A stretch of DNA of 64,000 nucleotides from a virus. The DNA lies in IMG/VR virus record IMGVR_UViG_3300031673_009915. One strand, written 5' to 3'. Shown here piece after piece: positions 1-64,000 of this stretch. The translations under genes were made by a program, and so were the position numbers. The notes under the pieces were generated by a model. That model was not told where the DNA came from. It saw only the letters and a program-made list of their open reading frames with translations, and did no database searches. Numbering within the stretch: the stretch's first letter is position 1; the number at the start of each line of letters is the position of its first letter.

Positions 1-500
1 AAGAAGCGATTTGTGCAAGTGCAAATTTTGAGAAAGCAGGTTGTAGTTATGCAGATTTTAAAGGATCAGATTGTAATGGGGCAAGTTTTAAAAAAGCAGG
101 TTGTCGGAGAACAAATTTTGAGAAAGCAGGTTGTGCAGAGGCTAATTTTCAAAATGCAGATTGTAGGTATGTAAATTTTGAAGAAGCGGATTTACGTGGA
201 ACAGATTTTCAAAAAGCATATTGTTGGAATGCTAATTTTCAAGAAGCAGATTTGCGTGGTGTAAATTTTCACAAAACAAATTTATACTATACAAATTTAA
301 AAGACATAATAATAGATTCACCAATTATACAGATAAATGGCGGCCAATATCAAGTAATAAAATGGAAAGATCAAATTCAAATCGGCTGCATAATTGAGCA
401 AAAAAATTGGTGGTTGAAGAATTATAAAAAAACAATGAGAAAACATAATTACACTTCGGAACAGATTAAAGAATATTATGAATATATTATAGGATATTAA
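1..500 (+). CDS. pentapeptide-repeat protein, paralog 1 (5' end outside window)
   Basis: Frame is open from the window edge to TAA at 498-500. It encodes an A[ND]F[QKE][EK]-A.C.. pentapeptide tract, then the ~65-aa C-terminal domain (IQINGGQYQVIKWKDQIQIGCIIEQKNWW..EYYEYIIGY) shared with 8 other ORFs here. Confidence 0.85.
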   Translation, partial: EAICASANFEKAGCSYADFKGSDCNGASFKKAGCRRTNFEKAGCAEANFQNADCRYVNFEEADLRGTDFQKAYCWNANFQEADLRGVNFHKTNLYYTNLKDIIIDSPIIQINGGQYQVIKWKDQIQIGCIIEQKNWWLKNYKKTMRKHNYTSEQIKEYYEYIIGY

Positions 501-501
501 A

Positions 502-1134
502 ATGAAAAGAGTAATAAAAAATAAAAAAGGTGCAATAATATTTGAAGGAGATGATTTGCGTAATGCAGATTTTCAAAAAGCAAATTGTAGCTATGCTAAT
601 TTTCAAGAAGCAAATTGTGAGGATGCAGATTTTCAAAAAGCAAATTGTAGCTATGCTAATTTTCAAGAAGCAAATTGTGAGGATGCAGATTTTCAAAAAG
701 CATATTGTTGGAATGCTAATTTTCAAGAATCACATTGTTGGCATGTAAATTTTAAAGAAGCAAATTGTAAAGACGCTGATTTTCAAGGATCAGATTGCTG
801 GGGTGCAAATTTTAAAGAAGCGATTTGTAGAAATGCTAATTTTCAAGAAGCATATTGTTGGGGTGCAAATTTCAAAAAAGCAGATTTGCGTGGTGTGAAT
901 TTTAACAAAACAAATTTACTTTATGCAAATTTAAAAGGTATAATAACAGATACTCCAATTTTACAGATAAATGGAAGCCAACATCAAGTGATAAAATGGA
1001 AAGATCAAATTCAGATCGGCTGCATAATTGAACAAAAAAATTGGTGGTTGAAGAATTATAAAAAAACAATGAAAGAACATAATTACACACCAGAGCAAAT
1101 TAAAGAATATTATGAATATATTATAGGATATTAA
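502..1134 (+). CDS. pentapeptide-repeat protein, paralog 2
   Basis: ATG lies 1 nt after the upstream TAA. N-cap MKRVIKNKKGAIIFEGDDLRNADF, a long pentapeptide tract, and the conserved C-domain. Confidence 0.9.
   Translation: MKRVIKNKKGAIIFEGDDLRNADFQKANCSYANFQEANCEDADFQKANCSYANFQEANCEDADFQKAYCWNANFQESHCWHVNFKEANCKDADFQGSDCWGANFKEAICRNANFQEAYCWGANFKKADLRGVNFNKTNLLYANLKGIITDTPILQINGSQHQVIKWKDQIQIGCIIEQKNWWLKNYKKTMKEHNYTPEQIKEYYEYIIGY
565..702 (+). repeat. perfect 60-nt (20-aa, one beta-helix coil) tandem duplication, about 2.3 copies, inside PRP paralog 2
   Basis: gcagattttcaaaaagcaaattgtagctatgctaattttcaagaagcaaattgtgaggat occurs at 565-624 and 625-684. A partial third copy starts at 685. Confidence 0.9.
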
Positions 1135-1135
1135 A

Positions 1136-1903
1136 ATGAAAAGAGTAATAAAAAATAAAAAAGGTGAAGTAATACATGTAATAAATATGGAATTTGAAGG
1201 TGACGATCTGCGTAATGCAGACTTTCACGAAGCAATTTGTGCAAATGCAAATTTTAAAGAAGCAGATTGTGAAGGGGCTAATTTTCAAAAAGCATTTTGT
1301 GCAAATGCTAATTTTAAAGAAGCAAATTGTGAGGATGCAGATTTACGTGATGCGGATTGTTGGCATGCAGATTTTCAAAATGCAAATTGTGAAGGTGTAA
1401 ATTTTCAAAAAGCATATTGTTATAATACAATTTTTTATAAATCAAATTGTGTGTATGCAAATTTTGAAGAAACGAATTGTTTTAATGCATATTTTGAAGA
1501 AGCAATTTGTAGATATGCAATTTTTTATAAATCAAATTGTAGATATACATATTTCAAAAAAGCAGATTGTGAAAGTGCAAATTTTCAAAAAGCAGATTTG
1601 CATGATGCGAATTTTCAAGAAGCAAATTGTGAGGATGCTAATTTTGAGAAAGCAGATTTGCGTGGTGTAAATTTTCATAAAACAGATTTACTTCATGCAA
1701 ATTTAAAAGGTATAATAACAGATACACCAATTTTACAAATAAATGGAAGCCGAGATCAATTTATAAAGTGGAAAGATCAAATTCAAATCGGTTGTATAAT
1801 TGAAGAAAAAGAATGGTGGTTAGAAAATTATAATGAAACAATGCAAGAATATAATTACACACCAGAGCAAATTAAAGAATATTATGAATATATTACAGGA
1901 TGA
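1136..1903 (+). CDS. pentapeptide-repeat protein, paralog 3 (255 aa)
   Basis: TAA-A-ATG junction with paralog 2. Same N-cap, an extended repeat tract, and the same C-domain (..INGSRDQFIKWKDQIQIGCIIEEKEWW..). Confidence 0.9.
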   Translation: MKRVIKNKKGEVIHVINMEFEGDDLRNADFHEAICANANFKEADCEGANFQKAFCANANFKEANCEDADLRDADCWHADFQNANCEGVNFQKAYCYNTIFYKSNCVYANFEETNCFNAYFEEAICRYAIFYKSNCRYTYFKKADCESANFQKADLHDANFQEANCEDANFEKADLRGVNFHKTDLLHANLKGIITDTPILQINGSRDQFIKWKDQIQIGCIIEEKEWWLENYNETMQEYNYTPEQIKEYYEYITG

Positions 1904-1929
1904 TAAAAAAAAGAAAGATGGTATTTTTA

Positions 1930-2397
1930 TTAAAAAGATAATCCAGCACTCCCTATAATTTCATAAATATTATTTTCAAAATTTACATTTCCTGACAGAC
2001 CAAAAGACACAAATTTCCATCTATATAGAAAAGATAATCCATATAAAGAATATGTTTTTTTATTTATATAAATAAAACCATAATTAAATAAAATTGTTTT
2101 TTTATATCTATCTTTTATAATAGAACTAAGAATAAAATCTTTTTGAGCTTCTTTACAAAAATCAAATACAGAAATATGTAAAATATTATTTCTTATATCT
2201 CCTAAAATATTTAATTGTGATTTATAACAATCTATATATTCATTATAGTTTAAAGGATGCCGAATATATTTAAATTCAGTTTTTGTTTCTCGGATAATTT
2301 TAATCTGAGTATCTTCTTTTTTGTTTTTATATAAAAAGAAAAAACCTATTAAAGTTAAAATTATTCCTAGAAAAATTCCCATAAAAAATTTTTTCAT
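1930..2397 (-). CDS. membrane-anchored protein, possibly outer-membrane/spanin-like lysis accessory
   Basis: 155 aa with an N-terminal hydrophobic segment (FFMGIFLGIILTLIGFFFL). The C-terminus alternates hydrophobic residues and ends in Phe (..IIGSAGLSF), which is OMP-like. It overlaps the holin-like gene (ATGA). Confidence 0.45.
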   Translation of the reverse strand: MKKFFMGIFLGIILTLIGFFFLYKNKKEDTQIKIIRETKTEFKYIRHPLNYNEYIDCYKSQLNILGDIRNNILHISVFDFCKEAQKDFILSSIIKDRYKKTILFNYGFIYINKKTYSLYGLSFLYRWKFVSFGLSGNVNFENNIYEIIGSAGLSF

Positions 2398-2651
2398 TTA
2401 TTTATTTCATTCATTTTATCTTGATTAGAAGATTCTTTTTTAAAAATTGTAGCTATGTGCTCAATTGCATTTCCTCCAAAAAATCCCATTATCAATAATA
2501 AAGTATAATACATAAATTTTTTATAAAATTCTAATTGCATAAAAAAAGAAGATATTATTCCTACTATTACAAATAAAAAAGTCATTATAATTTTTCGATT
2601 TCCTATTATAAAAAACCGTTTTTTCATGAACATCCTATTCCAAAATAGCAT
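2394..2651 (-). CDS. holin-like small membrane protein
   Basis: 85 aa with two predicted TM helices and a charged C-terminal tail (KKESSNQDKMNEINK). It lies just downstream of the endolysin candidate. Confidence 0.5.
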   Translation of the reverse strand: MLFWNRMFMKKRFFIIGNRKIIMTFLFVIVGIISSFFMQLEFYKKFMYYTLLLIMGFFGGNAIEHIATIFKKESSNQDKMNEINK

Positions 2652-2749
2652 CCTTTAATGAAAGAAATAATCAATAGTAATATCATTATTATTCCTATAA
2701 TAATTTTCTTTTTGTGATTGATCCAAAAATTTTTAATGCATTCTTTCAT
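2624..2749 (-). CDS. small single-TM protein (41 aa; hand-found, below ORF-track cutoff)
   Basis: Translation is MKECIKNFWINHKKKIIIGIIMILLLIISFIKGCYFGIGCS. A GGAGAGAA-like RBS sits upstream. The ORF lies between the endolysin and holin candidates and overlaps the holin start. Confidence 0.3.
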   Translation of the reverse strand: MKECIKNFWINHKKKIIIGIIMILLLIISFIKGCYFGIGCS

Positions 2750-2770
2750 ATTTTCTCTCCTTAAAAAATT

Positions 2771-3367
2771 TTATTTACTCCAATACATACAACGAACTTT
2801 TTTTCCTGTATATTTTTTTAAATATTCATCAGTGTATTGAACATTTTTACCTTCTATATTTTTATAATTCATTTTTGCATCTCCAAAAGGATCATGACAG
2901 ATTTTTCCATTTTCATCAAATCCAATCAATAAAATTATATGTCCTCCGGATAATTTTCCTATTTTATTTGTTCCAATAATAACAGGGCCATATGTGTTTA
3001 TTACAGAATTAAGTATATCATAATTCAAATCACAATCATGAAATGTGATTTTTCCTTTTATTTCTCTTGCATTTAACCATTTTTCAATACCAGCTTTTTG
3101 TACTAACCACCATAAAGACGTTCGTCCTTTTATCCAATTATATTTTCTTTTTATTTGTTCTCCAATTCCAGAAAGGCCTATTGAAAATTCAATATCATCT
3201 AAATATTTTGCAAGTTCATCATCATCTTTTGCAATAATTTCATTACAAAAATAAGACATAAACATCCAGGCGGATGTGCTGAAACATTGCCAATACGCTT
3301 TGAATTTTCCATTAAAATCTTTATTATCTCTCTGACTATTATAATCAATATTCAAAAGTATTCCCAT
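2771..3367 (-). CDS. putative endolysin, papain-like (C39-like) cysteine peptidase
   Basis: 198 aa with a Q-C nucleophile context (AYWQCFSTSAWMF) and a downstream His (GGHIILLIGFDENG). It is the last gene of the late operon, next to the holin-like ORFs. Confidence 0.5.
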   Translation of the reverse strand: MGILLNIDYNSQRDNKDFNGKFKAYWQCFSTSAWMFMSYFCNEIIAKDDDELAKYLDDIEFSIGLSGIGEQIKRKYNWIKGRTSLWWLVQKAGIEKWLNAREIKGKITFHDCDLNYDILNSVINTYGPVIIGTNKIGKLSGGHIILLIGFDENGKICHDPFGDAKMNYKNIEGKNVQYTDEYLKKYTGKKVRCMYWSK

Positions 3368-3376
3368 TTTATCCTC

Positions 3377-4540
3377 CTATCTACTATATGAAGCAATAAA
3401 TGAACAGTGATTTGGTTTATCAATAGCAACTCCATTCGTATGAGCTCTTATTACACTCCCCTTAATTAAATATCCACTCCAGGAGCAAGAACCTGCCTCT
3501 ACTCCTGAATCAGCCGTGTCTTCACACAATCTATTTGCAGACACAAAAGTATCATCATGTATACTTAGATTATTTTGAGTAGAATCTTTTGAAATTCCTA
3601 AATATAATGTTGATGTTCGTGCTCCTGTATGCGTGAAAGTATATATACCAGATTTGTTAATGATAAATGTCAATCCTTCAGTATTTCCATTATATCCCGG
3701 ATGATTGTGAGTAAATAAATTTCCAAAACTTTCAACTTGAGTATTAAAACGTATGATACAGGTATCTACTGATCCATATCCATTATATATATTGAATGTT
3801 GTCTGACAATCTAATTTTTCATGTGTTATTTCCCATTTAGCAGAACTTGAACAAGCCAATAATTTTAATAAATTTTGAAATTTTGGTAATTGTATTTCAG
3901 TTAATAAATCTTGTGTTATTTCATCACTGCCTTCTCTCTGTATAGTCATTATATTTGATCCGCCTTGTGCAGCATGAAAAAACTCATATTCCTTTTCATA
4001 ATTATCTGCAAGTGTAGGTAAGTTAATAATGATATTACCACCTGCTGTGTCTCCAATATATTTCTGATATGTCTCTCCATCTGTTATAGTGTATGGAGAA
4101 TCTGCATTAGTAAGATATTTTACTTTTGTAAAATTATTAAAAATATTCCATAATTTATTCATGTCTGCTCCATCACTCATCCATTCCGTATATTCATTTT
4201 CAATAAGACCTACTGTGATAGATTCAATAGCGATATTTACCAAAAAAGCACTCAAATTTATTATGAATAATTTTTTTCCTTCAGGCAATGATCCTGAAAT
4301 TGTGACAGTAATTCCAGCACTAGGATCAGATAAGATCACCACATTGGTAAAATATGTATCCAAATTTACTGAACCTGTACTAATTATTTTTAGACACACA
4401 TCTCCGATATATTTTTGAAGCAATAGAGCCGTAACCGTTTTGTCTCGATCCTTTCCTGTTCCTCTTGTTGCCCAAAATACATCAGCGTCTTCTAAAGTTG
4501 TTGCAACCGGAAAATCCGGTATTGTAATTGTGTTTGCCAT
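3377..4540 (-). CDS. tail fibre / receptor-binding protein
   Basis: 387 aa, the terminal gene of the baseplate block. The C-terminal half is beta-rich (..GIYTFTHTGARTSTLYLGISKD..) and looks like a jelly-roll tip domain by eye. Confidence 0.55.
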   Translation of the reverse strand: MANTITIPDFPVATTLEDADVFWATRGTGKDRDKTVTALLLQKYIGDVCLKIISTGSVNLDTYFTNVVILSDPSAGITVTISGSLPEGKKLFIINLSAFLVNIAIESITVGLIENEYTEWMSDGADMNKLWNIFNNFTKVKYLTNADSPYTITDGETYQKYIGDTAGGNIIINLPTLADNYEKEYEFFHAAQGGSNIMTIQREGSDEITQDLLTEIQLPKFQNLLKLLACSSSAKWEITHEKLDCQTTFNIYNGYGSVDTCIIRFNTQVESFGNLFTHNHPGYNGNTEGLTFIINKSGIYTFTHTGARTSTLYLGISKDSTQNNLSIHDDTFVSANRLCEDTADSGVEAGSCSWSGYLIKGSVIRAHTNGVAIDKPNHCSFIASYSR

Positions 4541-4555
4541 TTTTAATTCCTCCTT

Positions 4556-5158
4556 TTATGTATAAGTAGAAATAGTGTTATCATTTCCATCGAGAACATT
4601 ATTACCATTTCCATCTAATACTAAACTACTTGTTATTTCAATAATTGTTATTAAATAATTATCATTTCCATCGAGAACATTATTACCATTTCCATCTAAA
4701 ATAAATACTCCAATATAACCATTAACCCCTGCTGGAGATATTGCTTCTAATGTTTTAGAAACAACTACTGCGTCTGTAATTAAATAATATTTTGCTGGAT
4801 ATGAAGGATAATATTCCACATAAGTTGCTTCATAAATTGCTTTTAAGATTTCAATAATACTATCAGGTTCACCGCTGTATGCAAGAGATGATTTTTGTTT
4901 TATAGCAATTCTGTAAAACTCATCAGACATACCCGCTCTTTCAAGATTAAAAATAATTCCTATGATATCTAATTGAACCCCTACAGCAATATCTAAATTA
5001 AATTCATCTTTGATTTCAAACAAAGATATTTCAATATCATTAGCAGAATTATTAGCAGTTTCAATTATTCCTTTTAGTTTAGTAGAAATTTGAAATTGAG
5101 AAATAAATAATTCTAGATTATAATTATAATCTGTGATTTTTGTAATTGAACATGTCAT
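4556..5158 (-). CDS. baseplate-to-fibre adaptor protein (P2 gpI / DUF2612-like position)
   Basis: 200 aa whose start overlaps the Baseplate-J stop. The C-terminus carries a duplicated LDGNGNNVLDGNDN motif (40-nt repeat at 4578-4617 and 4659-4698). Confidence 0.5.
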   Translation of the reverse strand: MTCSITKITDYNYNLELFISQFQISTKLKGIIETANNSANDIEISLFEIKDEFNLDIAVGVQLDIIGIIFNLERAGMSDEFYRIAIKQKSSLAYSGEPDSIIEILKAIYEATYVEYYPSYPAKYYLITDAVVVSKTLEAISPAGVNGYIGVFILDGNGNNVLDGNDNYLITIIEITSSLVLDGNGNNVLDGNDNTISTYT

Positions 5159-6603
5159 GGAATATCCTCTACAATCATTCTATCAATTGCAAAATTAGCA
5201 TATTCTCTTACTGCTATTATTATATTCTGTTCTAAATACACAGGAGAATCTATTGGAGAATATGTACCATCTAATGATATTTTTATATTTTCAATTCCAG
5301 ATACTTTGTAAATAGGAGTGGATAATCGCTGTCTAATTACATCTTTACTAATAGATTGATTAAGAAGAGACCATTCTAAAATATATTGTTTTATAGCATT
5401 ATCTCCATCAACCGGATAAATTTCTTCATCAAAAAAGTCTCTTTGTACTTTTACCCATATATATTTTGCAACGGGTCTAGAAAATTTAATTTCTTGGTCT
5501 TTCCCTTCACTATCTTTTATAATTTTTGACACATTTCCATATGTAGCGATGCCCGCGGGCATTGTATTCCAAATATTTTGAGCAATATCTTCTTCATCTC
5601 CTCCAACAACCACTACTTCAAAACTATGCGGAGGTAATCCATCTATATTTGTTACATCTGTTCTATTAGATATAATTATCACTTGAGTAATTCCAGATAC
5701 ATTATTACTAACAGCATTTACAATAGCGTCTTCTGTCGCGTTTCCTGTTACAAGTGTGTTAGCTCTTCTGATTCGAAGTTCTTCATCTGTTTCTCTATTT
5801 CTTCCCATCAACCCGGCATTTGGATTATTCACTTCATCCCATCCACTCACAGGAGTAACAATAGTATCTAACGTGTTTGAAGGAACTGGGTATGCTCCTG
5901 TTTCTTCAGATAAAAAATCACCCCCGCTTGCTAATAATTCAAGTGCTATATTTACTGTATGAGTAATATTAAAATTATTTAATATTTGTTCTATTTTTAA
6001 AATTTCTACATTTTGGACAACAATACCTTCAAATGACCCAGCTTCAATTAAATCTTTTAATTCTGTTGTAACAATTTCTGCTGTATCATCTAATATAGTA
6101 ACATAAGTATATGGAATAGTATCTATTGTAATTGTATATGTTTCTCCTATTCCACCAGGTTCATCAATAGATAATTCTACATAACGAGCAGTTGTAATTG
6201 ATATAGTAACATCTTCTAAAAGAGCATAATCTATGTCTGTAAAATCACCTGTACTTTGCTTAACTTTATTTCCTACTTCAACTAAAGTTCCCTCATTTCC
6301 ATATACAAATACATCGTAGACAATTGTATTTGTAGCACTTTGACGTATAACACCTGTTTCACTACATATATTATCAAGAGAAATTCCCTCAGCAGAATTA
6401 GGATTTCTACTGTTATATATTTCTTCTGCTCCGTCCCAAATATCAGCATCTCTTTTTGAAAGTAATCCAATCAATTGTCCAAACGGTCCGACGGGGTCTA
6501 AATCAATGTCTCCAAAAATTGATTGAAAAGATTCTTCATAATATGTTTTTAATTCTTCAAAAGTTTTTTTTATAAATCCGTTTTCTGTAATAAATATTCC
6601 CAT
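5155..6603 (-). CDS. baseplate wedge protein, Baseplate_J family (P2 gpJ / Mu gp47 / XkdT-like)
   Basis: 482 aa, located between the gpW/gp25-like gene and the fibre genes, with overlapping stops and starts. Confidence 0.7.
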   Translation of the reverse strand: MGIFITENGFIKKTFEELKTYYEESFQSIFGDIDLDPVGPFGQLIGLLSKRDADIWDGAEEIYNSRNPNSAEGISLDNICSETGVIRQSATNTIVYDVFVYGNEGTLVEVGNKVKQSTGDFTDIDYALLEDVTISITTARYVELSIDEPGGIGETYTITIDTIPYTYVTILDDTAEIVTTELKDLIEAGSFEGIVVQNVEILKIEQILNNFNITHTVNIALELLASGGDFLSEETGAYPVPSNTLDTIVTPVSGWDEVNNPNAGLMGRNRETDEELRIRRANTLVTGNATEDAIVNAVSNNVSGITQVIIISNRTDVTNIDGLPPHSFEVVVVGGDEEDIAQNIWNTMPAGIATYGNVSKIIKDSEGKDQEIKFSRPVAKYIWVKVQRDFFDEEIYPVDGDNAIKQYILEWSLLNQSISKDVIRQRLSTPIYKVSGIENIKISLDGTYSPIDSPVYLEQNIIIAVREYANFAIDRMIVEDIP

Positions 6604-6615
6604 TATATATTCTCC

Positions 6616-6987
6616 TTATATTGAGACTGATCCAATCACTGAAATATTTTCTCCTTGTTCTATTGTAAGAATTTCAAAATCAACAATAAATTTTCTTAGA
6701 TTTCTATCATAATCTACCTTAAAATTTATTATTTTATTAACGCCATTTGTATTTTTTATTTCTTTTTTTAAGATTGTTCCTACTTGATTTAAATTAACTT
6801 GTTTTTTTAAAATTTTTTGAAAATATTCTATTCCTAAAGTTTGATTAACAAACCATTCCCCAAAAAAAGTTTTTAACTTATTTTTTAATTTCTGACTTAA
6901 CCATTCTGTCTGAGATTCAGTAAATCTTAAATTAAAATTTTTTATATCAATATCTCCTGTCAAAGAATTTAAATATAAATTTTTCAT
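6616..6987 (-). CDS. baseplate wedge subunit, gpW / T4 gp25 / XkdS-like
   Basis: 123 aa, immediately upstream of Baseplate_J. Contains the ..LKTFFGEWFVNQTLGIEYF.. pattern typical of this small wedge protein. Confidence 0.55.
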   Translation of the reverse strand: MKNLYLNSLTGDIDIKNFNLRFTESQTEWLSQKLKNKLKTFFGEWFVNQTLGIEYFQKILKKQVNLNQVGTILKKEIKNTNGVNKIINFKVDYDRNLRKFIVDFEILTIEQGENISVIGSVSI

Positions 6988-7664
6988 GGTAATTTTACTT
7001 CATTTACTTTTGACGCTGTTGTTATCATAATAATAGGAGATGGAACATATGAACCTCCTAAATTTATGATTGCTGTAGCTATCAAAGATAAATTTGCATT
7101 GATTTGAGTGGAAATATTCTGAATATCTGTATCATATCCTGTGTATCTTATTGCATTATCATTTTTTCCATTTATTTCAATATTTCCATCTTTATTGATA
7201 TTTATAAAAGTATTATTATTGTCTATTTCGATATTTCCCGCAGAAGTTATTTCGATTATAGCAGGACTTACAGGAACTTGTCGAAAAGGCCATAATCCAG
7301 GAATACACATAGCATCTGTGAGTGAAAATCTAGATATATCATCTGCATCCGTGTCTTTTCCAGAACTTGATAAATAATTCCCAATACCTGTTTCAGCAAA
7401 TAATATGAGACATTTATCTCCTCTTTTAAGAGGAAATAATAAACAAAATTCTCCTGATCCCGGAAATACGACTGGAACATTATCAACAACAGGCAAAGAA
7501 ATACTATTACCCCCACGCGTGATTAAATTTACTAAAGGTTTTACAGAGGCTTTTCTTTGAGAATGTCCTTCGTATTTTACAATTTCTCCTGGAATAACAG
7601 TATGAATATTTTCCATTCGACTATCAAAAAAAGCTTGTAATATTTCTACTGGATCATCTGTCAT
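6984..7664 (-). CDS. baseplate central spike/hub protein (gpV / Mu gp45 / gp138-N-like)
   Basis: 226 aa with an OB-like N-terminal part (..IPGEIVKYEGHSQRKASVKPLVN..VPVVFPG..). Position matches the canonical hub-spike-wedge order. Confidence 0.5.
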   Translation of the reverse strand: MTDDPVEILQAFFDSRMENIHTVIPGEIVKYEGHSQRKASVKPLVNLITRGGNSISLPVVDNVPVVFPGSGEFCLLFPLKRGDKCLILFAETGIGNYLSSSGKDTDADDISRFSLTDAMCIPGLWPFRQVPVSPAIIEITSAGNIEIDNNNTFININKDGNIEINGKNDNAIRYTGYDTDIQNISTQINANLSLIATAIINLGGSYVPSPIIMITTASKVNEVKLP

Positions 7665-8521
7665 ATAAAAGCCTCCCCTTTTACCCCATAATTTCCTCCA
7701 TAATTATTTCCTTCAAATTTTAATTTTTCAATTATAAAATTTCCTTTTAGATTAGGAGTATCAAAAACTACAGGAGCATTTGGTTGTAATTGAGAAATCA
7801 TAATTGTTTCAAATCCAACTCTTTTTTTTACTTTCTTTTTCGGTTTTCTTTTTTTTCCTCCTTTTTCATCTTTGATCTCTGCTTCTGTTATATCTTTTAC
7901 AAAAATCAATCCTCCTGTATATGTTAAATATACAATATTGAACCGGCTTGGTTGTCCATTTTTATATATTACTATTTCATCATTATCAACATACATAGAG
8001 CAATCATTTGTATTTAATATTTCATTTATATACCGCATAGCTCCATTCACAGAACCAGCATATACCCAGCCATTTGGCAACCGAATTTGTGCATTCTGTT
8101 CTCCGTGAATAACAACACCCAACAATGCAGCAATGTTACGAACAGGTTTAGATAATAATGTATTTGGACCATAACTAATCGAAATATTACTGCGTTTTAA
8201 TTCTATTTTAGAACTTTTTCCTACAGCAATTATTTCACATTTAGTGTCAACTCCTTGTTTAGAATGAATACTTTGAATTATACTTCCTGTAAAAATAGTT
8301 GAAATAGATTCATCTTTATATCCAGCTTTAAATATAACATTATTTCCTTTTTTTAATATATCTTGAACAGTAGAATTCTTAGCATTATATATAATAAATT
8401 TTCCTGTATTTTCCGAAGGAGACATCGTTTTTTCAATAGAAAAATCTATGTTCAAATCACTCATTAACAGTCCAGTGCCTTGTTCACCCACAGACAATTC
8501 AATGACTCTATCCCAAGCCAT
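7661..8521 (-). CDS. baseplate hub protein (P2 gpD / Mu gp44 / XkdQ-like)
   Basis: 286 aa, located between the tape-measure-proximal genes and the spike. Basic patch KKRKPKKKVKKR. Confidence 0.5.
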   Translation of the reverse strand: MAWDRVIELSVGEQGTGLLMSDLNIDFSIEKTMSPSENTGKFIIYNAKNSTVQDILKKGNNVIFKAGYKDESISTIFTGSIIQSIHSKQGVDTKCEIIAVGKSSKIELKRSNISISYGPNTLLSKPVRNIAALLGVVIHGEQNAQIRLPNGWVYAGSVNGAMRYINEILNTNDCSMYVDNDEIVIYKNGQPSRFNIVYLTYTGGLIFVKDITEAEIKDEKGGKKRKPKKKVKKRVGFETIMISQLQPNAPVVFDTPNLKGNFIIEKLKFEGNNYGGNYGVKGEAFI

Positions 8522-8867
8522 AATAATCCTCCCACTGTTCAGCTTCTATTAAAGATGCATAGAAAAAACTCCATCCATTCCCTAAATTTTCATAAGATAT
8601 TCTATCTTCCACTTCTTCGTCCGTTTTTTTAATAATTAAATCTCCTCGAAAATTAGGTAATTGTGCTCTATATTGTCTAATTAAAAGCCAGTTAGGCACT
8701 AATTTTATTCCAGATAGGATATTATTTGAATCTTCATCTTCTATTGTTAAATACCATGCTTCTGATCTAGAATTCCATATAAAAGTTAATAACAGAGTTC
8801 TCGTTCCTAAAATAATTTCTTGAATGAAATTTGAACTTAATGTTTGAAATGTTTCAATTCTTTCCAA
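8508..8867 (-). CDS. hypothetical tail/baseplate protein
   Basis: 119-aa ORF in the tail operon, overlapping the hub gene start. Confidence 0.45.
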   Translation of the reverse strand: MERIETFQTLSSNFIQEIILGTRTLLLTFIWNSRSEAWYLTIEDEDSNNILSGIKLVPNWLLIRQYRAQLPNFRGDLIIKKTDEEVEDRISYENLGNGWSFFYASLIEAEQWEDYYGLG

Positions 8868-8878
8868 TTAAATCCCTC

Positions 8879-9421
8879 TCATATTATTGAAGCTGTGCTG
8901 GGTGTTGTAGTTGTTCTGCCCGCATTTGTTTTTGTAGAAACTTGTCTGTTTTGATTTGTATTTAAATTTTTAACTTTGATTGATAATTCTAATTCGATAT
9001 CTTGTAACATAACAATTTTAACAGATTGAAAACTAATTTGAACCATCAAACTATCCCCACTATCACTATCTCTTGCAACCGGCATATTAGCAATAATAAC
9101 ATCTTCATATGTATGTAATATAGTATATACTGTAACAATATTTTTTTCTTCCCATAACGAAACAAGAGCATCATAAGCATCTTGAGCTCGATTAGTAAAT
9201 ATAGTTCCCGCATTAACGGAAAAATTACTAATAACCCCTGTCATATTACCAGCACGCATTAAATTATGTACATGATCAGATATCACAGAACCATCTTCTA
9301 TAGAATGAGAAGATACATTACTTTGATGTATGTGATCTTCTGTGACGATTATATCAAAAGATATTTCTCCTACTCCATATATTTTATTTTCTTTAAAAAA
9401 TAAACTTGCCGGTAACGCCAT
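8879..9421 (-). CDS. hypothetical tail protein following the tape measure (XkdP / Mu gp43 position)
   Basis: 180-aa ORF 2 nt downstream of the tape-measure stop. Confidence 0.45.
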   Translation of the reverse strand: MALPASLFFKENKIYGVGEISFDIIVTEDHIHQSNVSSHSIEDGSVISDHVHNLMRAGNMTGVISNFSVNAGTIFTNRAQDAYDALVSLWEEKNIVTVYTILHTYEDVIIANMPVARDSDSGDSLMVQISFQSVKIVMLQDIELELSIKVKNLNTNQNRQVSTKTNAGRTTTTPSTASII

Positions 9422-9423
9422 TT

Positions 9424-10980
9424 TTAATATCCTGCATTTATTAAAATTTTTTGTAATTCTACAGTAAAAACACTTTTTGCAGCTTCTCCCACACCTCCTG
9501 TTGGACCTGCTGCGGTTGTCATAGCTATTTTATTATTCATTGTAATGTTTGCCGTTCTATTTTCAAGAGAACCGCTTTCAAGACCTTTTGTAACACTCGG
9601 AGGTGTTATAGGTTCTCCTTCCATTCCTACTAATTCAGCCAACCATCCAAATAAATCTCTTAATCCATCGATAATATAAGATATTTTTTCAGCCATCCAT
9701 TCGAGAGGTACTGTGACAGCACTGAGTACTGTATTAAAAAGAAAATCGATTGATTTTCCTAATAAATCAAATAAAGGCATCAATTTTTCAAGCATCCAAA
9801 TAGTTGGTTCAAGTAAAAAAGCCAATAATTTGAAAGCTACTGCTAATTGATTTCCTATTACATGCGCTATTTGTGCTAATATTCTTATAAAAGGACGTAA
9901 TATTGGCATAAATAAACTAAATAGTTTTCCTAAAATTTTAAATACTAAACCCAAAGCTTGAAATAATGGAAATAAAGCTTCTAATACTTCAAAAACAAAA
10001 TTTAATATTTCACCAAATAATTCAAAGATAGGCAATAACATTTCTATAAATGGAATTAAAATAGTTCCCAATATTTTAACAATAACTTTTATTATAGAAA
10101 CAAATATTTTTAAAATAGGATTTAATGTTTTTAATATAGGTTGTAATAAACTTACAACAAGATTTAATATTGGAACTAAGGCTTCTGTAAGAATCTGAAT
10201 AAATTCTTTTAAAGGCCCTTGAACTAGTTTTGTGATTGTTTCTACAAGCAATTTCATTGTGGGTAAAAAAGTTGTTCCTACTTCTGCTAACAGCAATTTA
10301 AAATTATCTTTCATTGTAGAAACAAGTCCCATAAAAGTCAGACTTTGTTTTTTCATTCCTTCAAAAAACATTCCTCCAGCACTTGTCATAGTCTCAAATG
10401 CTTTTTGTACATCTACAGAAGAAACTTGTCCTTTTGATACCATTTTTCTTATTTCAGCTACAGTCACACCGCGTAATTCTGCTAATTGTTTAAATATACC
10501 AATTCCTCTATCCTGGATCATATTTAATGTTTCCCCTGTTGCTTTTCCTTCAGCTTGTATTCTTCCAAATGCAGTGGAAAGAGTCATTATGTTTTCTGCG
10601 TTGCCTTTTGCAGTATCCCCCAGCATTTTCATTGTATCAATGACTTTATTAGATTCTATTCCATATGACAATAATGTTTGCGTTCCTTTAGCTAAATCTG
10701 TTAAAGAAAAAGGCGTTTCTGCAGCAAATTTTGTTAAATCTTTCATCATTATTTCTGCTTTTTCCGCACTCCCCAACATGACTTCAAATTGAGTTGTAAG
10801 CATTTCCATTTCTGACGCAGCATCGACAGCCATTTTTCCTATTGCAAGAATTCCTGTAGCTATTCCTATAATAGCAAATTTCATTTTTTTAGACATTTTT
10901 TCAGTGCGAGTTTCAGCTCTTTTTGCGGAAGCTTCATCCACTTTAAATCCAATTTTAGTAATAAGTTCGCGCACTGTCAT
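9424..10980 (-). CDS. tail tape measure protein
   Basis: 518 aa. The N-terminal part is helical, followed by a long L/I/F-rich helical/hydrophobic centre. The gene directly follows the chaperone pair with an ATGA overlap. Confidence 0.85.
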   Translation of the reverse strand: MTVRELITKIGFKVDEASAKRAETRTEKMSKKMKFAIIGIATGILAIGKMAVDAASEMEMLTTQFEVMLGSAEKAEIMMKDLTKFAAETPFSLTDLAKGTQTLLSYGIESNKVIDTMKMLGDTAKGNAENIMTLSTAFGRIQAEGKATGETLNMIQDRGIGIFKQLAELRGVTVAEIRKMVSKGQVSSVDVQKAFETMTSAGGMFFEGMKKQSLTFMGLVSTMKDNFKLLLAEVGTTFLPTMKLLVETITKLVQGPLKEFIQILTEALVPILNLVVSLLQPILKTLNPILKIFVSIIKVIVKILGTILIPFIEMLLPIFELFGEILNFVFEVLEALFPLFQALGLVFKILGKLFSLFMPILRPFIRILAQIAHVIGNQLAVAFKLLAFLLEPTIWMLEKLMPLFDLLGKSIDFLFNTVLSAVTVPLEWMAEKISYIIDGLRDLFGWLAELVGMEGEPITPPSVTKGLESGSLENRTANITMNNKIAMTTAAGPTGGVGEAAKSVFTVELQKILINAGY

Positions 10981-11662
10981 TTTTTAAACCTATTTTTTTT
11001 ATTCATATCATCCATTTGTTTTTTATGATAAGCATCTTGAGCTATTTTATAATCTTGTTTCATATCTAATAAATCACATACTTTATATATTTCTTGTAAA
11101 GACCATGTTTCTAATTCATTTTTAGATAATCTACATTCTATTATTAACCTCCAAAAAGGCCATTCACTTTCTAATTCTTCCTCTAATTTTCCTACATTTC
11201 CTATTCTATTCCAGATTCTTTTTCCTTCAACATCAGCCCGTCGTAAAAAAATGTTTTGAATATTTCTCCGCCACCCCCCACCAACTCGAAAGGGGAAAAT
11301 TTATTATATTTCATTATTTCAAAAATAAGTTTATAAATACAAATAATATCCCCCTGAAAAATTATATTAATTTTATCTGAAGTTATCTGTTCTGGAGGAG
11401 TATTATCCTTCATGTATATTGTAGTTGATAAAATATCAATAATAAATTTTTCAAATTCCGTATCTGCCATTTCATTCAAAGATTGAGATAAAGAATGAAG
11501 CATTTTGCCAAAATTCAATTTTTCATCCATTCCTTTAAATTCACTCAGCATAGGCAGCAACATTGTGATAATTTTTTTATCTAGTTTTAATGCTTTTAAT
11601 GCGGGCAAAGGACTACTTTTGAATTTCTTATTATTTATTTCTACTTCTAAATAATCTATCAT
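10977..11662 (-). CDS. tail assembly chaperone, long form via putative -1 programmed frameshift
   Basis: The -1 frame is open from about 11258 to TGA at 10977-10979 without its own ATG (..GKLEEELESEWPFWRLIIECRLSKNELETWSLQEIYKVCDLLDMKQDYK..). Candidate slippery runs are T7 (plus-strand A7 at 11245-11251) and GGAAAAAG (11218-11225). Confidence 0.5.
11201..11662 (-). CDS. tail assembly chaperone, short form (XkdN / gpG-like)
   Basis: 153 aa, located between the tube and tape-measure genes, followed by a startless -1 frame extension. Confidence 0.6.
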   Translation of the reverse strand: MIDYLEVEINNKKFKSSPLPALKALKLDKKIITMLLPMLSEFKGMDEKLNFGKMLHSLSQSLNEMADTEFEKFIIDILSTTIYMKDNTPPEQITSDKINIIFQGDIICIYKLIFEIMKYNKFSPFELVGGGGEIFKTFFYDGLMLKEKESGIE

Positions 11663-12093
11663 AAAATATTACCACCTATAAATAATTCAGCCACTCCAGT
11701 ATCAAAAACCCACTCTCTTCCAGACAAAGAATCGGAATATTCGAGATTGGGAGATGCTGCTATCCATGCCTGTGGAGCATAAAAAAGCATTGTTCCATTC
11801 AAATCTTGAATTCGAAAAAAGAATTTTCCCGCATTTGACAACATATCAGCTGTCATTATTCCTGATAAAATATCATTAGTTATACTGCTTTGTTTAAGTG
11901 TGACTGTTATGCGAAAATCAAATGCATTTTTATTTATTCGATCTATTCCTCCATCAGCCCCTTTAGATTTTTCAAATATATCTCCACTTCGTTCTGCTGA
12001 TATAAAAGTACCTTCTTGATATCCGGTAAACGGAACAGATCCAAAATTAGCTATAATCAATTTTGGATCATATGTACGAACAATAGCATCCAT
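11659..12093 (-). CDS. tail tube protein
   Basis: 144 aa, immediately downstream of the sheath gene (XkdM-like position and size). Confidence 0.65.
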   Translation of the reverse strand: MDAIVRTYDPKLIIANFGSVPFTGYQEGTFISAERSGDIFEKSKGADGGIDRINKNAFDFRITVTLKQSSITNDILSGIMTADMLSNAGKFFFRIQDLNGTMLFYAPQAWIAASPNLEYSDSLSGREWVFDTGVAELFIGGNIL

Positions 12094-12122
12094 AATTTTT
12101 ATCCCTCCTTATTTTATTATTT

Positions 12123-13469
12123 TTAAACGGTAACAATTCCATTTATTTCTACTGTATGGATTGCTCCTTGTAAAACAGCCGTAAATTTTATATCTGGTAA
12201 ATTTCTATTTAATTTATCAGCTTGGGATATTTCACTAGCTTTTGGAAAAGTTACCACAATAGTTTCTCTTACAAGAAGACCTTGATCAGCTCCTTCATAT
12301 AAAACACCAGCAACTGTTCCTACTATGATCGCAATTCCTTCATCTGTAAGTGAAATTTTTCGAACATTTATCAAATTTGTAAAAATTTCTTCTTGTAACC
12401 GAGCTTCTAACCAATCCACACCTCTTATTATATCTATATATTCTCCTCCAGCAACTTTACCTTCTTCTGTTATATTTACCCCTGCTGTAGTTGTGTATAT
12501 ATTACAATTTTTTCCAAGAATTGCAGAACGTTCTCCTGATGTCAATCCATATGGAGCAACTCCGGCTATTGTTTTATATGCCCATGTTTGCGAACCCGGG
12601 TCATAAGGAAGGCATTCTCCGGGTATTCCTGATTCAAGATAAGAAGGTGCTACATCACCCTGAGCATCAGTATGATATATAGAACAAGTTCTACTATAAG
12701 CTAGATTTTTCATAAAAAAAGCTATGTCAGAAGTAGAAACCGGATTTTTTATTGCTGAACTTGAAGAACAATAAAAAAATATTTTCTTTTGTGTTTCTGT
12801 CCAACTCGCAACTGCTTTATAATCATCTTCATTCACATATGTAATTGAACCGACTGGCTGGGCACCCCCTCCTGTTACTATCACACTAATAGAATCAACT
12901 CCCGTAAAAATTTCTATAATTAAAGTACGATTATTTGGATCGGAACTATCTATTGTCACAAGAGAATCTGATATATCAATCTCAATTTGTGTTTTTATAT
13001 CTGCCATCGTATCCGCTTGCGTTGTATTAAATAGAATCTGAGTTACAGCTGTTCCATTTATAGTGAAATCAATTAAATTTCCAGTTTCAAAATCACTGTC
13101 AAACACAATTGTTCCTGCTTGCGATGCTATTATTAAAAAACAATACCAATCTTGAGTAGCTGATTGTATTGTGGTAAGAGTTTCTGACCAATCATCATCG
13201 CCACTATCCTTTCTACCAATCATTATCTTATCTAATTTTGGATTCTGACTAAACACAATGACTGCTGCATCATATTCAGGATCACCTACACCCCAACCAT
13301 CATCAGACATTTCAATAATACCAGCATAGTATCGATATCGATCAAATTCAACAGTTGTTTTATTTGATGGAAATTCTGAAATTATTGCAAGAGTACCAAA
13401 ACTTGCTCTTGTAATTGCTTGCGTTTGTCTGTCAATAACGACTTTAACAATGTCATTTAAATTACTCAC
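12123..13469 (-). CDS. contractile tail sheath protein
   Basis: 448 aa, first gene of the sheath-tube-chaperone-TMP order. Confidence 0.8.
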   Translation of the reverse strand: MSNLNDIVKVVIDRQTQAITRASFGTLAIISEFPSNKTTVEFDRYRYYAGIIEMSDDGWGVGDPEYDAAVIVFSQNPKLDKIMIGRKDSGDDDWSETLTTIQSATQDWYCFLIIASQAGTIVFDSDFETGNLIDFTINGTAVTQILFNTTQADTMADIKTQIEIDISDSLVTIDSSDPNNRTLIIEIFTGVDSISVIVTGGGAQPVGSITYVNEDDYKAVASWTETQKKIFFYCSSSSAIKNPVSTSDIAFFMKNLAYSRTCSIYHTDAQGDVAPSYLESGIPGECLPYDPGSQTWAYKTIAGVAPYGLTSGERSAILGKNCNIYTTTAGVNITEEGKVAGGEYIDIIRGVDWLEARLQEEIFTNLINVRKISLTDEGIAIIVGTVAGVLYEGADQGLLVRETIVVTFPKASEISQADKLNRNLPDIKFTAVLQGAIHTVEINGIVTV

Positions 13470-13481
13470 GTTATTATCCTC

Positions 13482-13973
13482 CTATAAAATATTTTGAATC
13501 AATTCAACATCATCAATCCAACTTGAATATTCTTCTGTTTGAGTTGCTATACCTAAACGTAATTCTACCACGGCTTCTCTAGTCCAATCATTTGAATCTA
13601 AGCGAGGAATTATTCTAATCTGTTCTTGTCCTAAATAAGAAACTTGATTTTTTTGAAATAATTCTTTTATTTCAGCTCTGTCTACAGAATCAATTATCAT
13701 CTGTAATTTATCTCCGTTTCCTCCTTCTTCCCATAATTGAATTCTAATTAAATAATCAGAAATAATTTTAGATATTCCTTTATCATTAACAGATGTTTTA
13801 CTTCCTGTTCCTATCCTTGTCTTATCTCCAGCATATTCAATAACAATATAAGGTTCTTTCGGAGCAGGAGCATTTTGATGACTTTGAATAATATCAATAT
13901 CTAATAAATTTTCCACATTTAAAATCTGATTTATCCAATTTCTTAGAAATAAATATAATGTATTACTATTCAC
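13482..13973 (-). CDS. neck / tail terminator-like protein (DUF3168-like by eye)
   Basis: 163 aa with ..HQNAPAPKEPYIVIEY.. Located between the head-completion genes and the sheath. Confidence 0.4.
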   Translation of the reverse strand: MNSNTLYLFLRNWINQILNVENLLDIDIIQSHQNAPAPKEPYIVIEYAGDKTRIGTGSKTSVNDKGISKIISDYLIRIQLWEEGGNGDKLQMIIDSVDRAEIKELFQKNQVSYLGQEQIRIIPRLDSNDWTREAVVELRLGIATQTEEYSSWIDDVELIQNIL

Positions 13974-14304
13974 GTAATTCCCCTATATATTTATAATGAT
14001 TTATTAAATCATTTTGATAAGATGCTTCATCAATCAATTCCCATTTTTTATTTTGCCAGGATATAACCGCTCCTTTAATATCTCCTCCTTCATTACTTAC
14101 AGGCAGCTGTGTATCACTATACACTTTTACTTTTCCCGTATCTTTTCGTCCGATATTTAAAGATTGCACTTCTTTCCATGTCAAAGGTTGAACAGAACCC
14201 ATAAAAATATTTTCGATATCAGACCCAGATAACCATATACCATCTGAATTATATCCTCCAATATTATACTGATATGAAATCGGTTTAGGAAAAAGAGTAC
14301 TCAT
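13966..14304 (-). CDS. hypothetical head-tail joining protein
   Basis: 112-aa ORF in the neck block with overlapping boundaries. Confidence 0.4.
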   Translation of the reverse strand: MSTLFPKPISYQYNIGGYNSDGIWLSGSDIENIFMGSVQPLTWKEVQSLNIGRKDTGKVKVYSDTQLPVSNEGGDIKGAVISWQNKKWELIDEASYQNDLINHYKYIGELRE

Positions 14305-14828
14305 TTTAGCACCTCTTTGTGACGAATAGAATTTAATAATTCAGCCGTATCAATCAATGGTTTAGTACTCCCTTTTGTTTTCATAGTAAAAGAACTGTTT
14401 GGAGCAAATCCTCCTTTAAGAATCGTTATTTTGATAAGGCCTGAATACCATTCTCCTAAACGTGATAAAGCTTTTTTTGCTGTTTGTTTTATTTCTGTTA
14501 TTTTAAAATATTCTTTGTATATTTGTTTATATATCAATGTTTTATTCTTATCAAAAGTCTTTTTCATAAATGGTCTGGATGGAATACGAATTGTCTTTTT
14601 TTTAAGAAATACACCAAATTTAAAAGCCATAAATCCTTTCATTTTTTTAGTCACAGGTATAGTAGCTCCATACTCATTTACAATAGCTCTTGTAGCAATG
14701 TCAGTTGTTGGATTTCCATTAGATGTAAAATAACCTACTGTTGTATAACTTTTACTAAATTTTTTAGTTTCTTTTAGAATGAATTTCCATCCTAAATCTT
14801 TATCTTTTAATTTTGTATTTATTTTCAT
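14301..14828 (-). CDS. HK97 gp10-like tail-completion/neck protein
   Basis: Motifs IVNEYGATIPV ... IPSRPFMKKTFD resemble the hEfGt...ParPF signature of the HK97 gp10 family. Confidence 0.55.
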   Translation of the reverse strand: MKINTKLKDKDLGWKFILKETKKFSKSYTTVGYFTSNGNPTTDIATRAIVNEYGATIPVTKKMKGFMAFKFGVFLKKKTIRIPSRPFMKKTFDKNKTLIYKQIYKEYFKITEIKQTAKKALSRLGEWYSGLIKITILKGGFAPNSSFTMKTKGSTKPLIDTAELLNSIRHKEVLK

Positions 14829-15184
14829 AAAGATTTACCTGTTACTTCTATCATAAATCCTTTCTGATTTCTCAATCTTAAAAATTGTCTTCCATATCCT
14901 GTCTGAATCAAATCATCATCTCCTTTTCCAGAAATGGTCGGAGCTGAGTAAGAGACAGATAAATCACCCTCTCTCTTACTCGTAATAGCTCCTGATCCAT
15001 TTGTATATGAAGAATTAGTATTGACTGTGATTAAATGAGCCGTCAAATATGCTGCTGCTAATTCATAAGTATCACCAAACCAATCACGATTTACTTGCAA
15101 AGTAGCAATAAATATAAAATCATTTCTACTAGCAATTGAATCGAATTGAGGAGCGATTGTGTGCAACAACGACGAAATACTCAT
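14825..15184 (-). CDS. head-tail connector / head completion protein (DUF4054-like by eye)
   Basis: 119 aa with ..APQFDSI.. and ..AAAYLTAHLITV.. motifs, downstream of the capsid gene block. Confidence 0.45.
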   Translation of the reverse strand: MSISSLLHTIAPQFDSIASRNDFIFIATLQVNRDWFGDTYELAAAYLTAHLITVNTNSSYTNGSGAITSKREGDLSVSYSAPTISGKGDDDLIQTGYGRQFLRLRNQKGFMIEVTGKSL

Positions 15185-15367
15185 TTAATTCTCCAATACC
15201 AACCTTTTACAAGATATATCATCACTCATTTTATTTTTAATAACTTTCAAAAGAGAATCATTTATATTCAATGATTCTCCAGGAACTAAATGAAGCGATG
15301 CCGAAACATTTTCATCTTTTAATTCTATTCTTTTATCTTTTTTTCCTTCCCATCTTATTGAAATCAT
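15185..15367 (-). CDS. hypothetical small protein
   Basis: 60-aa ORF packed between neighbouring late genes. Confidence 0.4.
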   Translation of the reverse strand: MISIRWEGKKDKRIELKDENVSASLHLVPGESLNINDSLLKVIKNKMSDDISCKRLVLEN

Positions 15368-15369
15368 TA

Positions 15370-15747
15370 TTATCTATCTCCCTGTGTTTTTATTGTAGGA
15401 GAATTGATTTCTTCTGTTTGATTATAAAGGATAGCTCTTACTTCGTCTCGTCCTTCTTCTTCCTGCCAATTTTGAAGAGTATCCAAATCAAAAGTATTTT
15501 TTATCACTTCTTTTGCTTTCTTTGCAGATAATTGTTTTATATTTTTTATCTTTTTTCCATCTTCGAGAATCTCTTCAATTAAACCTGTATCAAGTTTATC
15601 TTGTAGATTCTTTTTTGCCAATTCCCAGTCTGCTTCCTCTATTTGATTATTTCCGGGAAGTAATTGAAGATATTTTATTATTATCTCATCTTTTATGACA
15701 GGAATAACTAAAACACCCGCCTGTGGTTTTTTCCAATTTATTATCAT
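15370..15747 (-). CDS. hypothetical head-associated protein (125 aa)
   Basis: Start trimmed to MIINWKK.., which is preceded by AAAGGAGG. The longer ORF (to 15831) would overlap the capsid gene. Confidence 0.5.
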   Translation of the reverse strand: MIINWKKPQAGVLVIPVIKDEIIIKYLQLLPGNNQIEEADWELAKKNLQDKLDTGLIEEILEDGKKIKNIKQLSAKKAKEVIKNTFDLDTLQNWQEEEGRDEVRAILYNQTEEINSPTIKTQGDR

Positions 15748-15761
15748 TTGTAAGCCTCCTT

Positions 15762-16679
15762 TTATATTCCATCTCCAAATGCTACAGATTGAGGATAATA
15801 AATAATTATTCCACCATATTCTGCATGACAAGGAATTATATACTCCATACCTTTTAAATTTGCTTCAAGTTGTTCAAAAGATTGTGGTATTTCCATTGTT
15901 AAATTATTTGGGTCTTTTACATAAGCCATTATTCTATCTGTTGCTCCTGCACCTGCTCCAGCAAGTTCATCAACAATTTCAATAGATACTCCTGGATTAT
16001 TATTTTTAAAATAATTTAAAATTGTATTTGTATTTCCATCTGTCATTCTTCGATCTTTTATATCATTATACTGAGTTCGTGCAATAATTATCTGTGATAC
16101 ATCTTCTCGGCCTTTTGTTGGAACAGAAACTGCACTCATCAAACCCGTTAAATCTTGTATTATTTCATCGGGTGTTTTAGTACTCCAAGTTTTAAAAGTA
16201 GAAGCTCCGACGGGAATTGTAAATTCAGTTATTCCTGGATAATTAAAAAATCCCTGAATATTAAAATTCTCATCTCCATACCAAGCTAATTTATCTTGAA
16301 GTTCTTCCATTGCTCTTTTTGCAGCATTAGCTTTTCGTGTATTTAATTGTACACCAGCCATTTGTGCTCTTCTAATCTCTTTCAAATTATAACCATAACT
16401 ATCTCCCATAGAGCGTACTTTGCTCTGATTTTCTACCGCATACACATCTACGCGTGGAAAATCTTCTGCATAATCAGCAATAATTTTAGCTATTCCGGCC
16501 CGGCTCCAAGAATACCAAATTATAAAATCTGCTCCTGCATTTACTTCTGTACTAACAGGAATAAGCATTTTAGCTTTTAAATTTCTATATTTAACATCAT
16601 ATGTTCTAGATTTAATATATTCAAGTTGTCTCTTGAAAAAAGCTGTCTCTGCCGCATCTAATCGCATTACATCTTTCAT
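15762..16679 (-). CDS. major capsid protein (HK97-fold, DUF2184-like)
   Basis: 305 aa. N-terminal LDAAETAFFKRQLEYIKSRTYDVKY pattern. Located after the scaffold and decoration genes. Confidence 0.8.
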   Translation of the reverse strand: MKDVMRLDAAETAFFKRQLEYIKSRTYDVKYRNLKAKMLIPVSTEVNAGADFIIWYSWSRAGIAKIIADYAEDFPRVDVYAVENQSKVRSMGDSYGYNLKEIRRAQMAGVQLNTRKANAAKRAMEELQDKLAWYGDENFNIQGFFNYPGITEFTIPVGASTFKTWSTKTPDEIIQDLTGLMSAVSVPTKGREDVSQIIIARTQYNDIKDRRMTDGNTNTILNYFKNNNPGVSIEIVDELAGAGAGATDRIMAYVKDPNNLTMEIPQSFEQLEANLKGMEYIIPCHAEYGGIIIYYPQSVAFGDGI

Positions 16680-16697
16680 TTATTTATTCCTCCTTAA

Positions 16698-17444
16698 TTA
16701 AAATAATCCTGAATAAGTCATTTCTTTTCTAATACTGTCTATTTCTAATCGAACAAGAGCAGAAGCAGACGCATTACTTTTATATATAGCTGGTAACTCA
16801 ATTCCTGAATTAAACCATTTACCAAAATTAGCACCCGCTGTGTTATATACATAAGCTTCATCGTTCGCCTTTACAGTAGTTCCGGATTCAACCCAGATAC
16901 CGCCTTCTGTACACACATTAAGAGCATCATATTGTTCATATAATCCCGAAGAATTCTGCGCAAACACAGAAACTCCTAAAAATACTTGACTAGAATCATA
17001 TGTAATAGTTGTAGTAGGCTGACTGCCTGCTCCTGTTGTTACACTTGATACAGTTGCCTCCTGTCCTTTTGTCTGAATTAAAATAGTTAAATTATTTACA
17101 TCATTTGCATCTAGCACCGCACTAACTCCATCAAGAGCGTTAATAGCTGCTGTGAGAGCATTTATAGTAATAAGATGAGTTGTATCAAATACAACAGGAT
17201 CAGTATCTATTTCATTTACAGTCACAACCGTACTATTATCTGCTATAAATTCTGTACTATATACTATTTTTCCAGTATCAAGATGGAAATTATATGCGTG
17301 AATTTCATCTCCTATATAACCAAATACAGGCTTAGCAAATTCAATTCCATTTTCTTCTGCACAGGCCCATCCCCCCTCAATTTTTCTATTGAGTCCATAA
17401 AGGAGACCTTTTATCGCAGTATCAATATAATCATATGCTGGCAT
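16698..17444 (-). CDS. head decoration / accessory capsid protein (putative)
   Basis: 248 aa, located between the scaffold/protease and major capsid genes. Confidence 0.4.
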   Translation of the reverse strand: MPAYDYIDTAIKGLLYGLNRKIEGGWACAEENGIEFAKPVFGYIGDEIHAYNFHLDTGKIVYSTEFIADNSTVVTVNEIDTDPVVFDTTHLITINALTAAINALDGVSAVLDANDVNNLTILIQTKGQEATVSSVTTGAGSQPTTTITYDSSQVFLGVSVFAQNSSGLYEQYDALNVCTEGGIWVESGTTVKANDEAYVYNTAGANFGKWFNSGIELPAIYKSNASASALVRLEIDSIRKEMTYSGLF

Positions 17445-17447
17445 TTT

Positions 17448-18926
17448 TTATTCCTCCTCTTTTATTTTATTTGATTTCCATAAATTAGATTCATACGCAA
17501 CTTGTTTCTTATAAGCATCTCTAGAATCTAATTTATTTGAGCCTTCGTTTTCGATAGAATCTTTTTTGAATATTTCTGTAGATACTTCTTTTTGTATTTC
17601 TTCCAATCTTTCTACAGCTCCATCAAATCGAATGTTAACATAATTTTCATCTGCATTATCCAGTTTTTCTTTTGCTGTTGGATACAGTGATAAAATTATT
17701 TGTTTTTTGATTTCCAATTCAGTAGAATCTTCTTTGATTTCGATGTTTGCTTTTTTTGCAGCATCTAAAACTTGAATTCTTTGTTTGATAGAATCTTCTA
17801 TCAATTGAGGTATAGATTTTTTCAAATCTTCTGTCTCATTTTTAATTTGTTCAGAGTCTTCTTTAAATTTATCTCGCTCAGCTTCAAGTACAGTCTTATC
17901 CTTTTTAAAAGATTCTTCTTTTTCAAATAAATCATTTTTTAATTTTTCATTTTCTTCTTTCAAAAGAGTAAGAGATTGAATAACTTGAGGTTCTGCTTGA
18001 TAATCTACTCCATCAATCTTAATAATTTTGAAATTCATTGAATTTCCTCCTTCATCATTATAAATTTTTTTAGATTCCATTATTCCTATATTAACAGAAT
18101 CAAATTTCATCACAGCGGCATCTCCTGCCCTGCCTTTTTTGGTCATTGCAATATGATTGTATTTTACGTCTCTTTGAATAGCATCATAATGGACACCCAT
18201 CCAATTACCAGATTTATTTTCAATTCTTGCTGCATATCCACAACTCAAAGCTCTCTTTCCTCCTTGAGCCTCTCCTATAGCATTTCCATCTGTAATAATA
18301 ATAGGTGTAGATATATGATAAGAATCATTTTTAACATCTTCCCCAGAAAATCCTATTTGAAATTGTCTAATGTTATCCCCATCAATTTTTTCTGCTTGAT
18401 GTTCGTTTATTATAGGTAACATTTTCAGACTATTTATAGAATCCGGTTTAAAAATTTCTTCCGGAGGACGAAGTTCATAAGTAATAGACCCGTCCATTTT
18501 TCTATAAGGAAAGACTCCAATATTTGTGACAATGGCCCTTCCTTTTAAATATCCTTCCGGTGTCAATTTAAATTTTTCTACCATCCCTCCTTCCAAAGCG
18601 TTTTCGCAAGGCCACTCCATTTGATCTATTCTTTCAAACATAATTTCATCAATTCGATTCTCATAAAAAGTATCTATTTCATCTATTTTTTCACTTGCTT
18701 CTTCAAACATAATAGATTTTAAATCATGTTCTTCTAACCATTTTTTTGCAGCTGTAACAGTAAATTTTTCTTTCGGAAATCTATAAGCTTGTACAGTAGA
18801 AGAAGTCTCCCCTTTTAATTTTCCACCATACAACATAACACCATTCGGTAATGTTTCTAAAACAACAATATTTTGAAATTTATTTGGTTCTATTATTCTT
18901 GCTGCATGAAAATTTGGATAAGGCAT
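17448..18926 (-). CDS. prohead protease/scaffolding protein (DUF2213-like) with coiled-coil C-terminus
   Basis: 492 aa with ..GVFPYRKMDGSITYELRPPEEIF..LPIINEHQ.. The C-terminal 150 aa are K/E-rich coiled coil, typical of scaffolds. Confidence 0.6.
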   Translation of the reverse strand: MPYPNFHAARIIEPNKFQNIVVLETLPNGVMLYGGKLKGETSSTVQAYRFPKEKFTVTAAKKWLEEHDLKSIMFEEASEKIDEIDTFYENRIDEIMFERIDQMEWPCENALEGGMVEKFKLTPEGYLKGRAIVTNIGVFPYRKMDGSITYELRPPEEIFKPDSINSLKMLPIINEHQAEKIDGDNIRQFQIGFSGEDVKNDSYHISTPIIITDGNAIGEAQGGKRALSCGYAARIENKSGNWMGVHYDAIQRDVKYNHIAMTKKGRAGDAAVMKFDSVNIGIMESKKIYNDEGGNSMNFKIIKIDGVDYQAEPQVIQSLTLLKEENEKLKNDLFEKEESFKKDKTVLEAERDKFKEDSEQIKNETEDLKKSIPQLIEDSIKQRIQVLDAAKKANIEIKEDSTELEIKKQIILSLYPTAKEKLDNADENYVNIRFDGAVERLEEIQKEVSTEIFKKDSIENEGSNKLDSRDAYKKQVAYESNLWKSNKIKEEE

Positions 18927-18928
18927 TT

Positions 18929-19273
18929 TTACACCTCCGTTTTTATATAATCAAATGCTTCTTTAATATTTTCACATAATGTAACATATTTACTGACTTC
19001 CATCAGCTGCATCACAGCTATCAATATTTTTCTAAATGGAGGAATTATATAAATTTTAATCATTTTGCAATGTGACAATAAAACTCCTATTCCTGTACTA
19101 TTTAAATATTCTACAAGAGACATATCAATTATAAATGTTTCGTATTTACCAACATTGCACCGCATAAAATCATCAAACTGAGTTGCTGTAATCATATCAA
19201 TATCTCCTCTCAATCTTACAATTATAATCCTGCCAATTATTTCAATTTTAAAATTTTCATTGTCCATGTACAT
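18929..19273 (-). CDS. STAS-domain protein (anti-sigma-factor antagonist, SpoIIAA/RsbV-like)
   Basis: VRLRGDIDMITATQFDDFM ... FIIDMSLVEYLNSTGIGVLL aligns by eye with SpoIIAA IRLTGELDHHTAETLKQKV ... IVLNLEDLSFMDSSGLGVIL. The Ser corresponding to the phospho-acceptor is present (NSTGIG). Confidence 0.65.
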   Translation of the reverse strand: MYMDNENFKIEIIGRIIIVRLRGDIDMITATQFDDFMRCNVGKYETFIIDMSLVEYLNSTGIGVLLSHCKMIKIYIIPPFRKILIAVMQLMEVSKYVTLCENIKEAFDYIKTEV

Positions 19274-19667
19274 CCTCTTTTGTTTCTATTTTTACAATAG
19301 AAGGTTTTTTCATATCTTCTATTATCTCTTTTATACTTAATTTATTCATAAATTGCATAAAAGCAGCTATACATGTAAAAATAAATATAAGAGCTCCGAC
19401 AAGCCATTTTATCAATTTATCTCTTTTTTGCATTTCTTTTACAGCTTCTTTGATTTCTTTAATATCATTTTTTATTTCTTCTTTTTCTTCAATCACAATA
19501 TCATCATTATCTATACTCATTCCAATCATTTTTAAATCTTCTAATAAATGCTCGTCAATTCTTCGTTTTGAAATTTTCATAGCGTCTCTATATTTTATAA
19601 GAACATCTCTTGCTTTAGAATGCATTCCTATTAACTTGTCAATAAGTTCATATATATCTTCCATCAT
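19257..19667 (-). CDS. coiled-coil protein with C-terminal TM helix
   Basis: 136 aa. Acidic/lysine-rich helices followed by LIKWLVGALIFIFTCIAAFMQF. Confidence 0.5.
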   Translation of the reverse strand: MMEDIYELIDKLIGMHSKARDVLIKYRDAMKISKRRIDEHLLEDLKMIGMSIDNDDIVIEEKEEIKNDIKEIKEAVKEMQKRDKLIKWLVGALIFIFTCIAAFMQFMNKLSIKEIIEDMKKPSIVKIETKEDVHGQ

Positions 19668-19670
19668 AAT

Positions 19671-20039
19671 TTATTCTTTCCTAATTACATCCTGATATAA
19701 TTCAATCTTATCTGTACCATTATCACTATTTAACCAAATCTCTTTTATATCATCTGTTGAATATTCTATCTGTGAACTATGATATTTCATACCGGCTTGG
19801 ATACTTTCTGTATCTCCTGATTTCAATGTGATTTGAATAAAACCGATTTCAGGAGTATTTATCAATATATCTCCGCTTGTCATTGTTTTATTTACTAAAG
19901 CTTCAATATTAGAATCCAATTTATTTTCTTTAATCATATATCTTATTTCAATAGCAGTATTAAGATCCGTAATATATTCACCATCTTGATCTTTTATTCC
20001 TATTTGAAATATAATATAGTTTCCCTTTTTTATTCGCAT
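19671..20039 (-). CDS. hypothetical protein (beta-rich, 122 aa)
   Basis: ORF in the accessory late block. ATG overlaps the stop of the upstream small ORF. Confidence 0.5.
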   Translation of the reverse strand: MRIKKGNYIIFQIGIKDQDGEYITDLNTAIEIRYMIKENKLDSNIEALVNKTMTSGDILINTPEIGFIQITLKSGDTESIQAGMKYHSSQIEYSTDDIKEIWLNSDNGTDKIELYQDVIRKE

Positions 20040-20191
20040 CGGATATATCCTATTAGTTGATAATATTTTTCAATCATTCCTTCAAGTTTGTATATCTTAT
20101 CAATAGTTCCTTCTAATTGTATTCCATTATAAACAATGCTAATGTCTACAGGTTCTGTTATAATTCCGTCTGTTGAAATACTTATACTCAT
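20030..20191 (-). CDS. hypothetical small protein (53 aa; hand-found)
   Basis: MSISISTDGIITEPVDISIVYNGIQLEGTIDKIYKLEGMIEKYYQLIGYIRCE. ATGA overlap with the 796-aa gene upstream, and an overlap with the downstream gene. Confidence 0.4.
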   Translation of the reverse strand: MSISISTDGIITEPVDISIVYNGIQLEGTIDKIYKLEGMIEKYYQLIGYIRCE

Positions 20192-22578
20192 ATCTTTTTC
20201 ACCTTATATTCAATACAGGTGCCTTGCGTTGGATGAAAAGAAGCATTTATTTGATATGTTGCTATTGCGTTCGTGTCCAAATCCATATCAGCAGAACTGG
20301 GATATATCCTTATTTTTCCTTCCGTCAATAATTTATTTACATAATTTGTATCATATATTCTAAGATTTTCTTTAACCAATCCTGTATTTCTGTGAATCAT
20401 TCCACCAAATGAGTTTTCATCTGCATGATCTGCGCTTAATTCATCCCAAACAGCGTCAGTAATCTTATCAATATCTGCTTGACTGATTCCTGCTTGTAAT
20501 TCTCCTGTCTTAGTTCCATTGTCATATATAGTACCAAGTCGAACATCGATTTCAAGAGGTAAATCCAAAATTCCTTCTTTCGTTAAATTGTCATAAAAAA
20601 TTTCATCTCTTACATCATTGATAATAGGAATATCTAACACACCTTCTTTATCGCCACCTGCGAATTTATAAGTTATCCCGTCACGCACATTAGAAATTCC
20701 CGGATCGGTGTAATCTGCTACTGCTTGCGTTGTAAAATTTATTTCAGTTCCTTCTAAAAGATCACCTAAAGGATTATAACAAAAAACTTTAACATAATAA
20801 GTTGTATCTGCATCTAAATTTTCGAGTGTAATTGAATGTCCCCATTTTTTCCATTCATATTCCCTACCGAAAAAATTAGTTTCAAAATTACAAAATATTG
20901 CCCCCCATTTATCCGGTTCCGGGATAGGAGTTTCATTATCATATTGATTTGATATTTTTCCATATTTTACAAAAGGAAGTCCAAAATGCCGTAATTGTTT
21001 TTTTACAAAATCAGCATTTACAGCACTATGCGCAAATGATAAATTTTCTTTAAGTGTTATTGAAATACCAGTATTGATAGAATCAATTTCACCTTCTTCT
21101 GCTCTTACTGTTCCAAATCCAATTTCAATAATTTCTTTTTCTTCGAAATCAGATGTATCTGCTATATATAATATTTTCTGTCCGACATTCGAATCTTGAT
21201 CAACTGTAGTTCCTGCATGACTATTTTTACAATCAAAACTAATATCTACCGAATGTGCTAAAAGATCATTAGTTTGGATATTATCACATTCTAAAAGTTT
21301 ATTTAAAGTAGACTTTGCGTTTGTTCTTGCTGATGTTAATCCTATGTATTGTTGAGGATTTTCTGTTGACGTAGTTGATTCAGAAATATCAATATTTTTA
21401 GGATCAGCTTGCAGTCTACCAGCAATATAATCATTGTCACTTGTTATATCTGTCGCTGCTAAAATATTAAATGCATAATTATATTTAGTTTCATTTTGTT
21501 TTGCATAAAAATCATTAAATTTAGAATAGATTGACATAGAATGAGCATATGTATTATTTATCTCTTTGCTTGTTGTTGAAAAATTTCTTGATAAAAATGT
21601 TATTCCAAGTGTGTCAACATTTGAACCCTTAGCCAGAAGTGCATCTTCATTTCGACTTGAAAAATAACTATCTATTAGAAATATTCTTTTGTCTGCATCT
21701 CCTCTTATGTTTGTCTCACTATCTGAATAAGATTCTTTAAAAATCGCATCTCTAACAATTTGTTTTTTAGCAGATAAAGAAGAGGCAAAATCTATTCCTC
21801 CCGTATTACAATTTTCAATCCATAATCGTTCAAACTCTTCTTCATAAATAGTATTAGAATTTCTATTAAAATATAATTTACACGATGAATGCGCCCCTTC
21901 ATGTAATAAATTTGATATTTTCACATTCTGTGTATCTGCTGAATAATTACCTCTATAAAAAAAACTTAATGCTAAATTTCTAGTCCGTATATGATGAATT
22001 TCTGAAAAGTTTCCTGTACCCGCAGAACCTGCAATTATAACTCCATAATTTGAGTCTATTAAATATATATAACTGAATTTAATAGCATTTGTAATACTAC
22101 TTTGAAAATAAATATATCCCCAAAATGCAGCTTTACCCTGTACTTCTATCTGATTCGGTTGAAAAGTAACAAGAGTTGTTTTAGATTTATTCCAACGACA
22201 TTGTACCGTATTTAAAAATAAAATTGTGTAATTCCCATCTAGATATATGTTAGCACTATCTTCTAATTCTGTTATAAGACCTGTACTAAGACTTAAATTA
22301 CCTACTATATGATCATTGTCTCTTAAAACTAAAACAATTTCATATTGACTTGTAATATCAGGAATTGTTAACCAAACAGCCGTTATAATAATAGTTGTCG
22401 CAGTATTAGATTGGATTTGTCTTTCTTGTCCAACCCCCAAACCTGCAATAATTCGCACTAAATAATTTGTTAAATTTGGCCAGTTGGCTGTAGTATCATT
22501 TAAAGATAAAGGACTATTTAATCCTATACTGAATCCTACCGAATTCGGATTAGTTAATACGCCTGACCAATTAGACAT
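20188..22578 (-). CDS. large virion-associated protein with FN3-like domain (putative receptor-binding/depolymerase-type)
   Basis: 796 aa. FN3-like strand pattern GHSITLENLDADTTYYVKVFCYNPLGDLLEGTEINFTT. The N-terminal half is repetitive beta-rich sequence. Confidence 0.55.
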   Translation of the reverse strand: MSNWSGVLTNPNSVGFSIGLNSPLSLNDTTANWPNLTNYLVRIIAGLGVGQERQIQSNTATTIIITAVWLTIPDITSQYEIVLVLRDNDHIVGNLSLSTGLITELEDSANIYLDGNYTILFLNTVQCRWNKSKTTLVTFQPNQIEVQGKAAFWGYIYFQSSITNAIKFSYIYLIDSNYGVIIAGSAGTGNFSEIHHIRTRNLALSFFYRGNYSADTQNVKISNLLHEGAHSSCKLYFNRNSNTIYEEEFERLWIENCNTGGIDFASSLSAKKQIVRDAIFKESYSDSETNIRGDADKRIFLIDSYFSSRNEDALLAKGSNVDTLGITFLSRNFSTTSKEINNTYAHSMSIYSKFNDFYAKQNETKYNYAFNILAATDITSDNDYIAGRLQADPKNIDISESTTSTENPQQYIGLTSARTNAKSTLNKLLECDNIQTNDLLAHSVDISFDCKNSHAGTTVDQDSNVGQKILYIADTSDFEEKEIIEIGFGTVRAEEGEIDSINTGISITLKENLSFAHSAVNADFVKKQLRHFGLPFVKYGKISNQYDNETPIPEPDKWGAIFCNFETNFFGREYEWKKWGHSITLENLDADTTYYVKVFCYNPLGDLLEGTEINFTTQAVADYTDPGISNVRDGITYKFAGGDKEGVLDIPIINDVRDEIFYDNLTKEGILDLPLEIDVRLGTIYDNGTKTGELQAGISQADIDKITDAVWDELSADHADENSFGGMIHRNTGLVKENLRIYDTNYVNKLLTEGKIRIYPSSADMDLDTNAIATYQINASFHPTQGTCIEYKVKKI

Positions 22579-22848
22579 TTATAAAAATCCTTTGAGATCA
22601 ATTTTATTTTGCAAAAGTAAATTACCATCAATATCTTTTTCGGGATTCTCATTCTCTTCATCTATCCAACTGTCAAGAATAGTCTGTGATTCTGCCTGTG
22701 TTTTTTCTTCTATGTCTTCATGTTCAAGTTCAATGTCAGAAATAATAGCTACTTGTTTTCCATCATTCCTGGATTTAACATGGATACAATCCGAATCTAA
22801 TATAGTTTTAGGATTTTTATTTTCTGCATGTAAAATATAAAAATACAT
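22579..22848 (-). CDS. hypothetical acidic protein
   Basis: 89-aa ORF abutting the 796-aa gene. Confidence 0.5.
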   Translation of the reverse strand: MYFYILHAENKNPKTILDSDCIHVKSRNDGKQVAIISDIELEHEDIEEKTQAESQTILDSWIDEENENPEKDIDGNLLLQNKIDLKGFL

Positions 22849-22851
22849 TAT

Positions 22852-23328
22852 TTAAATTCCTCCATGATAATGATATCTTATATGGACTAAAGCTTCACCA
22901 GCAGCAGCCCCACATTTCATTCTGTAGTATACAATTTCTCCTGCTGGAATTTTTAAATTTCTTAATCTGTGTTGATAAGAGACAGGATTACTGACAGGCA
23001 AAAGAGTGCGTGGTCGTATCATTCGACCTCGGGCTACATTGATTTTATTGTCTCCGTATCCTATTTCAAAAACATAGTTTTCTTCCTCTTCTTCCAGCGA
23101 TTCTATTAACACAGATGATATATGAACATCTTTTAATAATCCTTTTGAAGAAAATGCTACAGTATTATTGTCAACAATTTCCAACCATGTCCCAAACACG
23201 TTCGCTGTTCCTCCAGCAATAAATGTTACAGTTTCATTAGTGTTTTCAGGAAAGATAAAACTTTCATGAAAAGCCTCTGCATATAAATTATTAAATTTAG
23301 ATTGATTAGTGTGAAATAAATTATTCAT
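22852..23328 (-). CDS. hypothetical protein
   Basis: 158-aa ORF, tightly packed in the accessory late block. Confidence 0.5.
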   Translation of the reverse strand: MNNLFHTNQSKFNNLYAEAFHESFIFPENTNETVTFIAGGTANVFGTWLEIVDNNTVAFSSKGLLKDVHISSVLIESLEEEEENYVFEIGYGDNKINVARGRMIRPRTLLPVSNPVSYQHRLRNLKIPAGEIVYYRMKCGAAAGEALVHIRYHYHGGI

Positions 23329-23329
23329 G

Positions 23330-23650
23330 TTAATAATTCTCTGTTTTTACAGTTATAGTACATTTTGCTGTCTCGATAGAATGTGCAAACTTAAAAGCCG
23401 TTATTGCAAAATTTACTTGAGTGCTTTCTTCCCATTCAAGCCATGTCTCTTCTGTTTTTTCTATTATATCAGGAGAATCTATTGTAAAATAAAGAATTCC
23501 ATTTTCAGTAATAATTCCAACGGCATATATTTTCTGTTCTGGTAATAAATAAATATCTGAAATTCCAGAGGACAATTCCAATTTTGTAGAATAAATAGCT
23601 CCGGCTTCTCCTGTTGATCTTTCTGTTCTAATCATGTCCTTAATAGCCAT
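23330..23650 (-). CDS. hypothetical protein
   Basis: 106-aa ORF, the first gene after the 23651-23918 intergenic region. Confidence 0.5.
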   Translation of the reverse strand: MAIKDMIRTERSTGEAGAIYSTKLELSSGISDIYLLPEQKIYAVGIITENGILYFTIDSPDIIEKTEETWLEWEESTQVNFAITAFKFAHSIETAKCTITVKTENY

Positions 23651-23669
23651 TATAAAATCCCCTAATAAA

Positions 23670-23724
23670 AAACCTCGATATTTAAAGTTTCAAAAATGGT
23701 TTGAATCAATAAACATCGAGGTTT
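23670..23724 (-). terminator. intrinsic-terminator-like hairpin (minus-strand sense)
   Basis: 10-bp stem AAACCUCGAU/AUCGAGGUUU (23715-23724 pairs with 23670-23679). On the minus strand it is followed by UUUAUU. The plus-strand sense has no U-tract. Confidence 0.4.
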
Positions 23725-23755
23725 CTGCTTTCAGTCAACCTATTTATTATTTAAC

Positions 23756-23784
23756 TATTTAATAAAATACTATAAAAATGTCAA
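23756..23784 (-). promoter_or_regulatory. possible sigma70-type promoter (weak -10)
   Basis: Reverse-complement TTGACA at 23779-23784. After a 17-nt spacer the -10 reads TAAATA. Confidence 0.25.
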
Positions 23785-23824
23785 GCATAAAAATTATATA
23801 CAATAAAAAAATTCATTAAAATAT

Positions 23825-23853
23825 TTGACATTATTCTATATATTTATTATGTT
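23825..23853 (+). promoter_or_regulatory. sigma70-type promoter for the HNH islet
   Basis: TTGACATTAT at 23825-23834, then a 17-nt spacer and TATGTT at 23848-23853. It lies about 65 nt upstream of the ATG at 23919. Confidence 0.45.
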
Positions 23854-23918
23854 GTATATACAGAAATAATTATAAAGAATTTATAAAAACATTAACAGAA
23901 AAAGTTTAAAAAGAATAA

Positions 23919-24329
23919 ATGAAAAAATTTAATTTAACAATTTGTATATTATTACTTTTCTTACCTTATTTTATTAGTGCTAATAAACGCTCAACACAAT
24001 GGAGCAAGGTAAGAAAAGCATATTTAAATAGACAATCTGTTTGTGCTGTATGTGGAGAGAAATATGGATTGCAGGTACACCACATCAAACCTTTTCACTT
24101 GCATCCAGAATTAGAATTAGATAAAAGTAATTTCATAACTCTATGCACAAATAAGAAATTTAATTGTCATTTAAAAATAGGTCATGGAGGGAATTTCAGG
24201 TGGGAGAATCCGTTTATATATAAACATATTGAATGGATAAAAAAATGTAAAGGAGATATTACTTGTATGAAATCCGTTGCAAGACATATCAAAAAAATAG
24301 TAAAAAAATTTAATGGGGGTATGAAATGA
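23919..24329 (+). CDS. HNH endonuclease-domain protein with N-terminal signal peptide/TM
   Basis: CAVCG..VHHIKPF..NFITLC..CH is the HNH/Zn signature. The N-terminus MKKFNLTICILLLFLPYFISA-NK looks like a Sec signal peptide. Confidence 0.65.
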   Translation: MKKFNLTICILLLFLPYFISANKRSTQWSKVRKAYLNRQSVCAVCGEKYGLQVHHIKPFHLHPELELDKSNFITLCTNKKFNCHLKIGHGGNFRWENPFIYKHIEWIKKCKGDITCMKSVARHIKKIVKKFNGGMK

Positions 24330-24502
24330 ATGAATTAAAAAAATTAGAAATAGCTTTTTCAAAAAAATATCAAGAACTTTTAAATGCATATAAAACAAAA
24401 AATTCTGAAATAATCAAACAATGTGAAACAGAATTAAAATCTCTAAATAAAAAAATAAAACACGCTTGTATTAAAGTAGTAGATAAAATATATTTTATAT
24501 AA
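24326..24502 (+). CDS. hypothetical helical 58-aa protein, translationally coupled to the HNH gene (hand-found)
   Basis: ATGA overlap at 24326-24329. Translation is MNELKKLEIAFSKKYQELLNAYKTKNSEIIKQCETELKSLNKKIKHACIKVVDKIYFI. Confidence 0.4.
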   Translation: MNELKKLEIAFSKKYQELLNAYKTKNSEIIKQCETELKSLNKKIKHACIKVVDKIYFI

Positions 24503-24529
24503 ATTCGAATAATTCAAGAATCTAATCTT

Positions 24530-24703
24530 TTATTTCTTAATTATACAATCTTTCTCTAATTCTGAAACAAATCTTTGACGAGATTCAGTTACTACATCTA
24601 CTTTATTAGATGTTCCATTTAATTTTATAGTCACACTTCCAAATTCTATTTGTTCAATTTCATTTTTAATATATTTCATTAAATTTTCTGTGATTATTCT
24701 CAT
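24530..24703 (-). CDS. small DUF2292/YezD-like protein
   Basis: Start trimmed to MRIITENL.. The ..IEFGSVTIKLNGTSNKVDVVTE.. pattern is YezD-like. The longer ORF would overlap the Mu-F-like gene. Confidence 0.45.
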   Translation of the reverse strand: MRIITENLMKYIKNEIEQIEFGSVTIKLNGTSNKVDVVTESRQRFVSELEKDCIIKK

Positions 24704-25695
24704 ATAACCCCTTCTATTTCTTGATCTATTTCTTTTAATAAATTTTCGAAAAAAGGAATAGCAGGACAACGACATCTTATTTCATAACCAGGATGAGTTT
24801 TGGGCATTTTTGCTGTTCGTTTTTTCCATGTTTTTCCATCATCACTGTGCACAGTTGAATCATCCCATCTACAAATCTTTTTGTGCATTAACCAGTGACT
24901 TGGAACAGCTTTGGGGTATTTTCCCCCCGGTTTTCCACGAACACGCTCGTCTCCTGCTGTCATCCATATATACATATCAATACCGGCATCTTCTTGTCTT
25001 CTCTGTGTTAATACTCCATTAAGTTTTCCTACTTGATCTCTTGCAATAAGTTCTGGACGAGCTTTATTAAATGTTTCAGTTATTTTTTTCAACTCTTCTA
25101 ACATTCCAGAACTTGTTTTTCCATATTGAACACCCTCACTAATCAATGTGTTTACTTTTTTTATATATTCATCTGGTAATGTTGTTATTAAATTATAATT
25201 AGTTTCTGACCAGGCAGAAATTACTTCTTTTTCCCAAGATTCAACTGGGACAAATTCTAATCCCATCATTCCTTTTGTTAATTTTATATATTGCTTTAAA
25301 TTCACTTCAGAAGAATCCATACCTATATTAGTCACCAATAATCGAATATCATTATTTTTCAATATATTTATAACATAATCTTTAGTGTCTTGTGTTAAAT
25401 TTTTCAAATCTTCTGGAAAAGCATCTACTCTATTATCACTTTTTCCTTGCAATCGATTATATTCATCAATCCATCTATTTAAATTATTTTTAATTTCCCA
25501 TGACATTCTGTCTGTTATGGAACGCATAAATTCTTTAATCTGTTTTACATATTGTCTTTCTATTGAAATAGGATATAACCATGTTTTTAATGCTTGACTT
25601 CGTGTAGATTTTCTACGTCTTGAAGACATTGTAAGTCTCTGCATTTTAATCAACTCTCTAAACATTGAACTATTTGTAAAAGGAGTTTTTGTCAT
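24700..25695 (-). CDS. minor head morphogenesis protein (Phage Mu F / SPP1 gp7 family)
   Basis: ..YIWMTAGDERVRGKPGG..SHWLMH.. and ..HPGYEIRCRCPAIP.. match the Mu-F C-terminal signature. The gene directly follows the portal gene. Confidence 0.75.
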   Translation of the reverse strand: MTKTPFTNSSMFRELIKMQRLTMSSRRRKSTRSQALKTWLYPISIERQYVKQIKEFMRSITDRMSWEIKNNLNRWIDEYNRLQGKSDNRVDAFPEDLKNLTQDTKDYVINILKNNDIRLLVTNIGMDSSEVNLKQYIKLTKGMMGLEFVPVESWEKEVISAWSETNYNLITTLPDEYIKKVNTLISEGVQYGKTSSGMLEELKKITETFNKARPELIARDQVGKLNGVLTQRRQEDAGIDMYIWMTAGDERVRGKPGGKYPKAVPSHWLMHKKICRWDDSTVHSDDGKTWKKRTAKMPKTHPGYEIRCRCPAIPFFENLLKEIDQEIEGVI

Positions 25696-26988
25696 TTATT
25701 TTTTCACCTCTTCAATTTCTTCTTCTTCTACAACGGGTAAAGAATGTGTTAATAATTCAGGAAATCGTTGTGTTCGGACCTCTTCTGGATCTAAAACCAT
25801 GTTGGCAATATATTTCTCATCTGTATTTGCTTGAAGATTTTCAATCTCAGCTTGTTCTTTTTGCGTTGGTTCCCATAATGAATTAAATGTTATTGTATAT
25901 TTTTCAGATGTTCCTGGATAAACATAACCACTAATTATATCAATCACTTTCTGTATTTCAGACTGTAATATATTCTTTCTCTTTACATCAATTTTATCAT
26001 AGTAATCTCTTATGTCAGAATCCCCCGTTGCATTCATTCCAGCAGGAGAACGTCCAAATAATTTTGTAACAGGTATACCGCACACGGAACTTAGATTCAT
26101 CATAGATCGATCAATTAAATCAGACAATCCAGAAACATTCACACTATCTCTTGTATAATCTTCTTTATCAGCATCCAGTAAAACAGCATTTATACTTGAT
26201 TTAGATAAATTGATTATATCTATTCTATTATAAATTTTTTTAAATGCTTCTGTTGTATTTTGTGCTAAAATTGAAGCAAGACCAGTTAATTTATATTTTC
26301 CAACACAAAATTCTAACATTAAATTAGCAACACCCTTTTCTGTCATTGCGTAATTACTCAGACGGTCCCATATTCTTTGAATAGTAGAAAATCCCCAATA
26401 ACGATATTGAAAATCTAAATTTCCAGAATCACTTGACATCTCTCCATAAAATACAATACATCTACTCTTATGCACATTTTGCAATTGACCATTTCGTAAT
26501 CTCACATGAAAATATTCAACATCTTCAAAATATTCTGAATTTGGATCAGTAACAAAATCAGAAGACTGCAATTCTATTCTAGCAGCACTAAATACTTTTA
26601 ATCCTATTATTTTATTTATGTTTGAAGACAATTTATCTTCTAATTTTCCTCGGTCTGTAACCATAACAATAATTGAACCTCGATACAACCGAGCATATTT
26701 CAAAGCTTTATTAAAAACTTGTTCTATTTTTAATCGATTTTGTTCTTTTTCTATTTTTTGATCTTTGTCATTTTCAATAATCCATCCTGTTCTCGTCATA
26801 TCGTTTGCGTAAGTATCTATTATAGCCGCACCAAGACCCTCTCCGTCATAAATAAGAGACAATGTTTCATCATCAAAAATTTGGTATGATCCAAATTCGT
26901 TATGTTCTGTTTTATCTGAATTTGATTTTCCAATTCCAGCGATGAGATTTACCCAGCCATCTTCTTTTAATTGTGTATTTTTTATCAT
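25696..26988 (-). CDS. portal protein (DUF1073-like)
   Basis: 430 aa with ..CGIPVTKLFGRSPAGMNATGDSDIRDYYDKI.. Located between TerL and the Mu-F-like gene. Confidence 0.8.
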   Translation of the reverse strand: MIKNTQLKEDGWVNLIAGIGKSNSDKTEHNEFGSYQIFDDETLSLIYDGEGLGAAIIDTYANDMTRTGWIIENDKDQKIEKEQNRLKIEQVFNKALKYARLYRGSIIVMVTDRGKLEDKLSSNINKIIGLKVFSAARIELQSSDFVTDPNSEYFEDVEYFHVRLRNGQLQNVHKSRCIVFYGEMSSDSGNLDFQYRYWGFSTIQRIWDRLSNYAMTEKGVANLMLEFCVGKYKLTGLASILAQNTTEAFKKIYNRIDIINLSKSSINAVLLDADKEDYTRDSVNVSGLSDLIDRSMMNLSSVCGIPVTKLFGRSPAGMNATGDSDIRDYYDKIDVKRKNILQSEIQKVIDIISGYVYPGTSEKYTITFNSLWEPTQKEQAEIENLQANTDEKYIANMVLDPEEVRTQRFPELLTHSLPVVEEEEIEEVKK

Positions 26989-26991
26989 TTA

Positions 26992-28470
26992 TTATCTCCT
27001 CCACAATGCTTCCGATGAATCATAAAATAATCCAGAATGTTCTAAACATCCAGTTAATGCATCAGGAGCATCATCATGTTTATTTGCTTTAAAATTCTTT
27101 TTAAATTTTAATAAATCCCGGGCAAATTCAACCCATCGCCCTGTCCAATTCATTGGAAAATAAACTATTCTTTGTAACTCTGAAGCATTAGTTAATATCC
27201 TACTTTCCTTATTTGTATTCTGAAAATAAGGAATAATTGTATGTTTAAAACCAGATAAGCGATCTACATTTCTTCCAAATGCCCTTCCACCACTATTACT
27301 TTCAATAACCGCTTCTCCTGTTCTATTTTTATTAAACATAGTAGCTACTTTTTGTTCTGTTATAGTATTATCTTCCTGTGTATATATAATATCAGTGATA
27401 TATATACAATTATCTTCACATATATTATAACAAATAGAACATAAATAATCTTTTCCTGTATCAGCCACATCTGTATAATTATTTCTTGACAAAATATTTG
27501 GCATCTTTACATAAATATTAAATCCTACATAAAGTAATCCTTTTTTCGGAATAGGGTCTCCTTGATAAAGACTTTCAAATTTTTCTGAATCTAATACTCT
27601 GTCTATTTTCAATTTTTCTAAACTGTGTCTATTTGACCATAACGGAACATTTAAATCTCTTAAATCAAATTCATTTTTTTTGCATTCAGAAGTAGCTATA
27701 GCAGGGAAATTGATTTTATACCATATATCCGAATTAAGATTTTCTAATTGTTCTTTTTTACATAATATTTCAACATTCTCTTTTTTTTCTATATATCCAA
27801 TCAAATCTTCTTCATGCCATCTCGTAAACACAATCAATTCTTGACTTTGATTGTGTAATCTTGTTCTTACAACGGAAATATACCAATCAATCACAGATTC
27901 TCGAATAACAGGAGAATTACCTTCTGCATAATCTTTGTATAAATCATCCATAATCATCACATCAACTAAATTACCTGTCAAAGCACCACCTCGTCCTACT
28001 GCTCTAAGAATTCCTTTATGATTAACTATTTCAAATTCATCTTTTGTACGAGCATATTTATTATATGATTTTTCTGTAAATTTTGTTTTTGAAATGGTTG
28101 TTTTAGGAAAAAGATTATTATAACCTTGTTCAGCTATAATTCTTTGAATCTGTGTACTAAATTTTCTAGCAAATGTTGTGGAATAACTAGATACTGTTAT
28201 TGCAAGATCGGGATTTATTCCGAGCATAAATGCAGGTAATCGTCTAGAAGATTGATCGCTCTTACCATGCTGAGGAGGCATCGTAATAATCAATTTTTTA
28301 ATTTTTCCCTCAGCAAAATAATTTAAAATATTAGAATAATTGATGTGAATAAATGTGTCTTGATACGCTGGCATCATGTATTTTGTAAAATTCAAAAAGT
28401 GATTTCTTGCCAAAATTCTTCTTTGAATTTCTGTTTTAATTTTATTTTGAAATACTGGAATTGTTCCCAT
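26992..28470 (-). CDS. terL: terminase large subunit
   Basis: 492 aa. Walker A-like PPQHGKS, Walker B-like VDVMIMDDLY, and a C-terminal nuclease-like region. Canonical position upstream of the portal gene. Confidence 0.85.
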   Translation of the reverse strand: MGTIPVFQNKIKTEIQRRILARNHFLNFTKYMMPAYQDTFIHINYSNILNYFAEGKIKKLIITMPPQHGKSDQSSRRLPAFMLGINPDLAITVSSYSTTFARKFSTQIQRIIAEQGYNNLFPKTTISKTKFTEKSYNKYARTKDEFEIVNHKGILRAVGRGGALTGNLVDVMIMDDLYKDYAEGNSPVIRESVIDWYISVVRTRLHNQSQELIVFTRWHEEDLIGYIEKKENVEILCKKEQLENLNSDIWYKINFPAIATSECKKNEFDLRDLNVPLWSNRHSLEKLKIDRVLDSEKFESLYQGDPIPKKGLLYVGFNIYVKMPNILSRNNYTDVADTGKDYLCSICYNICEDNCIYITDIIYTQEDNTITEQKVATMFNKNRTGEAVIESNSGGRAFGRNVDRLSGFKHTIIPYFQNTNKESRILTNASELQRIVYFPMNWTGRWVEFARDLLKFKKNFKANKHDDAPDALTGCLEHSGLFYDSSEALWRR

Positions 28471-28520
28471 ATTTTTATAATCACTTAAGAAATTTTATCA
28501 ATAATAAATAAATTATTTCT

Positions 28521-28739
28521 TTAATTTTCAATTTCATAATCTGCACAATCATTGTATTTATTTTTATCGTTACAAAATATTTTAACAGATTCAACCCCTT
28601 TCCAACCCCCAACAACAATAGGATTTTTATCACACTCAGTGTGATTTCTTCCGTCACTATAATTCAATACACGTCCCATATGCACACATTTTTTACAAAA
28701 TTTTTTAGATATTTTTTTTGTCAATATTTCATCAGTCAT
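28521..28739 (-). CDS. small Cys-rich protein
   Basis: 72 aa with CKKC...C...C...C spacing. Located between TerS and TerL. Confidence 0.5.
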   Translation of the reverse strand: MTDEILTKKISKKFCKKCVHMGRVLNYSDGRNHTECDKNPIVVGGWKGVESVKIFCNDKNKYNDCADYEIEN

Positions 28740-29499
28740 TTTTTTTATCCTCCAATTCTTTATATTTTTCTATAAGTTCTTTGTCACTTAATTTAAAAAC
28801 ATCTATTCCAATTTCTTTATTATTATCATCTATTGTTTTATGAATAAGGGTTAATTTTTCAGGAGATAAAATATGTTCAGGAATCATTCTTAATAAATAC
28901 TTTCTTGCTTTATCTCTATCTACTAATTTTATAGATGTTACTTTTTTGTCTGCATTTTTTCCATAATATTTTGTTTCAATTCCTTCTATACAACATCTAT
29001 ATTTTTCAGGAATGTCTTTTAAACTTTTAATAAGTGGACGTCCCTCTACATCAATAAACATAGAGGGATCGTATGTGGCTTGTACGTGGAGTTGTTCAAC
29101 AATACTTTGAGGTAGATCAAATTTAAGATCACGGATTAAAGCTTCTTGTATCCTTCTGATAGCTTCCTGGATGTAGAGTTTTGCGTATATCTGACTACTG
29201 ATACTTACAACTTTACTTGACCAATTATATTTTTTCTTTTTTTCATGTTCTATCTTTGCATTTTCATCAAATTCTAATTTATCAAGTTTCTTATTATATT
29301 TACTAAAAAAAGCTCTTCTATAAGCATCACTTTTATTATTTCCATTATATACATAATACCAAGCAAAACCTCTCATTTTCAAAGTCAAAGGCCTTTCTCT
29401 TAATATTTTATCATTACCTCGCACATATATAATATCATCTAAATAAGGAGTGAGTGCTTTAATTTGGAATAATGTATAATCTATTTCTGAATAAGCCAT
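28732..29499 (-). CDS. terS: terminase small subunit (putative)
   Basis: 255 aa, first gene of the late operon. ..RGFAWYYVYNGNNKSDAYRRAFF.. resembles the HTH of Terminase_2-type small subunits. Confidence 0.55.
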   Translation of the reverse strand: MAYSEIDYTLFQIKALTPYLDDIIYVRGNDKILRERPLTLKMRGFAWYYVYNGNNKSDAYRRAFFSKYNKKLDKLEFDENAKIEHEKKKKYNWSSKVVSISSQIYAKLYIQEAIRRIQEALIRDLKFDLPQSIVEQLHVQATYDPSMFIDVEGRPLIKSLKDIPEKYRCCIEGIETKYYGKNADKKVTSIKLVDRDKARKYLLRMIPEHILSPEKLTLIHKTIDDNNKEIGIDVFKLSDKELIEKYKELEDKKND

Positions 29500-29500
29500 A

Positions 29501-29542
29501 TTTTATTATTTTAGTATGAAGTTTTGTACTAAAATAATAAAA
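29501..29542. repeat. perfect 16-bp A/T-rich palindrome abutting the terS start
   Basis: ttttattattttagta (29501-29516) pairs with tactaaaataataaaa (29527-29542), with a 10-nt loop. Confidence 0.8.
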
Positions 29543-29694
29543 TACACAAAAAAGTCAAGTACATTTTAAATTTTTATTTATTAAATCATTTAAACCATTC
29601 TTCTCTTGTTGCTTCTCTTATTTCTTTTATCTTACTCATAACTTATATATGTTTTAATAAAATTATTATATCTTCATTTTTAGTTTTCAAATAA

Positions 29695-29735
29695 TTATTT
29701 ATTATTTGAATTTTAATTTTATATCTAATATTCAT
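29695..29735. repeat. 41-nt direct repeat, copy 1
   Basis: ttatttattatttgaattttaattttatatctaatattcat is identical to 29840-29880. Confidence 0.9.
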
Positions 29736-29839
29736 TTAATTTATTATATTTTTTTAATCTAAATATATTTATTTCTGCTATTACTTTGACATGATCTTCA
29801 AATTTAATACATAATACTAATCCAATTTTATTTAATACC

Positions 29840-29880
29840 TTATTTATTATTTGAATTTTAATTTTATATCTAATATTCAT
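29840..29880. repeat. 41-nt direct repeat, copy 2
   Basis: Identical to 29695-29735. On the minus strand each copy begins a short ORF, MNIRYKIKIQIIN... Confidence 0.9.
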
Positions 29881-30188
29881 AATGCTTCTTTAATATTTTC
29901 ACGTAATGCAACACATTTACTGACTTCCATTGGTGGATATTGATCTTTATATAAAGCCCCACCTTTTGCAATCTCTCTATTAAGATTTATTTTTTTATCC
30001 TTTAGTAAAATTAACTGATATTCATCTATCCATACCCACTCATTAGGTCTTTCATCTTTTAATTTTTGTGATTGTATTCCATAAGTATTACAACCAGTCA
30101 GATAATCACTTCTACCTCTTATTATTCCCTTAAACCCAGTAATTTTATCTTTTACTTCACTGCCTAAATTAAATTTAAAATCTTTCAT
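29877..30188 (-). CDS. hypothetical protein with STAS-tail-like C-terminus
   Basis: 103 aa. The last 17 aa (MEVSKCVALRENIKEAL) and 50 nt (29881-29930) nearly match the 3' end of the STAS gene (18954-19003). Confidence 0.5.
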   Translation of the reverse strand: MKDFKFNLGSEVKDKITGFKGIIRGRSDYLTGCNTYGIQSQKLKDERPNEWVWIDEYQLILLKDKKINLNREIAKGGALYKDQYPPMEVSKCVALRENIKEAL

Positions 30189-30205
30189 ATTATTTCTCCC
30201 ATCAT

Positions 30206-30610
30206 TTAGTTTAACAATCTATCCATTTTATCATTTCTTTTTTCTAACCGTCTTATTAAATTATTCATCAGATCATTTTTTTCTTCTACTTTTTGAATCG
30301 ATTCAAGTACAGGAGAAAATACAAGTTTAACCAAATCTCTAAATTCTTCATATTCTTTTTTGAGAATATAAGCATCTTCTTTATATATCCTCCATGCTTT
30401 TAAATCTTTTTTATGTTGATTTTCTATCTGTTGAATTTTAATATTCTTTTTATTTATAATATCCTCATATCTTAAAGATATGTCAATTATTTCTTTATTT
30501 TTTTCAATATCACATTTCTTTCTTTCTTTTATTTTTCCAACTAATTCAGATTGTTGTAATTTTCTTTGAATATTTTTTGCTTTTATAAAAAAACTTTTTA
30601 TTAAATACAT
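30206..30610 (-). CDS. hypothetical coiled-coil protein
   Basis: 134-aa K/E-rich ORF. Confidence 0.5.
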   Translation of the reverse strand: MYLIKSFFIKAKNIQRKLQQSELVGKIKERKKCDIEKNKEIIDISLRYEDIINKKNIKIQQIENQHKKDLKAWRIYKEDAYILKKEYEEFRDLVKLVFSPVLESIQKVEEKNDLMNNLIRRLEKRNDKMDRLLN

Positions 30611-30677
30611 AATTATTCCCCATCTTTCTCATAATTAACTAAAAATCTTGTTTTCCACTGTTTTAGTTTTTCAGTAA

Positions 30678-30932
30678 TTATATATCTTGTGTTATTTCGT
30701 AATTTTCTTCTTGTATATAATATAATATATGGTTAATACCATCTTTAAAAAAAAGAATATCCTCTTTATTATTATGTTCTTTTGCATATTGTAACGCATA
30801 TCTAACCGCAGATAATTTTCTTCTCAATTGTGTCATATTAAAATGATTTGTACGAAATTCTATTGACTTATATAATTCTGATCCATGATAAGTATCACAT
30901 AGAAATTTATTCATCGATTTATTCCTACTCAT
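30678..30932 (-). CDS. hypothetical protein
   Basis: 84-aa ORF in the early block. Confidence 0.45.
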   Translation of the reverse strand: MSRNKSMNKFLCDTYHGSELYKSIEFRTNHFNMTQLRRKLSAVRYALQYAKEHNNKEDILFFKDGINHILYYIQEENYEITQDI

Positions 30933-31059
30933 TATTCATTTTCCCAATTTTTCATTTCTAACTTTATAAAAATCTCAAACTTCATAATATTTATACCTCC
31001 TTTTTATTTATATTTATCGAGTAAATCAATCATTTTCAATTTACTTTCATCAGCCATTT

Positions 31060-31788
31060 TTATAAACTTTTCATCAATGTATAATATTCTTCTGCTTCTT
31101 TTTTCGTTTCAAATACAGCTCTATAAAAAATGTAATTTTTATGTTTACTCATTGCTTGATTTTTATTTTCTTCTTTAATAGCATAAATTAAAAAATAATC
31201 ACCTTCAAAATATTTCCATTCCACTATATATTTTATATGCTTCTTTTCCATTTCCAATTTATCTATATAATTTAAAAATTTAACATACCATACATTTTTA
31301 ATTACATCTTCTGTGATTAACTTTTTTAAATCATTTTCATTCTCAATTTTTCTCCACCACGAACTGCATCCATATAAAATATCATTTAGTTCTGGAACAA
31401 ATATAGCAGGATTATAAAATGTTCTTTTTGCAATTACTATATTATCTTTATCAATAGAATGTGAAATGCTTAATGCCATATCACCAAGCAAAATTCCAAA
31501 ATATGTTTTATCGCCATGTTCTTTTTTACAAGATCGTACTTGTACAGGAGTTCCACATTTTTGTGTTTTAATTGGATCAGAATGTTCATATTTTAATTCT
31601 TTATAATTATTAAAAGATAATTTCCAGTTTATTTCTTCAAAAATAGAAAATAATTTTTTAATAAAATCAACTTGCTTTTTAGTTAATTTTGCTTCTTCTG
31701 TTTTATAATCAATATGTATTATAGAATCAATCCATTTCATTCCTTTTCTTATTTCATCAAGTTTTTTTTGTAATTCTTCATTGTCCAT
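31060..31788 (-). CDS. hypothetical protein
   Basis: 242-aa ORF with no motif I recognise. Confidence 0.55.
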   Translation of the reverse strand: MDNEELQKKLDEIRKGMKWIDSIIHIDYKTEEAKLTKKQVDFIKKLFSIFEEINWKLSFNNYKELKYEHSDPIKTQKCGTPVQVRSCKKEHGDKTYFGILLGDMALSISHSIDKDNIVIAKRTFYNPAIFVPELNDILYGCSSWWRKIENENDLKKLITEDVIKNVWYVKFLNYIDKLEMEKKHIKYIVEWKYFEGDYFLIYAIKEENKNQAMSKHKNYIFYRAVFETKKEAEEYYTLMKSL

Positions 31789-31793
31789 TTTCT

Positions 31794-32141
31794 TTATTCC
31801 TCTTCATACATTGAAATACTATTATATAAATCTTTCAATTCTTTGATTCTTAATTCTCTATATAATCCATCATATTCATGCTTATCACAAAATTCAGAAC
31901 TGCCTGTTGGCTCTAATAATATTTTACAAATTTCTTGACTATAATCACCACAATCTAATACATTTCTATGTAGACAATTACCACAACACAATAAATCATT
32001 CATTTCAACAATTTTATCAATTTCTGTTGATGTTGTATCATACCAATAAATACACCAGCAATAACCCCGTCTTTCTTTACAAAAATAACACTCAGCTTCC
32101 AGCAAAACATCTTTATTAAATTTTTTACAATGTCCTATCAT
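31794..32141 (-). CDS. Cys-rich hypothetical protein
   Basis: 115 aa with more than 12 Cys, including CYFC, CWC, CCGNC and C..C motifs. Confidence 0.5.
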   Translation of the reverse strand: MIGHCKKFNKDVLLEAECYFCKERRGYCWCIYWYDTTSTEIDKIVEMNDLLCCGNCLHRNVLDCGDYSQEICKILLEPTGSSEFCDKHEYDGLYRELRIKELKDLYNSISMYEEE

Positions 32142-32368
32142 TTATTAGTCCCTATAAATTAAAATACTGGCATAATCATATTTTATAGCTTAAAAATTAT
32201 TCTTAACATTGTTAGATTTAGTTAATTTCTTATTTGTATTTTGTATTTTGTAATTTTATTTATTATTTTTCTTATTTTAATAAATTTTTCTTTAAATTTC
32301 TTGTCTTTTAATTTTTTAGTCATAAATTTTTTATGGTCAATCATAGCTGTTCTTCTTTAAATAATTCT

Positions 32369-33124
32369 CTATGTAATATGAAAAACAGTATCCATCACTA
32401 TATTTTTATTTAATAAATAATACCAGTATTCATATCCTTTCGCATTTAAATGTACTGGTAATTTATCTTTTGATCTCGCATACCAAGGAATTTCATCCAT
32501 ATTTAAATAGTGCATATTCATAGCATCATTAAAAATAATAGTTTTATTCTTTGTCCGAACAACTTGTTGCGAAACACAATTAAAAGAATCAAATAAATCT
32601 ATGAAAAAACAATCATTGATTTCACATAATATTTTCAATTGTCTATTAAATTCTCTTACATCATTATTATTTGCTTTACCATGAATAAGAATTGGTAAAC
32701 AACAATGAAAATAAATAATAGTAAAAGGACAGTATTTTCTTATTGCAAAAATCATTTTTTGCAAGTCTCCTATAATACTTTGAAAACTCTGACCACTACC
32801 CACATCATTTCCTCCTACACCAATCAAAAGATATTGAGGATTTATTTCAATTATTTGCTGGATACAAACTCTTTTACTCCATTCTCGTGCCCGTGTTCCT
32901 CCAATAGCTCTATTATCAATATTTCTTCTTTTTGATATATTAAGATTATTCCAATGACCCCCGGCAATCCTACTATCTCCTACCCATAAAAATAATTTTT
33001 TTTGAATAAATCTAGTTGGAAATATGTATCGATGTCTTTCTAAAGCATGTTTCCGAAATAGACAATTAAAAATTCCATACCCTATTTTTTTTGAAATTTG
33101 TTTTATAATTTCTTTTTTATTCAT
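32369..33124 (-). CDS. SGNH/GDSL-family hydrolase
   Basis: Block I LWVGDSRIAGG, block II AIGGTRA, block III GVGGNDVG, block V ..LPVHLNAKGY. Confidence 0.65.
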   Translation of the reverse strand: MNKKEIIKQISKKIGYGIFNCLFRKHALERHRYIFPTRFIQKKLFLWVGDSRIAGGHWNNLNISKRRNIDNRAIGGTRAREWSKRVCIQQIIEINPQYLLIGVGGNDVGSGQSFQSIIGDLQKMIFAIRKYCPFTIIYFHCCLPILIHGKANNNDVREFNRQLKILCEINDCFFIDLFDSFNCVSQQVVRTKNKTIIFNDAMNMHYLNMDEIPWYARSKDKLPVHLNAKGYEYWYYLLNKNIVMDTVFHIT

Positions 33125-33335
33125 ATTTCTCTCCTTGTTTAATCAATAAATCTAAAAAATTTTTTGCTGCTTGATTAGACAATTCAGGTGCTCTTAAAAA
33201 CCAACAATTTTCCTTGTCTAATATATCTTGAAATGGAATAGCTATATTAGATTGCCATGCATAATAATAATCTTTATCTTCTTTTAATTTTTTAGTTATT
33301 ATATAAAATGCTTCTTTTAATTTTTCATTTTTCAT
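33117..33335 (-). CDS. hypothetical protein
   Basis: 72-aa ORF overlapping the SGNH gene start. Confidence 0.45.
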   Translation of the reverse strand: MKNEKLKEAFYIITKKLKEDKDYYYAWQSNIAIPFQDILDKENCWFLRAPELSNQAAKNFLDLLIKQGEKYE

Positions 33336-33346
33336 TATAATTTTCT

Positions 33347-33598
33347 TCAGTTTAATTTATTTTTAATTTTTTTTGTATCTATCATTTTCCCTTTTTCTGT
33401 ATTATTATAAACAGATTGAATTATATTATCACTTCTATTAAAATTTGATCCAAGACACAAAGGACATCTTTTTTTATAAACAGGAATAAATAATAAAGAA
33501 ATACCACTTGTTATAAGAGCAAGCAGAAAAGTACCTACTCCAATCACTCTCTTCGTGTTAACCATTTGTTTACAATTATTACAAAATTTAGTACTCAT
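33347..33598 (-). CDS. zinc-ribbon membrane protein (LITAF-like topology)
   Basis: CNNC, then a TM helix (VIGVGTFLLALITSGISLLFIPV), then CPLC. Confidence 0.5.
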   Translation of the reverse strand: MSTKFCNNCKQMVNTKRVIGVGTFLLALITSGISLLFIPVYKKRCPLCLGSNFNRSDNIIQSVYNNTEKGKMIDTKKIKNKLN

Positions 33599-33864
33599 AA
33601 AGACCTCCTTAAAAAATTAGTTTGTTTATCCCATATCCATTTTGAACATACACCTTTAAAATCATATAATTCATATTCCACACATTTACATACAAATACA
33701 TCAAATTTGTCAAATTTGTCAAAAAGTTTTTCTTGTCCTTCTTTATATTCTTTAATTTCTTTAATTTCTTCTATCAAATCTTTTAAATCTACATTTATAT
33801 CAAAATAGAAACAATTACCGCAACATTTTAAATCATCTTTCTTAAAATCTTCATCATTTCCCAT
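33595..33864 (-). CDS. Cys-rich hypothetical protein
   Basis: 89 aa with CCGNC .. CKC .. C motifs. Confidence 0.45.
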   Translation of the reverse strand: MGNDEDFKKDDLKCCGNCFYFDINVDLKDLIEEIKEIKEYKEGQEKLFDKFDKFDVFVCKCVEYELYDFKGVCSKWIWDKQTNFLRRSL

Positions 33865-33865
33865 T

Positions 33866-34900
33866 TTATTTTCTCCTTACAAATATAACAACTGCAAAAG
33901 AAAGAGGAGCTAAAATATCTATAAAAATAGCCGGAAAAATACTCAACCAAAATTGAATTTTATTAGGCCCCCATTTCCATATTTCACCTACCCACACATA
34001 AAAATCAGGAACAGATTTATTAACAACTTTTCTCATTTCTTTCTTTTCACGTAATTTTTTTAATAAAGAAATAAGCGTTTTCATTTCTCCAAGTGCTTTA
34101 TTTTTTCTCCATTCAATTGTTCTATAAATTGTTTTATTCTGTTCTATTTTTTCTTCTGTATCAAATTTCAAAAATAAATTTTGATATGTGGTATATTCTT
34201 CTTTCAATATCTTTAAACTATCTTGTAATTCTTTTTTCTGTTCAACATATTCTAAATATTCTCTATTTGAAGATTCTATATTCTTTTGTGATTCATATCT
34301 TTTATTGATTATACCCATTCGTGAATTATATTGACCAGCTATTGTACTTGTCATCGAAAAAAATGTAATAATAATCCACATCAATCCAAATATTCCCACT
34401 AAAAAATATTTTTTTAATTGATGAAAAAAAACAATAAATTCAAAACTAATCGTCGCAAAACAAACAAGAATCAATGAAAGTAATAATGCTTTTTCAAAAG
34501 ATAAAAAATCAAGTAACCAAATATAACTATAATAAATAGACATATACACCGCTCCAATTCCTATAATCAACAAAACATATCTTAATATATCAATCCATTT
34601 ATTATTTACTTCAAATTTTGAAGGATAAGAATGGTCTTCTTTATACTCTTTTTTTTCTTTTATAAAAAATGTTTCAGTAAAATCTTCTTTATTTTTATTT
34701 TTCAAAAATAAATTTTTCCCTTTTTTAACTAAAAAATTTTCTGTCACTAATTCATCTATAATATTTTGAATCTCTTCTATTGAAATATCTGTTTTCATTC
34801 TCATTTTTTTCTGCACCCATTCCATTCCAGGAACATGCGATTTCTTTTCATAATAAAAATTTATTATTTTTTTCAAATAATCTTTTTTATTCATTTTCAT
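33866..34900 (-). CDS. multi-TM protein with N-terminal winged-helix-like domain and coiled coil
   Basis: 344 aa. N-terminal ..ISIEEIQNIIDELVTENFLVKKGKNLFL.., about 4 central TM helices, a coiled coil, and a C-terminal TM helix. Confidence 0.55.
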   Translation of the reverse strand: MKMNKKDYLKKIINFYYEKKSHVPGMEWVQKKMRMKTDISIEEIQNIIDELVTENFLVKKGKNLFLKNKNKEDFTETFFIKEKKEYKEDHSYPSKFEVNNKWIDILRYVLLIIGIGAVYMSIYYSYIWLLDFLSFEKALLLSLILVCFATISFEFIVFFHQLKKYFLVGIFGLMWIIITFFSMTSTIAGQYNSRMGIINKRYESQKNIESSNREYLEYVEQKKELQDSLKILKEEYTTYQNLFLKFDTEEKIEQNKTIYRTIEWRKNKALGEMKTLISLLKKLREKKEMRKVVNKSVPDFYVWVGEIWKWGPNKIQFWLSIFPAIFIDILAPLSFAVVIFVRRK

Positions 34901-35097
34901 TTAAACCTCTTTGAAAGTTCCGCAATCATAACAATTCTTAATTCTTCTTTTTCAGCAATATCCTGACAACACTCATATACTTTATCTATATTTTCTTTTT
35001 CCATTTCTATATGTTTACAAGATTTACAAGCAGAATCATCGGTCTTTTTTTTAAAAAAAATTCTATATCTGAACATAATGACATTCTCCTTATTCAT
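34897..35097 (-). CDS. small Cys-containing protein (start probably at 35076, preceded by AAGGAG)
   Basis: ORF-track ORF of 66 aa. The internal start MFRYRIFF.. has a good RBS. Confidence 0.45.
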   Translation of the reverse strand: MNKENVIMFRYRIFFKKKTDDSACKSCKHIEMEKENIDKVYECCQDIAEKEELRIVMIAELSKRFK

Positions 35098-35111
35098 ATA
35101 TAATATATACT

Positions 35112-35140
35112 TTTATATTTAATATACTAAATAATGTCAA
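35112..35140 (-). promoter_or_regulatory. sigma70-type promoter (minus strand)
   Basis: Reverse-complement TTGACATTAT at 35131-35140, then a 17-nt spacer and -10 TATAAA (35112-35117). Confidence 0.45.
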
Positions 35141-35167
35141 ACAAAAAAATAAAAATAAAATTATTTT

Positions 35168-35806
35168 TTATCCCTTCTCTATTTCTACAATACTTTTATT
35201 TTTTATTTTTCGAATCCTAAATATTTTATCAGCACTTTCCTCAAGTGTATCAGAATGCGTGATTATTATAAATTGAATTTTCAATTTCTTAGATAATAAT
35301 TTTAAAATTTTACTTGCTTTTATTTGCATTTCTTTTGAAAGATGTTTAAAAGGTTCATCTAATATAATTATATTTCTTTTTTTAGATAATTTCCAGCAAG
35401 CTACTCGTAAAGCAAAAGAAGCAACATCCACAGCTCCTCCTCCAGTATCCTCCATAGGATTATACTCAAATTCTTCTTTTTTAAATTTTAAAAAGGCTTC
35501 TGATTTTCCTCTTTTAATTGCAAATTCACAAAGAAATTCATATGGATTTTCAAAGACAGCAGATAATGCAAGAGAAACAATCTCTGAAATTTTCCATTGC
35601 AATTCTTCTTGAGTTTTCTGCGCAACATGTCTTATAATAATTTTAGCTTCTTCTGTGTGAAAAAGATTTTTTTCTAATTTTTTCAAATATAAAATTTTTC
35701 TTTTTTGATCTTCTATTAAAAGATTTTCTTCTATAGAATATTGATTTAATTTTTCTTTAATTTTATCGTATTGATTTTTATAGATTAAATTCTCTTTTGA
35801 ATTCAT
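35168..35806 (-). CDS. Rad50/SbcC/T4 gp46-like ATPase, C-terminal lobe
   Basis: Signature-like DTGGGAVDVAS, Walker B IIILDEPFKHLS, and H-loop IIITHSD, preceded by coiled coil. Confidence 0.7.
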   Translation of the reverse strand: MNSKENLIYKNQYDKIKEKLNQYSIEENLLIEDQKRKILYLKKLEKNLFHTEEAKIIIRHVAQKTQEELQWKISEIVSLALSAVFENPYEFLCEFAIKRGKSEAFLKFKKEEFEYNPMEDTGGGAVDVASFALRVACWKLSKKRNIIILDEPFKHLSKEMQIKASKILKLLSKKLKIQFIIITHSDTLEESADKIFRIRKIKNKSIVEIEKG

Positions 35807-36035
35807 TCATTTTTTCCTCAATATTTATTTTATTAAATTCTTGCTGTTTTATTTTCAATAAATCTTTTGCTTGTTGTATATCACAACAATTGTATTCATT
35901 TTTCAATTTTTCCAAAAGAGATTCTTTTTGTATTTTCGTTTTCATTTGAAATTCTTTTTTTTCTTTTAATATTTTCTGTAAAAAAACAATCTCTTTAATC
36001 TTATCTTCTTTCATATTATTTCTCCAAACATTCAA
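35778..36035 (-). CDS. coiled-coil protein, possibly the detached descending coiled coil of Rad50
   Basis: 85 aa, K/E-rich. It overlaps the C-lobe ORF by 29 nt in a different frame. Confidence 0.45.
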   Translation of the reverse strand: MNVWRNNMKEDKIKEIVFLQKILKEKKEFQMKTKIQKESLLEKLKNEYNCCDIQQAKDLLKIKQQEFNKINIEEKMNEFKREFNL

Positions 36036-36849
36036 ATATAATATTTTTTACTGAATTTTTTATTTTATTATTATTCATATAATTTTTTATATTATTTTTA
36101 AAACACAAAGATAATTCAATATCATCATTCATTTTTTCTATATAGGATTTCATTCTTTCATCATATTCTTTTTTAATCTCTATATGTTCTCTTACTACAA
36201 CATCTTTTTCAATAGGTATATGCACAGGTTTCACAGTATTTGTATTCGCATAATATAAAAATACACAAGGAATATGTAATATTTGATCTGCGGACATTCT
36301 CATCATACTTCCAGGATTAACTAATAATTGATTTGTAGTTTTTTGAATAAATGTTAAATGATTATCTCCTGATAAAATAAGATTTGTATCCTGCTGTGTA
36401 GATAATTCTACTTTAGAATTACATTTTTCTATCATTTTATGTGTTATTTTAATTTTAACTTTCTCATTTCCTATTTGTTCCAAAACAGAAAAATAATCCC
36501 CCAAAGGAACTTTAAAAATTTTAATTACCTTAGCTGCTTGTAAAATTCCTAAACTACTTTCATTTAATTTTTCTAAAGAATGTGTCGGTAAATCATGATT
36601 ACCTGGAATCACATAAAAGCGTCTTCCTTTCCCAAACAAATTTATTATATATATTTCCAACCATTTAGACGATTTAGCTTTATCAAAAAAATCACCCGCG
36701 CATAACACAGGACAATTATATTCATCAGCCTTATTCAAAATAAATTTTATTTTTTTTTCCTGTGCTTGAAAATAATTGTCCACACGACAAACCGGTTGAT
36801 CCTCTCTGATATGCAAATCAGCACACAGCAAAGCATCTGGTTTATTCAT
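36016..36849 (-). CDS. Mre11/SbcD/T4 gp47-like nuclease (metallophosphoesterase)
   Basis: Start trimmed to MNKPDALLCADLHIRE. Motifs DLH, GDFFD, GNHD and a later H are present. The longer ORF (to 36960) runs through an A/G-rich 31-nt duplication. Confidence 0.75.
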   Translation of the reverse strand: MNKPDALLCADLHIREDQPVCRVDNYFQAQEKKIKFILNKADEYNCPVLCAGDFFDKAKSSKWLEIYIINLFGKGRRFYVIPGNHDLPTHSLEKLNESSLGILQAAKVIKIFKVPLGDYFSVLEQIGNEKVKIKITHKMIEKCNSKVELSTQQDTNLILSGDNHLTFIQKTTNQLLVNPGSMMRMSADQILHIPCVFLYYANTNTVKPVHIPIEKDVVVREHIEIKKEYDERMKSYIEKMNDDIELSLCFKNNIKNYMNNNKIKNSVKNIIFECLEK

Positions 36850-36874
36850 AATAAACACCTTCTTCTTTGTTCTT

Positions 36875-37102
36875 TTAATTTTCCTCTTGATTCTTCTTTG
36901 TTCTTTTAATTTTTCTTCTAATTCTTCTTTTTTCATTTCTACATTTTTTACATGCAGCATGATAATAATAAAACATCTCTTCTAAACCAGAACTTGTTTG
37001 ATATTTTCTAAATGTTTTATGAAAATCATCTGGATATTCACAAAGAGATTTACATTGAGAACACAACTTTTCATTATTTTTTACACATATTTGATCCGCC
37101 AT
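36875..37102 (-). CDS. Cys-rich small protein with basic tail
   Basis: 75 aa with CSQCKSLC .. HAACKKC, then KRRIRRKIKRTKK. Confidence 0.45.
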   Translation of the reverse strand: MADQICVKNNEKLCSQCKSLCEYPDDFHKTFRKYQTSSGLEEMFYYYHAACKKCRNEKRRIRRKIKRTKKNQEEN

Positions 37103-37157
37103 AAAGCTAATATCTCCTCAATATCAATATTTTTTATAATAAGAAAATAATTTTTCA

Positions 37158-38186
37158 TCATAATTCTCCTCCACATAATGGACATATAGAATATGAATTT
37201 AATTCCTTTTCAGAGACAGAAATTTCTATATCAATGTCCGTTTCATCTTCTAAAAAAGAATAATATGATTTTATCAATATTGTTAATTCTTTAATATTTT
37301 CATTTAAAGCATCTCTGGATTTTAACTGAATTAAAATATCATTTAAATTAGTTTCAGCTTTTTCTATATCAATGTCCGTTTCATCTTCTAAAAAAGAATA
37401 ATATGATTTTATCAATATTGTTAATTCTTTAATATTTTCATTTAAAGCATCTCTGGATTTTAACTGAATTAAAATATCATTTAAATTAGTTTCAGCTTTT
37501 TCTATATCAATGTCCGTTTCATCTTCTATATTTTCAAATTCTTGTGTGTAAAATTCTAATGTACTAATCTCATAATTTAAATTAACACATGTTTCATACA
37601 TAAATTTTAATAATTCAAATCTCTGTTTAGCAGGTGTTAACCAAAAATATACTGTAATTTTATTTTGTAATATTTCTATTTCATTTTCATTAAATCTTAT
37701 TTCTTCTTTGATCTCTCTAATTTTAGAATCAATATTTTTCATGGCTAAATCTATGAGATCAAGATCCACAATTTCATTAAGATATCGACTTACTTCACCA
37801 GAACTTTTAGATAATAAAAAAGGTTCTTCTAATTGTTTTTGAATATTTATTTCAGACATATTACATAAATTTTTTACATCTTCCGGCACATCAAAACCAA
37901 ACGCATATAAAAAATTTTCATTTATTTTATAACTATTTTTTTTATTTGTTTTTATCCTATCAATTATATTATTATCCTCAAATTGAATTTCAATTATTGT
38001 ATCCCCTCCAAAATTATTACGAAAAGAATCTCCTTGAGGTTTATTTTCAATAAGCCACCTTATAGCTCTTATAATTGCAGATTTTCCAGAATCACTTTGT
38101 CCTGTAATAATATTGATTCCTTTATCAAATTCTAAAAAAGAATAAATATGACTTTGAAAATTTTGTATTTCTAATGAACGAATCAT
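37158..38186 (-). CDS. Rad50/SbcC/T4 gp46-like ATPase, N-terminal lobe + coiled coil, ending at the zinc hook
   Basis: MIRSLEIQNFQSH..INIITGQSDSGKSAIIRAIRW (Walker A), a long coiled coil, and a C-terminus ..ICPLCGGEL-stop (CxxC hook). An alternative upstream ATG lies at 38222. Confidence 0.7.
   Translation of the reverse strand: MIRSLEIQNFQSHIYSFLEFDKGINIITGQSDSGKSAIIRAIRWLIENKPQGDSFRNNFGGDTIIEIQFEDNNIIDRIKTNKKNSYKINENFLYAFGFDVPEDVKNLCNMSEINIQKQLEEPFLLSKSSGEVSRYLNEIVDLDLIDLAMKNIDSKIREIKEEIRFNENEIEILQNKITVYFWLTPAKQRFELLKFMYETCVNLNYEISTLEFYTQEFENIEDETDIDIEKAETNLNDILIQLKSRDALNENIKELTILIKSYYSFLEDETDIDIEKAETNLNDILIQLKSRDALNENIKELTILIKSYYSFLEDETDIDIEISVSEKELNSYSICPLCGGEL
37225..37526. repeat. perfect 138-nt (46-aa) tandem duplication, about 2.2 copies, in the Rad50 coiled coil
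   Basis: Unit starts at 37225, 37363 and 37501. Peptide FLEDETDIDIEKAETNLNDILIQLKSRDALNENIKELTILIKSYYS occurs twice. Confidence 0.9.
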
Positions 38187-38196
38187 TTTTGACCTT

Positions 38197-38664
38197 TTAT
38201 CTTTTATAAATTCTTCTTCCATATTCAGCTATAAGTAAAGCCTCAGCAATACCATCTTTTAATCTACCTCTTAACCCATATAACTGATCTTTAATTTCAG
38301 GAAATAGATTTATACAAGTCGATACTGATCGTTTTTTATTCGCATTTAAATTAAATTCTTTTTTCCAAACCCGGGGACGAACTTCCTGGAAAGGAATTTT
38401 TAAAAATTTCAACACGGCCTTTAATTCTCCATATCCCTCCCCATAATTAAAAACGGACGTAACTCCCTGTTTTGGCATTGGTTGTGCTTTTTCAATTATA
38501 CAAAAAGATTTTTCATTTAATAATATATGTGTTTTTAAAAACGTAACAATAGTCATTGCATCAATATTTTTATTGCACAAAGGCATTTCCAATAAAAATG
38601 TATCTTCCATTTTAAGCACAGCAATACCTCCTTTTTGCCCCGGATCAATTCCCATAAAGATCAT
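38197..38664 (-). CDS. RuvC-like Holliday junction resolvase
   Basis: MGIDPGQKGGIAVL.. N-terminal catalytic motif and C-terminal ..DGIAEALLIAEYG. Confidence 0.7.
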   Translation of the reverse strand: MIFMGIDPGQKGGIAVLKMEDTFLLEMPLCNKNIDAMTIVTFLKTHILLNEKSFCIIEKAQPMPKQGVTSVFNYGEGYGELKAVLKFLKIPFQEVRPRVWKKEFNLNANKKRSVSTCINLFPEIKDQLYGLRGRLKDGIAEALLIAEYGRRIYKR

Positions 38665-38683
38665 ATAAACACCATCTTTTTAT

Positions 38684-39727
38684 TTACCATTTTCTTTTTC
38701 TACCAATTAGAGATTCTTCCAATACTTTTTCTTCAATACTATTCCATTTTTCTGTAACTTCTTCTTTTAATTCTTGTTCTAAATCATTTATATAAATATA
38801 ATGAATAAGTTTTTCTAAAGAAGAAAATTCCTTTTCTTTCCATATTAAATTTTTTTTATCTTTTTTTTCTTTATCCTTTCCTGTTTCCGTTTTTAAATCA
38901 AATAAAAATTTAAGATTACTTCTAATATTATCAATTCCATAATCGAATAAAAAATCTAAATAACAAGAACGAAAAGGTTTCCTATGACGAGCTTTTTTTG
39001 TTGTGATCCCAACACATATTCCATATGTACGATTAAATTTTTTATATTTTTCAGTTTCTTTCATAAATAAAACAATATTGGAATAAAAATTTAAAGCCTT
39101 TTCACATTGTCGTGTATAAGGTGATCCAAAAAATATTCCTATTTTATTTCTTAATTGTGATGTAATTATAAGTAATATTTTATTTTCCACTAATTTTTTT
39201 ACATAATTTCTACAAAATTGATTAAAAAAAGAAGCTTTTCCCATACCATATGTTCCATCTTTCTTTTCTTTATTTCTGTTTTTTTCCATAAACAATTCTT
39301 CTTCTCTACTTGATAACTTTTCAAAACTATCTAAAACATATATAAAAATATCCTCTTTATTTTTCTTATTTATTACCCAATGGATGTTTTTTTCAAAATC
39401 TTCTATTGTTTCTGATACAGCATCTTCTTTTAATAATCCATCTTTTAAAATATCAATTCCATACAATATCTGTGAATCAAATTTATAACCTTTTTCAGCA
39501 TCATCATAAAACCAAGAAAAATTTTTAAATTGATGAAAAGAATTAGCAATAATCTCTCCAGATAAAAAAGATTTTCCAGAACTACTATCACCCACAATAT
39601 TCATCACACCCGTTGGAAAATAACCGGTAGTTAAATCCAATAAATCTGATCCAGCAGATAAAATATTCTCTTTTAAAAATTTATCATCGTCCTTTTTTTT
39701 GCCATTTCGTACTTTCACGGTCTTCAT
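38684..39727 (-). CDS. RecA/UvsX-like recombinase
   Basis: P-loop VGDSSSGKS. ..IITSQLRNKIGIFFGSPYTRQCEKALNFYSNIVLFM.. parallels RecA NQIR.[25 protein letters not shown]. Confidence 0.65.
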   Translation of the reverse strand: MKTVKVRNGKKKDDDKFLKENILSAGSDLLDLTTGYFPTGVMNIVGDSSSGKSFLSGEIIANSFHQFKNFSWFYDDAEKGYKFDSQILYGIDILKDGLLKEDAVSETIEDFEKNIHWVINKKNKEDIFIYVLDSFEKLSSREEELFMEKNRNKEKKDGTYGMGKASFFNQFCRNYVKKLVENKILLIITSQLRNKIGIFFGSPYTRQCEKALNFYSNIVLFMKETEKYKKFNRTYGICVGITTKKARHRKPFRSCYLDFLFDYGIDNIRSNLKFLFDLKTETGKDKEKKDKKNLIWKEKEFSSLEKLIHYIYINDLEQELKEEVTEKWNSIEEKVLEESLIGRKRKW

Positions 39728-39923
39728 TGATTTTACCGTCCTGTAATAATTTTAATAATCTCATTTTTTCAATTCTATAATTTCCAAGAAATTTTTCACC
39801 TAAATTATATTTTTTAATCCAAACAATCATTGTCATCAATGTAATAGGATACCCTTTTTCAGAAGCCATTTTTAAAGCTTCTGTGGTTCCTATATACATT
39901 TCATTTGTATATTTTCTAACCAT
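39684..39923 (-). CDS. small HTH-like DNA-binding protein
   Basis: 79 aa with an excisionase/MerR-like helix pattern (..TTEALKMASEKGYPITLMTMIVWIKK..). Confidence 0.4.
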   Translation of the reverse strand: MVRKYTNEMYIGTTEALKMASEKGYPITLMTMIVWIKKYNLGEKFLGNYRIEKMRLLKLLQDGKINEDRESTKWQKKGR

Positions 39924-39932
39924 CCTTCCCTC

Positions 39933-40958
39933 CTATAAATTAACAAAAAGCGAACATTCTTTTTTTAAAAAACAATCTTTACATTCATCATATTCATCAT
40001 AATCTAATCCAAAATCATTTCCATGAGGACAAGATTTCTTTTCTTTTTTCTTTTTAAATTTTTTAATCCGAGTACTAACTTCTTCCTTTGATTCTTCTTC
40101 TACTTCTTCCTTTGATTCTTCTTCTACTTCTTCCTTTGATTCTTCTTCTACTTCTTCCTTTGATTCTTCTTTTTTCTTTTTAAATTTTTTAATCCTGACA
40201 TTAGATTCTTCTGATTCTTCTTTTTTCTCTATTGCATAATAAATATCATATAATTCTTGATATGAAGGTACATATAAAAGAGAATCTAAAGAATAACTTT
40301 CTTTCAATAAAATATCCTCATCATATTGTTCTTCTCTAGAAACAAATTTCAAAGCAACCGGTTCTTTATATTCTATTATTTTTCCTTTTCTAGTATAAGT
40401 TTTTAATTCTCCAACAAAGTCTATAGAAGAACCTTCTTCTAAATCAGCGAAAGTCACAAGTTCTTCTCCTTTTCTTGCTTTCATTCTTAAATTTTTTTCA
40501 ATCCAGTTAAAAGTAACATCAAATATTTGAATTCCTTTTTCTTCTTCATCAAGATCAATTACATTATAAAGAGTTCGATGCCTTGGCCATAATTTTTTTT
40601 CGCTTTCTTCTTCCCCTTCTTCTTTATATCGATACATTTCTTCACATACAGGACAAGATTTTCCAAACATTCTTTGTAGACATAAATATTCTTTATTTTC
40701 AATTCCTATATTATTATGAGTATAAATTTCAAGCACATAATCTCCTGAACCTATTTCAAGTTTTTTTGAATGATTTTTAGTTTTCACAATATAAGGAATT
40801 ATGTCTATAAGATTTTCTTCTTTAATTTTATAGAATGAAACCCCTTCAATTTTTTTCTTATCAAAATAATCTTTAACATAAATTCTATCTTTATTATTAA
40901 CATTATCTTCTATTTGTTGTCTTAAACTTTCTTTAAAATCATTTTTTTTACAAATCAT
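39933..40958 (-). CDS. T4 gp32-like ssDNA-binding protein with acidic repeat tail and C-terminal Cys cluster
   Basis: ..IDIIPY..LEIYTHNNIG..CLQRMFGKSCPVCEEM..LWPRHRTLYNVIDL..IQIFDVTFNWIEKNL.. parallels gp32 IRFLP..ILVNHGF..CSSTHGDYDSCPVCQYI..KRKTSYWANILVV..VFKYRFGKKIWDKI. Confidence 0.6.
   Translation of the reverse strand: MICKKNDFKESLRQQIEDNVNNKDRIYVKDYFDKKKIEGVSFYKIKEENLIDIIPYIVKTKNHSKKLEIGSGDYVLEIYTHNNIGIENKEYLCLQRMFGKSCPVCEEMYRYKEEGEEESEKKLWPRHRTLYNVIDLDEEEKGIQIFDVTFNWIEKNLRMKARKGEELVTFADLEEGSSIDFVGELKTYTRKGKIIEYKEPVALKFVSREEQYDEDILLKESYSLDSLLYVPSYQELYDIYYAIEKKEESEESNVRIKKFKKKKEESKEEVEEESKEEVEEESKEEVEEESKEEVSTRIKKFKKKKEKKSCPHGNDFGLDYDEYDECKDCFLKKECSLFVNL
40079..40170. repeat. 24-nt tandem repeat, about 3.8 copies (EESKEEVE units) in the SSB tail
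   Basis: cttcttcctttgattcttcttcta repeats at 40079, 40103, 40127 and 40151. Confidence 0.9.
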
Positions 40959-40972
40959 AATTTATCTCCTTT

Positions 40973-41488
40973 TTATTTTATATTTTTATTTAATTTTTTT
41001 ATATTCTTATTTAATTTTGATCTTATATTCTCAGATACTTCTTCTCCTTTTTTATTTCTTAAAGAAGGTTCTGAAAAATATCCTCCTAAATGTAATTTTA
41101 CTAAATTTTCCAAAGCTGCTTTTTTATAATCTAATGCTTTAATACAAGCATTTAAAAGATTATAATTATAATTAACTGTATTATAACACTCATTATGACA
41201 AACCACTTCTTCTTCAGAATTAAGAGAACTCTCAAGAAGTTTTTCTGTTACTTTTACTCCTCTCTGTGCGAATTCATTTCTAATCTTTAAATCTAATTCT
41301 GCCCGAAGTTTTATAATTTTATCTTTAAAAACTCCTTTTTCATTTTCCATTTTTATTGTTTTTTCCATATATTCCATAAAAATAACAGCTTGCTTTAACC
41401 ATTCTTTTTCTAATTGATATATGTCAATCTCCAAATCTTTATAAATACCCAAATCTTCTACTTTTAAACAAGTTACATCTGTTTTCAC
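40973..41488 (-). CDS. hypothetical helical protein (possible recombination mediator by position)
   Basis: 171-aa ORF between the PRP pair and the SSB gene. Confidence 0.5.
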   Translation of the reverse strand: MKTDVTCLKVEDLGIYKDLEIDIYQLEKEWLKQAVIFMEYMEKTIKMENEKGVFKDKIIKLRAELDLKIRNEFAQRGVKVTEKLLESSLNSEEEVVCHNECYNTVNYNYNLLNACIKALDYKKAALENLVKLHLGGYFSEPSLRNKKGEEVSENIRSKLNKNIKKLNKNIK

Positions 41489-41489
41489 T

Positions 41490-42182
41490 TTATCCTCCTA
41501 TAATATATTTATAATATTCTTTAATTTGCTTTTGAGTGTAATTATGTTTTCTCATTGTTTTTTTATAATTCTCTAACCACCAATCTTTTTGCTCAATTAT
41601 GCAACCGATTTGAATTTGATCTTTCCATTTTATTACGTGATGTTTGCTTCCATTTATTTGTATAATTGGAGTATCTGTTATTATGTCTTTTAAATTTGTA
41701 TAAAGTAAATTTGTTTTGTTAAAATTCACACCACGTAAATCCGCTTTTCCAAAATTTGCACTTGCACAAATCGCTTCTTTAAAATTTGCATTCCAACAAT
41801 TTGCACCCTCAAAATTAGCACTCCAACAATTCGCACCATTAAAATCAGCTTCACTACAGTCAGCATCTTTAAAATTTGATTTGATACAATTTGATTCCTT
41901 AAAATTTACATGCCAACAATGTGATTCTTGAAAATTAGCATTCCAAGAATATGCTTTCTCAAAATTTGCACTTCTACAAACTGATCCTTGAAAATTTGCA
42001 TTTGCACAAATTGCTTTTTGAAAATCTGCATTTCTACAAATCGCTTCTTTAAAATTTGCACTCCAACAATTTGCTTCTTGAAAATTAGCATCTTTACAAT
42101 TTGCTTTTTGAAAATCTGCATTACGCAAATTATTTCCTTCAAATATTATCGCACCTTTTTTATTTTTTATTATTCTTTTCAT
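41490..42182 (-). CDS. pentapeptide-repeat protein, paralog 4
   Basis: Same N-cap (MKRIIKNKKGAIIFEGNNLRNADF), pentapeptide tract and C-domain (..KYIIGG) as the other paralogs. 1-nt spacing from paralog 5. Confidence 0.9.
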   Translation of the reverse strand: MKRIIKNKKGAIIFEGNNLRNADFQKANCKDANFQEANCWSANFKEAICRNADFQKAICANANFQGSVCRSANFEKAYSWNANFQESHCWHVNFKESNCIKSNFKDADCSEADFNGANCWSANFEGANCWNANFKEAICASANFGKADLRGVNFNKTNLLYTNLKDIITDTPIIQINGSKHHVIKWKDQIQIGCIIEQKDWWLENYKKTMRKHNYTQKQIKEYYKYIIGG

Positions 42183-42183
42183 T

Positions 42184-42846
42184 TTAATATCCTATAATAT
42201 ATTTATAATATTCTTTAATTTGCTTTTGAGTGTAATTATGTTTTCTCATTGTTTTTTTATAATTCTCTAACCACCAATCTTTTTGCTCAATTATGCAACC
42301 GATTTGAATTTGATCTTTCCATTTTATTACGTGATGTTTGCTTCCATTTATCTGTAAAATTGGAGTATCTGTTATTATACCTTTTAAATTTGCATAAAGT
42401 AAATTTGTTTTGTTAAAATTCACACCACGTAAATCCGCTTTTCCAAAATTTGCACTTGCACAAAGCACTTCTTTAAAATTTGCATCTTTACAATTTGCTT
42501 CTTGAAAATTTGTTCTCCAACAACCTGCTTTATAAAAATTAGCATCTACACAATGTGCTTTATAAAAATCTGCATAACTACAATCTGCTTCTTGAAAATT
42601 TGCACTTACACAAATCGCTTCTTTAAAATTTGCATTCCAACAATTTGCACCCTCAAAATTAGCACTCCAACAATTCGCACCATTAAAATCAGCTTCACTA
42701 CAGTCAGCATCTTTAAAATTAACACCATACAAATTCGCACCCTCAAAATTTGTATATAAACAATATGCTTTATACAAATCCGCATGGCGTAAGTCATCAC
42801 CATCAAATATTACTATACCTTTTTTATTTTTTATTATTCTTTTCAT
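42184..42846 (-). CDS. pentapeptide-repeat protein, paralog 5
   Basis: Same architecture. It shares a ~225-nt near-identical segment, inverted, with paralog 6. Confidence 0.9.
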   Translation of the reverse strand: MKRIIKNKKGIVIFDGDDLRHADLYKAYCLYTNFEGANLYGVNFKDADCSEADFNGANCWSANFEGANCWNANFKEAICVSANFQEADCSYADFYKAHCVDANFYKAGCWRTNFQEANCKDANFKEVLCASANFGKADLRGVNFNKTNLLYANLKGIITDTPILQINGSKHHVIKWKDQIQIGCIIEQKDWWLENYKKTMRKHNYTQKQIKEYYKYIIGY

Positions 42847-42867
42847 TTTATTTGTCTTTTTAAAAAA

Positions 42868-43776
42868 TTATTTATTTAAATATATTTCATACAATGCCAA
42901 TAATAAACCAGCTTTACCAGCATCATAAAAATTATTTTTAAAACATTCTAATATCAAAGCAATTCTTGGAGAAGGATTATTTATAAGTACTTTTGAAAAA
43001 TATCCCAATATCATTCTTCTTATTGATTCTGGTTCCTCTTCTATTGATTCTAAAAGTTTAATTAGCTGATCCCATCCTACATTTTTCTTTAATAATAATC
43101 TACATAAATCTATTAAATTTTCTTCATTTTTATGAATAGATTTAATCACTCTTATTTGTTCTTTTTCTGTGTCAATTCCTTTTATTTGATCAAGATATAT
43201 CAACGCATCTCTTGGAATACCTTTACTCTGTTCTGTGATAGAATCAATCACAGAATCACTAATTTCAACTGATTCCTTGATACATATATATTGTAAAAAT
43301 TTTCTCATTCTATTTTTTGATAAAGATGACACAGCAAAAGACATAGAACGACTTTGGATTGTTCTTATTATTTTTTCTGGTTCTGTTGTACAAAGAATAA
43401 AATAAACAAAAGAAGGAGGTTCTTCTAAAGTTTTTAATAAAGCATTCTGAAATTCATTTGTTGCTTTATGTACTTCATCAAGAATATATATTTTTATTCC
43501 TCCACCAAATGGTCTTAAATAAACAGTATTTATAATATTTCTAGCTGTCTCTATTCCTCGATTATTTCCCATATCAATTTCTTGAATATCAATAGATTTT
43601 AATTCCTTCGCCAGTATCCGCGCAAGAGTGGTTTTACCACATCCAGCTGGACCATGAAAAAGTAAACAACGATGTTTGTCTTTACTTTTCATAAAAGATT
43701 TTAATACTTTTACTGTAGAAATATTTCCATAAAATTCCTCAAGACTATGTGGACGATATTTTAAATTAAAGCTCAT
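42868..43776 (-). CDS. clamp loader AAA+ ATPase (DNA pol III gamma/delta-prime / RFC-like)
   Basis: LLFHGPAGCGKTTLARILA (Walker A), IYILDEVH (Walker B) and a SRS sensor motif. Confidence 0.75.
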   Translation of the reverse strand: MSFNLKYRPHSLEEFYGNISTVKVLKSFMKSKDKHRCLLFHGPAGCGKTTLARILAKELKSIDIQEIDMGNNRGIETARNIINTVYLRPFGGGIKIYILDEVHKATNEFQNALLKTLEEPPSFVYFILCTTEPEKIIRTIQSRSMSFAVSSLSKNRMRKFLQYICIKESVEISDSVIDSITEQSKGIPRDALIYLDQIKGIDTEKEQIRVIKSIHKNEENLIDLCRLLLKKNVGWDQLIKLLESIEEEPESIRRMILGYFSKVLINNPSPRIALILECFKNNFYDAGKAGLLLALYEIYLNK

Positions 43777-46328
43777 TATTTTTCTCCAACACCTCTAAAA
43801 TCAATTACTTCTTCCATCTCTGCCCAATTTCCATTTATTTTAGAACATTCTATGTTTACTGATAAAGGTACAATTATCCATGTCCAAAATTTTTTAATAT
43901 CCTGTGTCATAATTTTATTTAAACATGTTATTATTTGAATTTTTTCTTCTGGAATAACATCAAGAATAATTGAATCATGTATCTGTCCAGTTATTTTACT
44001 TTTAAATTTATTTCTTTTTAAAATTTTCTGTAATTCAATTAAACTCCATAACAGACAATGAAATGCACTTCCTTGAATAGGATAATTTATGACTTCATTT
44101 TTTGTCATAAATCCCTTATAAATAAATCCAGATAAACTTTCTACAAAACCATTTTTTTCATACATACTATACCATTTATTTTTCCAAGAATCATATATTT
44201 TAAATTTTTCTTTCCAAAATCTATTTTCAACATCTTTTATATGATTTTCAAAACTTATATAATTTTTTATTCCATTTATTTTTAAATGAGATTTAGTTTC
44301 TTTCTCCATTTTATCCCACAATCCATGAGCACAATTTTTATAATAATCTCCATAAAATTGAGGAAATACAAAATTATTTTTTGCTAAATATCTATTATAT
44401 TTTGAAATTTTCTCTTTCTCCATTAAAAAAATTTCCACCGCCTGATCTCTGTGCATGTCTGTTGTCAAATCTTTTATATATTTTATCATTTCAGTATCTT
44501 TATGATAACAAGCAGAAATACATACTTCAATCTGACTATAATCAGCTTCTAATAAAATATTGTTTTTGCTTGGAATTATTCCTTTTCGAGTCATTTTTTG
44601 AGCTTCTTTATTTCGACTAGGAATATTTTGAAAATTTGGATTATTCGAACTACTTCTATAAGATCGAACTGTATTTAAATTATACATAGAATGAATTTTA
44701 TCTTCATATTCTTCTGAAATAAATCCTTCTAAATATGTATTTTTTATTTTTTCTAATTTTCTCATTTCAATAATTTTTTTAGTAAAAGGAATATTTAATT
44801 TTTCTAAAGATTCATAATCAGCAGAATTATTTCCTTTCTTTGTTTCCTTCTGACATTTATATTTCAAAATATCAAATAATAAAATTCTTAATTGATCTGA
44901 TGAATTTAAATTAAATTGTTTATCTTTATATTTTTTTGGTTTAGATTTTTCCCATAATTTTATTTCTTCTGAATAAGTTAATTCTTTTTTTATTTTTTTA
45001 ATCTTTTCAATTATATCTAATTGTTGTTTCTTAAAATATTCTTTATCAATATAAATTCCATTTCGTTCCATAATAGAAAACACAAGAGCACCTTCATGAA
45101 ATAAATAATTATTCCGAATAATATTTTTTTGTTTCTTAAATAATCTATAAGTATATAAAGAATCTAATCCATTATATAATAACACATCTTTTATATCTAA
45201 TTCTTCAATCTTATTTAAAGCATTTCCATTTTCAGCTTTTAAATATTTAGAAATTTTATCATCATACCCCATATTTCCAAAATTTATATATGTCTGAAAT
45301 TTTAATCCTGTAATTCTAGATCGGTTATCTAAGATATGACACATCAATTGTGTATCCCAATACCAATTTTTTATTAAACAATTTAATTTTTCATTTATCC
45401 ATGTATTTTCAAATTTCATATTATGAGCAATCTTCTTTATTTCTTTATTTCTCATAAATTTTTTTAATTCTAATAGAAATTCTTTATTTTTAAAAAAAGG
45501 AAAAGACACCGCTTTATTTTCATCCATACAAAATGAAATTGATATAATTTTTTGTTGTTCAGAATAAGGTTTTAATCCTGTTGTCTCTATATCAAAAGCA
45601 ATTTCTGATCCAGGTAATATTCCTTGCAAAAAAATAATTGCTATAAAAGGATTATCAATTATTTCAATTTTCTTTTCATCATTAGAATAATCTGTGCATA
45701 TTTCCTCGTGTTCTATTATCTCTTTTATATTATTATAAAATAATTTTTCAAACACAGTTCCCTTATTTCTAAGTATATAAGCAGGATGATACACAGGATA
45801 TATCCAACATTTTAATACTGGATCTGGAATTTTCCATCCTATCCATTTCTCAATGCCTTCAATATGAATTCTTTCTCCTATTAAAGATTGCAAAGCTATT
45901 TTTCCTAAAATAATAATTTTTTCAGGATTATATTTTTCTATAATTTTAAATAAATTTTTTCTACAAGATGCGATTTGTAAATTAGTCGGTGTTTTGTTTT
46001 CTTTTGGGCGACATATCACAGCATTTGTTTTCCAACAATCTCTATCTAAATCAATATTATGTTCTTTAAGAATTTTTCTTAAATAACGTCCTGATTCTCC
46101 TATAAGTTGAATTCCCTGTTCATCCTCTTTTCTTCCTGGAGCTTCTGCAATTATTAAAATCTTTTTTCTACCTTTTCCAGTAGGTTGCATTTTTGGAGAA
46201 ATACAATTTTTATATAGTCCACAAGATTCACAAGAATAGTTTTCTTTTTTTTCAGAAGGAGTTTCCTTTCTTCCTCTTTTTCTTTTTTTATCTTCTTTCT
46301 TTTCTATTTGGTAGAAAAATCCTTTCAT
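43776..46328 (-). CDS. family A DNA polymerase fused to an N-terminal family-4 UDG-like domain
   Basis: UDG4 motifs are a Cys cluster, IIAEAPGRKEDEQG and VYHPAYILR. A 3'-5' exo region follows. PolA motif A is LEADYSQIEV, motif B RYLAKNNFVFPQFYG and motif C GQIHDSIILD. Confidence 0.85.
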   Translation of the reverse strand: MKGFFYQIEKKEDKKRKRGRKETPSEKKENYSCESCGLYKNCISPKMQPTGKGRKKILIIAEAPGRKEDEQGIQLIGESGRYLRKILKEHNIDLDRDCWKTNAVICRPKENKTPTNLQIASCRKNLFKIIEKYNPEKIIILGKIALQSLIGERIHIEGIEKWIGWKIPDPVLKCWIYPVYHPAYILRNKGTVFEKLFYNNIKEIIEHEEICTDYSNDEKKIEIIDNPFIAIIFLQGILPGSEIAFDIETTGLKPYSEQQKIISISFCMDENKAVSFPFFKNKEFLLELKKFMRNKEIKKIAHNMKFENTWINEKLNCLIKNWYWDTQLMCHILDNRSRITGLKFQTYINFGNMGYDDKISKYLKAENGNALNKIEELDIKDVLLYNGLDSLYTYRLFKKQKNIIRNNYLFHEGALVFSIMERNGIYIDKEYFKKQQLDIIEKIKKIKKELTYSEEIKLWEKSKPKKYKDKQFNLNSSDQLRILLFDILKYKCQKETKKGNNSADYESLEKLNIPFTKKIIEMRKLEKIKNTYLEGFISEEYEDKIHSMYNLNTVRSYRSSSNNPNFQNIPSRNKEAQKMTRKGIIPSKNNILLEADYSQIEVCISACYHKDTEMIKYIKDLTTDMHRDQAVEIFLMEKEKISKYNRYLAKNNFVFPQFYGDYYKNCAHGLWDKMEKETKSHLKINGIKNYISFENHIKDVENRFWKEKFKIYDSWKNKWYSMYEKNGFVESLSGFIYKGFMTKNEVINYPIQGSAFHCLLWSLIELQKILKRNKFKSKITGQIHDSIILDVIPEEKIQIITCLNKIMTQDIKKFWTWIIVPLSVNIECSKINGNWAEMEEVIDFRGVGEK

Positions 46329-46340
46329 TTATTTATCCTA

Positions 46341-46529
46341 TTAAATATTCTGCGTAAAGAATATGATCGAATAATACTTATCAACTTTCAAAGCTCGCTT
46401 GACAATGCATTTTTGAAAACCAAATAATTTTTTATTTAATTGATTTTCATCTACATCAAAGCCAGATTCAAGTATATTTTTCTTTTTATTTTTCAAAAAG
46501 ATTTCATAATTATTCATAATTATCCTCAT
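46341..46529 (-). pseudogene. possible remnant of a helicase N-terminus (62-aa ORF)
   Basis: ..ESGFDVDENQLNKKLFGFQKCIVKRALK.. resembles the region just before motif I of SF2 helicases, but the ORF stops before any P-loop. It sits at a compositional boundary. Confidence 0.25.
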
Positions 46530-47550
46530 AACAAGATAAGGATATTAAATGCTCAAAGTTGTCTCCTTGAAATAAAATCCGATTATTTCCGATAATTGCC
46601 TTTTTTGTAAAACCCAAAATAAATTCAAAAAAAGAAGGGTTAATATCAAACTCCAGAGATTTATTACAATCAATTTCCAAGGAGTGTTCAATCCATCCGT
46701 TCATATTTTCCCCTCTGCATTTTATAATATTATTCTCAATTTTAACTTTAATTTTTTGATCCTTAATAATGGCTTCCGTAAATACCTTACATGCCCCTAC
46801 AAAATCTTTCATTCGGGAAGGAAATTCAATCACATCCTTCCCAGTTATTTGAAATAAATTACTAGTTTCAGGAAAATTATGTTCAATTCCTCTTAAGAAA
46901 AAAATAATTCCTTCCTGTCCTTTAAATAAAATCCACCCATCAAAAAACGAAAAATCTGTCAAATTTGAAATTTTGGATAATTCAATTGCAGAGGATAATG
47001 GAATCAAAAAGGAATTGCTTAAAGTTGAACACATCCTAAATTTACTTATTCTAAAATTATCAGAACTTATCAGGAAATTATCCTGACAAAAAATACAATT
47101 CAAAGCTCCCATTGAAATATCCTTGGCAACACTAAACAAAGTCATTCTAATTGCATCATTAAAATTAGCTGGGAGAGGATTCCATTGTTTAATTAAGGTT
47201 TGTTTAGGAATGGTATTTAATATATTTGCCTTATCTTCAAATGTCCGAATTTCCGCCTGTATAATTCCTCCCTGAGCTTCCCCACGTAAGGAAATTTTAT
47301 CATTCTTTTTGGCAATGTGAATATCTTCCGCTCCAAATTTTTCAACCAAATCAAATAATTCCTTTGATGGAATTAAGCATTTCAAATCATTTTTTAATGG
47401 GTGTCCCGTTCCTATCCTTCCATTAAAGCCCCAAATCATATCCTCGGTAAAAATAAACATTCCATATTCCTCAAGAATACCCTTGTATGAAATTGCTGGA
47501 TAAATAATTTTTAAAATTTCATTCAACACTTTTCTTTGAATTATCATCAT
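46510..47550 (-). CDS. putative sliding clamp (beta-clamp-like)
   Basis: 346 aa, which is the size of a three-domain clamp. Located next to the polymerase and clamp loader. No diagnostic motif was read. Confidence 0.45.
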   Translation of the reverse strand: MMIIQRKVLNEILKIIYPAISYKGILEEYGMFIFTEDMIWGFNGRIGTGHPLKNDLKCLIPSKELFDLVEKFGAEDIHIAKKNDKISLRGEAQGGIIQAEIRTFEDKANILNTIPKQTLIKQWNPLPANFNDAIRMTLFSVAKDISMGALNCIFCQDNFLISSDNFRISKFRMCSTLSNSFLIPLSSAIELSKISNLTDFSFFDGWILFKGQEGIIFFLRGIEHNFPETSNLFQITGKDVIEFPSRMKDFVGACKVFTEAIIKDQKIKVKIENNIIKCRGENMNGWIEHSLEIDCNKSLEFDINPSFFEFILGFTKKAIIGNNRILFQGDNFEHLISLSCYEDNYE

Positions 47551-47692
47551 ACACCTCTTTAAGTAATTTTAGCCATATATCCTTAAAATAATAGGACTGT
47601 AATCTATTCCAAAAAGCAAATCTCTTGGATAATTCCTGTTCTCTTCCTTTTTTACAAAGTACTGTAAAACCAGTTGCCAAATAAATTTTCAT
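47519..47692 (-). CDS. hypothetical small protein (57 aa, start trimmed)
   Basis: MKIYLATGFTVLCKKGREQELSKRF.. The longer ORF would overlap the DpdA gene. Confidence 0.35.
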   Translation of the reverse strand: MKIYLATGFTVLCKKGREQELSKRFAFWNRLQSYYFKDIWLKLLKEVYDDNSKKSVE

Positions 47693-47699
47693 ATCAATC

Positions 47700-48539
47700 C
47701 TAATGAATGTTTTTTTTCCTGTTCCACAAAGGCCAGGGCCAGGAAGGTAAATTTTTTTCAAGATCAATAAAATAAATAATATTTAGTTCATCTCTTTTCA
47801 TATAGTCCTTCGCCAATTGTTCCTCCGTAAATCCTTTTTCGTATATGTATTCCAAAATTTTTTCTCTCTCCCTTATTAAAAAATTTGATAAATGACAATC
47901 CTCAAAATTTCTGGAATTAGCTTTTTCCGATACATCTATTTTATAGGGAGTGGACATATAATCATATTTTCCACATTTATTTTTTGGTACAAAAATGGAA
48001 CCAAACCTCCCTGTCATAACCCAGGAAGTAGAATCAACTGAATACCAAGGGTATCTAATCAATATACTTATAGAAGATACTCCAAAACCGTGGAATTTAA
48101 CTCTCGGAAAGCCTCTATCATCTATAATATAATCCATTACAACATCAAGCCATTCTATTTTTTGATTGGTAGTTTTGTCATTGGAAGGACTTATACCAAT
48201 ATAGTCCATTTCAGCAATCATTTTATTAAGCCATTCAAAATCCTCTCCTTGATGAAAAACATGAATCAATTTTTCCTTAGGAATACCTCGACCTATCATA
48301 TAATAATAATTATCGTATCCTTTTCTTGCAGAAAATTCTATTTGATCCTTAGTAGGTGGAATACCTGGTTTTCCGGGAATAACATCTAAATTTACCACAT
48401 AATCAAAATATTCATTGTATTGAAGAATAAAATCAATGTAAATATCTATATCAATCTCTATGCTTTTATTCCATGCGGAAAATGCACCCGAATCCAATAG
48501 CAATGATTTATTTTTATTTTTCATAGGAAGATTTGACAT
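47700..48539 (-). CDS. dpdA: DpdA-like DNA (7-deazaguanine) transglycosylase, TGT superfamily
   Basis: 279 aa with N-terminal LLLDSGAFSAW. Co-operonic with queC/D/E/F and folE. Confidence 0.6.
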   Translation of the reverse strand: MSNLPMKNKNKSLLLDSGAFSAWNKSIEIDIDIYIDFILQYNEYFDYVVNLDVIPGKPGIPPTKDQIEFSARKGYDNYYYMIGRGIPKEKLIHVFHQGEDFEWLNKMIAEMDYIGISPSNDKTTNQKIEWLDVVMDYIIDDRGFPRVKFHGFGVSSISILIRYPWYSVDSTSWVMTGRFGSIFVPKNKCGKYDYMSTPYKIDVSEKANSRNFEDCHLSNFLIREREKILEYIYEKGFTEEQLAKDYMKRDELNIIYFIDLEKNLPSWPWPLWNRKKNIH

Positions 48540-48927
48540 TCAGTTTTATTCCCCCTCTTGAATTGAATTCTGATAATACAACCATGGATAATGGACCGCA
48601 CACCTTGACCAAATCAAAAAGAATAGTATTGTTAATAGTCTCCATAAATGAAGGATGACTCCGAAATGAAAATAAATATAATTTTAATGACTTGGTTTCA
48701 ATACAACTTTGGTCAGGAATATACCGTATCGTTATTGTTGCATAGTCGGGCTGAGAGGTCTTTGGACATAGAGATGTAAATTCCGATGTAATTATCTCTA
48801 TTTCATATTTAATTCCCACAAATTGATTTTGAAAAACTTCAAGAATATTTTCTGAAGGTGTGTCAAATTTATATTCTGTTTTTTTATTTCCAAGAACATT
48901 CAAATGAGAAACATCATCTTTTTTCAT
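48514..48927 (-). CDS. queF: NADPH-dependent 7-cyano-7-deazaguanine (preQ0) reductase
   Basis: [38 protein letters not shown] closely parallels B. subtilis QueF [38 protein letters not shown]. Confidence 0.85.
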   Translation of the reverse strand: [137 protein letters not shown]

Positions 48928-48930
48928 TAC

Positions 48931-49641
48931 TTATATCCTCTCATTCATAATTTTATTATATTCCTTTCGTTGTGATAGAAATATAGGATCCTCGATTCCC
49001 GCTTCTTCAAATCCTTTTGATCTGAGGATACAAGAAGGACATTTTCCACAAGGCGGATATACTCCTTCATAACAAGTATGACTATAGGCAAGAGATTCCA
49101 TACAACCTTTAAGTGTCCTTGCCATCAAAATTGATTCTGCTTTCGTTTTCCACATCAATGGTGTGTGAATGGTAAATTCATAGTTCATTGCCAAAGACAG
49201 GCTTACCTGGAAACTTTTAATCGTGTTGTCCCGACAATCAGGATATCCCGAATAATCCATTTGGCATACTCCGCATACGATATCTGAAATACCTAGTGGA
49301 AATGCCTTCATGGCTGCTATGGTAAGCATATAGATATTTCTACCAGGAACGAAAGAAGCAGGCAAATCCTGTGCTGACCTATGTTTCCCATTTATAATCA
49401 TTTCTCTATTCGTAAAAAATAGAGCTGAATCAGCTATACCTTTCATAAGAATATCATGCATTTCAATCAATTCAATTTCCATCCTCTGTGAAATAATTCG
49501 TGCACTCTGTATCTCCAACCTATGGCGTTGTCCATAATCAATGTTCAACGCCAAAATATCTTCAAAATTTTCTTTCGCCCAATGCAGGCAAATGGTAGAA
49601 TCTTGTCCTCCTGAAAATAATACAAGAGCTTTCTTTTTCAT
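48931..49641 (-). CDS. queC: 7-cyano-7-deazaguanine synthase
   Basis: LVLFSGGQDSTICL PP-loop, DYGQRH, and the C-terminal Zn cluster C..CGKCPSC. Confidence 0.85.
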   Translation of the reverse strand: MKKKALVLFSGGQDSTICLHWAKENFEDILALNIDYGQRHRLEIQSARIISQRMEIELIEMHDILMKGIADSALFFTNREMIINGKHRSAQDLPASFVPGRNIYMLTIAAMKAFPLGISDIVCGVCQMDYSGYPDCRDNTIKSFQVSLSLAMNYEFTIHTPLMWKTKAESILMARTLKGCMESLAYSHTCYEGVYPPCGKCPSCILRSKGFEEAGIEDPIFLSQRKEYNKIMNERI

Positions 49642-49650
49642 TCCATCCTC

Positions 49651-50547
49651 CTATGATAATAATTTCATCAATTCTTCACGAGTATCTTGATTCTCTAAAA
49701 AAATACCTTTTAAAGAAGAAGTTACCATTTTTGAATTCTGTTTCTGTATTCCTCTCATCTGCATACATAGATGTTGTGCCTCTATTATACATGCCGCACC
49801 CAAAGGATCTAATTCATTCATAAGAAATTCAGTCACCTGGTTTCCAATTCGTTCCTGTATCTGAAGTCGTCTTGCGAATATTTCCAATATTCGCGCCAAC
49901 TTGGATATACCAACAATCTTTTCTTTTGGAATATATGCGATATGAGCTTTTCCAATGAAGGGCGACATATGATGCTCACACATACTATATAGTTCAATAT
50001 CCTTCAGAAGGATAATCGCATCATATCCCTCAGATCCAAATATCTTAATTTCCTTTTTAGGATCCCTATTATAACCAGAATATAATTCTTTCCACGAATT
50101 AACTACCCTTTTTGGAGTTTCTTGGAGACCTTCTCTATTGATATCTTCACCTATATATTGTAATTGCCTAATCACAGAATCTTGAATTGATCGGTATTCC
50201 TCTTCTCCCTCCCAAAAATAATGAACCCACTCATCTACTTCATACAACCACCGTGTCCTCTTTGACTTGATAAATCCTGTATTGATACTCTTATGAAGGG
50301 AGAAGAAATCATTTTTTGGAAAATAATTCCTTGTAGTCCCTCTGTCAATAATGTCATCTACTACTAATGTCTTTTCACTAATTTTATCCTTCAATACAAT
50401 AGGAAGATTCATTTCTTTTGATAATGCAACACCAAAACACATCCCTCCTCGGGGAACTGGGTATATACTTGTATATTCTGAAGATGCAAGAGATTTAGCA
50501 ATTGTTATTACATCAGAAAGTAATTGGGGTGCAGTATAATTTTTCAT
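49651..50547 (-). CDS. folE: fusion: type I phosphoribosyltransferase-like domain + GTP cyclohydrolase I
   Basis: N-terminal PRPP motif LVVDDIIDRGTT. The C-terminal part has REGLQETPKRV, SMCEHHMSPF, GISKLARI, QIQERIGNQ and HLCMQMRGI (GCH-I). Confidence 0.8.
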   Translation of the reverse strand: MKNYTAPQLLSDVITIAKSLASSEYTSIYPVPRGGMCFGVALSKEMNLPIVLKDKISEKTLVVDDIIDRGTTRNYFPKNDFFSLHKSINTGFIKSKRTRWLYEVDEWVHYFWEGEEEYRSIQDSVIRQLQYIGEDINREGLQETPKRVVNSWKELYSGYNRDPKKEIKIFGSEGYDAIILLKDIELYSMCEHHMSPFIGKAHIAYIPKEKIVGISKLARILEIFARRLQIQERIGNQVTEFLMNELDPLGAACIIEAQHLCMQMRGIQKQNSKMVTSSLKGIFLENQDTREELMKLLS

Positions 50548-50556
50548 AAGTCTCCT

Positions 50557-51189
50557 CTATCTCATTCCTATATATTTATGTAATTGTATATTGAGTTGTA
50601 CAAAATAATATTTATTTGCCTGTAACCAATCACATATAATTAAAGGTTCTAATTCTCCATGAATCGGACTGATTATAATATTTACAAATGGATTAATATC
50701 ATGTATATAATGTATCCAATCTTGTTTTGCATATAAATCATCTAAATCTTTTACTATAAATTTAATAAAATCATATTTTGCCAAGTATCTAATATCTACT
50801 AAAAATAAATCGCGTGATTTAAAATCAATCACATAACTTATTTGATCTTTTCTAACCCACTCTGAAAAATAAATTATAGGAACTGATCCATTAGTTTCAA
50901 TTACTATTTTTTTTTCTTTCTCTAAAAAAAACATTATCAATGCTTCCAATTTTTGTTTTTGAAGAAAAGGTTCTCCTCCCGTAATTGTTATAATATCTGT
51001 TTTAATTTTAGGAATGTCTACAAATCTCATCAATGACCCTTCCTCTACATCTACAACATCACAATAATCACAAGACAAATTACATCCCGCAAAGCGAATG
51101 AAAGTGGAAATACTTCCTTGACCAAATGCATTACATTCACCATTTATTGAAGTAAAAATTTCTTTTATTTTCATTATTTTTTCTTCCAT
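50557..51189 (-). CDS. queE: 7-carboxy-7-deazaguanine synthase (radical SAM)
   Basis: IKEIFTSINGE..FIRFAGCNLSCDYCD CxxxCxxC cluster. Confidence 0.8.
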   Translation of the reverse strand: MEEKIMKIKEIFTSINGECNAFGQGSISTFIRFAGCNLSCDYCDVVDVEEGSLMRFVDIPKIKTDIITITGGEPFLQKQKLEALIMFFLEKEKKIVIETNGSVPIIYFSEWVRKDQISYVIDFKSRDLFLVDIRYLAKYDFIKFIVKDLDDLYAKQDWIHYIHDINPFVNIIISPIHGELEPLIICDWLQANKYYFVQLNIQLHKYIGMR

Positions 51190-51536
51190 TCTGCATAAGA
51201 ATTAGATGTTTCATATAATCGAATCCTTTCAAGACCTTCTTGAAATATTAAAAATAATTTTTTTTGAATCCATAAAACCAGAGTTTCACATGTAGGTATT
51301 TCAAACATATCATTTAAAAATTTATGATCTAATTGTTCAATTATACATTCATTCACAATCTTTTTCAAATCTCCAAAATCCATAATAAATGAAGAATAAT
51401 TTTTATAAGAACTAGGACATTTTGAAATTTCAATTTCTAATTTAAAGGAATGTCCGTGTATAAGAGCACATTTTCCTTTATAATCAGGTAAAAAATGAGC
51501 CGTTTCGAATTCAAATCTTTTCGTAATTGATAACAT
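51174..51536 (-). CDS. queD: 6-carboxy-5,6,7,8-tetrahydropterin synthase
   Basis: FEFETAHFLP..KCALIHGHSFKLEIEI is the PTPS/QueD signature. Confidence 0.8.
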   Translation of the reverse strand: MLSITKRFEFETAHFLPDYKGKCALIHGHSFKLEIEISKCPSSYKNYSSFIMDFGDLKKIVNECIIEQLDHKFLNDMFEIPTCETLVLWIQKKLFLIFQEGLERIRLYETSNSYAEWKKK

Positions 51537-51564
51537 ATATTTCTCCTATCTACATACTATATAC

Positions 51565-51593
51565 AATAAAATAATTATAACTAATAATGTCAA
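51565..51593 (-). promoter_or_regulatory. possible promoter of the que operon (good -35, weak -10)
   Basis: Reverse-complement TTGACATTAT at 51584-51593. After a 17-nt spacer the -10 reads TTTATT. Confidence 0.3.
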
Positions 51594-51610
51594 GTAAAAT
51601 CCATAAAAAT

Positions 51611-52981
51611 TTAAAATTTTTTCCAGGTGCTGTCCAAATGAGCTTTTCCTACAGCATATTGATAAATAACCGTAACTTCTTCTTCTGTTTGAAAATTCTC
51701 ATTTCGATTAGCTAACATAGAAATGCGCATGATCTGTTTTCTTTTTTCTTCTTTATTTTGATTTAAAGCCATCATGTGAGTAACATGAGCAAGTTTTCTA
51801 ATATCTTCCGCAATTTCTTCTTCGCTGATATCTTTCGTAAAAGTCGAACGAGTAGATTGACTCGATGTGATCAATAATCCATTTATCTCTTGCGCTAATG
51901 CTCTAGCAGAACTCCACGTATGGTCTATTCGATGTCGCGCATCTTTTGGACTATCTCTTTCAGGAGAAGATATATCAGCATAATCCCACACAATCACATC
52001 AGGAAAAAAATTATCATAATAGGCTAAATTATACACTTCTGTTCGGATATCATCTACATTCATTGATCGAGCAGGTCTACACAATAAACGCATTGCTCCT
52101 TTAACCATCATTTGCATTGCTTTGACTTTTTTTAAAGCTGCTTTAACAGTAATTCCTTTCTTCCGAACATTTTTATATTCAATCATTTCTTCCTCATTTA
52201 AATAAGGAATAGACACAGATTTAGAAGGTTTTTTTGTAGAGGAAAGAAAATTTTGATATAAACGCATGATCATTTGATTTCGAGGCATTTCCATACTAAT
52301 AAAAAGAACTTTTAAATCATTTAACATAGCTTGTATTGCAAATTCTTCAAGCCACCAACTTTTACCCCGCTTCATAGGGCCTATAATTCCAAAAAAGTCA
52401 CTTCTACATAAAGGTCCAATCAATTCACCAAGAGCACCAGGCATAGAAAATAAAATGTCTTCTTCATAATTTATTCCTGTTATTATTGCTTGTTTATCAT
52501 TTAACACATCAATTGAACTTGATAAAGGTCGTTGAACACGGACATGATTAGTAATACACAATTCAGCTTCGTCAATTTTTCCTGTATAAATATTCCCTTG
52601 AATTTTTTCAATAAGAATTTGTAAATTTCTTTCAGCTAAATATTTTTCTGCACTATCAATTAAAAATTGCTCATTAAAATTTTCTAATTTTTCATATTCC
52701 TGAGATAATTCAGATAAAAACTTTTCTATTATATTTTTATCTTCTTCTCTAAGATTTTCTTCGTTATATTTAAAAAGTTCTTCAATAATTTGTTTTGGAG
52801 CTTTTTTATATTTTTCAAAATATTCTATACACCATTTAGCAATTATTTTAGAATATGAACTTTGTAAATATTTTACTTTTAATATTTTAGAAATTTCTTG
52901 AATAAATCTATCCGAAACAATTAAACCAGTTATAACATTTTTTTCTGGTTTAGAATCAATAATCTTTTTTTCTATTTTCAT
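51611..52981 (-). CDS. DnaB-like replicative helicase
   Basis: 456 aa. Walker A GIIGPMKRGKSWW, then a RecA-like C-terminal domain (..LITSSQSTR..). Confidence 0.75.
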   Translation of the reverse strand: MKIEKKIIDSKPEKNVITGLIVSDRFIQEISKILKVKYLQSSYSKIIAKWCIEYFEKYKKAPKQIIEELFKYNEENLREEDKNIIEKFLSELSQEYEKLENFNEQFLIDSAEKYLAERNLQILIEKIQGNIYTGKIDEAELCITNHVRVQRPLSSSIDVLNDKQAIITGINYEEDILFSMPGALGELIGPLCRSDFFGIIGPMKRGKSWWLEEFAIQAMLNDLKVLFISMEMPRNQMIMRLYQNFLSSTKKPSKSVSIPYLNEEEMIEYKNVRKKGITVKAALKKVKAMQMMVKGAMRLLCRPARSMNVDDIRTEVYNLAYYDNFFPDVIVWDYADISSPERDSPKDARHRIDHTWSSARALAQEINGLLITSSQSTRSTFTKDISEEEIAEDIRKLAHVTHMMALNQNKEEKRKQIMRISMLANRNENFQTEEEVTVIYQYAVGKAHLDSTWKKF

Positions 52982-52996
52982 ATTTACCTTTTATTT

Positions 52997-54367
52997 TTAT
53001 TCATAATATTCTTCTTCTTGTTTATTTATTAAATTATTTTTCTTTCTTTCTATTTCTTTTAAAAATTTATCATAATTCCATTTCAAATCTTTCAATTGAT
53101 TTTTATCTGGATATAGATTATAACTATAGTATTGTTTTACCCACATGATGAAATTTTTCCAATTAAAACTATCTAATTTTAAAAAACTAGGATGAAGTTT
53201 GTTCATTCTTTTTAACCATGCTATGTGTTGATTAAAAAACGGTTCAAAATCATCCTTCGATCCAAACCAACTAGAAAATCCTCCCATCATATATTTTCCT
53301 ATTTTATTTTGAATTGAAAAAATTTCATCATATAAATCATTAAACATATAGGTTAATGATTTTAATTCTTTTTGATTATTAGCATATTCTTTAAAAATTT
53401 CTTTATATTTTTCAAATATTTTATTATTTTTTGGTTTAATCTGATTTTCAAATGGTTCTGGAAGATGAATAGCTACTTTGAAAAAGAAACTATATCCTGA
53501 TCTATTATTATATATTAAAATATCTAATCCTTTTTTAATTATTTTTTTATCATGTGGCCAGTATCCTTCTTGGTGTAATAAAGCCAGTCGATTTAATATT
53601 TCTTTTATTTCTTCATCTTTCCATTTTTTATTTAAAATTTCTTTAGAAATATTATTATTTTTTATAAATTCTTGATTTATATTATGTTTTTTTAAAAAAG
53701 TTCCATTTTTTAATTGTTTAATTAGAGAATCAATTTTTTTATAAGTTTTACTAGATAATCTATGTTTTCTAACATTTTTTAAATTATTCCAATATTCTAT
53801 TAGTTCATTTTTTGTATTAAATGTATTTATTGTTTTTTCTTTAGATAAATCTATTTGATAATTTAAATTTATTTTGGGCGATTGTTTTAAATCGCCATGT
53901 AATATATCTTTAGATATATTACTATTCTCTATTGTATTCTCTATTGTATTCTCTATTAAAGATTCTTGAATTTTAAAGGAATGTTTCTTAAATTTTTCTT
54001 TTTCGTTTCTTGAATTTTTAAGTAACCATTCTAAAAATTTTTCTTTATCTAATCTATAATGAACAGTCGGATTTCCTCTAGCTTTTTTAATTTTCATTTC
54101 TAAAATTCCTTCTTTTTCAAACCATTTTGATGCTTTTCTAATTTGATATTCACTTAGATATATTTCTTCATACCATTCTTTATATGTTTTAAATAACCAA
54201 TCTCCTTTCATTTTATCTTGCCAATATAATAATTGATTTAAAAATGTAGCTCTTTCAAAATTTCCTGTTATTTTTATAAATATTACAGGAGTAACTATCA
54301 TATTTCCTTGTCCTGAATATTGAGTAATTAAATTCATTACATCAATACGAGATAATTTTTCACTCAT
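52997..54367 (-). CDS. replication initiator / replisome organiser-like protein (N-terminal winged helix)
   Basis: ..ATFLNQLLYWQDK..SEYQIRKASKWFEKEGILEMK..NPTVHYRLD.. wHTH pattern. Located upstream of the helicase gene. Confidence 0.55.
   Translation of the reverse strand: MSEKLSRIDVMNLITQYSGQGNMIVTPVIFIKITGNFERATFLNQLLYWQDKMKGDWLFKTYKEWYEEIYLSEYQIRKASKWFEKEGILEMKIKKARGNPTVHYRLDKEKFLEWLLKNSRNEKEKFKKHSFKIQESLIENTIENTIENSNISKDILHGDLKQSPKINLNYQIDLSKEKTINTFNTKNELIEYWNNLKNVRKHRLSSKTYKKIDSLIKQLKNGTFLKKHNINQEFIKNNNISKEILNKKWKDEEIKEILNRLALLHQEGYWPHDKKIIKKGLDILIYNNRSGYSFFFKVAIHLPEPFENQIKPKNNKIFEKYKEIFKEYANNQKELKSLTYMFNDLYDEIFSIQNKIGKYMMGGFSSWFGSKDDFEPFFNQHIAWLKRMNKLHPSFLKLDSFNWKNFIMWVKQYYSYNLYPDKNQLKDLKWNYDKFLKEIERKKNNLINKQEEEYYE
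53924..53957. repeat. 12-nt tandem repeat, about 2.8 copies, inside the initiator gene (iteron-like)
   Basis: attctctattgt at 53924 and 53936, with a partial copy at 53948. It encodes ENTIENTIENTI. Confidence 0.85.
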
Positions 54368-54423
54368 ATTTACCTTCTTTTTTTATTTGTTTTATTTTAA
54401 AATATTTTTAGCATTAAGAACAT

Positions 54424-54495
54424 TAGCACAGGCAGGATTCGAACCTGCATTTTCTAGAATATGAATCTAGAGAGTTTCCTTTACTCTACTGTGCA
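54424..54495 (-). tRNA. tRNA with CAU anticodon (Met, or Ile2 if lysidine-modified)
   Basis: Hand-folded cloverleaf. Acceptor stem has 6 bp plus a U1-U72 mismatch. D stem is GAGU/ACUC with a GG loop. Anticodon stem is CUAGA/UCUAG with loop UUCAUAU. T arm is GCAGG-UUCGAAU-CCUGC. Discriminator is A; no CCA is encoded. Confidence 0.75.
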
Positions 54496-54501
54496 ATAAA
54501 A

Positions 54502-54555
54502 AAGGCTAAATTTTCAGCACTCTTTTATGAGCTCCTCCACTGAAAATTTAGCCTT
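54502..54555 (-). terminator. 16-bp hairpin + U-tract (minus-strand sense) abutting the tRNA 5' end
   Basis: aaggctaaattttcag (54502-54517) pairs perfectly with ctgaaaatttagcctt (54540-54555). On the minus strand it is followed by UUUUAUU. Confidence 0.5.
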
Positions 54556-54575
54556 ATATGAAGATTCTTTAAAAT

Positions 54576-54611
54576 GAATCTATAAAAACGGAGGATAATT
54601 TTTACAGATTC
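54576..54611 (-). ncRNA. second hairpin of a structured non-coding leader
   Basis: 13-bp stem. The single non-Watson-Crick position is G-U in the minus-strand sense but C-A in the plus-strand sense. The loop contains CCUCC. Confidence 0.35.
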
Positions 54612-54775
54612 ATCTCACTATACCGTTCGTGTTTTTGTCGAATCTTCCGGACTGTGTACACAATTATAGATTGTGACTCCTTTTTAAAATTATACTTATG
54701 ATATTTTTTCACATAAAAAAGTAAAGTATTTTTTTAAAAAAACAGAGAAAAATCTATTTATTTAAAAAAATATTA

Positions 54776-55048
54776 TTATTCATTTAAATAAATATGAAAA
54801 ATATATTTTCCATTTTGATGACGAATATTTTCATCTATATAATATTCACTCCAATGTAATCCTTTCTGTTTAAAAAGAATTTCATCACAAAGAATTTTTA
54901 TACTATAACGATGATTTAAGCATTTTGAAATTAAAGGATCATTATCAGAAACTTCTATTTTTAATTGAGTAGGAATAGATATTGTTCCTTCTTTTTCAAC
55001 TAAAATTTTATATTTTTTCTTTAGTTTAAGCTCTAAATTATCTGTCAT
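54776..55048 (-). CDS. hypothetical protein
   Basis: 90-aa ORF. Confidence 0.5.
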   Translation of the reverse strand: MTDNLELKLKKKYKILVEKEGTISIPTQLKIEVSDNDPLISKCLNHRYSIKILCDEILFKQKGLHWSEYYIDENIRHQNGKYIFHIYLNE

Positions 55049-55049
55049 T

Positions 55050-55247
55050 TTATTCTCCTTTATCTGAATTCATTGTGTTTGTAAATTCTATAATATTTTG
55101 ACATATTTTAGAAAATATTTCTTCCATTTCTTCTTGTTCTTTCTCCATTTTATCAGAAAGTTTTTTTTGTCTTTTTTTTAATTTAAAATGATCTTTCTCC
55201 AATTCTTCAATTTCTTTCCTCAAATCTTCTAAATTTAGATATTTCAT
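55050..55247 (-). CDS. hypothetical coiled-coil protein
   Basis: 65-aa K/E-rich ORF, first after the divergent promoter region. Confidence 0.5.
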   Translation of the reverse strand: MKYLNLEDLRKEIEELEKDHFKLKKRQKKLSDKMEKEQEEMEEIFSKICQNIIEFTNTMNSDKGE

Positions 55248-55309
55248 TGAAACCTCCTTTAAAAAAATTTGAAGTAATTTTTTGTGTTTTTTATTATATT
55301 TATAATATA

Positions 55310-55338
55310 TATATAATATATATATTGTATAATGTCAA
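55310..55338 (-). promoter_or_regulatory. sigma70-type promoter (minus strand), divergent pair
   Basis: Reverse-complement TTGACATTAT at 55329-55338, then a 17-nt spacer and -10 TATATA (55310-55315). Confidence 0.5.
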
Positions 55339-55360
55339 ATATATTTTTTTAAAATTATAC

Positions 55361-55389
55361 TTGACATAGTTGATCTTATTTAATATATA
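55361..55389 (+). promoter_or_regulatory. sigma70-type promoter (plus strand), divergent pair
   Basis: TTGACA at 55361-55366, a 17-nt spacer, and TATATA at 55384-55389. AAAGGAG RBS precedes the ATG at 55420. Confidence 0.55.
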
Positions 55390-55419
55390 GTATATATTAA
55401 ATATCAAAAGGAGTGATAA

Positions 55420-56985
55420 ATGAGAAAAGCACTCAAAAAAAATAATGAAATCCTTATAAAATTTCAAGAATATGATTCTTATATTTTTAATAATCTATTA
55501 AATCATATTAAAAAAATTGAAGGGCGGTATTGGAATTCAAACACCAAAACATGGTCATTACCTTTATCTAAAAAAAACATAGAAATAATATCTGAATTAG
55601 GTTTTATTCTTGATGTAGATTTAAAAAATTTTTTTGAACAACATAAAAATATCAATGTACAAAAAGAGATTGAAAAAATTCAAATAAAAAAAAATATCTC
55701 TTTAAAACTAAGACCTTATCAAATTTTTCACACAAAAAACATTCTTTATTCTTTTATAAATGAAAATGCTGCATTAGATGCTAGTGACACAGGAACAGGA
55801 AAAACTTATGTGGCTCTTGCTGTAGCAAAACAATTAAAACTCTTTCCTATTATTCTTACAAGAAAATCAGCAATTCATCAATGGAAAAAAGTTGCAGAAT
55901 ATTTTAAATTAGATTGTTATGTGTCTAATTATGAACAATTTAAATATAATAATACATCTTATCTGGAATCTTATAAAACAGATGAAAATATAAATATTTA
56001 TAAATGGAATAATATGGAAAATTCTGTGTTAATTTTTGATGAAGTTCATAAATGTAAAAATAGAAAAACACTCAATTCTAAAATTTTATTACAAGCAAAA
56101 AAACAAAATTTAAAAATTTTAGCTCTTTCTGCTACTATTGCAGATAATCCATTACAAATGTATGCAATATCTCAGATATTAAATATTTGTAATGAAAAAT
56201 TATACTGGTCTTGGATTTATCAAAGAGGTGTTTCTAAAAATTATTGGGGGGGATTGATTTTTAATTGTTTAGAAAAAAATCTTAAAAAAATACATAAAGA
56301 CATATTTCCAAAAAAAGGAAGTCGTATTTCTATAAAAGAATTAGGTGATATTTTCCCTAAAAATATGATTATTTCAGAGTGTTGCGAAATGAAAGAATCT
56401 ATTATAATTCAAAATTGTTATGAAATAATAAAAGAAGAATTGCGAAAATTAAAAGAAAAAACAATAAAAGACAAAGCTTCTATTCTAACTCAGATATTAA
56501 GAGAAAGACAAAAAATAGAATTGTTAAAAATTTCTACTTTTATAGAACTTGCAGAAGATTATGTAGAAGAAGGAGCTTCTGTTATTATTTTTGTTAATTT
56601 CAAAGAAACTGTTAATATTCTATGCGAAAAATTAAATACTACTTGTGTTATTACAGGAGATACTTCATTAGAAGACAGACAAAAAAATATAGAAGATTTT
56701 CAAACAGATAAAAAAAGGATTATTATTTGTAATTCTAAAGCAGGAGGTGAAAGTATTAGTCTTCATGATATTAACGGTAAATATAACAGAATAGTTTTAA
56801 TATCTCCTACTTATTCCGCTCAAGATTTAATACAAATTTTAGGAAGAGCGCACCGGGATGGTGGAAAAAGTCCGGTAATTCAAAAAATACTTTTTTGTTC
56901 AAATACAAAAGAAGAAGAGATAGCTGAAAAAGTAGAACAAAAAATTAAAAATATAAAACTTATAAATGATGGAGATTTAATTTAA
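55420..56985 (+). CDS. SNF2/SF2-family helicase
   Basis: Motif I DASDTGTGKTYVALAVA, motif II LIFDEVHKCKN, motif VI QILGRAHRDGG. Confidence 0.8.
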   Translation: MRKALKKNNEILIKFQEYDSYIFNNLLNHIKKIEGRYWNSNTKTWSLPLSKKNIEIISELGFILDVDLKNFFEQHKNINVQKEIEKIQIKKNISLKLRPYQIFHTKNILYSFINENAALDASDTGTGKTYVALAVAKQLKLFPIILTRKSAIHQWKKVAEYFKLDCYVSNYEQFKYNNTSYLESYKTDENINIYKWNNMENSVLIFDEVHKCKNRKTLNSKILLQAKKQNLKILALSATIADNPLQMYAISQILNICNEKLYWSWIYQRGVSKNYWGGLIFNCLEKNLKKIHKDIFPKKGSRISIKELGDIFPKNMIISECCEMKESIIIQNCYEIIKEELRKLKEKTIKDKASILTQILRERQKIELLKISTFIELAEDYVEEGASVIIFVNFKETVNILCEKLNTTCVITGDTSLEDRQKNIEDFQTDKKRIIICNSKAGGESISLHDINGKYNRIVLISPTYSAQDLIQILGRAHRDGGKSPVIQKILFCSNTKEEEIAEKVEQKIKNIKLINDGDLI

Positions 56986-57002
56986 AAAAAGGAGGAAAAT
57001 AA

Positions 57003-58694
57003 ATGTTAGAATTATTTCAAACCGTTACTTTTATAAATGGAATAACAATATTGATTTTTGGAATTTTTATTTTAATAAAAAATAGAAATCAGAAATCAGT
57101 TCGGGCTTTCTTTCTTTTCTCTGTATTTTTTGCCGTTTGGATGATTGCTTTTTCCTTTCAAGTTATAGAAAAAAATTATAATAATTCATTGATATTAACT
57201 AAAATATTTATGCTGGGTGCTAATTTTATTCCTGTTGCTTTTTTATATTTTATTTGTATTATTATTGATGTTTGTAATAAGAAAATAATAAAATATATTG
57301 TATCTTTATTTTGGATATGGGCAATTATATTGAGTCTGTTTTTATTGACACCTTTTTATATAGATTATTTAAAACCAAAACTTATTTTTCATTGGTGGCT
57401 TGTTCCAGGTTTGTTTTTTCATTTTCAATTTATAACTACAGAAATCATATTTTTAATATGTATTTTTTTGGTTATAAAAAATCATAAAAAAATTGGACAA
57501 CAATCTAAAGATTTATTACTTGGAGCAGGTGTTGCGATTATATCTGGAAGTTCTAACTATTATTTATGTTATGATATTTTTATTATGCCTTATTTAAATT
57601 TTTTAATGCCTGTACAATTGATGGTATATGTGTATTGTATAATGAAATATAATATAATGGATGTTAGAAAATATCTTTTAAAAGGTGTGTTTTCTTATTT
57701 AATTTTTTCTATAATTTTTTCTATTCCTATTTTTGTTATACATTTTATATACATACCATTTGATTTATTTCAAATTATTTTAATAATGATATGTATTTTT
57801 TTAGCTTTAATTTATAAAAATTCTTTTATAATAGGAGAATTGGAAAATAAAGTTGATATTCGAACAGAAGAATTACAGTCAGCTAATGAAGAACTTGAAA
57901 CAATAAATACAGAATTAGTTACAACAAGAGACAAACTTTGGAGTGAAATGCAAATCGCAAAAAAAATTCAAACAGTTCTTCTTCCTAAGAATCCAAAAAT
58001 AAAAGGATATGAAATATCTGCATACATGAAACCTGCTGATGATGTAGGAGGAGATTATTATGATGTGATAAATGTTACTAATGGAAGCTGGTTGATTATA
58101 GGTGATGTGTCTGGTCATGGGGTGCCTGCGGGTCTTGTTATGATGATGGTGCAAACATGTATACACAACACATTAAATATTTTTCCAGATATTTCTCCTT
58201 CTAAATTATTAAAGATAATAAATAAAACAATTACTGAAAATATTCAGTTAATGGGTGAAGATAAATATATGACGATGACTGTTTTTAATATTAACAAAAA
58301 TGATAAATTTATTTTTGCAGGTCTTCATCAAAATATACTAATTTATAGAAAAAAAACAAATGTTATTGAATCAATTCAAACAGATGGAATGTGGTTGGGT
58401 TTAATGAAAAATATTCAAAATATGCTAAAAAATGATTGTTTTAAATTGGATGAAGGTGATATTTTATTATTATACACTGATGGTATAACAGAGGCATGGA
58501 AAAAAGAAAGTAATTATGAAAAACGAGAAATTGAAAAAGACATGTTTGGAGAAAAAAAATTAAAACAAATTTTCTTTAATTCAGAAAAAACCACACCTGT
58601 TCTTATACAAAATAATATTATTAAAGAATTAAAAAAATATACATGTAAAGATGATGTTACAATGCTTATTATAAAAAAGGAGGAAAATTTATGA
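57003..58694 (+). CDS. membrane sensor PP2C-type phosphatase (multi-TM N-domain + SpoIIE/RsbU-like domain)
   Basis: About 7 N-terminal TM helices, a coiled-coil linker, then ..ADDVGGDYYDVI..LIIGDVSGHGVPAGLVMMMV..LLLYTDGITEA..DDVTMLIIK, the SpoIIE-family signature. Confidence 0.8.
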   Translation: MLELFQTVTFINGITILIFGIFILIKNRNQKSVRAFFLFSVFFAVWMIAFSFQVIEKNYNNSLILTKIFMLGANFIPVAFLYFICIIIDVCNKKIIKYIVSLFWIWAIILSLFLLTPFYIDYLKPKLIFHWWLVPGLFFHFQFITTEIIFLICIFLVIKNHKKIGQQSKDLLLGAGVAIISGSSNYYLCYDIFIMPYLNFLMPVQLMVYVYCIMKYNIMDVRKYLLKGVFSYLIFSIIFSIPIFVIHFIYIPFDLFQIILIMICIFLALIYKNSFIIGELENKVDIRTEELQSANEELETINTELVTTRDKLWSEMQIAKKIQTVLLPKNPKIKGYEISAYMKPADDVGGDYYDVINVTNGSWLIIGDVSGHGVPAGLVMMMVQTCIHNTLNIFPDISPSKLLKIINKTITENIQLMGEDKYMTMTVFNINKNDKFIFAGLHQNILIYRKKTNVIESIQTDGMWLGLMKNIQNMLKNDCFKLDEGDILLLYTDGITEAWKKESNYEKREIEKDMFGEKKLKQIFFNSEKTTPVLIQNNIIKELKKYTCKDDVTMLIIKKEENL

Positions 58695-58891
58695 AACAAG
58701 CACAAAAAAAAGCGATATGGGATTTTTATTTTTTTTTAGTAGAATGGTATGAAATAAATCCAGAATCTTCACAAATAGATTTTACATATTTAATTCAATT
58801 AAGAGATGCTATGATAAAAGAAAAAATAAAAGATTCTCTTTCTATTCTTTCAGAAATAATTCAATTACATAATCAAAATAACAATGTTTGA
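58691..58891 (+). CDS. hypothetical 66-aa protein, stand-alone copy of the C-domain of 59261..59746
   Basis: ATGA overlap with the phosphatase stop. Residues 4-66 are near-identical to the C-terminus of the downstream Zn-ribbon protein. Confidence 0.5.
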   Translation: MKQAQKKAIWDFYFFLVEWYEINPESSQIDFTYLIQLRDAMIKEKIKDSLSILSEIIQLHNQNNNV

Positions 58892-58918
58892 TATAGAAAG
58901 ATTTCTTCTTGAATATAA
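58700..58918. repeat. 219-bp direct repeat, copy A
   Basis: Matches 59555-59773 with 1 mismatch seen by eye. Confidence 0.9.
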
Positions 58919-58973
58919 AAATCAAAAATTGTTTTAAAGAAATAAAGAAAAAAATAAAAGGAATGCAATAAAA

Positions 58974-59264
58974 ATGACAATTGTAGAATATATCAAATAT
59001 ATAAAACGAAGATGTGATTGTAATAAGGGACTAGTGTATTGGAAAAAAGAATGGAAAAGTAGAATAAGAGCACGAGGACACTGGATGAATGATTATGCTC
59101 AGTTACTTACAAATACAAGCAAGTATAGAACAAAATATCGATATATAGCAGAATGTGAATTGTGCGGAAAATTCTACTTCGCAACAAAAAGAAAAAAAGA
59201 AATGATAATATCTTTAAAATTTCTTAATTTTGGTTATAAAAAAAAGGAATATAATAAAAAATGA
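58974..59264 (+). CDS. hypothetical basic protein with CxC/CxxC motifs
   Basis: 96-aa ORF inside the segment bracketed by the 219-bp repeats. Confidence 0.5.
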   Translation: MTIVEYIKYIKRRCDCNKGLVYWKKEWKSRIRARGHWMNDYAQLLTNTSKYRTKYRYIAECELCGKFYFATKRKKEMIISLKFLNFGYKKKEYNKK

Positions 59265-59746
59265 AATTTGATGCAAAAAAATTCTTAAAAGATTATAATA
59301 TATCTTATAATACCGAAGGCAGTAATTGTCAAGAAGGATGGATAAATATAACTTGCCCATTTTGTAATGACATTTCTAATCACGGGGGATTTAATTTAGA
59401 AAAAGGTTATTATAATTGCTGGAAATGTAAACATCACCATCTTGATAATGTTGTTAGTGCTCTTTTGTCTTGCAATGTTTCAAAAGCAAAACAAATAATA
59501 AAAGAATATGAAAGTTTTATACCTGCTTACACAGAAAAGTCAGAAATATTTTCAGCACAAAAAAAAGCGGTATGGGATTTTTATTTTTTTTTAGTAGAAT
59601 GGTATGAAATAAATCCAGAATCTTCACAAATAGATTTTACATATTTAATTCAATTAAGAGATGCTATGATAAAAGAAAAAATAAAAGATTCTCTTTCTAT
59701 TCTTTCAGAAATAATTCAATTACATAATCAAAATAACAATGTTTGA
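59261..59746 (+). CDS. primase-type zinc-ribbon domain protein (paralog of the primase N-terminus) fused to the 66-aa domain
   Basis: ..NCQEGWINITCPFCNDISNHGGFNLEKGYYNCWKCKHH.. parallels the primase ..NCQEGWVNITCPFCDDDANHGGFNIEKEYYNCWKCGFH.. Confidence 0.6.
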   Translation: MKFDAKKFLKDYNISYNTEGSNCQEGWINITCPFCNDISNHGGFNLEKGYYNCWKCKHHHLDNVVSALLSCNVSKAKQIIKEYESFIPAYTEKSEIFSAQKKAVWDFYFFLVEWYEINPESSQIDFTYLIQLRDAMIKEKIKDSLSILSEIIQLHNQNNNV

Positions 59747-59773
59747 TATAGAAAGATTTCTTCTTGAATATAA
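59555..59773. repeat. 219-bp direct repeat, copy B
   Basis: Matches 58700-58918. Confidence 0.9.
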
Positions 59774-60620
59774 TGTATCAACCTGGACAGAAGGAAAAAA
59801 TTGTCAAGAAGGATGGGTCAATATAACCTGTCCTTTTTGTGATGATGATGCTAATCATGGAGGATTTAATATAGAAAAAGAATATTATAATTGTTGGAAA
59901 TGTGGTTTTCATTCTTATAAAGAAATTTTAAAAAAATTTTCAGATATATCATATAAAGAATTATTAGAAGAATATTTTATAAATTTTAATATAAAAAAGA
60001 AAAAAGATTCTTTAATAAAAAAATCTTTTTCTTTTCCTTTCGGTACAAGACAAATTTCAGAAAGACATAAAAAATATTTGTTAAATAGAAATTTTGATCC
60101 TGATCAATTAGAAAAGGATTGGTTTCTATTAGGAACAGATTGTTTAGGAGATTATAAATTTAGAATCGTAATTCCTATTATATTTAATAATAAAATAGTT
60201 TCTTTTCAATGCAGAGATATTACAGACAAACAAGTTTTACGATATAAAGCATGTGAAAAAGAAAAAGAAATTATTCATCATAAAAATATTTTATATGGAT
60301 TAGATTATATTCAAAATGATCGATGTGTGCTTGTTGAAGGTGTTACAGATGTGTGGAGAATTGGAAAAGGGGCTGTATCCTGTTTTGGTACAGGATATAC
60401 AAAAAATCAAATATATCTTCTTTCTACTTATGCAAAACAAATATTTATTTTATTTGATTCTGTAAGAATAGCTCAGAAGATAGCTGAAAAAATAGGATGG
60501 GAATTATCTTTACTAAATAATACAATAGAAATTATTACAATACCTTCTTCTATAAAAGATCCAGCAGAAATGAGTTTTGAAGATGCTTTATATTTACGAA
60601 AAAATTTATTAAAATATTGA
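59739..60620 (+). CDS. DNA primase (Zn-ribbon + TOPRIM)
   Basis: N-terminal CPFC..H..CWKC ribbon. TOPRIM-like CVLVEGVTDVWRIGKG and IFILFDS. Confidence 0.65.
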   Translation: MFDIERFLLEYNVSTWTEGKNCQEGWVNITCPFCDDDANHGGFNIEKEYYNCWKCGFHSYKEILKKFSDISYKELLEEYFINFNIKKKKDSLIKKSFSFPFGTRQISERHKKYLLNRNFDPDQLEKDWFLLGTDCLGDYKFRIVIPIIFNNKIVSFQCRDITDKQVLRYKACEKEKEIIHHKNILYGLDYIQNDRCVLVEGVTDVWRIGKGAVSCFGTGYTKNQIYLLSTYAKQIFILFDSVRIAQKIAEKIGWELSLLNNTIEIITIPSSIKDPAEMSFEDALYLRKNLLKY

Positions 60621-60638
60621 ATTTTTTTGATAAAGTAT

Positions 60639-60667
60639 TTGACATTATTATATATATTTAGTATATT
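60639..60667 (+). promoter_or_regulatory. sigma70-type promoter
   Basis: TTGACATTAT at 60639-60648, a 17-nt spacer, and TATATT at 60662-60667. AAAGGAG RBS precedes the ATG at 60707. Confidence 0.5.
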
Positions 60668-60706
60668 ATATATAGAAAGATTGAATAAACAAAAAGGAGA
60701 AACAAA

Positions 60707-60952
60707 ATGAGAAAAACAATTGAACAAAAAATAACAGAAAAAATAGGAAACGATTACAAAAAATTATACGAAGAATACTTAAAGAAAAACACACGCGCAA
60801 GACGAGCTTTTTATGCGCTTGAATCAACTTTAAAAATAGCAAGAAACGGACATTATTATTATACAGGTCTTAAAATTGAAATGAAAAATAATGAGTTAAA
60901 TGCTTACATGCACAGAATGGATACAACAGAAGCAACGGTCGAGTTAATTTAG
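60707..60952 (+). CDS. hypothetical protein
   Basis: 81-aa ORF with a good RBS. Confidence 0.55.
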   Translation: MRKTIEQKITEKIGNDYKKLYEEYLKKNTRARRAFYALESTLKIARNGHYYYTGLKIEMKNNELNAYMHRMDTTEATVELI

Positions 60953-61017
60953 GGAACTGCAATCTCCCAGATTGATTTACATAGTCATATATAAAATAAA
61001 ACAAAAAGAGATATAAA

Positions 61018-61242
61018 ATGAAAGAATATAAAAGATTACAAGAATTTGCTGATAGAGATTATGAAGGAAATTTGTTGGGTTATTCAGTTTCTGATAGTAT
61101 ACTTGACGAAATATATCAGGATGACAATTCTCCTGAACAAGATGTTTTAGTAGAATATTTTGAAAAAAAATATAAATGTGAACTTTCATTTATAGACAAT
61201 CCAAATTCAAAAGAGGGTGGATATAAAATATATCCTAAATAA
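61018..61242 (+). CDS. hypothetical acidic protein
   Basis: 74-aa ORF. Confidence 0.5.
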   Translation: MKEYKRLQEFADRDYEGNLLGYSVSDSILDEIYQDDNSPEQDVLVEYFEKKYKCELSFIDNPNSKEGGYKIYPK

Positions 61243-61249
61243 AAAGTTT

Positions 61250-61425
61250 ATAATTACACTCTGGAACAGATTAAGGAATATTATGAATATATTACAGGAT
61301 ATTAAAATGAAAAGAATAATAAAAAATAAAAAAGGTGAGATAATATTTGAAGGTGACGATCTGCGTAATGCAGACTTGCATGACGCAAATTGTAAAAGTG
61401 CAAATTTTCAAGAAGCAGATTGTAG
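61250..61425 (+). repeat. 176-nt perfect direct repeat, copy 1 (orphan PRP 3' stub + junction + 5' cap)
   Basis: Identical by eye to 61854-62029 (offset 604 nt). 61250-61306 encodes only the last ~17 codons (..NYTLEQIKEYYEYITGY) of a PRP gene, with no body upstream. Confidence 0.85.
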
Positions 61426-61909
61426 TTATGCAGATTTTTATAAAGCACATTGTGTAGATGCTAATTTTTATAAAGCATGTTGTTGGAGAACAAATTTTCA
61501 AGAAGCAAATTGTAAAGATGCAAATTTTAAAGAAGTGCTTTGTGCAAGTGCAAATTTTGAAAAAGCGGATTTACGTGGTGTGAATTTTAACAAAACAAAT
61601 TTACTTTATACAAATTTAAAAAATGCATATTGTTATGATGCTAATTTTGAGAAAGCAGATTTGCGTGGTGTAAATTTTCATAAAACAAATTTACTTTATG
61701 CAAATTTAAAAGATATAATAACAGATACACCAATTTTACAAATAAATGGAAGCCAAGATCAAGTAATAAAGTGGAAAAATCAAATTCAAATCGGCTGCAT
61801 AATTGAAGAAAAAGAATGGTGGCTTGAAAATTATAATGAAACAATGAAAGAACATAATTACACTCTGGAACAGATTAAGGAATATTATGAATATATTACA
61901 GGATATTAA
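61307..61909 (+). CDS. pentapeptide-repeat protein, paralog 6
   Basis: Start set at MKRIIKNKKGEIIFEGDDLRNADL. The ORF-track start at 61217 reads through the orphan stub. Canonical architecture. Confidence 0.9.
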   Translation: MKRIIKNKKGEIIFEGDDLRNADLHDANCKSANFQEADCSYADFYKAHCVDANFYKACCWRTNFQEANCKDANFKEVLCASANFEKADLRGVNFNKTNLLYTNLKNAYCYDANFEKADLRGVNFHKTNLLYANLKDIITDTPILQINGSQDQVIKWKNQIQIGCIIEEKEWWLENYNETMKEHNYTLEQIKEYYEYITGY

Positions 61910-61910
61910 A

Positions 61911-62573
61911 ATGAAAAGAATAATAAAAAATAAAAAAGGTGAGATAATATTTGAAGGTGACGATCTGCGTAATGCAGACTTGCATGACGCAAATTGTAAA
62001 AGTGCAAATTTTCAAGAAGCAGATTGTAGACATGCAAATTTTCAAAAAGCAAATTGTAGCTATGCTAATTTTCAAAAAGCAGATTGCAGGTATGCTGATT
62101 TTCAAAAAGCAAATTGTAGCTATGCTAATTTTAAGGAAGCAAATTGTAGCTATGCTAATTTTCAAAATGTAGCTTTCCCCTTTGCAGATTTTCAAAAAAC
62201 AGATTGCAGGCATGCAAATTTTAAAAATTCTAATTGTTTTGGTGCTTTTTTTGGAAAAGCAGATTTACAGGATGCAAATTTTAAAAAAGCACGTTGTAGG
62301 TATGCAGATTTTGAGAAAGCAGATTTGCATGGTGTGAATTTCCACAAAACAGATTTACTTCATGCAAATTTAAAAGATATAATAACAGATACACCAATTT
62401 TACAAATAAATGGAAGCCGAGATCAAGTGATAAAGTGGAAAAATCAAATTCAGATAGGATATGTTATTGAACAAAAAAATTGGTGGTTAGAAAATTATAA
62501 TGAAACAATGCAAGAACATAATTACACTCTGGAACAAATTAAAGAATATTATAAATATATTACAGGATATTAA
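61911..62573 (+). CDS. pentapeptide-repeat protein, paralog 7
   Basis: TAA-A-ATG junction. Canonical architecture. Confidence 0.9.
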   Translation: MKRIIKNKKGEIIFEGDDLRNADLHDANCKSANFQEADCRHANFQKANCSYANFQKADCRYADFQKANCSYANFKEANCSYANFQNVAFPFADFQKTDCRHANFKNSNCFGAFFGKADLQDANFKKARCRYADFEKADLHGVNFHKTDLLHANLKDIITDTPILQINGSRDQVIKWKNQIQIGYVIEQKNWWLENYNETMQEHNYTLEQIKEYYKYITGY

Positions 62574-62574
62574 A

Positions 62575-63357
62575 ATGAAAAGAGTAATAAAAAATAAAAA
62601 AGGTGCAATAATATTTGAAGGAAATAATTTGAGAGGTGCAGATTTACGTGATGCGGATTGTTGGCATGCAGATTTTCAAAGATTGGACTGCTGGAATGTA
62701 AATTTTCAAGAAGCAAATTGTATAGAGGCAAATTTTTATAAATCAAATTGTGGGTATGCAAATTTTGAAGAAACGAATTGTTGGAATGTAAATTTTCAAG
62801 AAGCAGATTTACATGATGCAGCTTTTGAAAAAGCATATTGTGAAGGTGTGAATTTTCAAAAAGCAATTTGTAGTAATGCAGATTTTTATAAAGCACATTG
62901 TGTAGATGCTAATTTTTATAAAGCAGATTGTTGGCGTGCAAATTTTCAAGAAGCAGATTTTCAAGAAGCAGATTTTTATAAAGCACATTGTGTAGATGCT
63001 AATTTTTATAAAGCAGATTGTTGGCGTGCTAATTTTGAAGAAGCAAATTGTAGGAATGTGAATTTTCAAGAAGCAAATTGTGAAGGTGCAAATTTTGAGA
63101 AAGCAGATTTGCGTGGTGTAAATTTTCACAAAACAGATTTACTTCATGCAAATTTAAAAGATATAATAATAGATACTCCAATTTTACAAATAAATGGAAG
63201 CCGAGATCAATTTATAAAATGGAAAGATCAAATTCAAATCGGCTGCATAATTGAACAAAAAGATTGGTGGTTGAAGAATTATAAAAAAACAATGAAAGAA
63301 TATAATTACACACCAGAGCAAATTAAAGAATATTATGAATATATTATAGGATATTAA
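62575..63357 (+). CDS. pentapeptide-repeat protein, paralog 8 (260 aa)
   Basis: TAA-A-ATG junction. Contains an internal 90-nt-period duplication at 62878-63033. Confidence 0.9.
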   Translation: MKRVIKNKKGAIIFEGNNLRGADLRDADCWHADFQRLDCWNVNFQEANCIEANFYKSNCGYANFEETNCWNVNFQEADLHDAAFEKAYCEGVNFQKAICSNADFYKAHCVDANFYKADCWRANFQEADFQEADFYKAHCVDANFYKADCWRANFEEANCRNVNFQEANCEGANFEKADLRGVNFHKTDLLHANLKDIIIDTPILQINGSRDQFIKWKDQIQIGCIIEQKDWWLKNYKKTMKEYNYTPEQIKEYYEYIIGY

Positions 63358-63358
63358 A

Positions 63359-64000
63359 ATGAAAAGAGTAATAAAAAATAAAAAAGGTGCGATAATATTT
63401 GAAGGAGATGATTTGCGTAATGCAGATTTTCAAAAAGCAAATTGTAGCTATGCTAATTTTCAAGAAGCAGATTGTTGGTGCGCGAGTTTTTATAAATCAG
63501 ATTGTAAAGATGCTAATTTTCAAGAAGCATATTGTTGGGGTGCAAATTTTGAAAAAGCAGATTTGCGTGGTGCTAATTTTAAGGAAGCATATTGTTGGAG
63601 TGCAAATTTTAAAGAAGCGATTTGTGCAAGTGCAAATTTTGAGAAAGCAGGTTGTAGTTATGCAGATTTTAAAGGATCAGATTGTAATGGGGCAAGTTTT
63701 AAAAAAGCAGGTTGTCGGAGAACAAATTTTGAGAAAGCGGGTTGTACAGAGGCTAATTTTCAAAATGCAGATTGTTGGCGTGCTAATTTTGAAGAAGCAA
63801 ATTGTAGGAATGTGAATTTTCAAGAAGCAAATTGTGAAGGTGCAAATTTTGAGAAAGCAGATTTGCGTGGTGTAAATTTTCATAAAACAAATTTACTTTA
63901 TGCAAATTTAAAAGGTATAATAACAGATACTCCAATTATACAAATAAATGGAAGCAAACATCACGTAATAAAATGGAAAGATCAAATTCAAATCGGCTGC
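63359..64000 (+). CDS. pentapeptide-repeat protein, paralog 9 (3' end outside window)
   Basis: ATG at 63359, 1 nt after the upstream TAA, with the frame open to the window edge. MKRVIKNKKGAIIFEGDDLRNADFQKANCSYANF.. and the C-domain start ..IQINGSKHHVIKWKDQIQIGC. It is not in the ORF track because no stop is reached. Confidence 0.85.
   Translation, partial: MKRVIKNKKGAIIFEGDDLRNADFQKANCSYANFQEADCWCASFYKSDCKDANFQEAYCWGANFEKADLRGANFKEAYCWSANFKEAICASANFEKAGCSYADFKGSDCNGASFKKAGCRRTNFEKAGCTEANFQNADCWRANFEEANCRNVNFQEANCEGANFEKADLRGVNFHKTNLLYANLKGIITDTPIIQINGSKHHVIKWKDQIQIGC

Follow-up and report, generated by a model that had tools for sequence, protein, structure and literature searches.

A phage-borne STAS antagonist and membrane PP2C phosphatase as a possible half of a partner-switching module

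Introduction

Partner switching, built from a STAS antagonist, a serine kinase and a PP2C phosphatase, is among the chief means by which bacteria gate alternative sigma factors, biofilm formation and secretion. Phages are known to bring sigma and anti-sigma factors of their own. Anti-phage immunity has recently been added to the outputs of partner switches (PMC13373217). A 64,000-nucleotide stretch of viral DNA (below, the window) contains at 18929-19273 an ORF that resembles the antagonist of such a switch and lies next to a head gene. This locus raises the question of which system a phage-encoded antagonist would act on, and with what partners.

Position and expression of the STAS gene

The ORF table gives 18929-19273 as an ORF of 114 codons on the minus strand. 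The features on which the argument turns are the following:

18929..19273, minus strand: STAS gene, SpoIIAA/RsbV class, single-domain; 114 aa if read from ATG 19273, with ATG 19267 (112 aa) the likelier start
19257..19280, minus strand: 5' junction of the STAS gene, with the putative RBS AAAGAGG at 19280-19274 and candidate starts ATG 19273 and ATG 19267
19097..19099, minus strand: codon of Ser59, the phospho-acceptor position by alignment
18924..18940, minus strand: 3' junction of the STAS gene, with GGAGGTG, the putative protease-gene RBS, within the last STAS codons
17448..18926, minus strand: DUF2213 prohead protease/scaffold gene, immediately downstream of STAS (PF09979, 130 bits; PHROG 530 head maturation protease, E 4e-77)
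57003..58694, plus strand: membrane sensor phosphatase consisting of a 7TM region, a linker and a SpoIIE-family PP2C domain (PF16927, 35.6 bits; PF07228, 109.8 bits)

The STAS gene probably starts at ATG 19267, giving a product of 112 aa. Read directly from the sequence, AAAGAGG is spaced 6 nt from this codon and 0 nt from ATG 19273, and the public annotation likewise calls a gene of 112 aa. Since it is encoded on the minus strand, the STAS gene lies immediately upstream of the protease/scaffold gene in transcription, and the order given in a first-pass annotation, which placed it directly after that gene, is reversed. The same annotation had the ORF overlapping the next late gene. An overlap of 11-17 nt does exist, with the gene concerned (19257-19667, 136 aa, stop TGA at 19259-19257) being the preceding one. 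At the other end, the STAS stop (TAA, 18931-18929) is separated by 2 nt from the protease ATG (18926-18924). These junctions indicate translational coupling of the STAS gene to the genes on either side.

No terminator-like site was found on the STAS-gene strand between 15762 and 23650, in scans for promoters and terminators whose counts stay at the level of shuffled sequence and are uninformative in DNA this rich in AT. Co-expression of STAS with the late head genes, as expected from the earlier proposal that it is made late with virion proteins, is likely because of the 11-17 nt overlap, the 2-nt gap, the protease RBS within the STAS 3' end and the lack of a terminator-like site. Four genes upstream of STAS, the window encodes a 796-aa protein with an FN3-like segment.

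Family, fold and phospho-acceptor serine

The proposal that the 114-aa ORF is a homologue of STAS anti-sigma-factor antagonists is borne out by both profile searches and structure prediction. The ORF matches Pfam STAS (PF01740) at 43.0 bits (E 4.2e-11), above the gathering cutoff of 22.6, with residues 8-106 covering positions 2-106 of the 106-position model, and the precomputed annotation of the public copy gives the same family. TIGR00377 (anti-sigma factor antagonist) is the top NCBIfam match (E 7e-12), at 45.1 bits against a cutoff of 53.45 that is not reached and over residues 7-73 only; among the relatives, P0002 clears this cutoff (60.6 bits) and P0013 is borderline (53.1). A phmmer search of the PDB returned anti-sigma-factor antagonists only, the best being Thermotoga maritima TM1442 (E 3.3e-6, residues 7-106).

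The AlphaFold2 model (pLDDT 94.7, pTM 0.87) has a SpoIIAA-like alpha/beta fold with elements in the order b1-b2-a1-b3-a2-b4-a3-a4. Foldseek found 32 PDB matches to it at E<=1e-3, led, at TM scores of 0.73-0.83, by RsfB (8ih8), SpoIIAA (1th8/1tid/1h4y), RsbV (6m36), 4qtp and TM1442, with RsfB, SpoIIAA and RsbV at 0.75-0.83; YchM-STAS, MlaB and SLC26 domains also match, less well. As judged from sequence and predicted fold, the ORF is a true STAS protein of the SpoIIAA/RsbV class.

The loop motif reads LNSTGIG, and its Ser59 falls in the same alignment column as the DS(A/S)G serines of TM1442 (DSAG), SpoIIAA (S58) and RsbV (S56), in agreement with the earlier observation that NSTGIG keeps the Ser/Thr phospho-acceptor position. 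Ser59 is the first residue of helix a2 in the model and the sole invariant column in both alignments (A1 and A5). By alignment it would be phosphorylatable; a conserved serine at a helix N-cap may also be structural. The G-D/E-I/L-D motif ahead of helix a1 is likewise kept. The residue preceding Ser59 is Asn, not Asp, and this position holds N or S in all 12 of the nearest relatives and D in 24 of the 39 others. Compared with SpoIIAA and RsbV, four residues are absent between a2 and b4.

Distribution and origin of the STAS gene

A STAS orthologue occupies the same site in three related loci (L014, L015 and L024), of which L014 and L015 come from ERZ27247916 and JGI 3300032053. The orthologue in the closest relative phage is 55% identical at the amino acid level, with a dN/dS of 0.21 (protease 0.15, cement protein 0.14), and the STAS gene is under purifying selection. 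STAS is missing from 65 other loci that encode a protease of this family and extend at least 400 nt upstream of it, which marks STAS, on this comparison, as a lineage-specific accessory gene. It is also missing from a 65-kb relative (L016) with the same head and tail module.

Base composition is phage-like in both genes of interest (GC3 0.235 for STAS and 0.147 for PP2C; window GC 0.274). We rejected a chimera or host contamination on the basis of this GC3 and of the same gene order on contigs from several samples. Samples with this genome include JGI 3300031565/66/78 and SRR8554512.

An exhaustive HMMER search supplied the STAS relatives; a word-indexed protein search had returned the window STAS alone. 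Every one of the nearest relatives whose context is usable comes from a phage-like contig. One has Collar fibres upstream and a 1138-aa protein downstream (L005), and others adjoin a 698-aa Laminin_G_3 protein (L019), a Peptidase_S74 fibre with a virion structural protein (L020) or a 1100-aa Phage_fiber_2 protein (L021). No PP2C was seen near these other phage-borne relatives within up to 20 kb. Among the nearest cellular-type matches are proteins that join STAS repeats to kinase domains of the RsbW-like HATPase_c_2 family (P0007 and P0029). In a neighbour-joining tree of the STAS matches the window protein groups with the phage-context STASs. Bootstrapping with a cruder distance recovered the exact clades in 0 of 60 replicates, and we therefore do not assert that the phage STASs are monophyletic; our claim is limited to the phage-borne nature of the best-scoring relatives whose context is usable.

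Pattern scans of IMG/VR with STAS and with the phosphatase returned no matches, and a scan with the protease returned only N-terminal-domain matches on unrelated GC-rich contigs. No match was confirmed in a metagenome scan with the 7TM region, in a collection that seems to be without samples holding this phage. As candidate hosts, a contig scan with the PP2C domain gave two MAG loci only (Myxococcota, 57%; Spirochaetota, 48%). Both loci are about 48% GC, and they are therefore not credible as hosts for a phage of 27% GC.

A sensor-type phosphatase in the replication module

The SpoIIE/RsbU-type phosphatase that the first-pass annotation reported at 57003-58694 is well supported. Its C-terminal SpoIIE PP2C domain (residues 362-558, about 58086-58676) matches PF07228 at E 2.2e-31, well above the cutoff of 25 bits, and is joined by a coiled linker to an N-terminal 7TM region (HisKA_7TM; residues 12-221, about 57036-57665). 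All four metal-binding motifs (GGDYYD, GDVSGHG, YTDG and KDDVT) are present in the translation, and by these catalytic motifs the enzyme appears intact. The PP2C half is ~50-57% identical to enzymes from Spirochaetota and other MAGs, many of which are named RsbU or SpoIIE family, and is weakly similar to SiaA and RssB in NCBIfam; its resemblance to these MAG enzymes is the sole hint at a host. The characterized PF07228 phosphatases SpoIIE, RsbU/P, HsbR, BtrU and SypE act on STAS proteins. A distance of 38 kb separates the phosphatase gene, in the replication module on one strand, from the STAS gene, in the head module on the other, and the two modules are expected to differ in the timing of their expression.

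The other components of a partner switch appear to be absent from the window, as had been noted earlier. None of the window ORFs scanned with Pfam has a HATPase_c/HATPase_c_2 kinase match, a local phmmer search with two kinase domains and filters off found none either, and the scanned ORFs likewise gave no match to a Sigma70-family, anti-sigma or any other output domain. Many early ORFs of the window carry no family assignment.

A phosphatase-STAS pair in a related fragment

Fragment L012, from JGI 3300035701 (Ga0373625_0118803), carries, in order, a helicase gene, a 7TM-PP2C gene, an overlapping STAS gene and a 68-aa gene. Relative to the window, its helicase is 79% identical, its primase region 75-80% and its phosphatase 54% over the full length. 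The L012 STAS matches Pfam STAS at 31.8 bits. Because the phosphatase and STAS genes overlap in L012, they would form an operon in this phage lineage. The L012 STAS gave no BLASTP alignment to the window STAS, and the L012 operon is therefore independent support for the pairing in general, not for the window protein. Should L012 and L014/L015 belong to a single phage, that phage would carry both a STAS linked to the phosphatase and one in the head module.

The 68-aa gene of L012 is a homologue of window 58691-58891. We considered a second STAS at the window phosphatase locus and rejected it, as the 66-aa gene downstream of the phosphatase there is homologous to the one next after STAS in L012. 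An HMM search found one STAS only in the window. The earlier notion of an antagonist paired with its activating phosphatase is thus upheld for the presence of both genes and by the L012 operon; it does not extend to adjacency in the window, where 38 kb and opposite strands separate them.

Precedents in databases and literature

An equivalent of the STAS antagonist and RsbU-type phosphatase was not found in PHROGs v4, where canonical SpoIIAA and RsbV also match nothing. Neither the 50,697 records of GenBank phages nor the BFVD phage structures contained an equivalent antagonist and phosphatase, and the literature searched contained no phage-encoded antagonist with an 'eraser' phosphatase. No PADLOC model matches either protein. 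Relative to PHROGs, GenBank phages, BFVD and the literature searched, a phage STAS antagonist with a PP2C phosphatase is new.

Discussion

The reading that we favour, and hold tentatively, is that the STAS protein and the 7TM-PP2C are half of a partner-switching module, lacking kinase and output, that acts on a switch of the host. The phage carries a STAS and a phosphatase with neither kinase nor sigma factor, so these two parts probably plug into the host's signalling. The STAS protein would be functional, and its gene a lineage-specific accessory acquisition that entered the genome at the 5' edge of the prohead protease/scaffold gene; the product would therefore be made with the late head proteins. 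When unphosphorylated, the phage STAS would use the surface around Ser59 to bind a host protein, either an RsbW/SpoIIAB-like serine kinase or a switch protein, and phosphorylation of Ser59 by the host kinase would inactivate the phage STAS. The phage phosphatase, expressed from the replication-module operon, would strip the phosphate from Ser59 and probably also from host STAS proteins. The host switch would thereby be locked in an 'antagonist-active' state, to the phage's benefit. We infer here which proteins are the physical partners, which way the effect runs and which regulon responds. As first suggested for this locus, the phage might capture a host anti-sigma kinase and rewire a regulon for stress, sporulation or motility, which is a speculative form of the interaction.

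This reading draws on the family, fold and serine of the STAS protein, its operon position, purifying selection, the intact PP2C, the L012 operon and the absence of a kinase or sigma factor. Several observations count against it: the 38-kb separation on opposite strands in differently timed modules, the different and non-alignable L012 STAS, the missed TIGR00377 cutoff, the chance that a conserved N-cap serine is structural, and the phage-borne STAS relatives that have no PP2C within the up to 20 kb covered and lie beside tail-fibre-like or large unknown late genes. These neighbours could point to a different, phage-intrinsic role.

STAS domains have partners other than kinases, including the ABC transporter of MlaB, ACP for the SLC26/YchM STAS, and nucleotides. 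The phage STAS might thus act alone on a non-kinase host partner, with no link to the phosphatase and with both genes being independent morons. The lesser fold matches to YchM-STAS, MlaB and SLC26, the TIGR00377 result and the placement of the two genes 38 kb apart in different modules are consistent with such a role. We nevertheless regard it as unlikely, as the top matches in both sequence and structure are kinase-regulated antagonists without exception, the serine is invariant, L012 has a PP2C-STAS operon and near relatives include STAS-HATPase_c_2 fusions.

Another possibility is that the STAS and PP2C target kinase-STAS pairs that govern anti-phage immunity, not a sigma regulon. Free STAS would titrate the kinase away, the phage phosphatase would dephosphorylate the host STAS repressor, and immune operons would stay silent. 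CapK/CapS and VapKSC regulate phage defence through phosphorylation of the equivalent serine (PMC13373217), and the phage has the substrate mimic and the eraser needed to neutralize such a switch, without kinase or output. The phosphatase is fast-evolving compared with the helicase and primase region (54% versus 79% and 75-80%), which is compatible with an arms race, and the phage-like contigs of the nearest STAS relatives also agree with this counter-defence role. We consider such a decoy quite improbable, however, since PADLOC matches neither protein, the DNA-binding part of CapS is absent from the 112-aa phage STAS and late expression would be odd for an anti-defence factor unless it is packaged. 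It is similarly improbable that the phage-borne STAS proteins, in some phages paired with a sensor PP2C, are a hitherto unrecognized group and a dedicated viral tool against host kinase-STAS switches, including those of CapK-CapS-like immunity. On that view, packaging into the particle and injection would be the reason for synthesis of this STAS alongside head proteins, and it would be present at the start of the next infection.

We likewise give little credence to a phage-intrinsic late function without phosphorylation, in which the STAS would be a binding or chaperone module for virion morphogenesis, with a fibre-like or large late protein or the prohead core as its client, and the phosphatase an unrelated accessory. 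The predicted translational coupling to the protease/scaffold gene, the tail-fibre or large late genes that adjoin the closest relatives in L005, L019, L020 and L021, and the FN3-like protein four genes upstream all accord with this function. Against it, the neighbour varies, being the protease here and fibres or unknown genes elsewhere, a pattern that resembles a moron insertion site and not a dedicated chaperone. The absence of STAS from the 65 protease-family loci and L016 suggests, therefore, that it is dispensable for assembly. In addition, the phospho-acceptor serine and kinase-facing motifs are strictly conserved, and the literature searched offered no earlier case of a STAS protein that acts in assembly.

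Finally, it is very unlikely that the STAS and PP2C act on an unrecognized phage anti-sigma- or sigma-like factor governing when late transcription or lysis occurs, the state of the envelope being sensed by the 7TM domain: the early ORFs without family assignment, the sensor-type 7TM input domain and the control of phage-like RcGTA particle production by a host partner switch (PMC3999984) would fit, but the window ORFs gave no sigma, anti-sigma or HATPase_c signal with filters off and a late-gene regulator is not expected inside the late operon.

If the STAS and phosphatase do act on a host switch in the way that we propose, they would represent a new layer in the viral seizure of host signalling and a compact, kinase-independent means of locking a partner switch on. 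They would also point to a set of STAS proteins, carried by environmental phages rich in AT, that is open to direct testing.

Comparison with known systems

The closest parallels are the SpoIIAA-SpoIIAB-SpoIIE and RsbV-RsbW-RsbU/RsbP modules of Bacillus and TM1442, with which the phage protein shares a single STAS domain of ~110 aa and the same order of secondary structure elements. The G-D/E-I/L-D motif and the serine at the start of helix a2 are also kept. Like Bacillus SpoIIE, the phage PP2C has an N-terminal membrane domain and is encoded in the same genome as the STAS. Unlike the Bacillus modules, the pair is phage-borne, its element has no kinase/anti-sigma or sigma factor, and the STAS and phosphatase genes are not adjacent. 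The phage STAS further differs from SpoIIAA and RsbV in the Asn before the serine, the four fewer residues between a2 and b4 and the sub-cutoff TIGR00377 score.

Partner switches with non-sigma outputs include HsbR-HsbA (Pseudomonas), BtrU-BtrV-BtrW (Bordetella), SypE-SypA (Vibrio fischeri) and RbaV/W/Y (Rhodobacter). These resemble the phage pair in combining a PF07228 phosphatase with a single-domain STAS, and they illustrate that the output need not be a sigma factor. They differ from it in being chromosomal, in including the kinase and in having been experimentally tested. The Rhodobacter switch controls production of the phage-like RcGTA particle (PMC3999984).

In immune systems, CapK phosphorylates the STAS repressor CapS, which de-represses immune operons such as CBASS, and VapK-VapS-VapC is a kinase-STAS toxin-antitoxin system relevant to phage defence (PMC13373217). 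The phage STAS has the serine equivalent to the one that is targeted in these systems by an anti-sigma-kinase-like enzyme. Both systems, in contrast to the phage protein, are host-encoded and defensive, and CapS is a DNA-binding repressor dimer where the phage encodes a bare STAS.

Phage takeover of host sigma networks is represented by the T4 anti-sigma factor AsiA, SPO1 gp28 and phage sporulation-type sigma factors. Phage sigma homologues alter the host sporulation network, in a study in which we found no phage-encoded anti-anti-sigma (STAS) protein or RsbU-type phosphatase (PMC9429907). Like AsiA and gp28, the phage STAS is proposed to be a phage protein that interferes with host sigma control; AsiA, gp28 and the phage sporulation sigma factors are themselves sigma or anti-sigma proteins, whereas the phage STAS belongs to the antagonist class.

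The late-module ORF encodes a STAS protein with a retained serine

The ORF at 18929-19273, on the minus strand, adds a new member to the STAS family. Its product passes the Pfam STAS profile at 43.0 bits (gathering score 22.6) with the whole domain covered, and its only matches among all PDB sequences are anti-sigma-factor antagonists, the best being TM1442 (E 3.3e-6). An AlphaFold2 model built from 51 homologues (pLDDT 94.7, pTM 0.87) has the canonical element order b1-b2-a1-b3-a2-b4-a3-a4, and its Foldseek neighbours are RsfB, SpoIIAA (including SpoIIAA-SpoIIAB complexes), RsbV, TM1442 and TM1081, at TM-scores of 0.73-0.83. Ser59, the serine of the LNSTGIG motif, lines up with the phospho-serines of TM1442, SpoIIAA (S58) and RsbV (S56), and its column is the sole invariant one in two alignments. 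The protein diverges in its C-terminal third, which lacks four residues between a2 and b4, and the best NCBIfam match, TIGR00377 (anti-sigma-antagonist), spans residues 7-73 only, at 45.1 bits against a cutoff of 53.45. The first-pass annotation, which described a SpoIIAA/RsbV homologue with an intact phospho-acceptor, was thus right about domain, fold and key serine, but the protein falls formally short of the curated antagonist subfamily.

The STAS gene lies immediately upstream of the protease gene

The window has a GC content of 27.4% and covers almost all of a 64.5-kb phage genome that recurs on contigs from several metagenomes. The late module is contiguous on the minus strand, with terminases first, and genes for replication and nucleotide metabolism occupy the remainder.

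Table. Late module in transcription order
first gene, minus: small terminase
26992-28470, minus: large terminase
25696-26988, minus: portal
24700-25695, minus: Mu-F-like head morphogenesis protein
next ~5.7 kb, minus: accessory block of poorly characterised genes, including
20188-22578, minus: 796-aa protein, sole match weak and FN3-like
19257-19667, minus: coiled-coil protein of 136 aa with a single hydrophobic segment, directly upstream of STAS
18929-19273, minus: STAS protein
17448-18926, minus: DUF2213 prohead protease/scaffold
16698-17444, minus: cement protein
15762-16679, minus: major capsid protein
last, minus: E217-like contractile tail

The STAS gene had been placed directly after the scaffold/protease gene; because it lies on the minus strand, it in fact precedes that gene in transcription. 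Its reported overlap with a late gene is real, but the partner is the preceding 136-aa gene, at the STAS 5' end. There, AAAGAGG-ATGTAC-ATG favours the second ATG (19267), giving a 112-aa product in agreement with public gene calls. The ribosome-binding site of the protease gene, GGAGGTG, is embedded in the final STAS codons, and the protease ATG lies 2 nt beyond the STAS stop. A consensus scan that was otherwise uninformative here found no terminator-like sites on the minus strand across 15762-23650. Given both junctions and the lack of a terminator-like site, co-expression with the late head genes is likely, in line with the proposed synthesis alongside virion proteins.

Further observations concern the surrounding genes. 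At the place equivalent to the accessory block, a related phage (L016) encodes a 696-aa Laminin_G_3 protein, and a 698-aa Laminin_G_3 protein directly follows the STAS of contig L019. On the plus strand, counter to the late operon that surrounds it, lies a gene for an HNH endonuclease (23919-24329) whose N-terminus resembles a signal peptide. Sequences 50-67% identical to protease/scaffold residues 1-80 (MPYPNFHAARI...) open many metagenomic phage proteins that do not otherwise align with it, on GC-rich contigs among others (L009-L011, L041-L103); this stretch looks like a mobile N-terminal module.

STAS is an accessory gene with phage-context relatives

The closest relative found, seen on 2.8-kb contigs (L014, L015 and L024), encodes a protease 74% identical and a capsid N-terminus 93% identical to those of the window, and the ORF running into its protease start is the C-terminal half of a STAS orthologue (NSTGLGVILSYCKLSRIFIIPP...). 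This orthologue is 55% identical to the window STAS over 56 codons with a dN/dS of ~0.21, compared with 0.15 for the adjacent protease and 0.14 for cement, figures that are approximate because synonymous sites are near saturation. No STAS was found in the 21 kb seen of L016, a more distant 65-kb relative that shares the head and tail module (protease 50% identical). We also surveyed 80 metagenomic loci with relatives of the window protease (468 kb), 65 of them with at least 400 nt of upstream sequence; STAS occurs only in L024 and PP2C nowhere. Judged by these sequence comparisons (orthologue dN/dS, L016 and the 65-locus survey), the STAS gene is a lineage-specific accessory insertion under purifying selection, outside the conserved head-assembly set. 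GC3 is phage-like for both STAS (0.235) and the phosphatase (0.147).

Exhaustive HMMER searching (E<=1e-3) across 1.84 billion representatives returned only 79 STAS relatives, the best at 35% identity. All near relatives on contigs long enough to judge are phage-like and AT-rich.

Table. Phage-like contigs with STAS relatives
L005, 62.8 kb: tail-fibre genes
L008, 8.4 kb: two STAS genes (3-458 and 979-1320, ~500 bp apart); phage-like only by many small ORFs without family matches
L019, 217.7 kb: RNA-polymerase beta-like gene, intein-containing UDG
L020, 48.7 kb: Peptidase_S74 fibre, virion structural protein, SbcCD-like genes common to the window
L021-L023: STAS downstream of an 1100-aa Phage_fiber_2 protein

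Contig L007 carries two STAS genes in tandem (422-843) and, together with L008, suggests expansion of STAS genes within phages. STAS in these relatives tends to lie at the margin of late or fibre gene clusters, where accessory 'moron' genes classically reside; up to 20 kb of available sequence showed no PP2C. Immediately before the phospho-acceptor serine (residue 58 of the window STAS), all 12 nearest sequences, which are phage-context, have N or S and never D; D occurs in 24 of 39 more distant relatives. A neighbour-joining tree groups the nearest phage-context sequences; bootstrap support for exact clades is nil, so monophyly is not claimed. More distant matches include cellular proteins in which three STAS repeats are fused to an RsbW-like HATPase_c_2 domain.

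A related phage pairs the phosphatase with STAS

The SpoIIE/RsbU-type phosphatase noted at 57003-58694 (plus strand) is borne out by a SpoIIE-family PP2C match of 109.8 bits; the protein also carries a HisKA_7TM membrane region (35.6 bits) and all of the motifs GGDYYD, GDVSGHG, YTDG and KDDVT. Its gene lies between helicase and primase in the plus-strand replication operon. Hundreds of cellular SpoIIE-family phosphatases, 7TM- or HAMP-linked and in many cases from Spirochaetota MAGs, are ~50-57% identical to the catalytic half.

The sole close full-length relative (54% identical) is on a 3.6-kb contig, L012, which by its gene content clearly derives from a related phage (helicase 79% and primase region 75-80% identical, same pentapeptide-repeat protein family). 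There, a 115-aa gene overlaps the end of the phosphatase gene, passes Pfam STAS at 31.8 bits and likewise has Asn-Ser at the phospho-site position. The next L012 gene is homologous to the 66-aa gene found immediately after the phosphatase in the window, so the window lacks a STAS at this site; its only STAS is the one in the head module. The window and L012 STAS proteins differ beyond what BLASTP can align. The L012 neighbourhood lends independent support to a putative functional PP2C-STAS pairing in this phage lineage, and does not prove that the window STAS is a substrate of the window phosphatase.

The earlier observation that no kinase or sigma factor is visible was confirmed. Pfam annotations precomputed for the identical contig covered the tail block (~9.4-14.8 kb, tape-measure to sheath), and elsewhere in the window ORFs of 50 aa or longer were scanned with Pfam. 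Neither these nor a filter-free local search with two RsbW-like domains as queries revealed a HATPase_c-type kinase, a sigma factor or any other recognisable output in the window. The phage thus encodes the antagonist and eraser of a partner switch, without its kinase or target.

Other features of the genome

Seven paralogous pentapeptide-repeat proteins are scattered over three clusters, an expansion unusual for a 64-kb phage; the L012 member is at 2904-3440.

Table. Pentapeptide-repeat clusters
cluster 1: 252-500 (an eighth ORF, tail only), 502-1134, 1136-1903
cluster 2: 41490-42182, 42184-42846
cluster 3: 61217-61909, 61887-62573, 62500-63357

The paralogues share a ~55-aa non-repeat end (...INGSxHxVIKWKDQIQIGCIIEQKxWWLxNYKKTM..HNYT..QIKEYYxYI), and DNA mimicry or anti-defence would be our guess at their role. 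Pfam also assigns genes of a 7-deazaguanine (preQ0/queuosine-precursor) pathway within 47700-51536.

Table. 7-deazaguanine genes (Pfam)
48514-48927, minus: QueF-like
48931-49641, minus: QueC
49651-50547, minus: GTP cyclohydrolase I
50557-51189, minus: radical-SAM QueE-like
51174-51536, minus: PTPS/QueD

The adjoining 279-aa gene (47700-48539, minus) has no Pfam match and by position could encode a DpdA-like transglycosylase, which would imply modified genomic DNA. Also on the minus strand are an 850-aa fusion of a uracil-DNA-glycosylase-superfamily domain, 3'-5' exonuclease and family A DNA polymerase (43776-46328), an SbcC/AAA_23-like protein with a near-perfect tandem duplication of ~47 aa (EDETDIDIEKAETNLNDILIQLKSRDALNENIKELTILIKSYYSFL; 37158-38222), a 341-aa protein with an acidic SKEEVEEE repeat (39933-40958) and, in the gap between two divergent early operons, a single tRNA-Met (CAT) gene (54423-54496).

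Possible functions and comparison with known systems

The reading we favour, with slightly less than even confidence, is that a working antagonist STAS and the phage PP2C hold a host switch in one state during infection. In the mechanism we infer, the window protein would be a working antagonist-type STAS whose unphosphorylated form engages an RsbW/SpoIIAB-like kinase or switch protein of the host. The membrane PP2C would keep it in the dephosphorylated state, as it probably would the host's own STAS proteins, and the host switch would thereby stay in one state. This antagonist-plus-phosphatase interpretation, already put forward in the first-pass annotation, is partly supported and gains strength from the PP2C-STAS operon of L012; the underlying observation stands, with the gene order corrected.

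Foremost among the alternatives, though unlikely, is an independent STAS with a non-kinase partner. Two others follow, both of low probability: a counter-defence decoy directed against CapK/CapS-like immune regulators, and a morphogenetic or chaperone role within the phage itself, suggested by the location of STAS genes among late and fibre genes. Control of the phage's own late programme via an unrecognised factor is very improbable.

None of the reference sets searched yielded an equivalent. PHROGs holds no family matching either phage STAS (window or L012), the PP2C domain, or Bacillus SpoIIAA and RsbV. Among 50,697 GenBank phage records, tblastn gave no STAS match at E<=1 and only six weak phosphatase matches. 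Five of these fall in Staphylococcus and Listeria phage records that are short or lack annotation and that we suspect contain carried-over host rsbU. BFVD fold matches of the STAS are limited to three proteins, all from giant eukaryotic viruses, and full-text literature searches found no phage-encoded STAS or partner-switching component.

The published work closest to this covers sigma factors encoded by phages (PMC9429907), a host partner switch reported to govern the gene transfer agent RcGTA (PMC3999984), and CapK-CapS and VapKSC, kinase-STAS systems that regulate anti-phage immunity (PMC13373217). Alongside these systems, the kinase-less, phage-borne arrangement of a STAS and a sensor phosphatase, unreported in phage reference data and open to direct testing, represents a new form of partner switching.

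Follow-up and report, generated by a model that had tools for sequence, protein, structure and literature searches.

Partner-switching modules (PP2C phosphatase, STAS protein, and GHKL kinase) are among the commonest switches of stress, development, and behavior in bacteria and have lately been tied to anti-phage immune operons. SpoIIE from Bacillus subtilis, after which the Pfam SpoIIE family is named, is a sporulation-specific polytopic protein (827 aa, 10 TM helices) whose C-terminal PP2C domain acts on the STAS protein SpoIIAA. Membrane-anchored sensor PP2Cs with a STAS-like partner include SiaA from Pseudomonas aeruginosa (SiaABCD system; partner SiaC) and Chlamydia RsbU (partner RsbV1), their inputs being HAMP or periplasmic sensor domains. 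Receptors of the 7TMR-DISM type with PP2C outputs, reportedly described by Anantharaman and Aravind, occur in Leptospira and its relatives and combine a 7TM receptor, an S-helix, and a PP2C domain. B. subtilis RsbU and RsbP are soluble, partner-activated (RsbT, RsbQ) SpoIIE-family PP2Cs encoded together with rsbV-rsbW-sigB; they have an N-terminal regulatory module and a dimeric coiled-coil linker controlling the switch helices, and their substrate is the single-domain STAS protein RsbV-P (PMC12143880, PMC8256260). The canonical partner-switching mechanism has been reviewed (PMC8256260).

Bacterial proteins that join a HisKA_7TM sensor to a SpoIIE domain (annotated as "serine phosphatase RsbU" or "SpoIIE family protein phosphatase" in metagenome-assembled genomes, e.g., P0004, P0069, and P0084) have a three-part architecture of ~515-560 aa and are encoded on chromosomes among housekeeping neighbors. 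Sigma factors, anti-sigma factors, and quorum-sensing receptors have all been described in phages. In the case of phage LuxR-type and VqmA-type receptors (PMC6456758), the virus carries a host-type sensory protein that presumably reads a cue; these are soluble transcription factors acting on phage lysis genes, whereas the phage protein described here is a membrane sensor with a predicted phospho-signaling enzyme as its output.

The window analyzed here (a single stretch of 64,000 nt; Table 1) comes from the complete, circularly assembling genome (~64.4 kb) of a myovirus, an uncultured tailed phage whose genes include those for terminase, portal, capsid, sheath, tape measure, baseplate, and PolA, among other phage genes. 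An independent 59-kb contig, L001, differs from the window by 9 mismatches in 16,998 nt and spans both window ends with phage genes throughout; together, their coordinates imply a circle of 64,365 bp. The phosphatase gene is therefore phage-borne, as the preliminary description had assumed, and flanking host DNA is ruled out as its source. The GC content of the phage is 27%, that of the phosphatase gene is 23.6% and equals that of the neighboring genes, and the terminase is closest to those of Bacteroides phages, at only 45%.

Table 1. Features of the phosphatase locus and of the distant STAS gene, in window coordinates
Feature	Position	Strand	Basis or remark
Single-domain STAS protein, 114 aa (anti-sigma-antagonist type)	18929..19273	-	Pfam STAS; alignment to TM1442
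SF2 helicase (ResIII/Helicase_C, SNF2-like)	55420..56985	+	Pfam; first gene of the plus-strand operon; synteny anchor
Shine-Dalgarno sequence AGGAGG	56990..56995	+	Sequence; 7 nt before the phosphatase ATG
Membrane sensor / S-helix / PP2C (SpoIIE/RsbU-type) predicted serine phosphatase, 563 aa	57003..58694	+	ORF with ATG start and TGA stop; Pfam, alignment, AF2, Foldseek
HisKA_7TM sensor core, TM1-7 (aa 12-221)	57036..57665	+	Pfam PF16927; AF2 helices
Two extra predicted TM helices (aa 230-248, 253/255-275)	57690..57827	+	Hydropathy 2.5; AF2 helices at low pLDDT
S-helix-type coiled-coil linker (aa 276-330), LENKVDIRTEELQSANEEL	57828..57992	+	Homologue consensus; AF2 helix 255-325
PP2C/SpoIIE catalytic domain (Pfam match aa 362-558; fold from ~aa 331)	58086..58676	+	Pfam, alignment, AF2, Foldseek
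66-aa ORF	58691..58891	+	ATG overlaps the phosphatase stop (ATGA)
220-nt direct repeat, copy 1	58699..58918	+	66-aa ORF and first 35 nt of the primase gene
220-nt direct repeat, copy 2	59554..59773	+	Reaches the primase gene proper (start at 59739)
DnaG-type primase (Zn ribbon, DnaG_N, Toprim)	59739..60620	+	Pfam; downstream boundary of the accessory slot

The phosphatase is an intact bacterial-type membrane sensor joined to a SpoIIE/RsbU-type PP2C domain, and the identical, intact protein is encoded on 8 contigs from several samples. Its overall organization (polytopic sensor, coiled-coil linker, complete SpoIIE-type PP2C) is borne out by Pfam, AF2, and the conserved motifs, in agreement with the preliminary description. 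The N-terminal part was originally read as about seven TM helices resembling a 7TM receptor. Seven is correct for the core, which matches HisKA_7TM (PF16927, aa 12-221, E=1.1e-8, 35.6 bits against a cut-off of 28.6) and corresponds to AF2 helices 2-26, 31-55, 59-87, 94-122, 137-159, 166-189, and 196-215; hydropathy and AF2 add two further helices, giving a total of ~9. The second of these runs uninterrupted into the linker helix, which reaches residue 325 in the AF2 model. Loop charges (positive-inside) fit an N-out/C-in topology. The receptor-like reading holds for HisKA_7TM and fails for 7TMR-DISM, as neither PF07695 nor PF07696 matched the phosphatase at E<=0.01. The family motifs LTPFYIDYLKPKLIFHWWLVPG and SGSSNYYLCYDIFIMPYLN are kept (retained patterns: FTPxF..PxLxFxFWPxPG and GGSTNYFLWYxIPIPPYGN), and all 69 of the best relatives of aa 1-275 carry PF16927, most of them being histidine kinases. 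The N-terminus opens directly with TM1, and the extracellular DISMED domain is absent. Many of the top matches are built as 7TMR-DISM receptors with an S-helix and PP2C; the phage sensor is of a type found elsewhere mostly on histidine kinases. Because the HisKA_7TM sensor of the phage protein has no extracellular domain, the sensed cue is, by analogy, most likely a membrane-intrinsic or small-ligand signal.

S-helices are coiled coils of ~40 residues that lie between a sensor and a catalytic domain and bear a central "ERT" signature (PMC1592074). Judged by its homologue consensus and its predicted AF2 helix, the phage linker appears to belong to this class. The consensus LExKVxERTxELxxAxxEL is kept across homologues with different inputs (7TMR-DISM, HAMP, MASE2, and GAF); in the phage protein the signature reads IRT, isoleucine having replaced the glutamate, and a 30-sequence alignment shows R287 and T288 to be nearly invariant. 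The conserved linker agrees with the coiled-coil activation model proposed for RsbU-type PPM phosphatases (PMC12143880). B. subtilis SpoIIE, by comparison, has no such linker; its TM region is unrelated to the phage sensor, and it contains a central FtsZ-binding regulatory domain.

The catalytic half matches almost the whole SpoIIE profile (PF07228, positions 5-190 of 192, E=2.2e-31, 109.8 bits against a cut-off of 25). All four motifs of the PP2C signature listed in the preliminary description are located: GGDYYD (349-354), GDVSGHG (367-373), YTDG (491-494), and DDVT (550-553). The metal ligands are D351/D354, D368 (with G369), D493, and D550/D551, and each of these aspartates is invariant in the 30-sequence alignment. 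With every metal ligand present, a pseudo-phosphatase resembling E. coli RssB is ruled out, and the motifs suggest that the protein is a phospho-Ser phosphatase. The domain is predicted with a pLDDT of ~90 and has the alpha-beta-beta-alpha sandwich of PP2C enzymes; its best Foldseek match is the PP2C domain of SiaA (6k4e, TM 0.79, E=1.8e-11), and the other top matches comprise P. aeruginosa RssB, Rv1364c, SpoIIE (5mqh), and RsbX. The structures 3ke6 and 3w40 were matched as well. In this model, the fold is nearest to STAS-directed or partner-switch phosphatases (SiaA, Rv1364c, SpoIIE, and RsbX). Identity to SiaA and Chlamydia RsbU is ~18-19% in the structural alignment, and a score of 55.9 bits with the SiaA equivalog model NF038263 (cut-off 700) indicates that the phage protein is not a SiaA orthologue.

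The gene lies in a plus-strand operon between helicase and primase genes, as initially proposed. The gap between the helicase stop and the phosphatase start is 17 nt, which points to co-transcription; the scan found no terminator-like site between the two genes, and the number of promoter and terminator sites that it returned was no higher than in shuffled sequence. Judged from gene order only, expression may be early or middle. Seven tandem pentapeptide-repeat paralogues belong to the same operon.

The only close relative found is a 3.6-kb contig, L005, carrying a partial helicase gene (79% identical) upstream of its own phosphatase gene. The two phosphatases occupy the same locus and are 54% identical (sensor half 56-57%, linker 65%, PP2C half 50%), with catalytic and sensor motifs intact in both. 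In a neighbor-joining tree of the PP2C half, which takes the form of a star, the two phage copies do not pair, and each is ~55-59% identical to many bacterial proteins; their common ancestry is suggested by the shared sensor half and synteny. Helicase-anchored scans of IMG/VR and JGI metagenomes returned only helicases of 24-40% identity. Three helicase relatives of ~50% identity were found in a large protein collection; one contig ends just past the helicase, and in the other two the helicase is followed by small ORFs or other genes and no phosphatase. On the genomes compared, the phosphatase gene counts as accessory and is confined to a narrow clade, since more distant relatives do not carry it.

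Among bacteria, the closest PP2C halves come from Spirochaetota (including Leptospirales), Myxococcota, and Desulfobacterales, and some Spirochaetes loci in metagenome-assembled genomes have a GC content of 29-32%, compared with 27% in the phage. The HisKA_7TM-SpoIIE proteins introduced above, from metagenome-assembled genomes of these three groups, share the three-part architecture and are 50-58% identical to the phage protein in the linker and PP2C half, whereas identity in the 7TM half does not exceed ~35%. Bacterial homologues are usually orphans rather than neighbors of STAS genes. In Spirochaetota and Myxococcota, these phosphatases form large families of paralogues, some of whose loci adjoin a 7TM-HATPase_c_2 kinase.

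A membrane sensor phosphatase had been described as uncommon in phages, and the surveys agree. PHROGs contains no family for the phosphatase or the STAS protein, and no homologue was recovered from IMG/VR when the phosphatase, the A1 motifs, and the two STAS proteins served as queries. A tblastn search of 50,697 deposited phage records with the phosphatase gave five hits (two Staphylococcus, three Listeria). One of the Staphylococcus hits, H2, was rejected as a phage homologue: it is S. aureus DNA labeled "UNVERIFIED_ORG", with ORFs of the size and order of rsbU-rsbV-rsbW-sigB. The four others (one Staphylococcus, three Listeria) are also taken to be host DNA. In a BFVD fold search, a 271-aa "response regulator" of Myoviridae sp. 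ctNQV2 was the only phage PP2C, the rest being giant-virus PP2Cs. No sensor PP2C with a STAS partner was thus found in PHROGs, the 50,697 records, IMG/VR, or BFVD; as these searches relied on exact peptide patterns or deposited records, they support "rare" and not "absent".

The second component is the phage STAS protein. The ORF, proposed as a STAS gene at the outset, is genuine: the Pfam match is well above the cut-off (E=4.2e-11, 43 bits against 22.6), and the acceptor serine is kept, the putative phospho-acceptor Ser59 (in YLNSTGIGV) aligning with the DSAG serine of TM1442. TIGR00377 also matches (7.4e-12), under its cut-off. A word-based homologue search returned only the protein itself, tblastn against the phage records gave none, and AF2 without an alignment reached a pLDDT of 41. 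The gene is tightly packed in the head-morphogenesis block between the genes for a 136-aa coiled-coil/TM protein and the prohead protease; it overlaps the preceding gene, and 3 nt separate its end from the protease gene. From this position, it is probably expressed late. It lies 38 kb from the phosphatase gene on the opposite strand, so a direct enzyme-substrate pairing can only be presumed for the source phage; with the STAS protein probably late and the phosphatase apparently early or middle, the two may not act together.

Better evidence for a link between phosphatase and STAS protein, going beyond the window STAS protein alone, is offered by L005, where the 3' end of the phosphatase gene and a STAS gene in the replication operon overlap, although this adjacency was seen just once, on a contig of 3.6 kb. 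The L005 STAS protein (Pfam 1.3e-7; under the TIGR00377 cut-off) has Ser58 at the acceptor position. Both STAS proteins keep N-S there, and no other similarity between the two was detectable on comparison.

The cascade was originally described as kinase-less, and this stands at the level of Pfam: HATPase_c, HATPase_c_2, and Pkinase gave no match to any gene called across the genome, and no called gene matched the sigma70 family; a very divergent kinase might still be hidden among the match-less ORFs. A hidden kinase beside the STAS gene is ruled out: the 136-aa ORF is coiled-coil and TM, the 122-aa ORF is beta-rich, and neither has a relevant Pfam match. Of the parts of a partner switch, the phage therefore carries the input PP2C and a single-domain STAS protein, while the GHKL kinase and the output sigma factor are without a Pfam match. 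RsbU and RsbP differ from the polytopic phage protein in being soluble and encoded with their kinase and sigma factor.

The main explanation, to which a probability of about 0.5 is given as a whole, is that a virulent-type myovirus acquired the gene from bacteria, expresses it with helicase and primase, and uses the protein, a signal-gated Ser phosphatase (SpoIIE/RsbU branch) anchored in the inner membrane, to subvert a host partner switch. The HisKA_7TM sensor would read the membrane-intrinsic or small-ligand signal and dimerize; the S-helix coiled coil would relay the signal to the alpha1/alpha2 switch in the PP2C dimer, forming the Mn2+ site. Phosphate would then be removed from the conserved Ser of a single-domain STAS protein, either the phage STAS protein (Ser59), a host RsbV-like protein, or both. 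Kinase and output would have to be those of the host, because the phage has no detectable GHKL kinase or sigma factor. The dephosphorylated STAS protein might sequester a host RsbW-type anti-sigma kinase, and the partner-switching output would be locked in one state during infection. This mechanism is built by analogy with RsbU, RsbP, and SpoIIE; we infer the phosphatase activity, the substrate, the signal, the direction of the effect, and the host. Selection on the phosphatase is suggested by the evenly conserved sensor and PP2C halves, the kept motifs, the eight identical contigs, and the neighbor-like GC content. A wider version is more tentative: a 9-TM phosphatase sensing environment or membrane and an orphan STAS protein could, with a host kinase, take over sigma or defense regulation or time late functions, the STAS protein perhaps being made with, or packaged in, the head. 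If this wider version is true, no earlier example of a virus-encoded signal-gated PP2C/STAS module would precede it.

Partner switches also control immunity. Phosphorylation of CapS STAS-domain repressors by the GHKL kinase CapK de-represses immune operons or releases VapC-type toxins. The phage enzyme could be a counter-defense phosphatase that reverses Ser phosphorylation of this kind, with the phage STAS protein as a possible decoy substrate. This is a less probable account, yet several points agree with it: SpoIIE-type PP2Cs act on phospho-STAS proteins, the gene belongs to the accessory set of a narrow clade, as is typical of anti-defense genes, and the seven pentapeptide-repeat paralogues of the operon plausibly serve anti-defense or host takeover. 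In addition, STAS/GHKL-kinase pairs control immune operons and a toxin-antitoxin system (PMC13373217). PADLOC, however, matched neither the phosphatase nor the window STAS protein and the L005 STAS protein only marginally; CapS-type proteins have a wHTH domain that the phage STAS proteins do not have; and a simple eraser needs no 9-TM sensor, yet the sensor is conserved.

Not all partner switches end in a sigma factor; SiaA/SiaC (c-di-GMP, biofilm), HsbR/HsbA (motility), and SypE/SypA are examples. Rewiring of host behavior through such an output, with altered receptors, motility, or aggregation and, e.g., superinfection exclusion or better spread as the benefit, is somewhat less likely again. 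SiaA and RssB are the best PDB and NCBIfam matches, and the paralogous families of Spirochaetota and Myxococcota, some beside a kinase, would suit this account, as many partner switches have non-sigma outputs (PMC8256260). Against it, the SiaA equivalog score excludes orthology, the output is unreadable from sequence, and the mechanism overlaps the main explanation with only the output differing.

It is doubtful that the phosphatase works as a phage-internal timing switch, sensing the envelope or energy state while the phage STAS protein gates the prohead protease or assembly, or lysis timing, or is packaged for the next cell; we know of no precedent. The packing of the STAS gene against the prohead protease gene, its kept acceptor Ser, and its want of detectable relatives, as expected of a phage-adapted protein, would fit, but a kinase is still required and none matches in the phage genome, the L005 STAS gene is in the replication operon and not in the head block, and morons often sit in structural operons without a functional link. 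Finally, a neutral passenger, i.e., a host gene captured recently and playing no part in infection, is very improbable: the same architecture does occur on bacterial chromosomes, with PP2C halves 55-58% identical to that of the phage, but two phages share the gene at a common locus and have kept all its catalytic and sensor motifs despite divergence of their copies to 54% identity, its base composition is fully ameliorated to the phage, its ribosome-binding site is strong and its operon packing tight, and the identical, intact protein recurs in several samples.

To return to subversion of a host partner switch, by analogy the phage probably tampers with host phospho-switch signaling, which is rare for phages; the enzyme family itself is known, and its viral, kinase-less context is unusual. 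An active module would mean that a virus can intervene in a host phospho-switch by supplying a signal-gated eraser together with a decoy antagonist while leaving the kinase to the host, and it would offer a compact, naturally minimized HisKA_7TM/S-helix/PP2C protein for studying 7TM control of PPM phosphatases. As phage and host are uncultured, the practical value is limited for now.

The 66-aa ORF that follows the phosphatase gene has no match in Pfam, NCBIfam, or PADLOC; in L005, the STAS gene is followed by an ORF for a 68-aa homologue, with 21 identities over 69 alignment columns. Its ATGA coupling to the phosphatase gene and its downstream duplication, both noted in the preliminary description, are seen in the sequence, the latter as a direct repeat whose copies are identical at 219 of 220 nt. 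Copy 1 leaves a 17-codon primase stub at 58884-58937, and contigs from two other assemblies break there. In copy 2, an in-frame fusion joins the 66-aa sequence to a primase-like Zn-finger paralogue (ORF 59261-59746).

The phosphatase gene lies exactly where the preliminary description had placed it (Table), begins just 17 nt after the helicase stop codon, and has an AGGAGG Shine-Dalgarno sequence 7 nt before its start. The profile search proposed there recovers the SpoIIE domain, and the four PP2C motifs it had named are all located. An alignment with bacterial homologues (30 sequences) shows D351, D354, D368, D493, D550, and D551 to be invariant; the catalytic aspartates, whose loss had been regarded as the main argument against the assignment, are thus kept. 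The AlphaFold2 model (mean pLDDT 78; ~90 across the PP2C domain) contains seven transmembrane (TM) helices, from 2-26 to 196-215, two additional low-confidence helices (230-248 and 255 onward), and an unbroken helix (255-325) that runs into the catalytic domain. The loop charges match an N-out/C-in topology, which places the phosphatase domain in the cytoplasm. In Foldseek, the closest neighbours of the catalytic domain are SiaA (6k4e, TM 0.79), P. aeruginosa RssB, Rv1364c, SpoIIE, and RsbX, in agreement with a PDB sequence search. The gene very probably encodes an active membrane PP2C, its activity being predicted.

Coordinates of the phosphatase, its domains and motifs, and other features of the window
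Feature	Position	Strand	Details
STAS ORF	18929-19273	-	114 aa; Pfam STAS 4.2e-11
Two ORFs just upstream of STAS	19257-20039	-	136-aa coiled-coil protein with one TM segment; 122-aa beta-rich protein
DNA polymerase I	43776-46328	-	850 aa; Pfam UDG (PF03167), 3'-5' exonuclease, PolA
7-deazaguanine cluster	48514-51536	-	QueF, QueC, GTP cyclohydrolase I, radical-SAM (QueE-like), PTPS (QueD-like) families
First 456-aa ORF	51611-52981	-	DnaB_C-like
Second 456-aa ORF	52997-54367	-	no family match
tRNA-Met (CAT)	54423-54496	-	single gene
Phosphatase	57003-58694	+	563 aa, ATG start
HisKA_7TM domain	aa 12-221		Pfam, above threshold; E=1.1e-8, 35.6 vs 28.6 bits
GGDYYD	aa 349-354		PP2C motif
SpoIIE/PP2C domain	aa 362-558		full-length Pfam match; E=2.2e-31, 109.8 bits vs cut-off 25
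GDVSGHG	aa 367-373		PP2C motif
YTDG	aa 491-494		PP2C motif
DDVT	aa 550-553		PP2C motif
Repeat copies 1 and 2	58699-58918, 59554-59773		219/220 nt identical
Cys-rich ORF (96 aa) and primase Zn-finger paralogue	58884-59746		flanked by the repeat
Zn-finger paralogue, true primase Zn finger	59312-59428, 59787-59903		83% nt identity
Seven pentapeptide-repeat genes	61217-64000 and 1-1903	+	208-260 aa, tandem; wrap the circle; 14281-19266 in L001

The phosphatase belongs to a known bacterial family and is ordinary among its members. Hundreds of bacterial proteins annotated as 'SpoIIE family protein phosphatases' share 50-58% identity with its linker and PP2C half; most come from MAGs of Spirochaetota/Leptospirales, Myxococcota, and Desulfobacterales, and their inputs vary (7TMR-DISM, HAMP, MASE2, GAF, HisKA_7TM). 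A HisKA_7TM-SpoIIE architecture identical to that of the phage protein is also encoded on ordinary bacterial chromosomes. Residues 1-275, used as the query of a full HMMER scan, gave 1,171 representatives, only one of which, the phosphatase P0002 of a related phage, exceeds 35% identity. HisKA_7TM was present in all 69 of the top matches scanned, together with a histidine-kinase ATPase domain in 39, GAF in 28, and SpoIIE in only two, which marks the sensor as a 7TM module of the histidine-kinase type that is fused to PP2C in a minority of cases. The conserved loop motifs of the HisKA_7TM family are retained. Between the two phage proteins, identity reaches 56% in the sensor, 50% in the catalytic domain, and 65% in the linker; this conservation, as high in the sensor as in the catalytic domain, argues for a functional sensor that is more than an anchor. 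The linker fits the S-helix (PMC1592074; family consensus KVxERTxEL) and agrees with the activation through a coiled coil that was demonstrated in RsbU and put forward as a general mechanism of PPM phosphatases (PMC12143880). In the bacterial MAG GCA_964529415.1 (locus L099, 3652-9878), a close PP2C homologue is flanked on one side by another 7TMR-DISM-SpoIIE paralogue and on the other by a 7TMR-DISM-PAS-HATPase_c_2 protein, in which an RsbW-type kinase domain is joined to a membrane sensor. This locus suggests that in the donor lineage paired kinases and phosphatases of the membrane act on shared, unlinked STAS proteins.

The gene belongs to a phage and not to flanking host DNA. L001, an independent 59-kb JGI contig (9 mismatches in 16,998 aligned positions), crosses both window ends without a host flank, and a circle of 64,365 bp follows from the coordinates. 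An identical phosphatase is present on eight contigs from several samples, and its gene has the same GC content as the helicase gene (23.6% each; primase 24.1%). PHROGs and Pfam identify large terminase, portal, Mu-F-like protein, prohead protease, cement and major capsid proteins, sheath, tape measure, baseplate wedge, PolA (UDG domain), DnaB-like helicase, RecA, SbcCD-like proteins, and a queC/D/E/F-folE 7-deazaguanine cluster; no integrase turned up. The DNA polymerase I is a fusion of a uracil-DNA-glycosylase-like domain to the polymerase. The 7-deazaguanine cluster, which adjoins the DnaB-like helicase gene and has a similar counterpart in distant relatives (contig L102), suggests that the phage DNA is modified with 7-deazaguanines. 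Of two neighbouring ORFs of exactly 456 aa, the second may be a helicase loader or replication initiator. The tRNA gene lies between the minus-strand replication genes and a divergent promoter region.

Such phosphatases are indeed uncommon in phages. PHROGs has no family for the phosphatase or the window STAS, and a tblastn search with the phosphatase, run against 50,697 deposited phage records, had five matches to the PP2C domain (OR845010.1, OR850167.1, OR846974.1, OR849442.1, and OR847461.1). The only one inspected, OR845010.1 (L103), was rejected as a phage phosphatase: it is unannotated, labelled UNVERIFIED_ORG, and the sizes and order of its ORFs match the rsbU-rsbV-rsbW-sigB operon of the S. 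aureus chromosome, which suggests host DNA. For the remaining four, one from Staphylococcus and three from Listeria, a host origin is likewise presumed. The window STAS had no tblastn match in the same records, motif-based scans of IMG/VR gave no match, and the only PP2Cs in BFVD are one short phage protein and those of giant viruses. Full-text literature searches found no phage-encoded SpoIIE/RsbU-type phosphatase or partner-switch module. As these searches are of limited sensitivity, the gene is best called rare, not unique.

The reported STAS ORF encodes a genuine STAS domain (TM1442 is the best PDB match); it also matches TIGR00377, 'anti-sigma factor antagonist' (7.4e-12, under its cut-off), and Ser59 (YLNSTGIGV) lines up with the phospho-acceptor serine. 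HATPase_c, HATPase_c_2, Pkinase, and sigma factors are absent from the precomputed Pfam matches, which span the whole circle, hence the system is kinase-less at Pfam sensitivity, and two small ORFs beside the STAS gene are not kinase-like. The 136-aa and 122-aa proteins have no family match; the location of membrane-type and STAS proteins between the genes for a 796-aa uncharacterised protein and the prohead protease is unusual.

The sole full-length match to the phosphatase, P0002 (54% identical), is encoded on L005, a 3.6-kb contig assigned to a sister phage because its partial upstream helicase is 79% identical to that of the window. The gene order there is helicase, phosphatase, STAS, 68-aa ORF (a homologue of the 66-aa ORF of the window), pentapeptide-repeat protein, and an apparent primase start, read solely from Zn-finger-like sequence at the contig end. 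This STAS protein (114 aa) overlaps the phosphatase 3' end and has Ser58 at the acceptor position; no similarity to the window STAS was detected. The pairing of phosphatase and STAS in two related phages, operonic in one, is the strongest evidence at hand for a functional link. Among three remoter relatives (helicase ~50% identical), one contig stops just past the helicase gene, and in the other two small ORFs or other genes stand downstream of it in place of the phosphatase, which makes the latter an accessory gene limited to a narrow clade.

The domains, aspartates, phage location, STAS, and kinase-less state all held, and the interpretation in the preliminary description was essentially right. 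Following the canonical partner-switching scheme (PMC8256260), a phage-made, signal-gated Ser phosphatase would hold STAS proteins (of the phage, the host, or both) dephosphorylated; these would sequester an RsbW-type kinase or anti-sigma factor of the host and thereby lock a host partner-switching output. The target would have to be of host origin, since the phage has neither kinase nor output. This is the best explanation as a whole, with a probability of about 0.5. A caveat is that the STAS gene of the window belongs to the head-assembly block, on the strand opposite to the phosphatase gene, and the two may differ in their time of expression. A rival is a counter-defence eraser or decoy against immune or toxin systems under STAS/GHKL control, for example CapK/CapS (PMC13373217). 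A phage-internal timing switch could work via the head-module STAS. A SiaA-type behavioural, non-sigma output is a further candidate. A neutral passenger is unlikely, given the conservation of the phosphatase across two diverged phages. What is unusual is the setting of the phosphatase: the complete genome of a virulent-type phage supplies a STAS partner and no kinase, and the phage resources searched contain almost nothing comparable.

The ATGA overlap with the 66-aa ORF and the duplication of the latter are real. Copy 1 of the 220-nt direct repeat ends in a 17-codon primase gene stub, copy 2 is fused to the primase Zn-finger paralogue, and contigs of two other assemblies end at the repeat. 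It looks like a local duplication or insertion before the primase gene, and nothing links it to phosphatase function. The plus-strand operon of the phosphatase is closed by the paralogous pentapeptide-repeat genes, whose products share a conserved non-repeat C-terminal domain (…INGSxDQVIKWKNQIQIGC…EYYxYITGY) and may be DNA-mimic or anti-defence proteins; L005 has one homologue, after the STAS and 68-aa genes.

Follow-up and report, generated by a model that had tools for sequence, protein, structure and literature searches.

The repeat-protein genes and their genomic context

The window, that is, the whole 64-kb stretch of viral DNA analysed here, contains nine paralogous open reading frames coding for pentapeptide-repeat proteins (PRPs), which together occupy 5,946 nt, or 9.3% of its length. 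All nine lie at the coordinates given by an earlier annotation made without database searches (hereafter the sequence-only reading); the frame is open in nine of nine copies, and a reverse search with an HMM of the C-terminal domain (A3) gives exactly nine matches in the window, which correspond to these copies. At the start of the window, on the plus strand, are found A0 (3..500), truncated at its 5' end by the window start, in which translation and the C-domain HMM identify 20 pentads followed by the C-domain; A1 (502..1134), a complete paralog of 210 aa recognised by Pfam and used for structural modelling with AF2; and A2 (1136..1903), the last copy of this array, with 255 aa and a C-terminal end reading ITG before the stop. 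Two complete copies are encoded on the minus strand, B1 (41490..42182, 230 aa) and B2 (42184..42846, 220 aa), the latter with a clamp-loader gene immediately upstream. The remaining four are on the plus strand at the end of the window: C1 (61307..61909, 200 aa), whose terminal coil is duplicated; C2 (61911..62573, 220 aa); C3 (62575..63357, 260 aa), with an internal duplication at a 90-nt shift; and C4 (63359..64000), cut off by the window end. Adjoining C1 upstream is a 56-nt remnant of another copy's 3' end (61251..61306, plus strand), which reads NYTLEQIKEYYEYITGY followed by a stop codon and constitutes both the 5' border of the tandem array and the source of the AGGA of C1.

Adjacent copies are joined by TAA-A-ATG, and the Shine-Dalgarno motif AGGA is contained within the last codons of the upstream copy, as the sequence-only reading had described. 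In the same way, the end codons of B1 (IIGG and stop) provide the AGGAGGA Shine-Dalgarno of the following gene (40973-41488). Sites of this type are also present at 39 of 59 other genes.

The neighbouring genes encode a clamp loader, PolA, SSB-like and UvsX-like proteins, a helicase and a primase, the second array being located after the helicase-primase genes; 7-deazaguanine DNA-modification genes are also carried by the phage. No topoisomerase was seen among the annotated ORFs, the annotation being incomplete. The promoter scan returned promoter-like counts equal to those of shuffled controls, and no terminator-like site was seen inside the array; both scans are uninformative in DNA with 27% GC. 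Since the copies are inside replication and recombination operons and are translationally coupled, they are probably produced together, in early or mid infection. A location among replication genes would fit a role in DNA metabolism as well as one against host defences.

Protein architecture and predicted fold

Each copy begins with an N-terminal hairpin cap, continues with a tract of pentapeptide repeats and ends in an alpha/beta domain of 64 aa (the C-terminal domain, or C-domain). The repeats amount to 20-35 pentads per copy in one count and to 24-36 in a tally of the core that adds the partial first pentad. The Pfam scan that the sequence-only reading had proposed assigns the seven complete copies to PF00805, above the 20.2-bit cutoff and with E-values from 1e-23 to 1e-40, and the copies have the eight or more tandem A(D/N)LXX-type pentapeptides by which the PRP superfamily is delimited. 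The DNA of the core is built from a degenerate tandem repeat of 30 nt, corresponding to a decapeptide unit in which the centre residues alternate between Phe and Cys; the lengths of the copies vary by steps of 10 aa, and variability is focused on pentad positions 1 and 5.

From a structural perspective, the AF2 model of A1 (pLDDT 94.7) comprises an N-terminal hairpin (residues 3-16), a regular beta-helix and a C-domain with four strands and two helices, the last being modelled with a pLDDT of 89.6 also in isolation. All the significant PDB matches found by Foldseek with the A1 model are PRPs, including MfpA, QnrB1, AlbG and EfsQnr, and the right-handed quadrilateral (Rfr-type) beta-helix that the sequence-only reading had anticipated is thus supported at the level of prediction. 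The protein would be a small cytoplasmic helix of 6-9 coils closed by the N-terminal hairpin, with interior ladders alternating Phe and Cys and with variable corners where Trp, Tyr and charged side chains are frequent. Calculated from sequence, the net charge ranges across the copies from -17 to +9 and the pI from 4.8 to 8.9. The most acidic copy is A2 (net -17, pI 4.8) and the most basic is B1 (net +9); acidity is confined to A2, C3 (net -10) and perhaps C1, and six of nine copies, with pI 6.4-8.9, are close to neutral or basic. The net charge of the solenoid goes from -10 to +4.

The sequence-only reading had regarded the caps as invariant. They are certainly conserved, but not to that extent: the C-domains are 78-91% identical among copies in protein and 83-97% in DNA, A2 has a 6-aa insert in its N-cap, B2 has the N-cap variant FDG, and in C2 IGY replaces IGC. 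For the C-terminal 84 codons pS is 0.26, pN 0.078 and pN/pS 0.30, while pN/pS is 0.28 for the N-cap; this synonymous divergence indicates that the caps are maintained by purifying selection and not by homogenisation alone.

Mosaicism of the copies and a second haplotype

The copies have in common tracts of 80-296 nt, with 95-99% identity, at registers shifted by 30-255 nt, and exact tracts of up to 162 nt. Shifted, nearly identical tracts also link loci B and C, as in the case of B2 and C1 (240 nt, 96.7% identity, 150-nt shift), and the first 125-165 nt of A0 are identical or nearly identical to positions 256-420 of C4. When the conserved C-terminal block was subjected to a PHI test, no significant signal emerged (p=0.27), although 41% of informative site pairs were incompatible, so that the evidence for recombination rests on the long shifted tracts.

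The search for relatives of the phage yielded a single 3.2-kb metagenome contig, and no close relatives were found among GenBank phages (best PolA identity 25%), in IMG/VR or among GTDB genomes. This contig, L007, represents a second haplotype, 98.7-99.9% identical to the window, which reproduces C2-C3 and A0-A1-A2 at the same level of identity and carries a hybrid of C4 and A0, with the N-terminal half from the former and the C-terminal half from the latter. The hybrid could stem from assembly collapse through the 125-nt exact repeat. With respect to the window, L007 has 23 clustered differences, with 12 nonsynonymous and 7 synonymous codon changes, and these differences concentrate in the putative binding surface. 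Because L007 links the array at the end of the window to that at its start, the number of loci is most likely two rather than the three previously counted, with one array extending across the window ends. A simple circular wrap of the window was rejected, as its end and start have only a 125-nt exact tract in common and then diverge; the window start falls exactly on a repeat boundary.

Recombination among copies, as proposed by the sequence-only reading, is supported by the shifted tracts and by the L007 hybrid. The proposal that the caps serve as recombination handles is not supported as it stands, since exchange, and likewise the junction in L007, is located mostly inside the repeat cores and not only in the caps. 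The core, which had been termed hypervariable, is indeed diversified, but as a mosaic of exchanged 30-nt-repeat tracts and not by hypermutation. DGR-type hypermutation was discarded, given that all four bases are affected, without A-specificity, when either the copies or the two haplotypes are compared, and that variation is by tract exchange; in a non-exhaustive search, no reverse transcriptase was seen among the ORFs annotated in the window.

The C-terminal domain in other phages

PRPs of phage origin are common in databases. The C-domain has no Pfam model, and against the PDB it gave no match by sequence search and no fold match in the Foldseek comparison of the isolated domain that the sequence-only reading had suggested (best E 1.8). 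A profile of the window copies recovers homologues in 255 cluster representatives at E<=1e-3 (down to 8.5e-14), and the domain is C-terminal in all the 150 matches listed. In these 150 it is fused to pentapeptide repeats (64), hexapeptide-like repeats (24) or other partners (40), among which are YdcK-type, GGxFHGG, LRR and DUF4116-like repeats, or is preceded by almost no N-terminal region (22). The family is characterised by a C-terminal signature of about 60 aa, G-[ST]-x-[HDN] ... I-G-C ... W ... N-Y ... Y-[TS]-x-x-[QE]-I-x-E-Y, which is present in the window copies and in which the G, C, W and Y residues do not vary among the 50 sequences of a family alignment. In BFVD two uncharacterised phage proteins, A0A2I7QWZ5 and A0A516MQ54, match the domain with TM 0.77-0.79 and rmsd 0.8-0.9 over 56 residues, and the matching PHROGs (phrog_5353, phrog_32789, phrog_7964, phrog_923 and phrog_7713) are all of unknown function. 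A word-indexed search with a single C-domain gave no match, and one with the full-length profile recovered generic long PRPs only.

The window copies are true members of this phage family of solenoids with a constant C-domain: they have the same C-terminal domain as other phage members (e.g., IMG/VR L059, L013 and L010), and the PRP members found elsewhere have the same N-terminal MK.xIKN..G.II hairpin. In the window the Gly that is usual in the family (xxIGxx) is replaced by Met (KKTMKE), and Asp often takes the place of the His in GS[RK]H. The window copies also differ in number and repeat type, as the family is represented elsewhere by one copy per locus (17 of 19 loci inspected, in phage-like contexts and in early or replication regions) or by two unrelated members (L060), while the window has at least nine shuffled tandem copies built from Phe/Cys decapeptide units. 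Apparent multi-copy PRPs in other GenBank phages were rejected as parallels, because in the two records inspected the multiple places surround one annotated PRP gene. The sequence-only reading could not place such an array, with its own C-domain, in any described system. The architecture, however, is not private to this phage: the combination of N-terminal hairpin, PRP and C-domain is recurrent, and only the nine-copy shuffled array is unusual. No family member carries a functional annotation, experimental or by homology, and full-text literature searches retrieved no characterised phage PRP and no described role for the C-domain. That one constant domain is joined to many unrelated scaffolds suggests that it has a function of its own and is not a cap tied to one fold.

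Relation to known repeat proteins and alternative explanations

Qnr, MfpA, AlbG, McbG and EfsQnr have the same right-handed quadrilateral beta-helix as the window copies and a similar size (about 180-220 aa). This likeness is the starting point for an explanation that we consider unlikely, in which the copies would be partners of topoisomerases, either shielding the gyrase or topo IV of the host against poisons such as toxins and abortive-infection effectors, or retuning supercoiling for phage replication. The position of the genes inside replication modules and the lack of a phage topoisomerase among the ORFs so far annotated are in its favour, as is the precedent of phage-encoded gyrase modulators (PMC10886550). 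However, the named PRP family models (Qnr, MfpA, HetL and others) give 20-80 bits against cutoffs of 125-500; in particular, with the curated NCBIfam cutoffs, the Qnr model reaches 31-46 bits (cutoff 240), those of QnrA/B/S and related proteins 20-44 (425-500) and that of MfpA about 20-21 (360), so that the copies do not belong by sequence to the Qnr, MfpA or AlbG families. The Qnr-type loops A and B are missing from the A1 model, as deduced from the uninterrupted pattern of 5-residue bridges, and instead of the single C-terminal helix through which Qnr and MfpA dimerise tail-to-tail there is the 64-aa domain of four strands and two helices. Moreover, the copies differ from topoisomerase PRPs in their alternating Phe/Cys centre residues, in being multi-copy and phage-borne, and in their heterogeneous charge, with B1 at +9, and one conserved target would leave nine divergent surfaces and lengths unexplained. 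The dimensions of a PRP helix are roughly those of DNA, as established for MfpA, and on this basis the sequence-only reading had proposed a panel of B-DNA mimics acting as decoys against restriction-modification or other DNA-sensing defences. The acidity of A2 and C3 is consistent with the proposal, and so are the family homologues in early or accessory regions, such as the marginally homologous orf19 of Salmonella phage ST104, beside ral. Nevertheless, the spread of charge described above, with six of nine copies near neutral or basic and no consistently electronegative, DNA-like surface at the sequence level, together with the distance from the named PRP families, lends it little weight; no likeness to Ocr or ArdA-type mimics was noted, and the 7-deazaguanine genes already provide the phage with another anti-restriction route. 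The mimic hypothesis is therefore rather improbable.

The tight translational coupling to the clamp-loader and SSB-side genes, including the Shine-Dalgarno provided by the end of B1, and the second array after the helicase-primase genes could also indicate that the copies are functionally redundant and assist the phage's own replisome or recombination machinery as accessories or scaffolds, such as spacers or adaptors serving the clamp loader, SSB or UvsX. A core replication factor is normally conserved and encoded by a single gene, while most phages can do without this family, whose type of solenoid varies and which elsewhere is found in variable regions, and strain-level differences are focused on the putative binding surface; such a role seems quite improbable to us. 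It is very improbable indeed that the locus amounts to repeat DNA without function, selfish or prone to slippage, or that it results from misassembly of a smaller family: periodic 30-nt repeats with long exact shared tracts are hard for short-read assemblers, and the window begins precisely on a repeat boundary, but nine frames are open, pN/pS is 0.3 despite substantial synonymous divergence, and C2-C3 and A0-A1-A2 recur on a separate contig.

Other systems offer partial parallels. The orf19 of phage ST104, located in the early-left accessory region with ral and gene 17 on either side, is a small PRP with a non-repeat C-terminal region like that of the window copies; in a directed two-sequence test its beta-hairpin half (I.G....I......GC....W) matches the C-domain with 12.9 bits, but the helical half is unmatched, the gene is single-copy and the homology is marginal only. 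Listeria phage WIL-1 gp073 was dismissed as a C-domain homologue, nothing being detectable by HMM. Poxvirus ankyrin-repeat/PRANC (F-box-like) families also combine a variable repeat scaffold with a constant C-terminal module in multiple copies. They follow the same logic as the window copies, with copy number changed by recombination, but have no relationship with them in sequence or fold, so that the comparison is an analogy only. Gene accordions of viral anti-host factors, which include phage cases (10.1101/2022.04.14.488369; PMC13096335), are an analogy of the same kind. In bacterial conflict systems, superstructure-forming repeats, PRPs included, are protein-recognition modules (10.1101/2022.07.19.500537; PMC7159879), and VMAP and NLR-like proteins with PRP, LRR or TPR sensors join recognition repeats to a constant domain as the window copies do; the latter differ in having no NTPase or effector and in being encoded by the phage and not by the host. 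Five of 50 C-domain family members match VMAP-M19 (PF20022) at E 0.003-0.07, with 14-16 bits against a threshold of 27; the matches of the two members examined share one register, at profile positions 67-110 of 115, and the one window C-domain scanned gave no match. Four copies and the isolated C-domain had no match among the defence proteins of PADLOC-DB.

Proposed explanation and significance

The reading that we prefer, tentatively and at a little less than even confidence, is that of a lineage-specific, recombination-diversified expansion of the phage family of variable solenoids with a constant C-terminal module, whose products, expressed alongside the replication genes, would probably sequester variable host proteins. 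A widespread family of phage accessory proteins would have been tandemly expanded in one lineage to at least nine copies in two arrays, and the 30-nt periodicity would have allowed unequal crossing-over and gene conversion within copies, between copies and between arrays to add, delete and exchange decapeptide units. The outcome would be a panel of helices varying in length, surface and charge, with a C-domain kept by purifying selection. The solenoid surface of each paralog may bind, and then sequester or inhibit, a different and probably polymorphic host protein, candidate targets being host defence or DNA-metabolism factors, while the common C-domain may serve for dimerisation or for docking to one common partner; binding targets, C-domain role and expression timing are the parts of this explanation that we infer, while the results given above show the architecture, the predicted fold, the membership of the family, the pattern of selection, the mosaicism and the variation between strains.

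In a bolder version, which we hold to be unlikely, the C-domain would be a constant adaptor by which interchangeable baits, whether PRP, hexapeptide, YdcK, LRR or another type of solenoid, are plugged into a common pathway, and the phage repertoire, germline-encoded and shuffled in cassettes of 30-nt units, would be directed against polymorphic host defences. Candidates for this pathway would be a protease or chaperone of the host, a machine of the phage itself or an immune sensor with a relationship to VMAP-M19, and by analogy the arrangement would be a phage counterpart of the poxvirus ANK-PRANC families or of immune variable-receptor arrays.

The locus defines an unannotated C-terminal domain, without a Pfam model or a PDB fold, across diverse phage solenoid proteins, and the spread of the domain across solenoids points to a modular design made of a variable scaffold and a constant module. 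It also represents a natural experiment, in which the constant parts of at least nine paralogs are under purifying selection and the putative binding surface is shuffled and changes between strains, a pattern that is the one expected of an arms-race repertoire. The paralogs are a ready panel of related putative binders, graded in length and charge, for target searches. If their targets are defence or DNA-metabolism proteins, the family would add to the counter-host factors of phages a class that is both new and widespread and would, at the same time, be an example of how the shuffling of repeat cassettes diversifies such factors.

Organization of the PRP Genes

Nine paralogous genes encoding pentapeptide-repeat proteins (PRPs) are found in the window, and their frames total 5,946 nt (9.3% of its length). 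On the plus strand lie A0 (3-500, truncated at the window start), A1 (502-1134), A2 (1136-1903), C1 (61307-61909), C2 (61911-62573), C3 (62575-63357) and C4 (63359-64000, truncated at the window end), whereas B1 (41490-42182) and B2 (42184-42846) are on the minus strand. The number and positions of the copies, as proposed by the sequence-only reading, were confirmed by ORF listing and translation; furthermore, an HMM of the conserved 64-aa C-terminal domain (C-domain) gave exactly nine matches when run on the window translated in six frames. The suggested assignment to the Pfam pentapeptide families also held, PF00805 matching all seven complete copies (E 1e-23 to 1e-40).

Consecutive PRP genes are joined by TAA-A-ATG, with AGGA in the last codons, some 7 nt upstream of the following ATG. 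Since an SD-type core is also present at 39 of the 59 other genes of the window, the earlier interpretation of this AGGA as a Shine-Dalgarno sequence is reasonable. B1 ends in IIGG-stop in place of the IIGY-stop of the family (41490-41500, minus strand), which yields a strong AGGAGGA Shine-Dalgarno for the next gene (40973-41488, minus strand), GTG-initiated and belonging to phrog_1069/2058, of unknown function. The array boundary is marked, just upstream of C1, by 56 nt left over from the 3' end of a PRP copy (61251-61306, plus strand, reading …NYTLEQIKEYYEYITGY-stop), which lie downstream of a small ORF (61018-61242). A partial unit of this kind is what unequal crossing-over would be expected to leave at the margin of an array that it has built.

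The genes had been placed at three loci, but the loci are probably two. A junction-motif search recovered one metagenome contig, Ga0307380_10090869 (L007, 3,179 nt), which bears four PRP copies and represents another haplotype of this phage. When reverse-complemented, it aligns to window 61915-63738 (98.7%, 23 clustered mismatches), passes through a 125-nt exact tract and then follows window 1-1482 (99.87%). L007 spans both the end and the start of the window and, therefore, C1-C4 and A0-A2 probably form a single tandem array of at least seven copies. At the place of C4 … A0 this contig has one 250-aa hybrid copy, due either to recombination in the repeat core changing copy number between strains or to assembly collapse through the 125-nt repeat.

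Conserved Caps and Repeat Core

The N-terminal hairpin (N-cap) and the C-domain, at first described as invariant, are in fact conserved: the window C-domains share 78-91% protein identity, and the last 84 codons show 83-97% pairwise DNA identity between copies, with pooled pS of 0.26, pN of 0.078 and pN/pS of 0.30 (0.28 for the N-cap). This silent-site divergence implies that the copies are old enough to have diverged and that purifying selection keeps the caps conserved.

The core had been called hypervariable, yet its variation is not random. It consists of degenerate 30-nt units in tandem (about 70% matches by TRF), each encoding the decapeptide x-A-[ND]-F-x / x-A-x-C-x, and proteins of 200, 210, 220, 220, 230 and 260 aa are separated by 10-aa steps; A2 (255 aa) also bears a 6-aa insert in the cap. 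The centre residue of 252 pentads is Phe in 117, Cys in 93 and Leu in 41, with strict F/C alternation, while variability sits at pentad positions 1 and 5. In all nine copies (e.g., window 61355-61715), the interior of the predicted helix should hold two Phe and two Cys ladders, with 8-15 Cys per protein, and in the other C-domain family members inspected the pentad centre is Leu, as opposed to the Phe/Cys of the window copies.

Several near-identical tracts are shared at shifted positions: B1:392-687 with B2:362-657 (296 nt, 97.6%, shift -30), B1:307-432 with B2:127-252 (126 nt, 99.2%, shift -180), B2:226-465 with C1:76-315, from loci separated by 19 kb (240 nt, 96.7%, shift -150), and A0:1-165 with C4:256-420 (165 nt, 98.2%, shift +255). 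A1 and C3 also contain internal duplications, with shifts of 60 nt and 90 nt, respectively. As the whole-copy background identity is only roughly 72-80% (blastn), such tracts indicate recent exchange and not chance. The recombination anticipated from the sequence is thus evident in the shifted tracts, but not in the PHI test of the conserved C-terminal block (p = 0.27; 41% of informative site pairs incompatible). Between the window and L007, 19 codons are altered (12 nonsynonymous, 7 synonymous), and the differences concentrate in PRP cores, e.g., 8 changed codons in C3 codons 152-175; by contrast, A0-A1-A2 shows just 2 differences over 1,482 nt.

Predicted Structure and C-Domain Family

In the AF2 model of A1 (mean pLDDT 94.7, 35 aligned sequences), residues 3-16 form an N-terminal hairpin, which is followed by a beta-helix without interruptions and by a last part of four short strands and two helices. 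Foldseek against the PDB returned pentapeptide-repeat proteins exclusively (designed beta1 solenoids, Np275/276, HetL, MfpA, QnrB1, AlbG, EfsQnr), in agreement with the fold originally proposed. For the C-domain modelled alone (pLDDT 89.6), the structure search gave no fold match in the PDB (best E 1.8) but uncharacterised phage proteins in BFVD (TM 0.77-0.79); its sequence has no meaningful match in the PDB, and Pfam has no model for it.

A profile of the window C-domains, searched against 1.84 billion cluster representatives (E<=1e-3), recovers 255 proteins of about 50-290 aa (best E 8.5e-14), in which the domain is invariably C-terminal. Among the best 150 of these 255, the N-terminal part is pentapeptide in 64, hexapeptide-like in 24, almost absent in 22 and of other types in 40, including YdcK-type solenoids, GGxFHGG, an LRR and DUF4116-like repeats. 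The MK.xIKN..G.II hairpin is also common to PRP members elsewhere. In PHROGs, C-domain proteins fall in phrog_5353, 32789, 7964, 923 and 7713, all of "unknown function." The retrieved contexts are phage-like, in early/replication regions, with HTH regulators, DnaB, methyltransferases and an integrase as neighbours. Seventeen of the 19 loci with a C-domain carry one copy, and arrays occur only in L007 and the window. The IMG/VR contig IMGVR_UViG_3300025391_000302 has two unrelated members about 3 kb apart (1-564 and 3710-3967), one hexapeptide-like (GDGSSIG) and one YdcK-like; a single phage can therefore hold several unrelated family members. The sequence-only reading could place the array in no described system. 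The architecture of hairpin, solenoid and C-domain is, however, recurrent in phages, albeit uncharacterised, and the unusual part is the nine-copy shuffled expansion.

As for individual phages, only the beta-hairpin half of Salmonella phage ST104 orf19, which adjoins ral in the early-left accessory region, matches the C-domain, marginally, while Listeria WIL-1 gp073 has no detectable C-domain match. A weak lead comes from sub-threshold matches to Pfam PF20022 (VMAP-M19), a proposed invader-sensing module of vWA-MoxR conflict systems, in 5 of 50 aligned family members; the two that were examined align with positions 67-110 of the 115-position profile, in a common register.

Genome Context

At 27% GC, the window is a tailed-phage genome with no close relative among GenBank phages, IMG/VR records or GTDB genomes. 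B2-B1 is flanked on one side by clamp loader/PolA genes and on the other by genes for an unknown 171-aa protein, an SSB-like protein and a UvsX-like protein. The SSB-like protein (39933-40958, minus strand) has near its C-terminus about four copies of a tandem acidic repeat, SKEEVEEE, flanked by KKFKKKKE motifs and followed by a Cys-rich tail. A plus-strand operon with genes for a helicase, a primase and a 7TM-PP2C phosphatase closes with the C…A array, inside which there are no terminator-like sites. The phosphatase gene (57003-58694, plus strand; 563 aa, N-terminal HisKA_7TM region and SpoIIE/PP2C domain) lies between those of the helicase and the primase, just upstream of the array, and a membrane phosphatase is an unusual cargo in a phage replication operon. 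Two adjacent overlapping ORFs (59261-59746 and 59739-60620, plus strand) both match the N-terminal part of the primase family phrog_47, which may reflect a split or a partial duplication of the primase.

On the minus strand, 7-deazaguanine (preQ0/queuosine-type) biosynthesis genes occupy 47700-51536: GTP cyclohydrolase I (49651-50547), QueC (48931-49641) and a radical-SAM QueE-like gene (50557-51189); the adjoining unannotated ORFs 51174-51536, 48514-48927 and 47700-48539 could be QueD or DpdA. These genes suggest that the phage DNA carries a modified guanine, a known anti-restriction strategy.

Possible Role of the PRP Array

The array is real, and unusual as an expansion; that it is an artefact or junk is most improbable. 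Against the window copies, all named PRP families of NCBIfam stay well short of their cutoffs: HetL 62-80 bits (cutoff 260), Alr5209 57-78 (125), PipB2 43-56 (354), Qnr 31-46 (240) and MfpA about 20 (360), and the last two values make a Qnr-like topoisomerase role unlikely. Net charge ranges from -17 (A2) to +9 (B1) and pI from 4.8 to 8.9. With six of the nine copies near neutral or basic, the charges do not agree with a uniform B-DNA mimic, although A2 and C3 could qualify; overall, the DNA-mimic decoys of the sequence-only reading are quite unlikely. From the gene layout, the PRP genes would be co-expressed with replication genes. A replisome-accessory role for them is very unlikely. PADLOC gave no match for the four PRP copies scanned or for the isolated C-domain, and full-text literature searches found no characterised phage PRP.

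The occurrence of a constant, selected C-domain on many unrelated phage repeat scaffolds suggests that it has its own function. This could be dimerisation or docking, while the solenoid would supply a variable binding surface. The combination of a constant and a fast-varying module has been described in conflict systems, whose recognition elements include superstructure-forming repeats, among them PRPs (PMC7159879; 10.1101/2022.07.19.500537). The 30-nt periodicity would let recombination alter solenoid length and surface, and the strain-level differences between the window and L007 fall on that surface; a repertoire of binders is therefore favoured. The proteins of the array have the PRP fold and belong to an uncharacterised phage family; we infer, tentatively, that the array may well be a recombination-diversified repertoire of small binder/inhibitor proteins directed against variable host factors.
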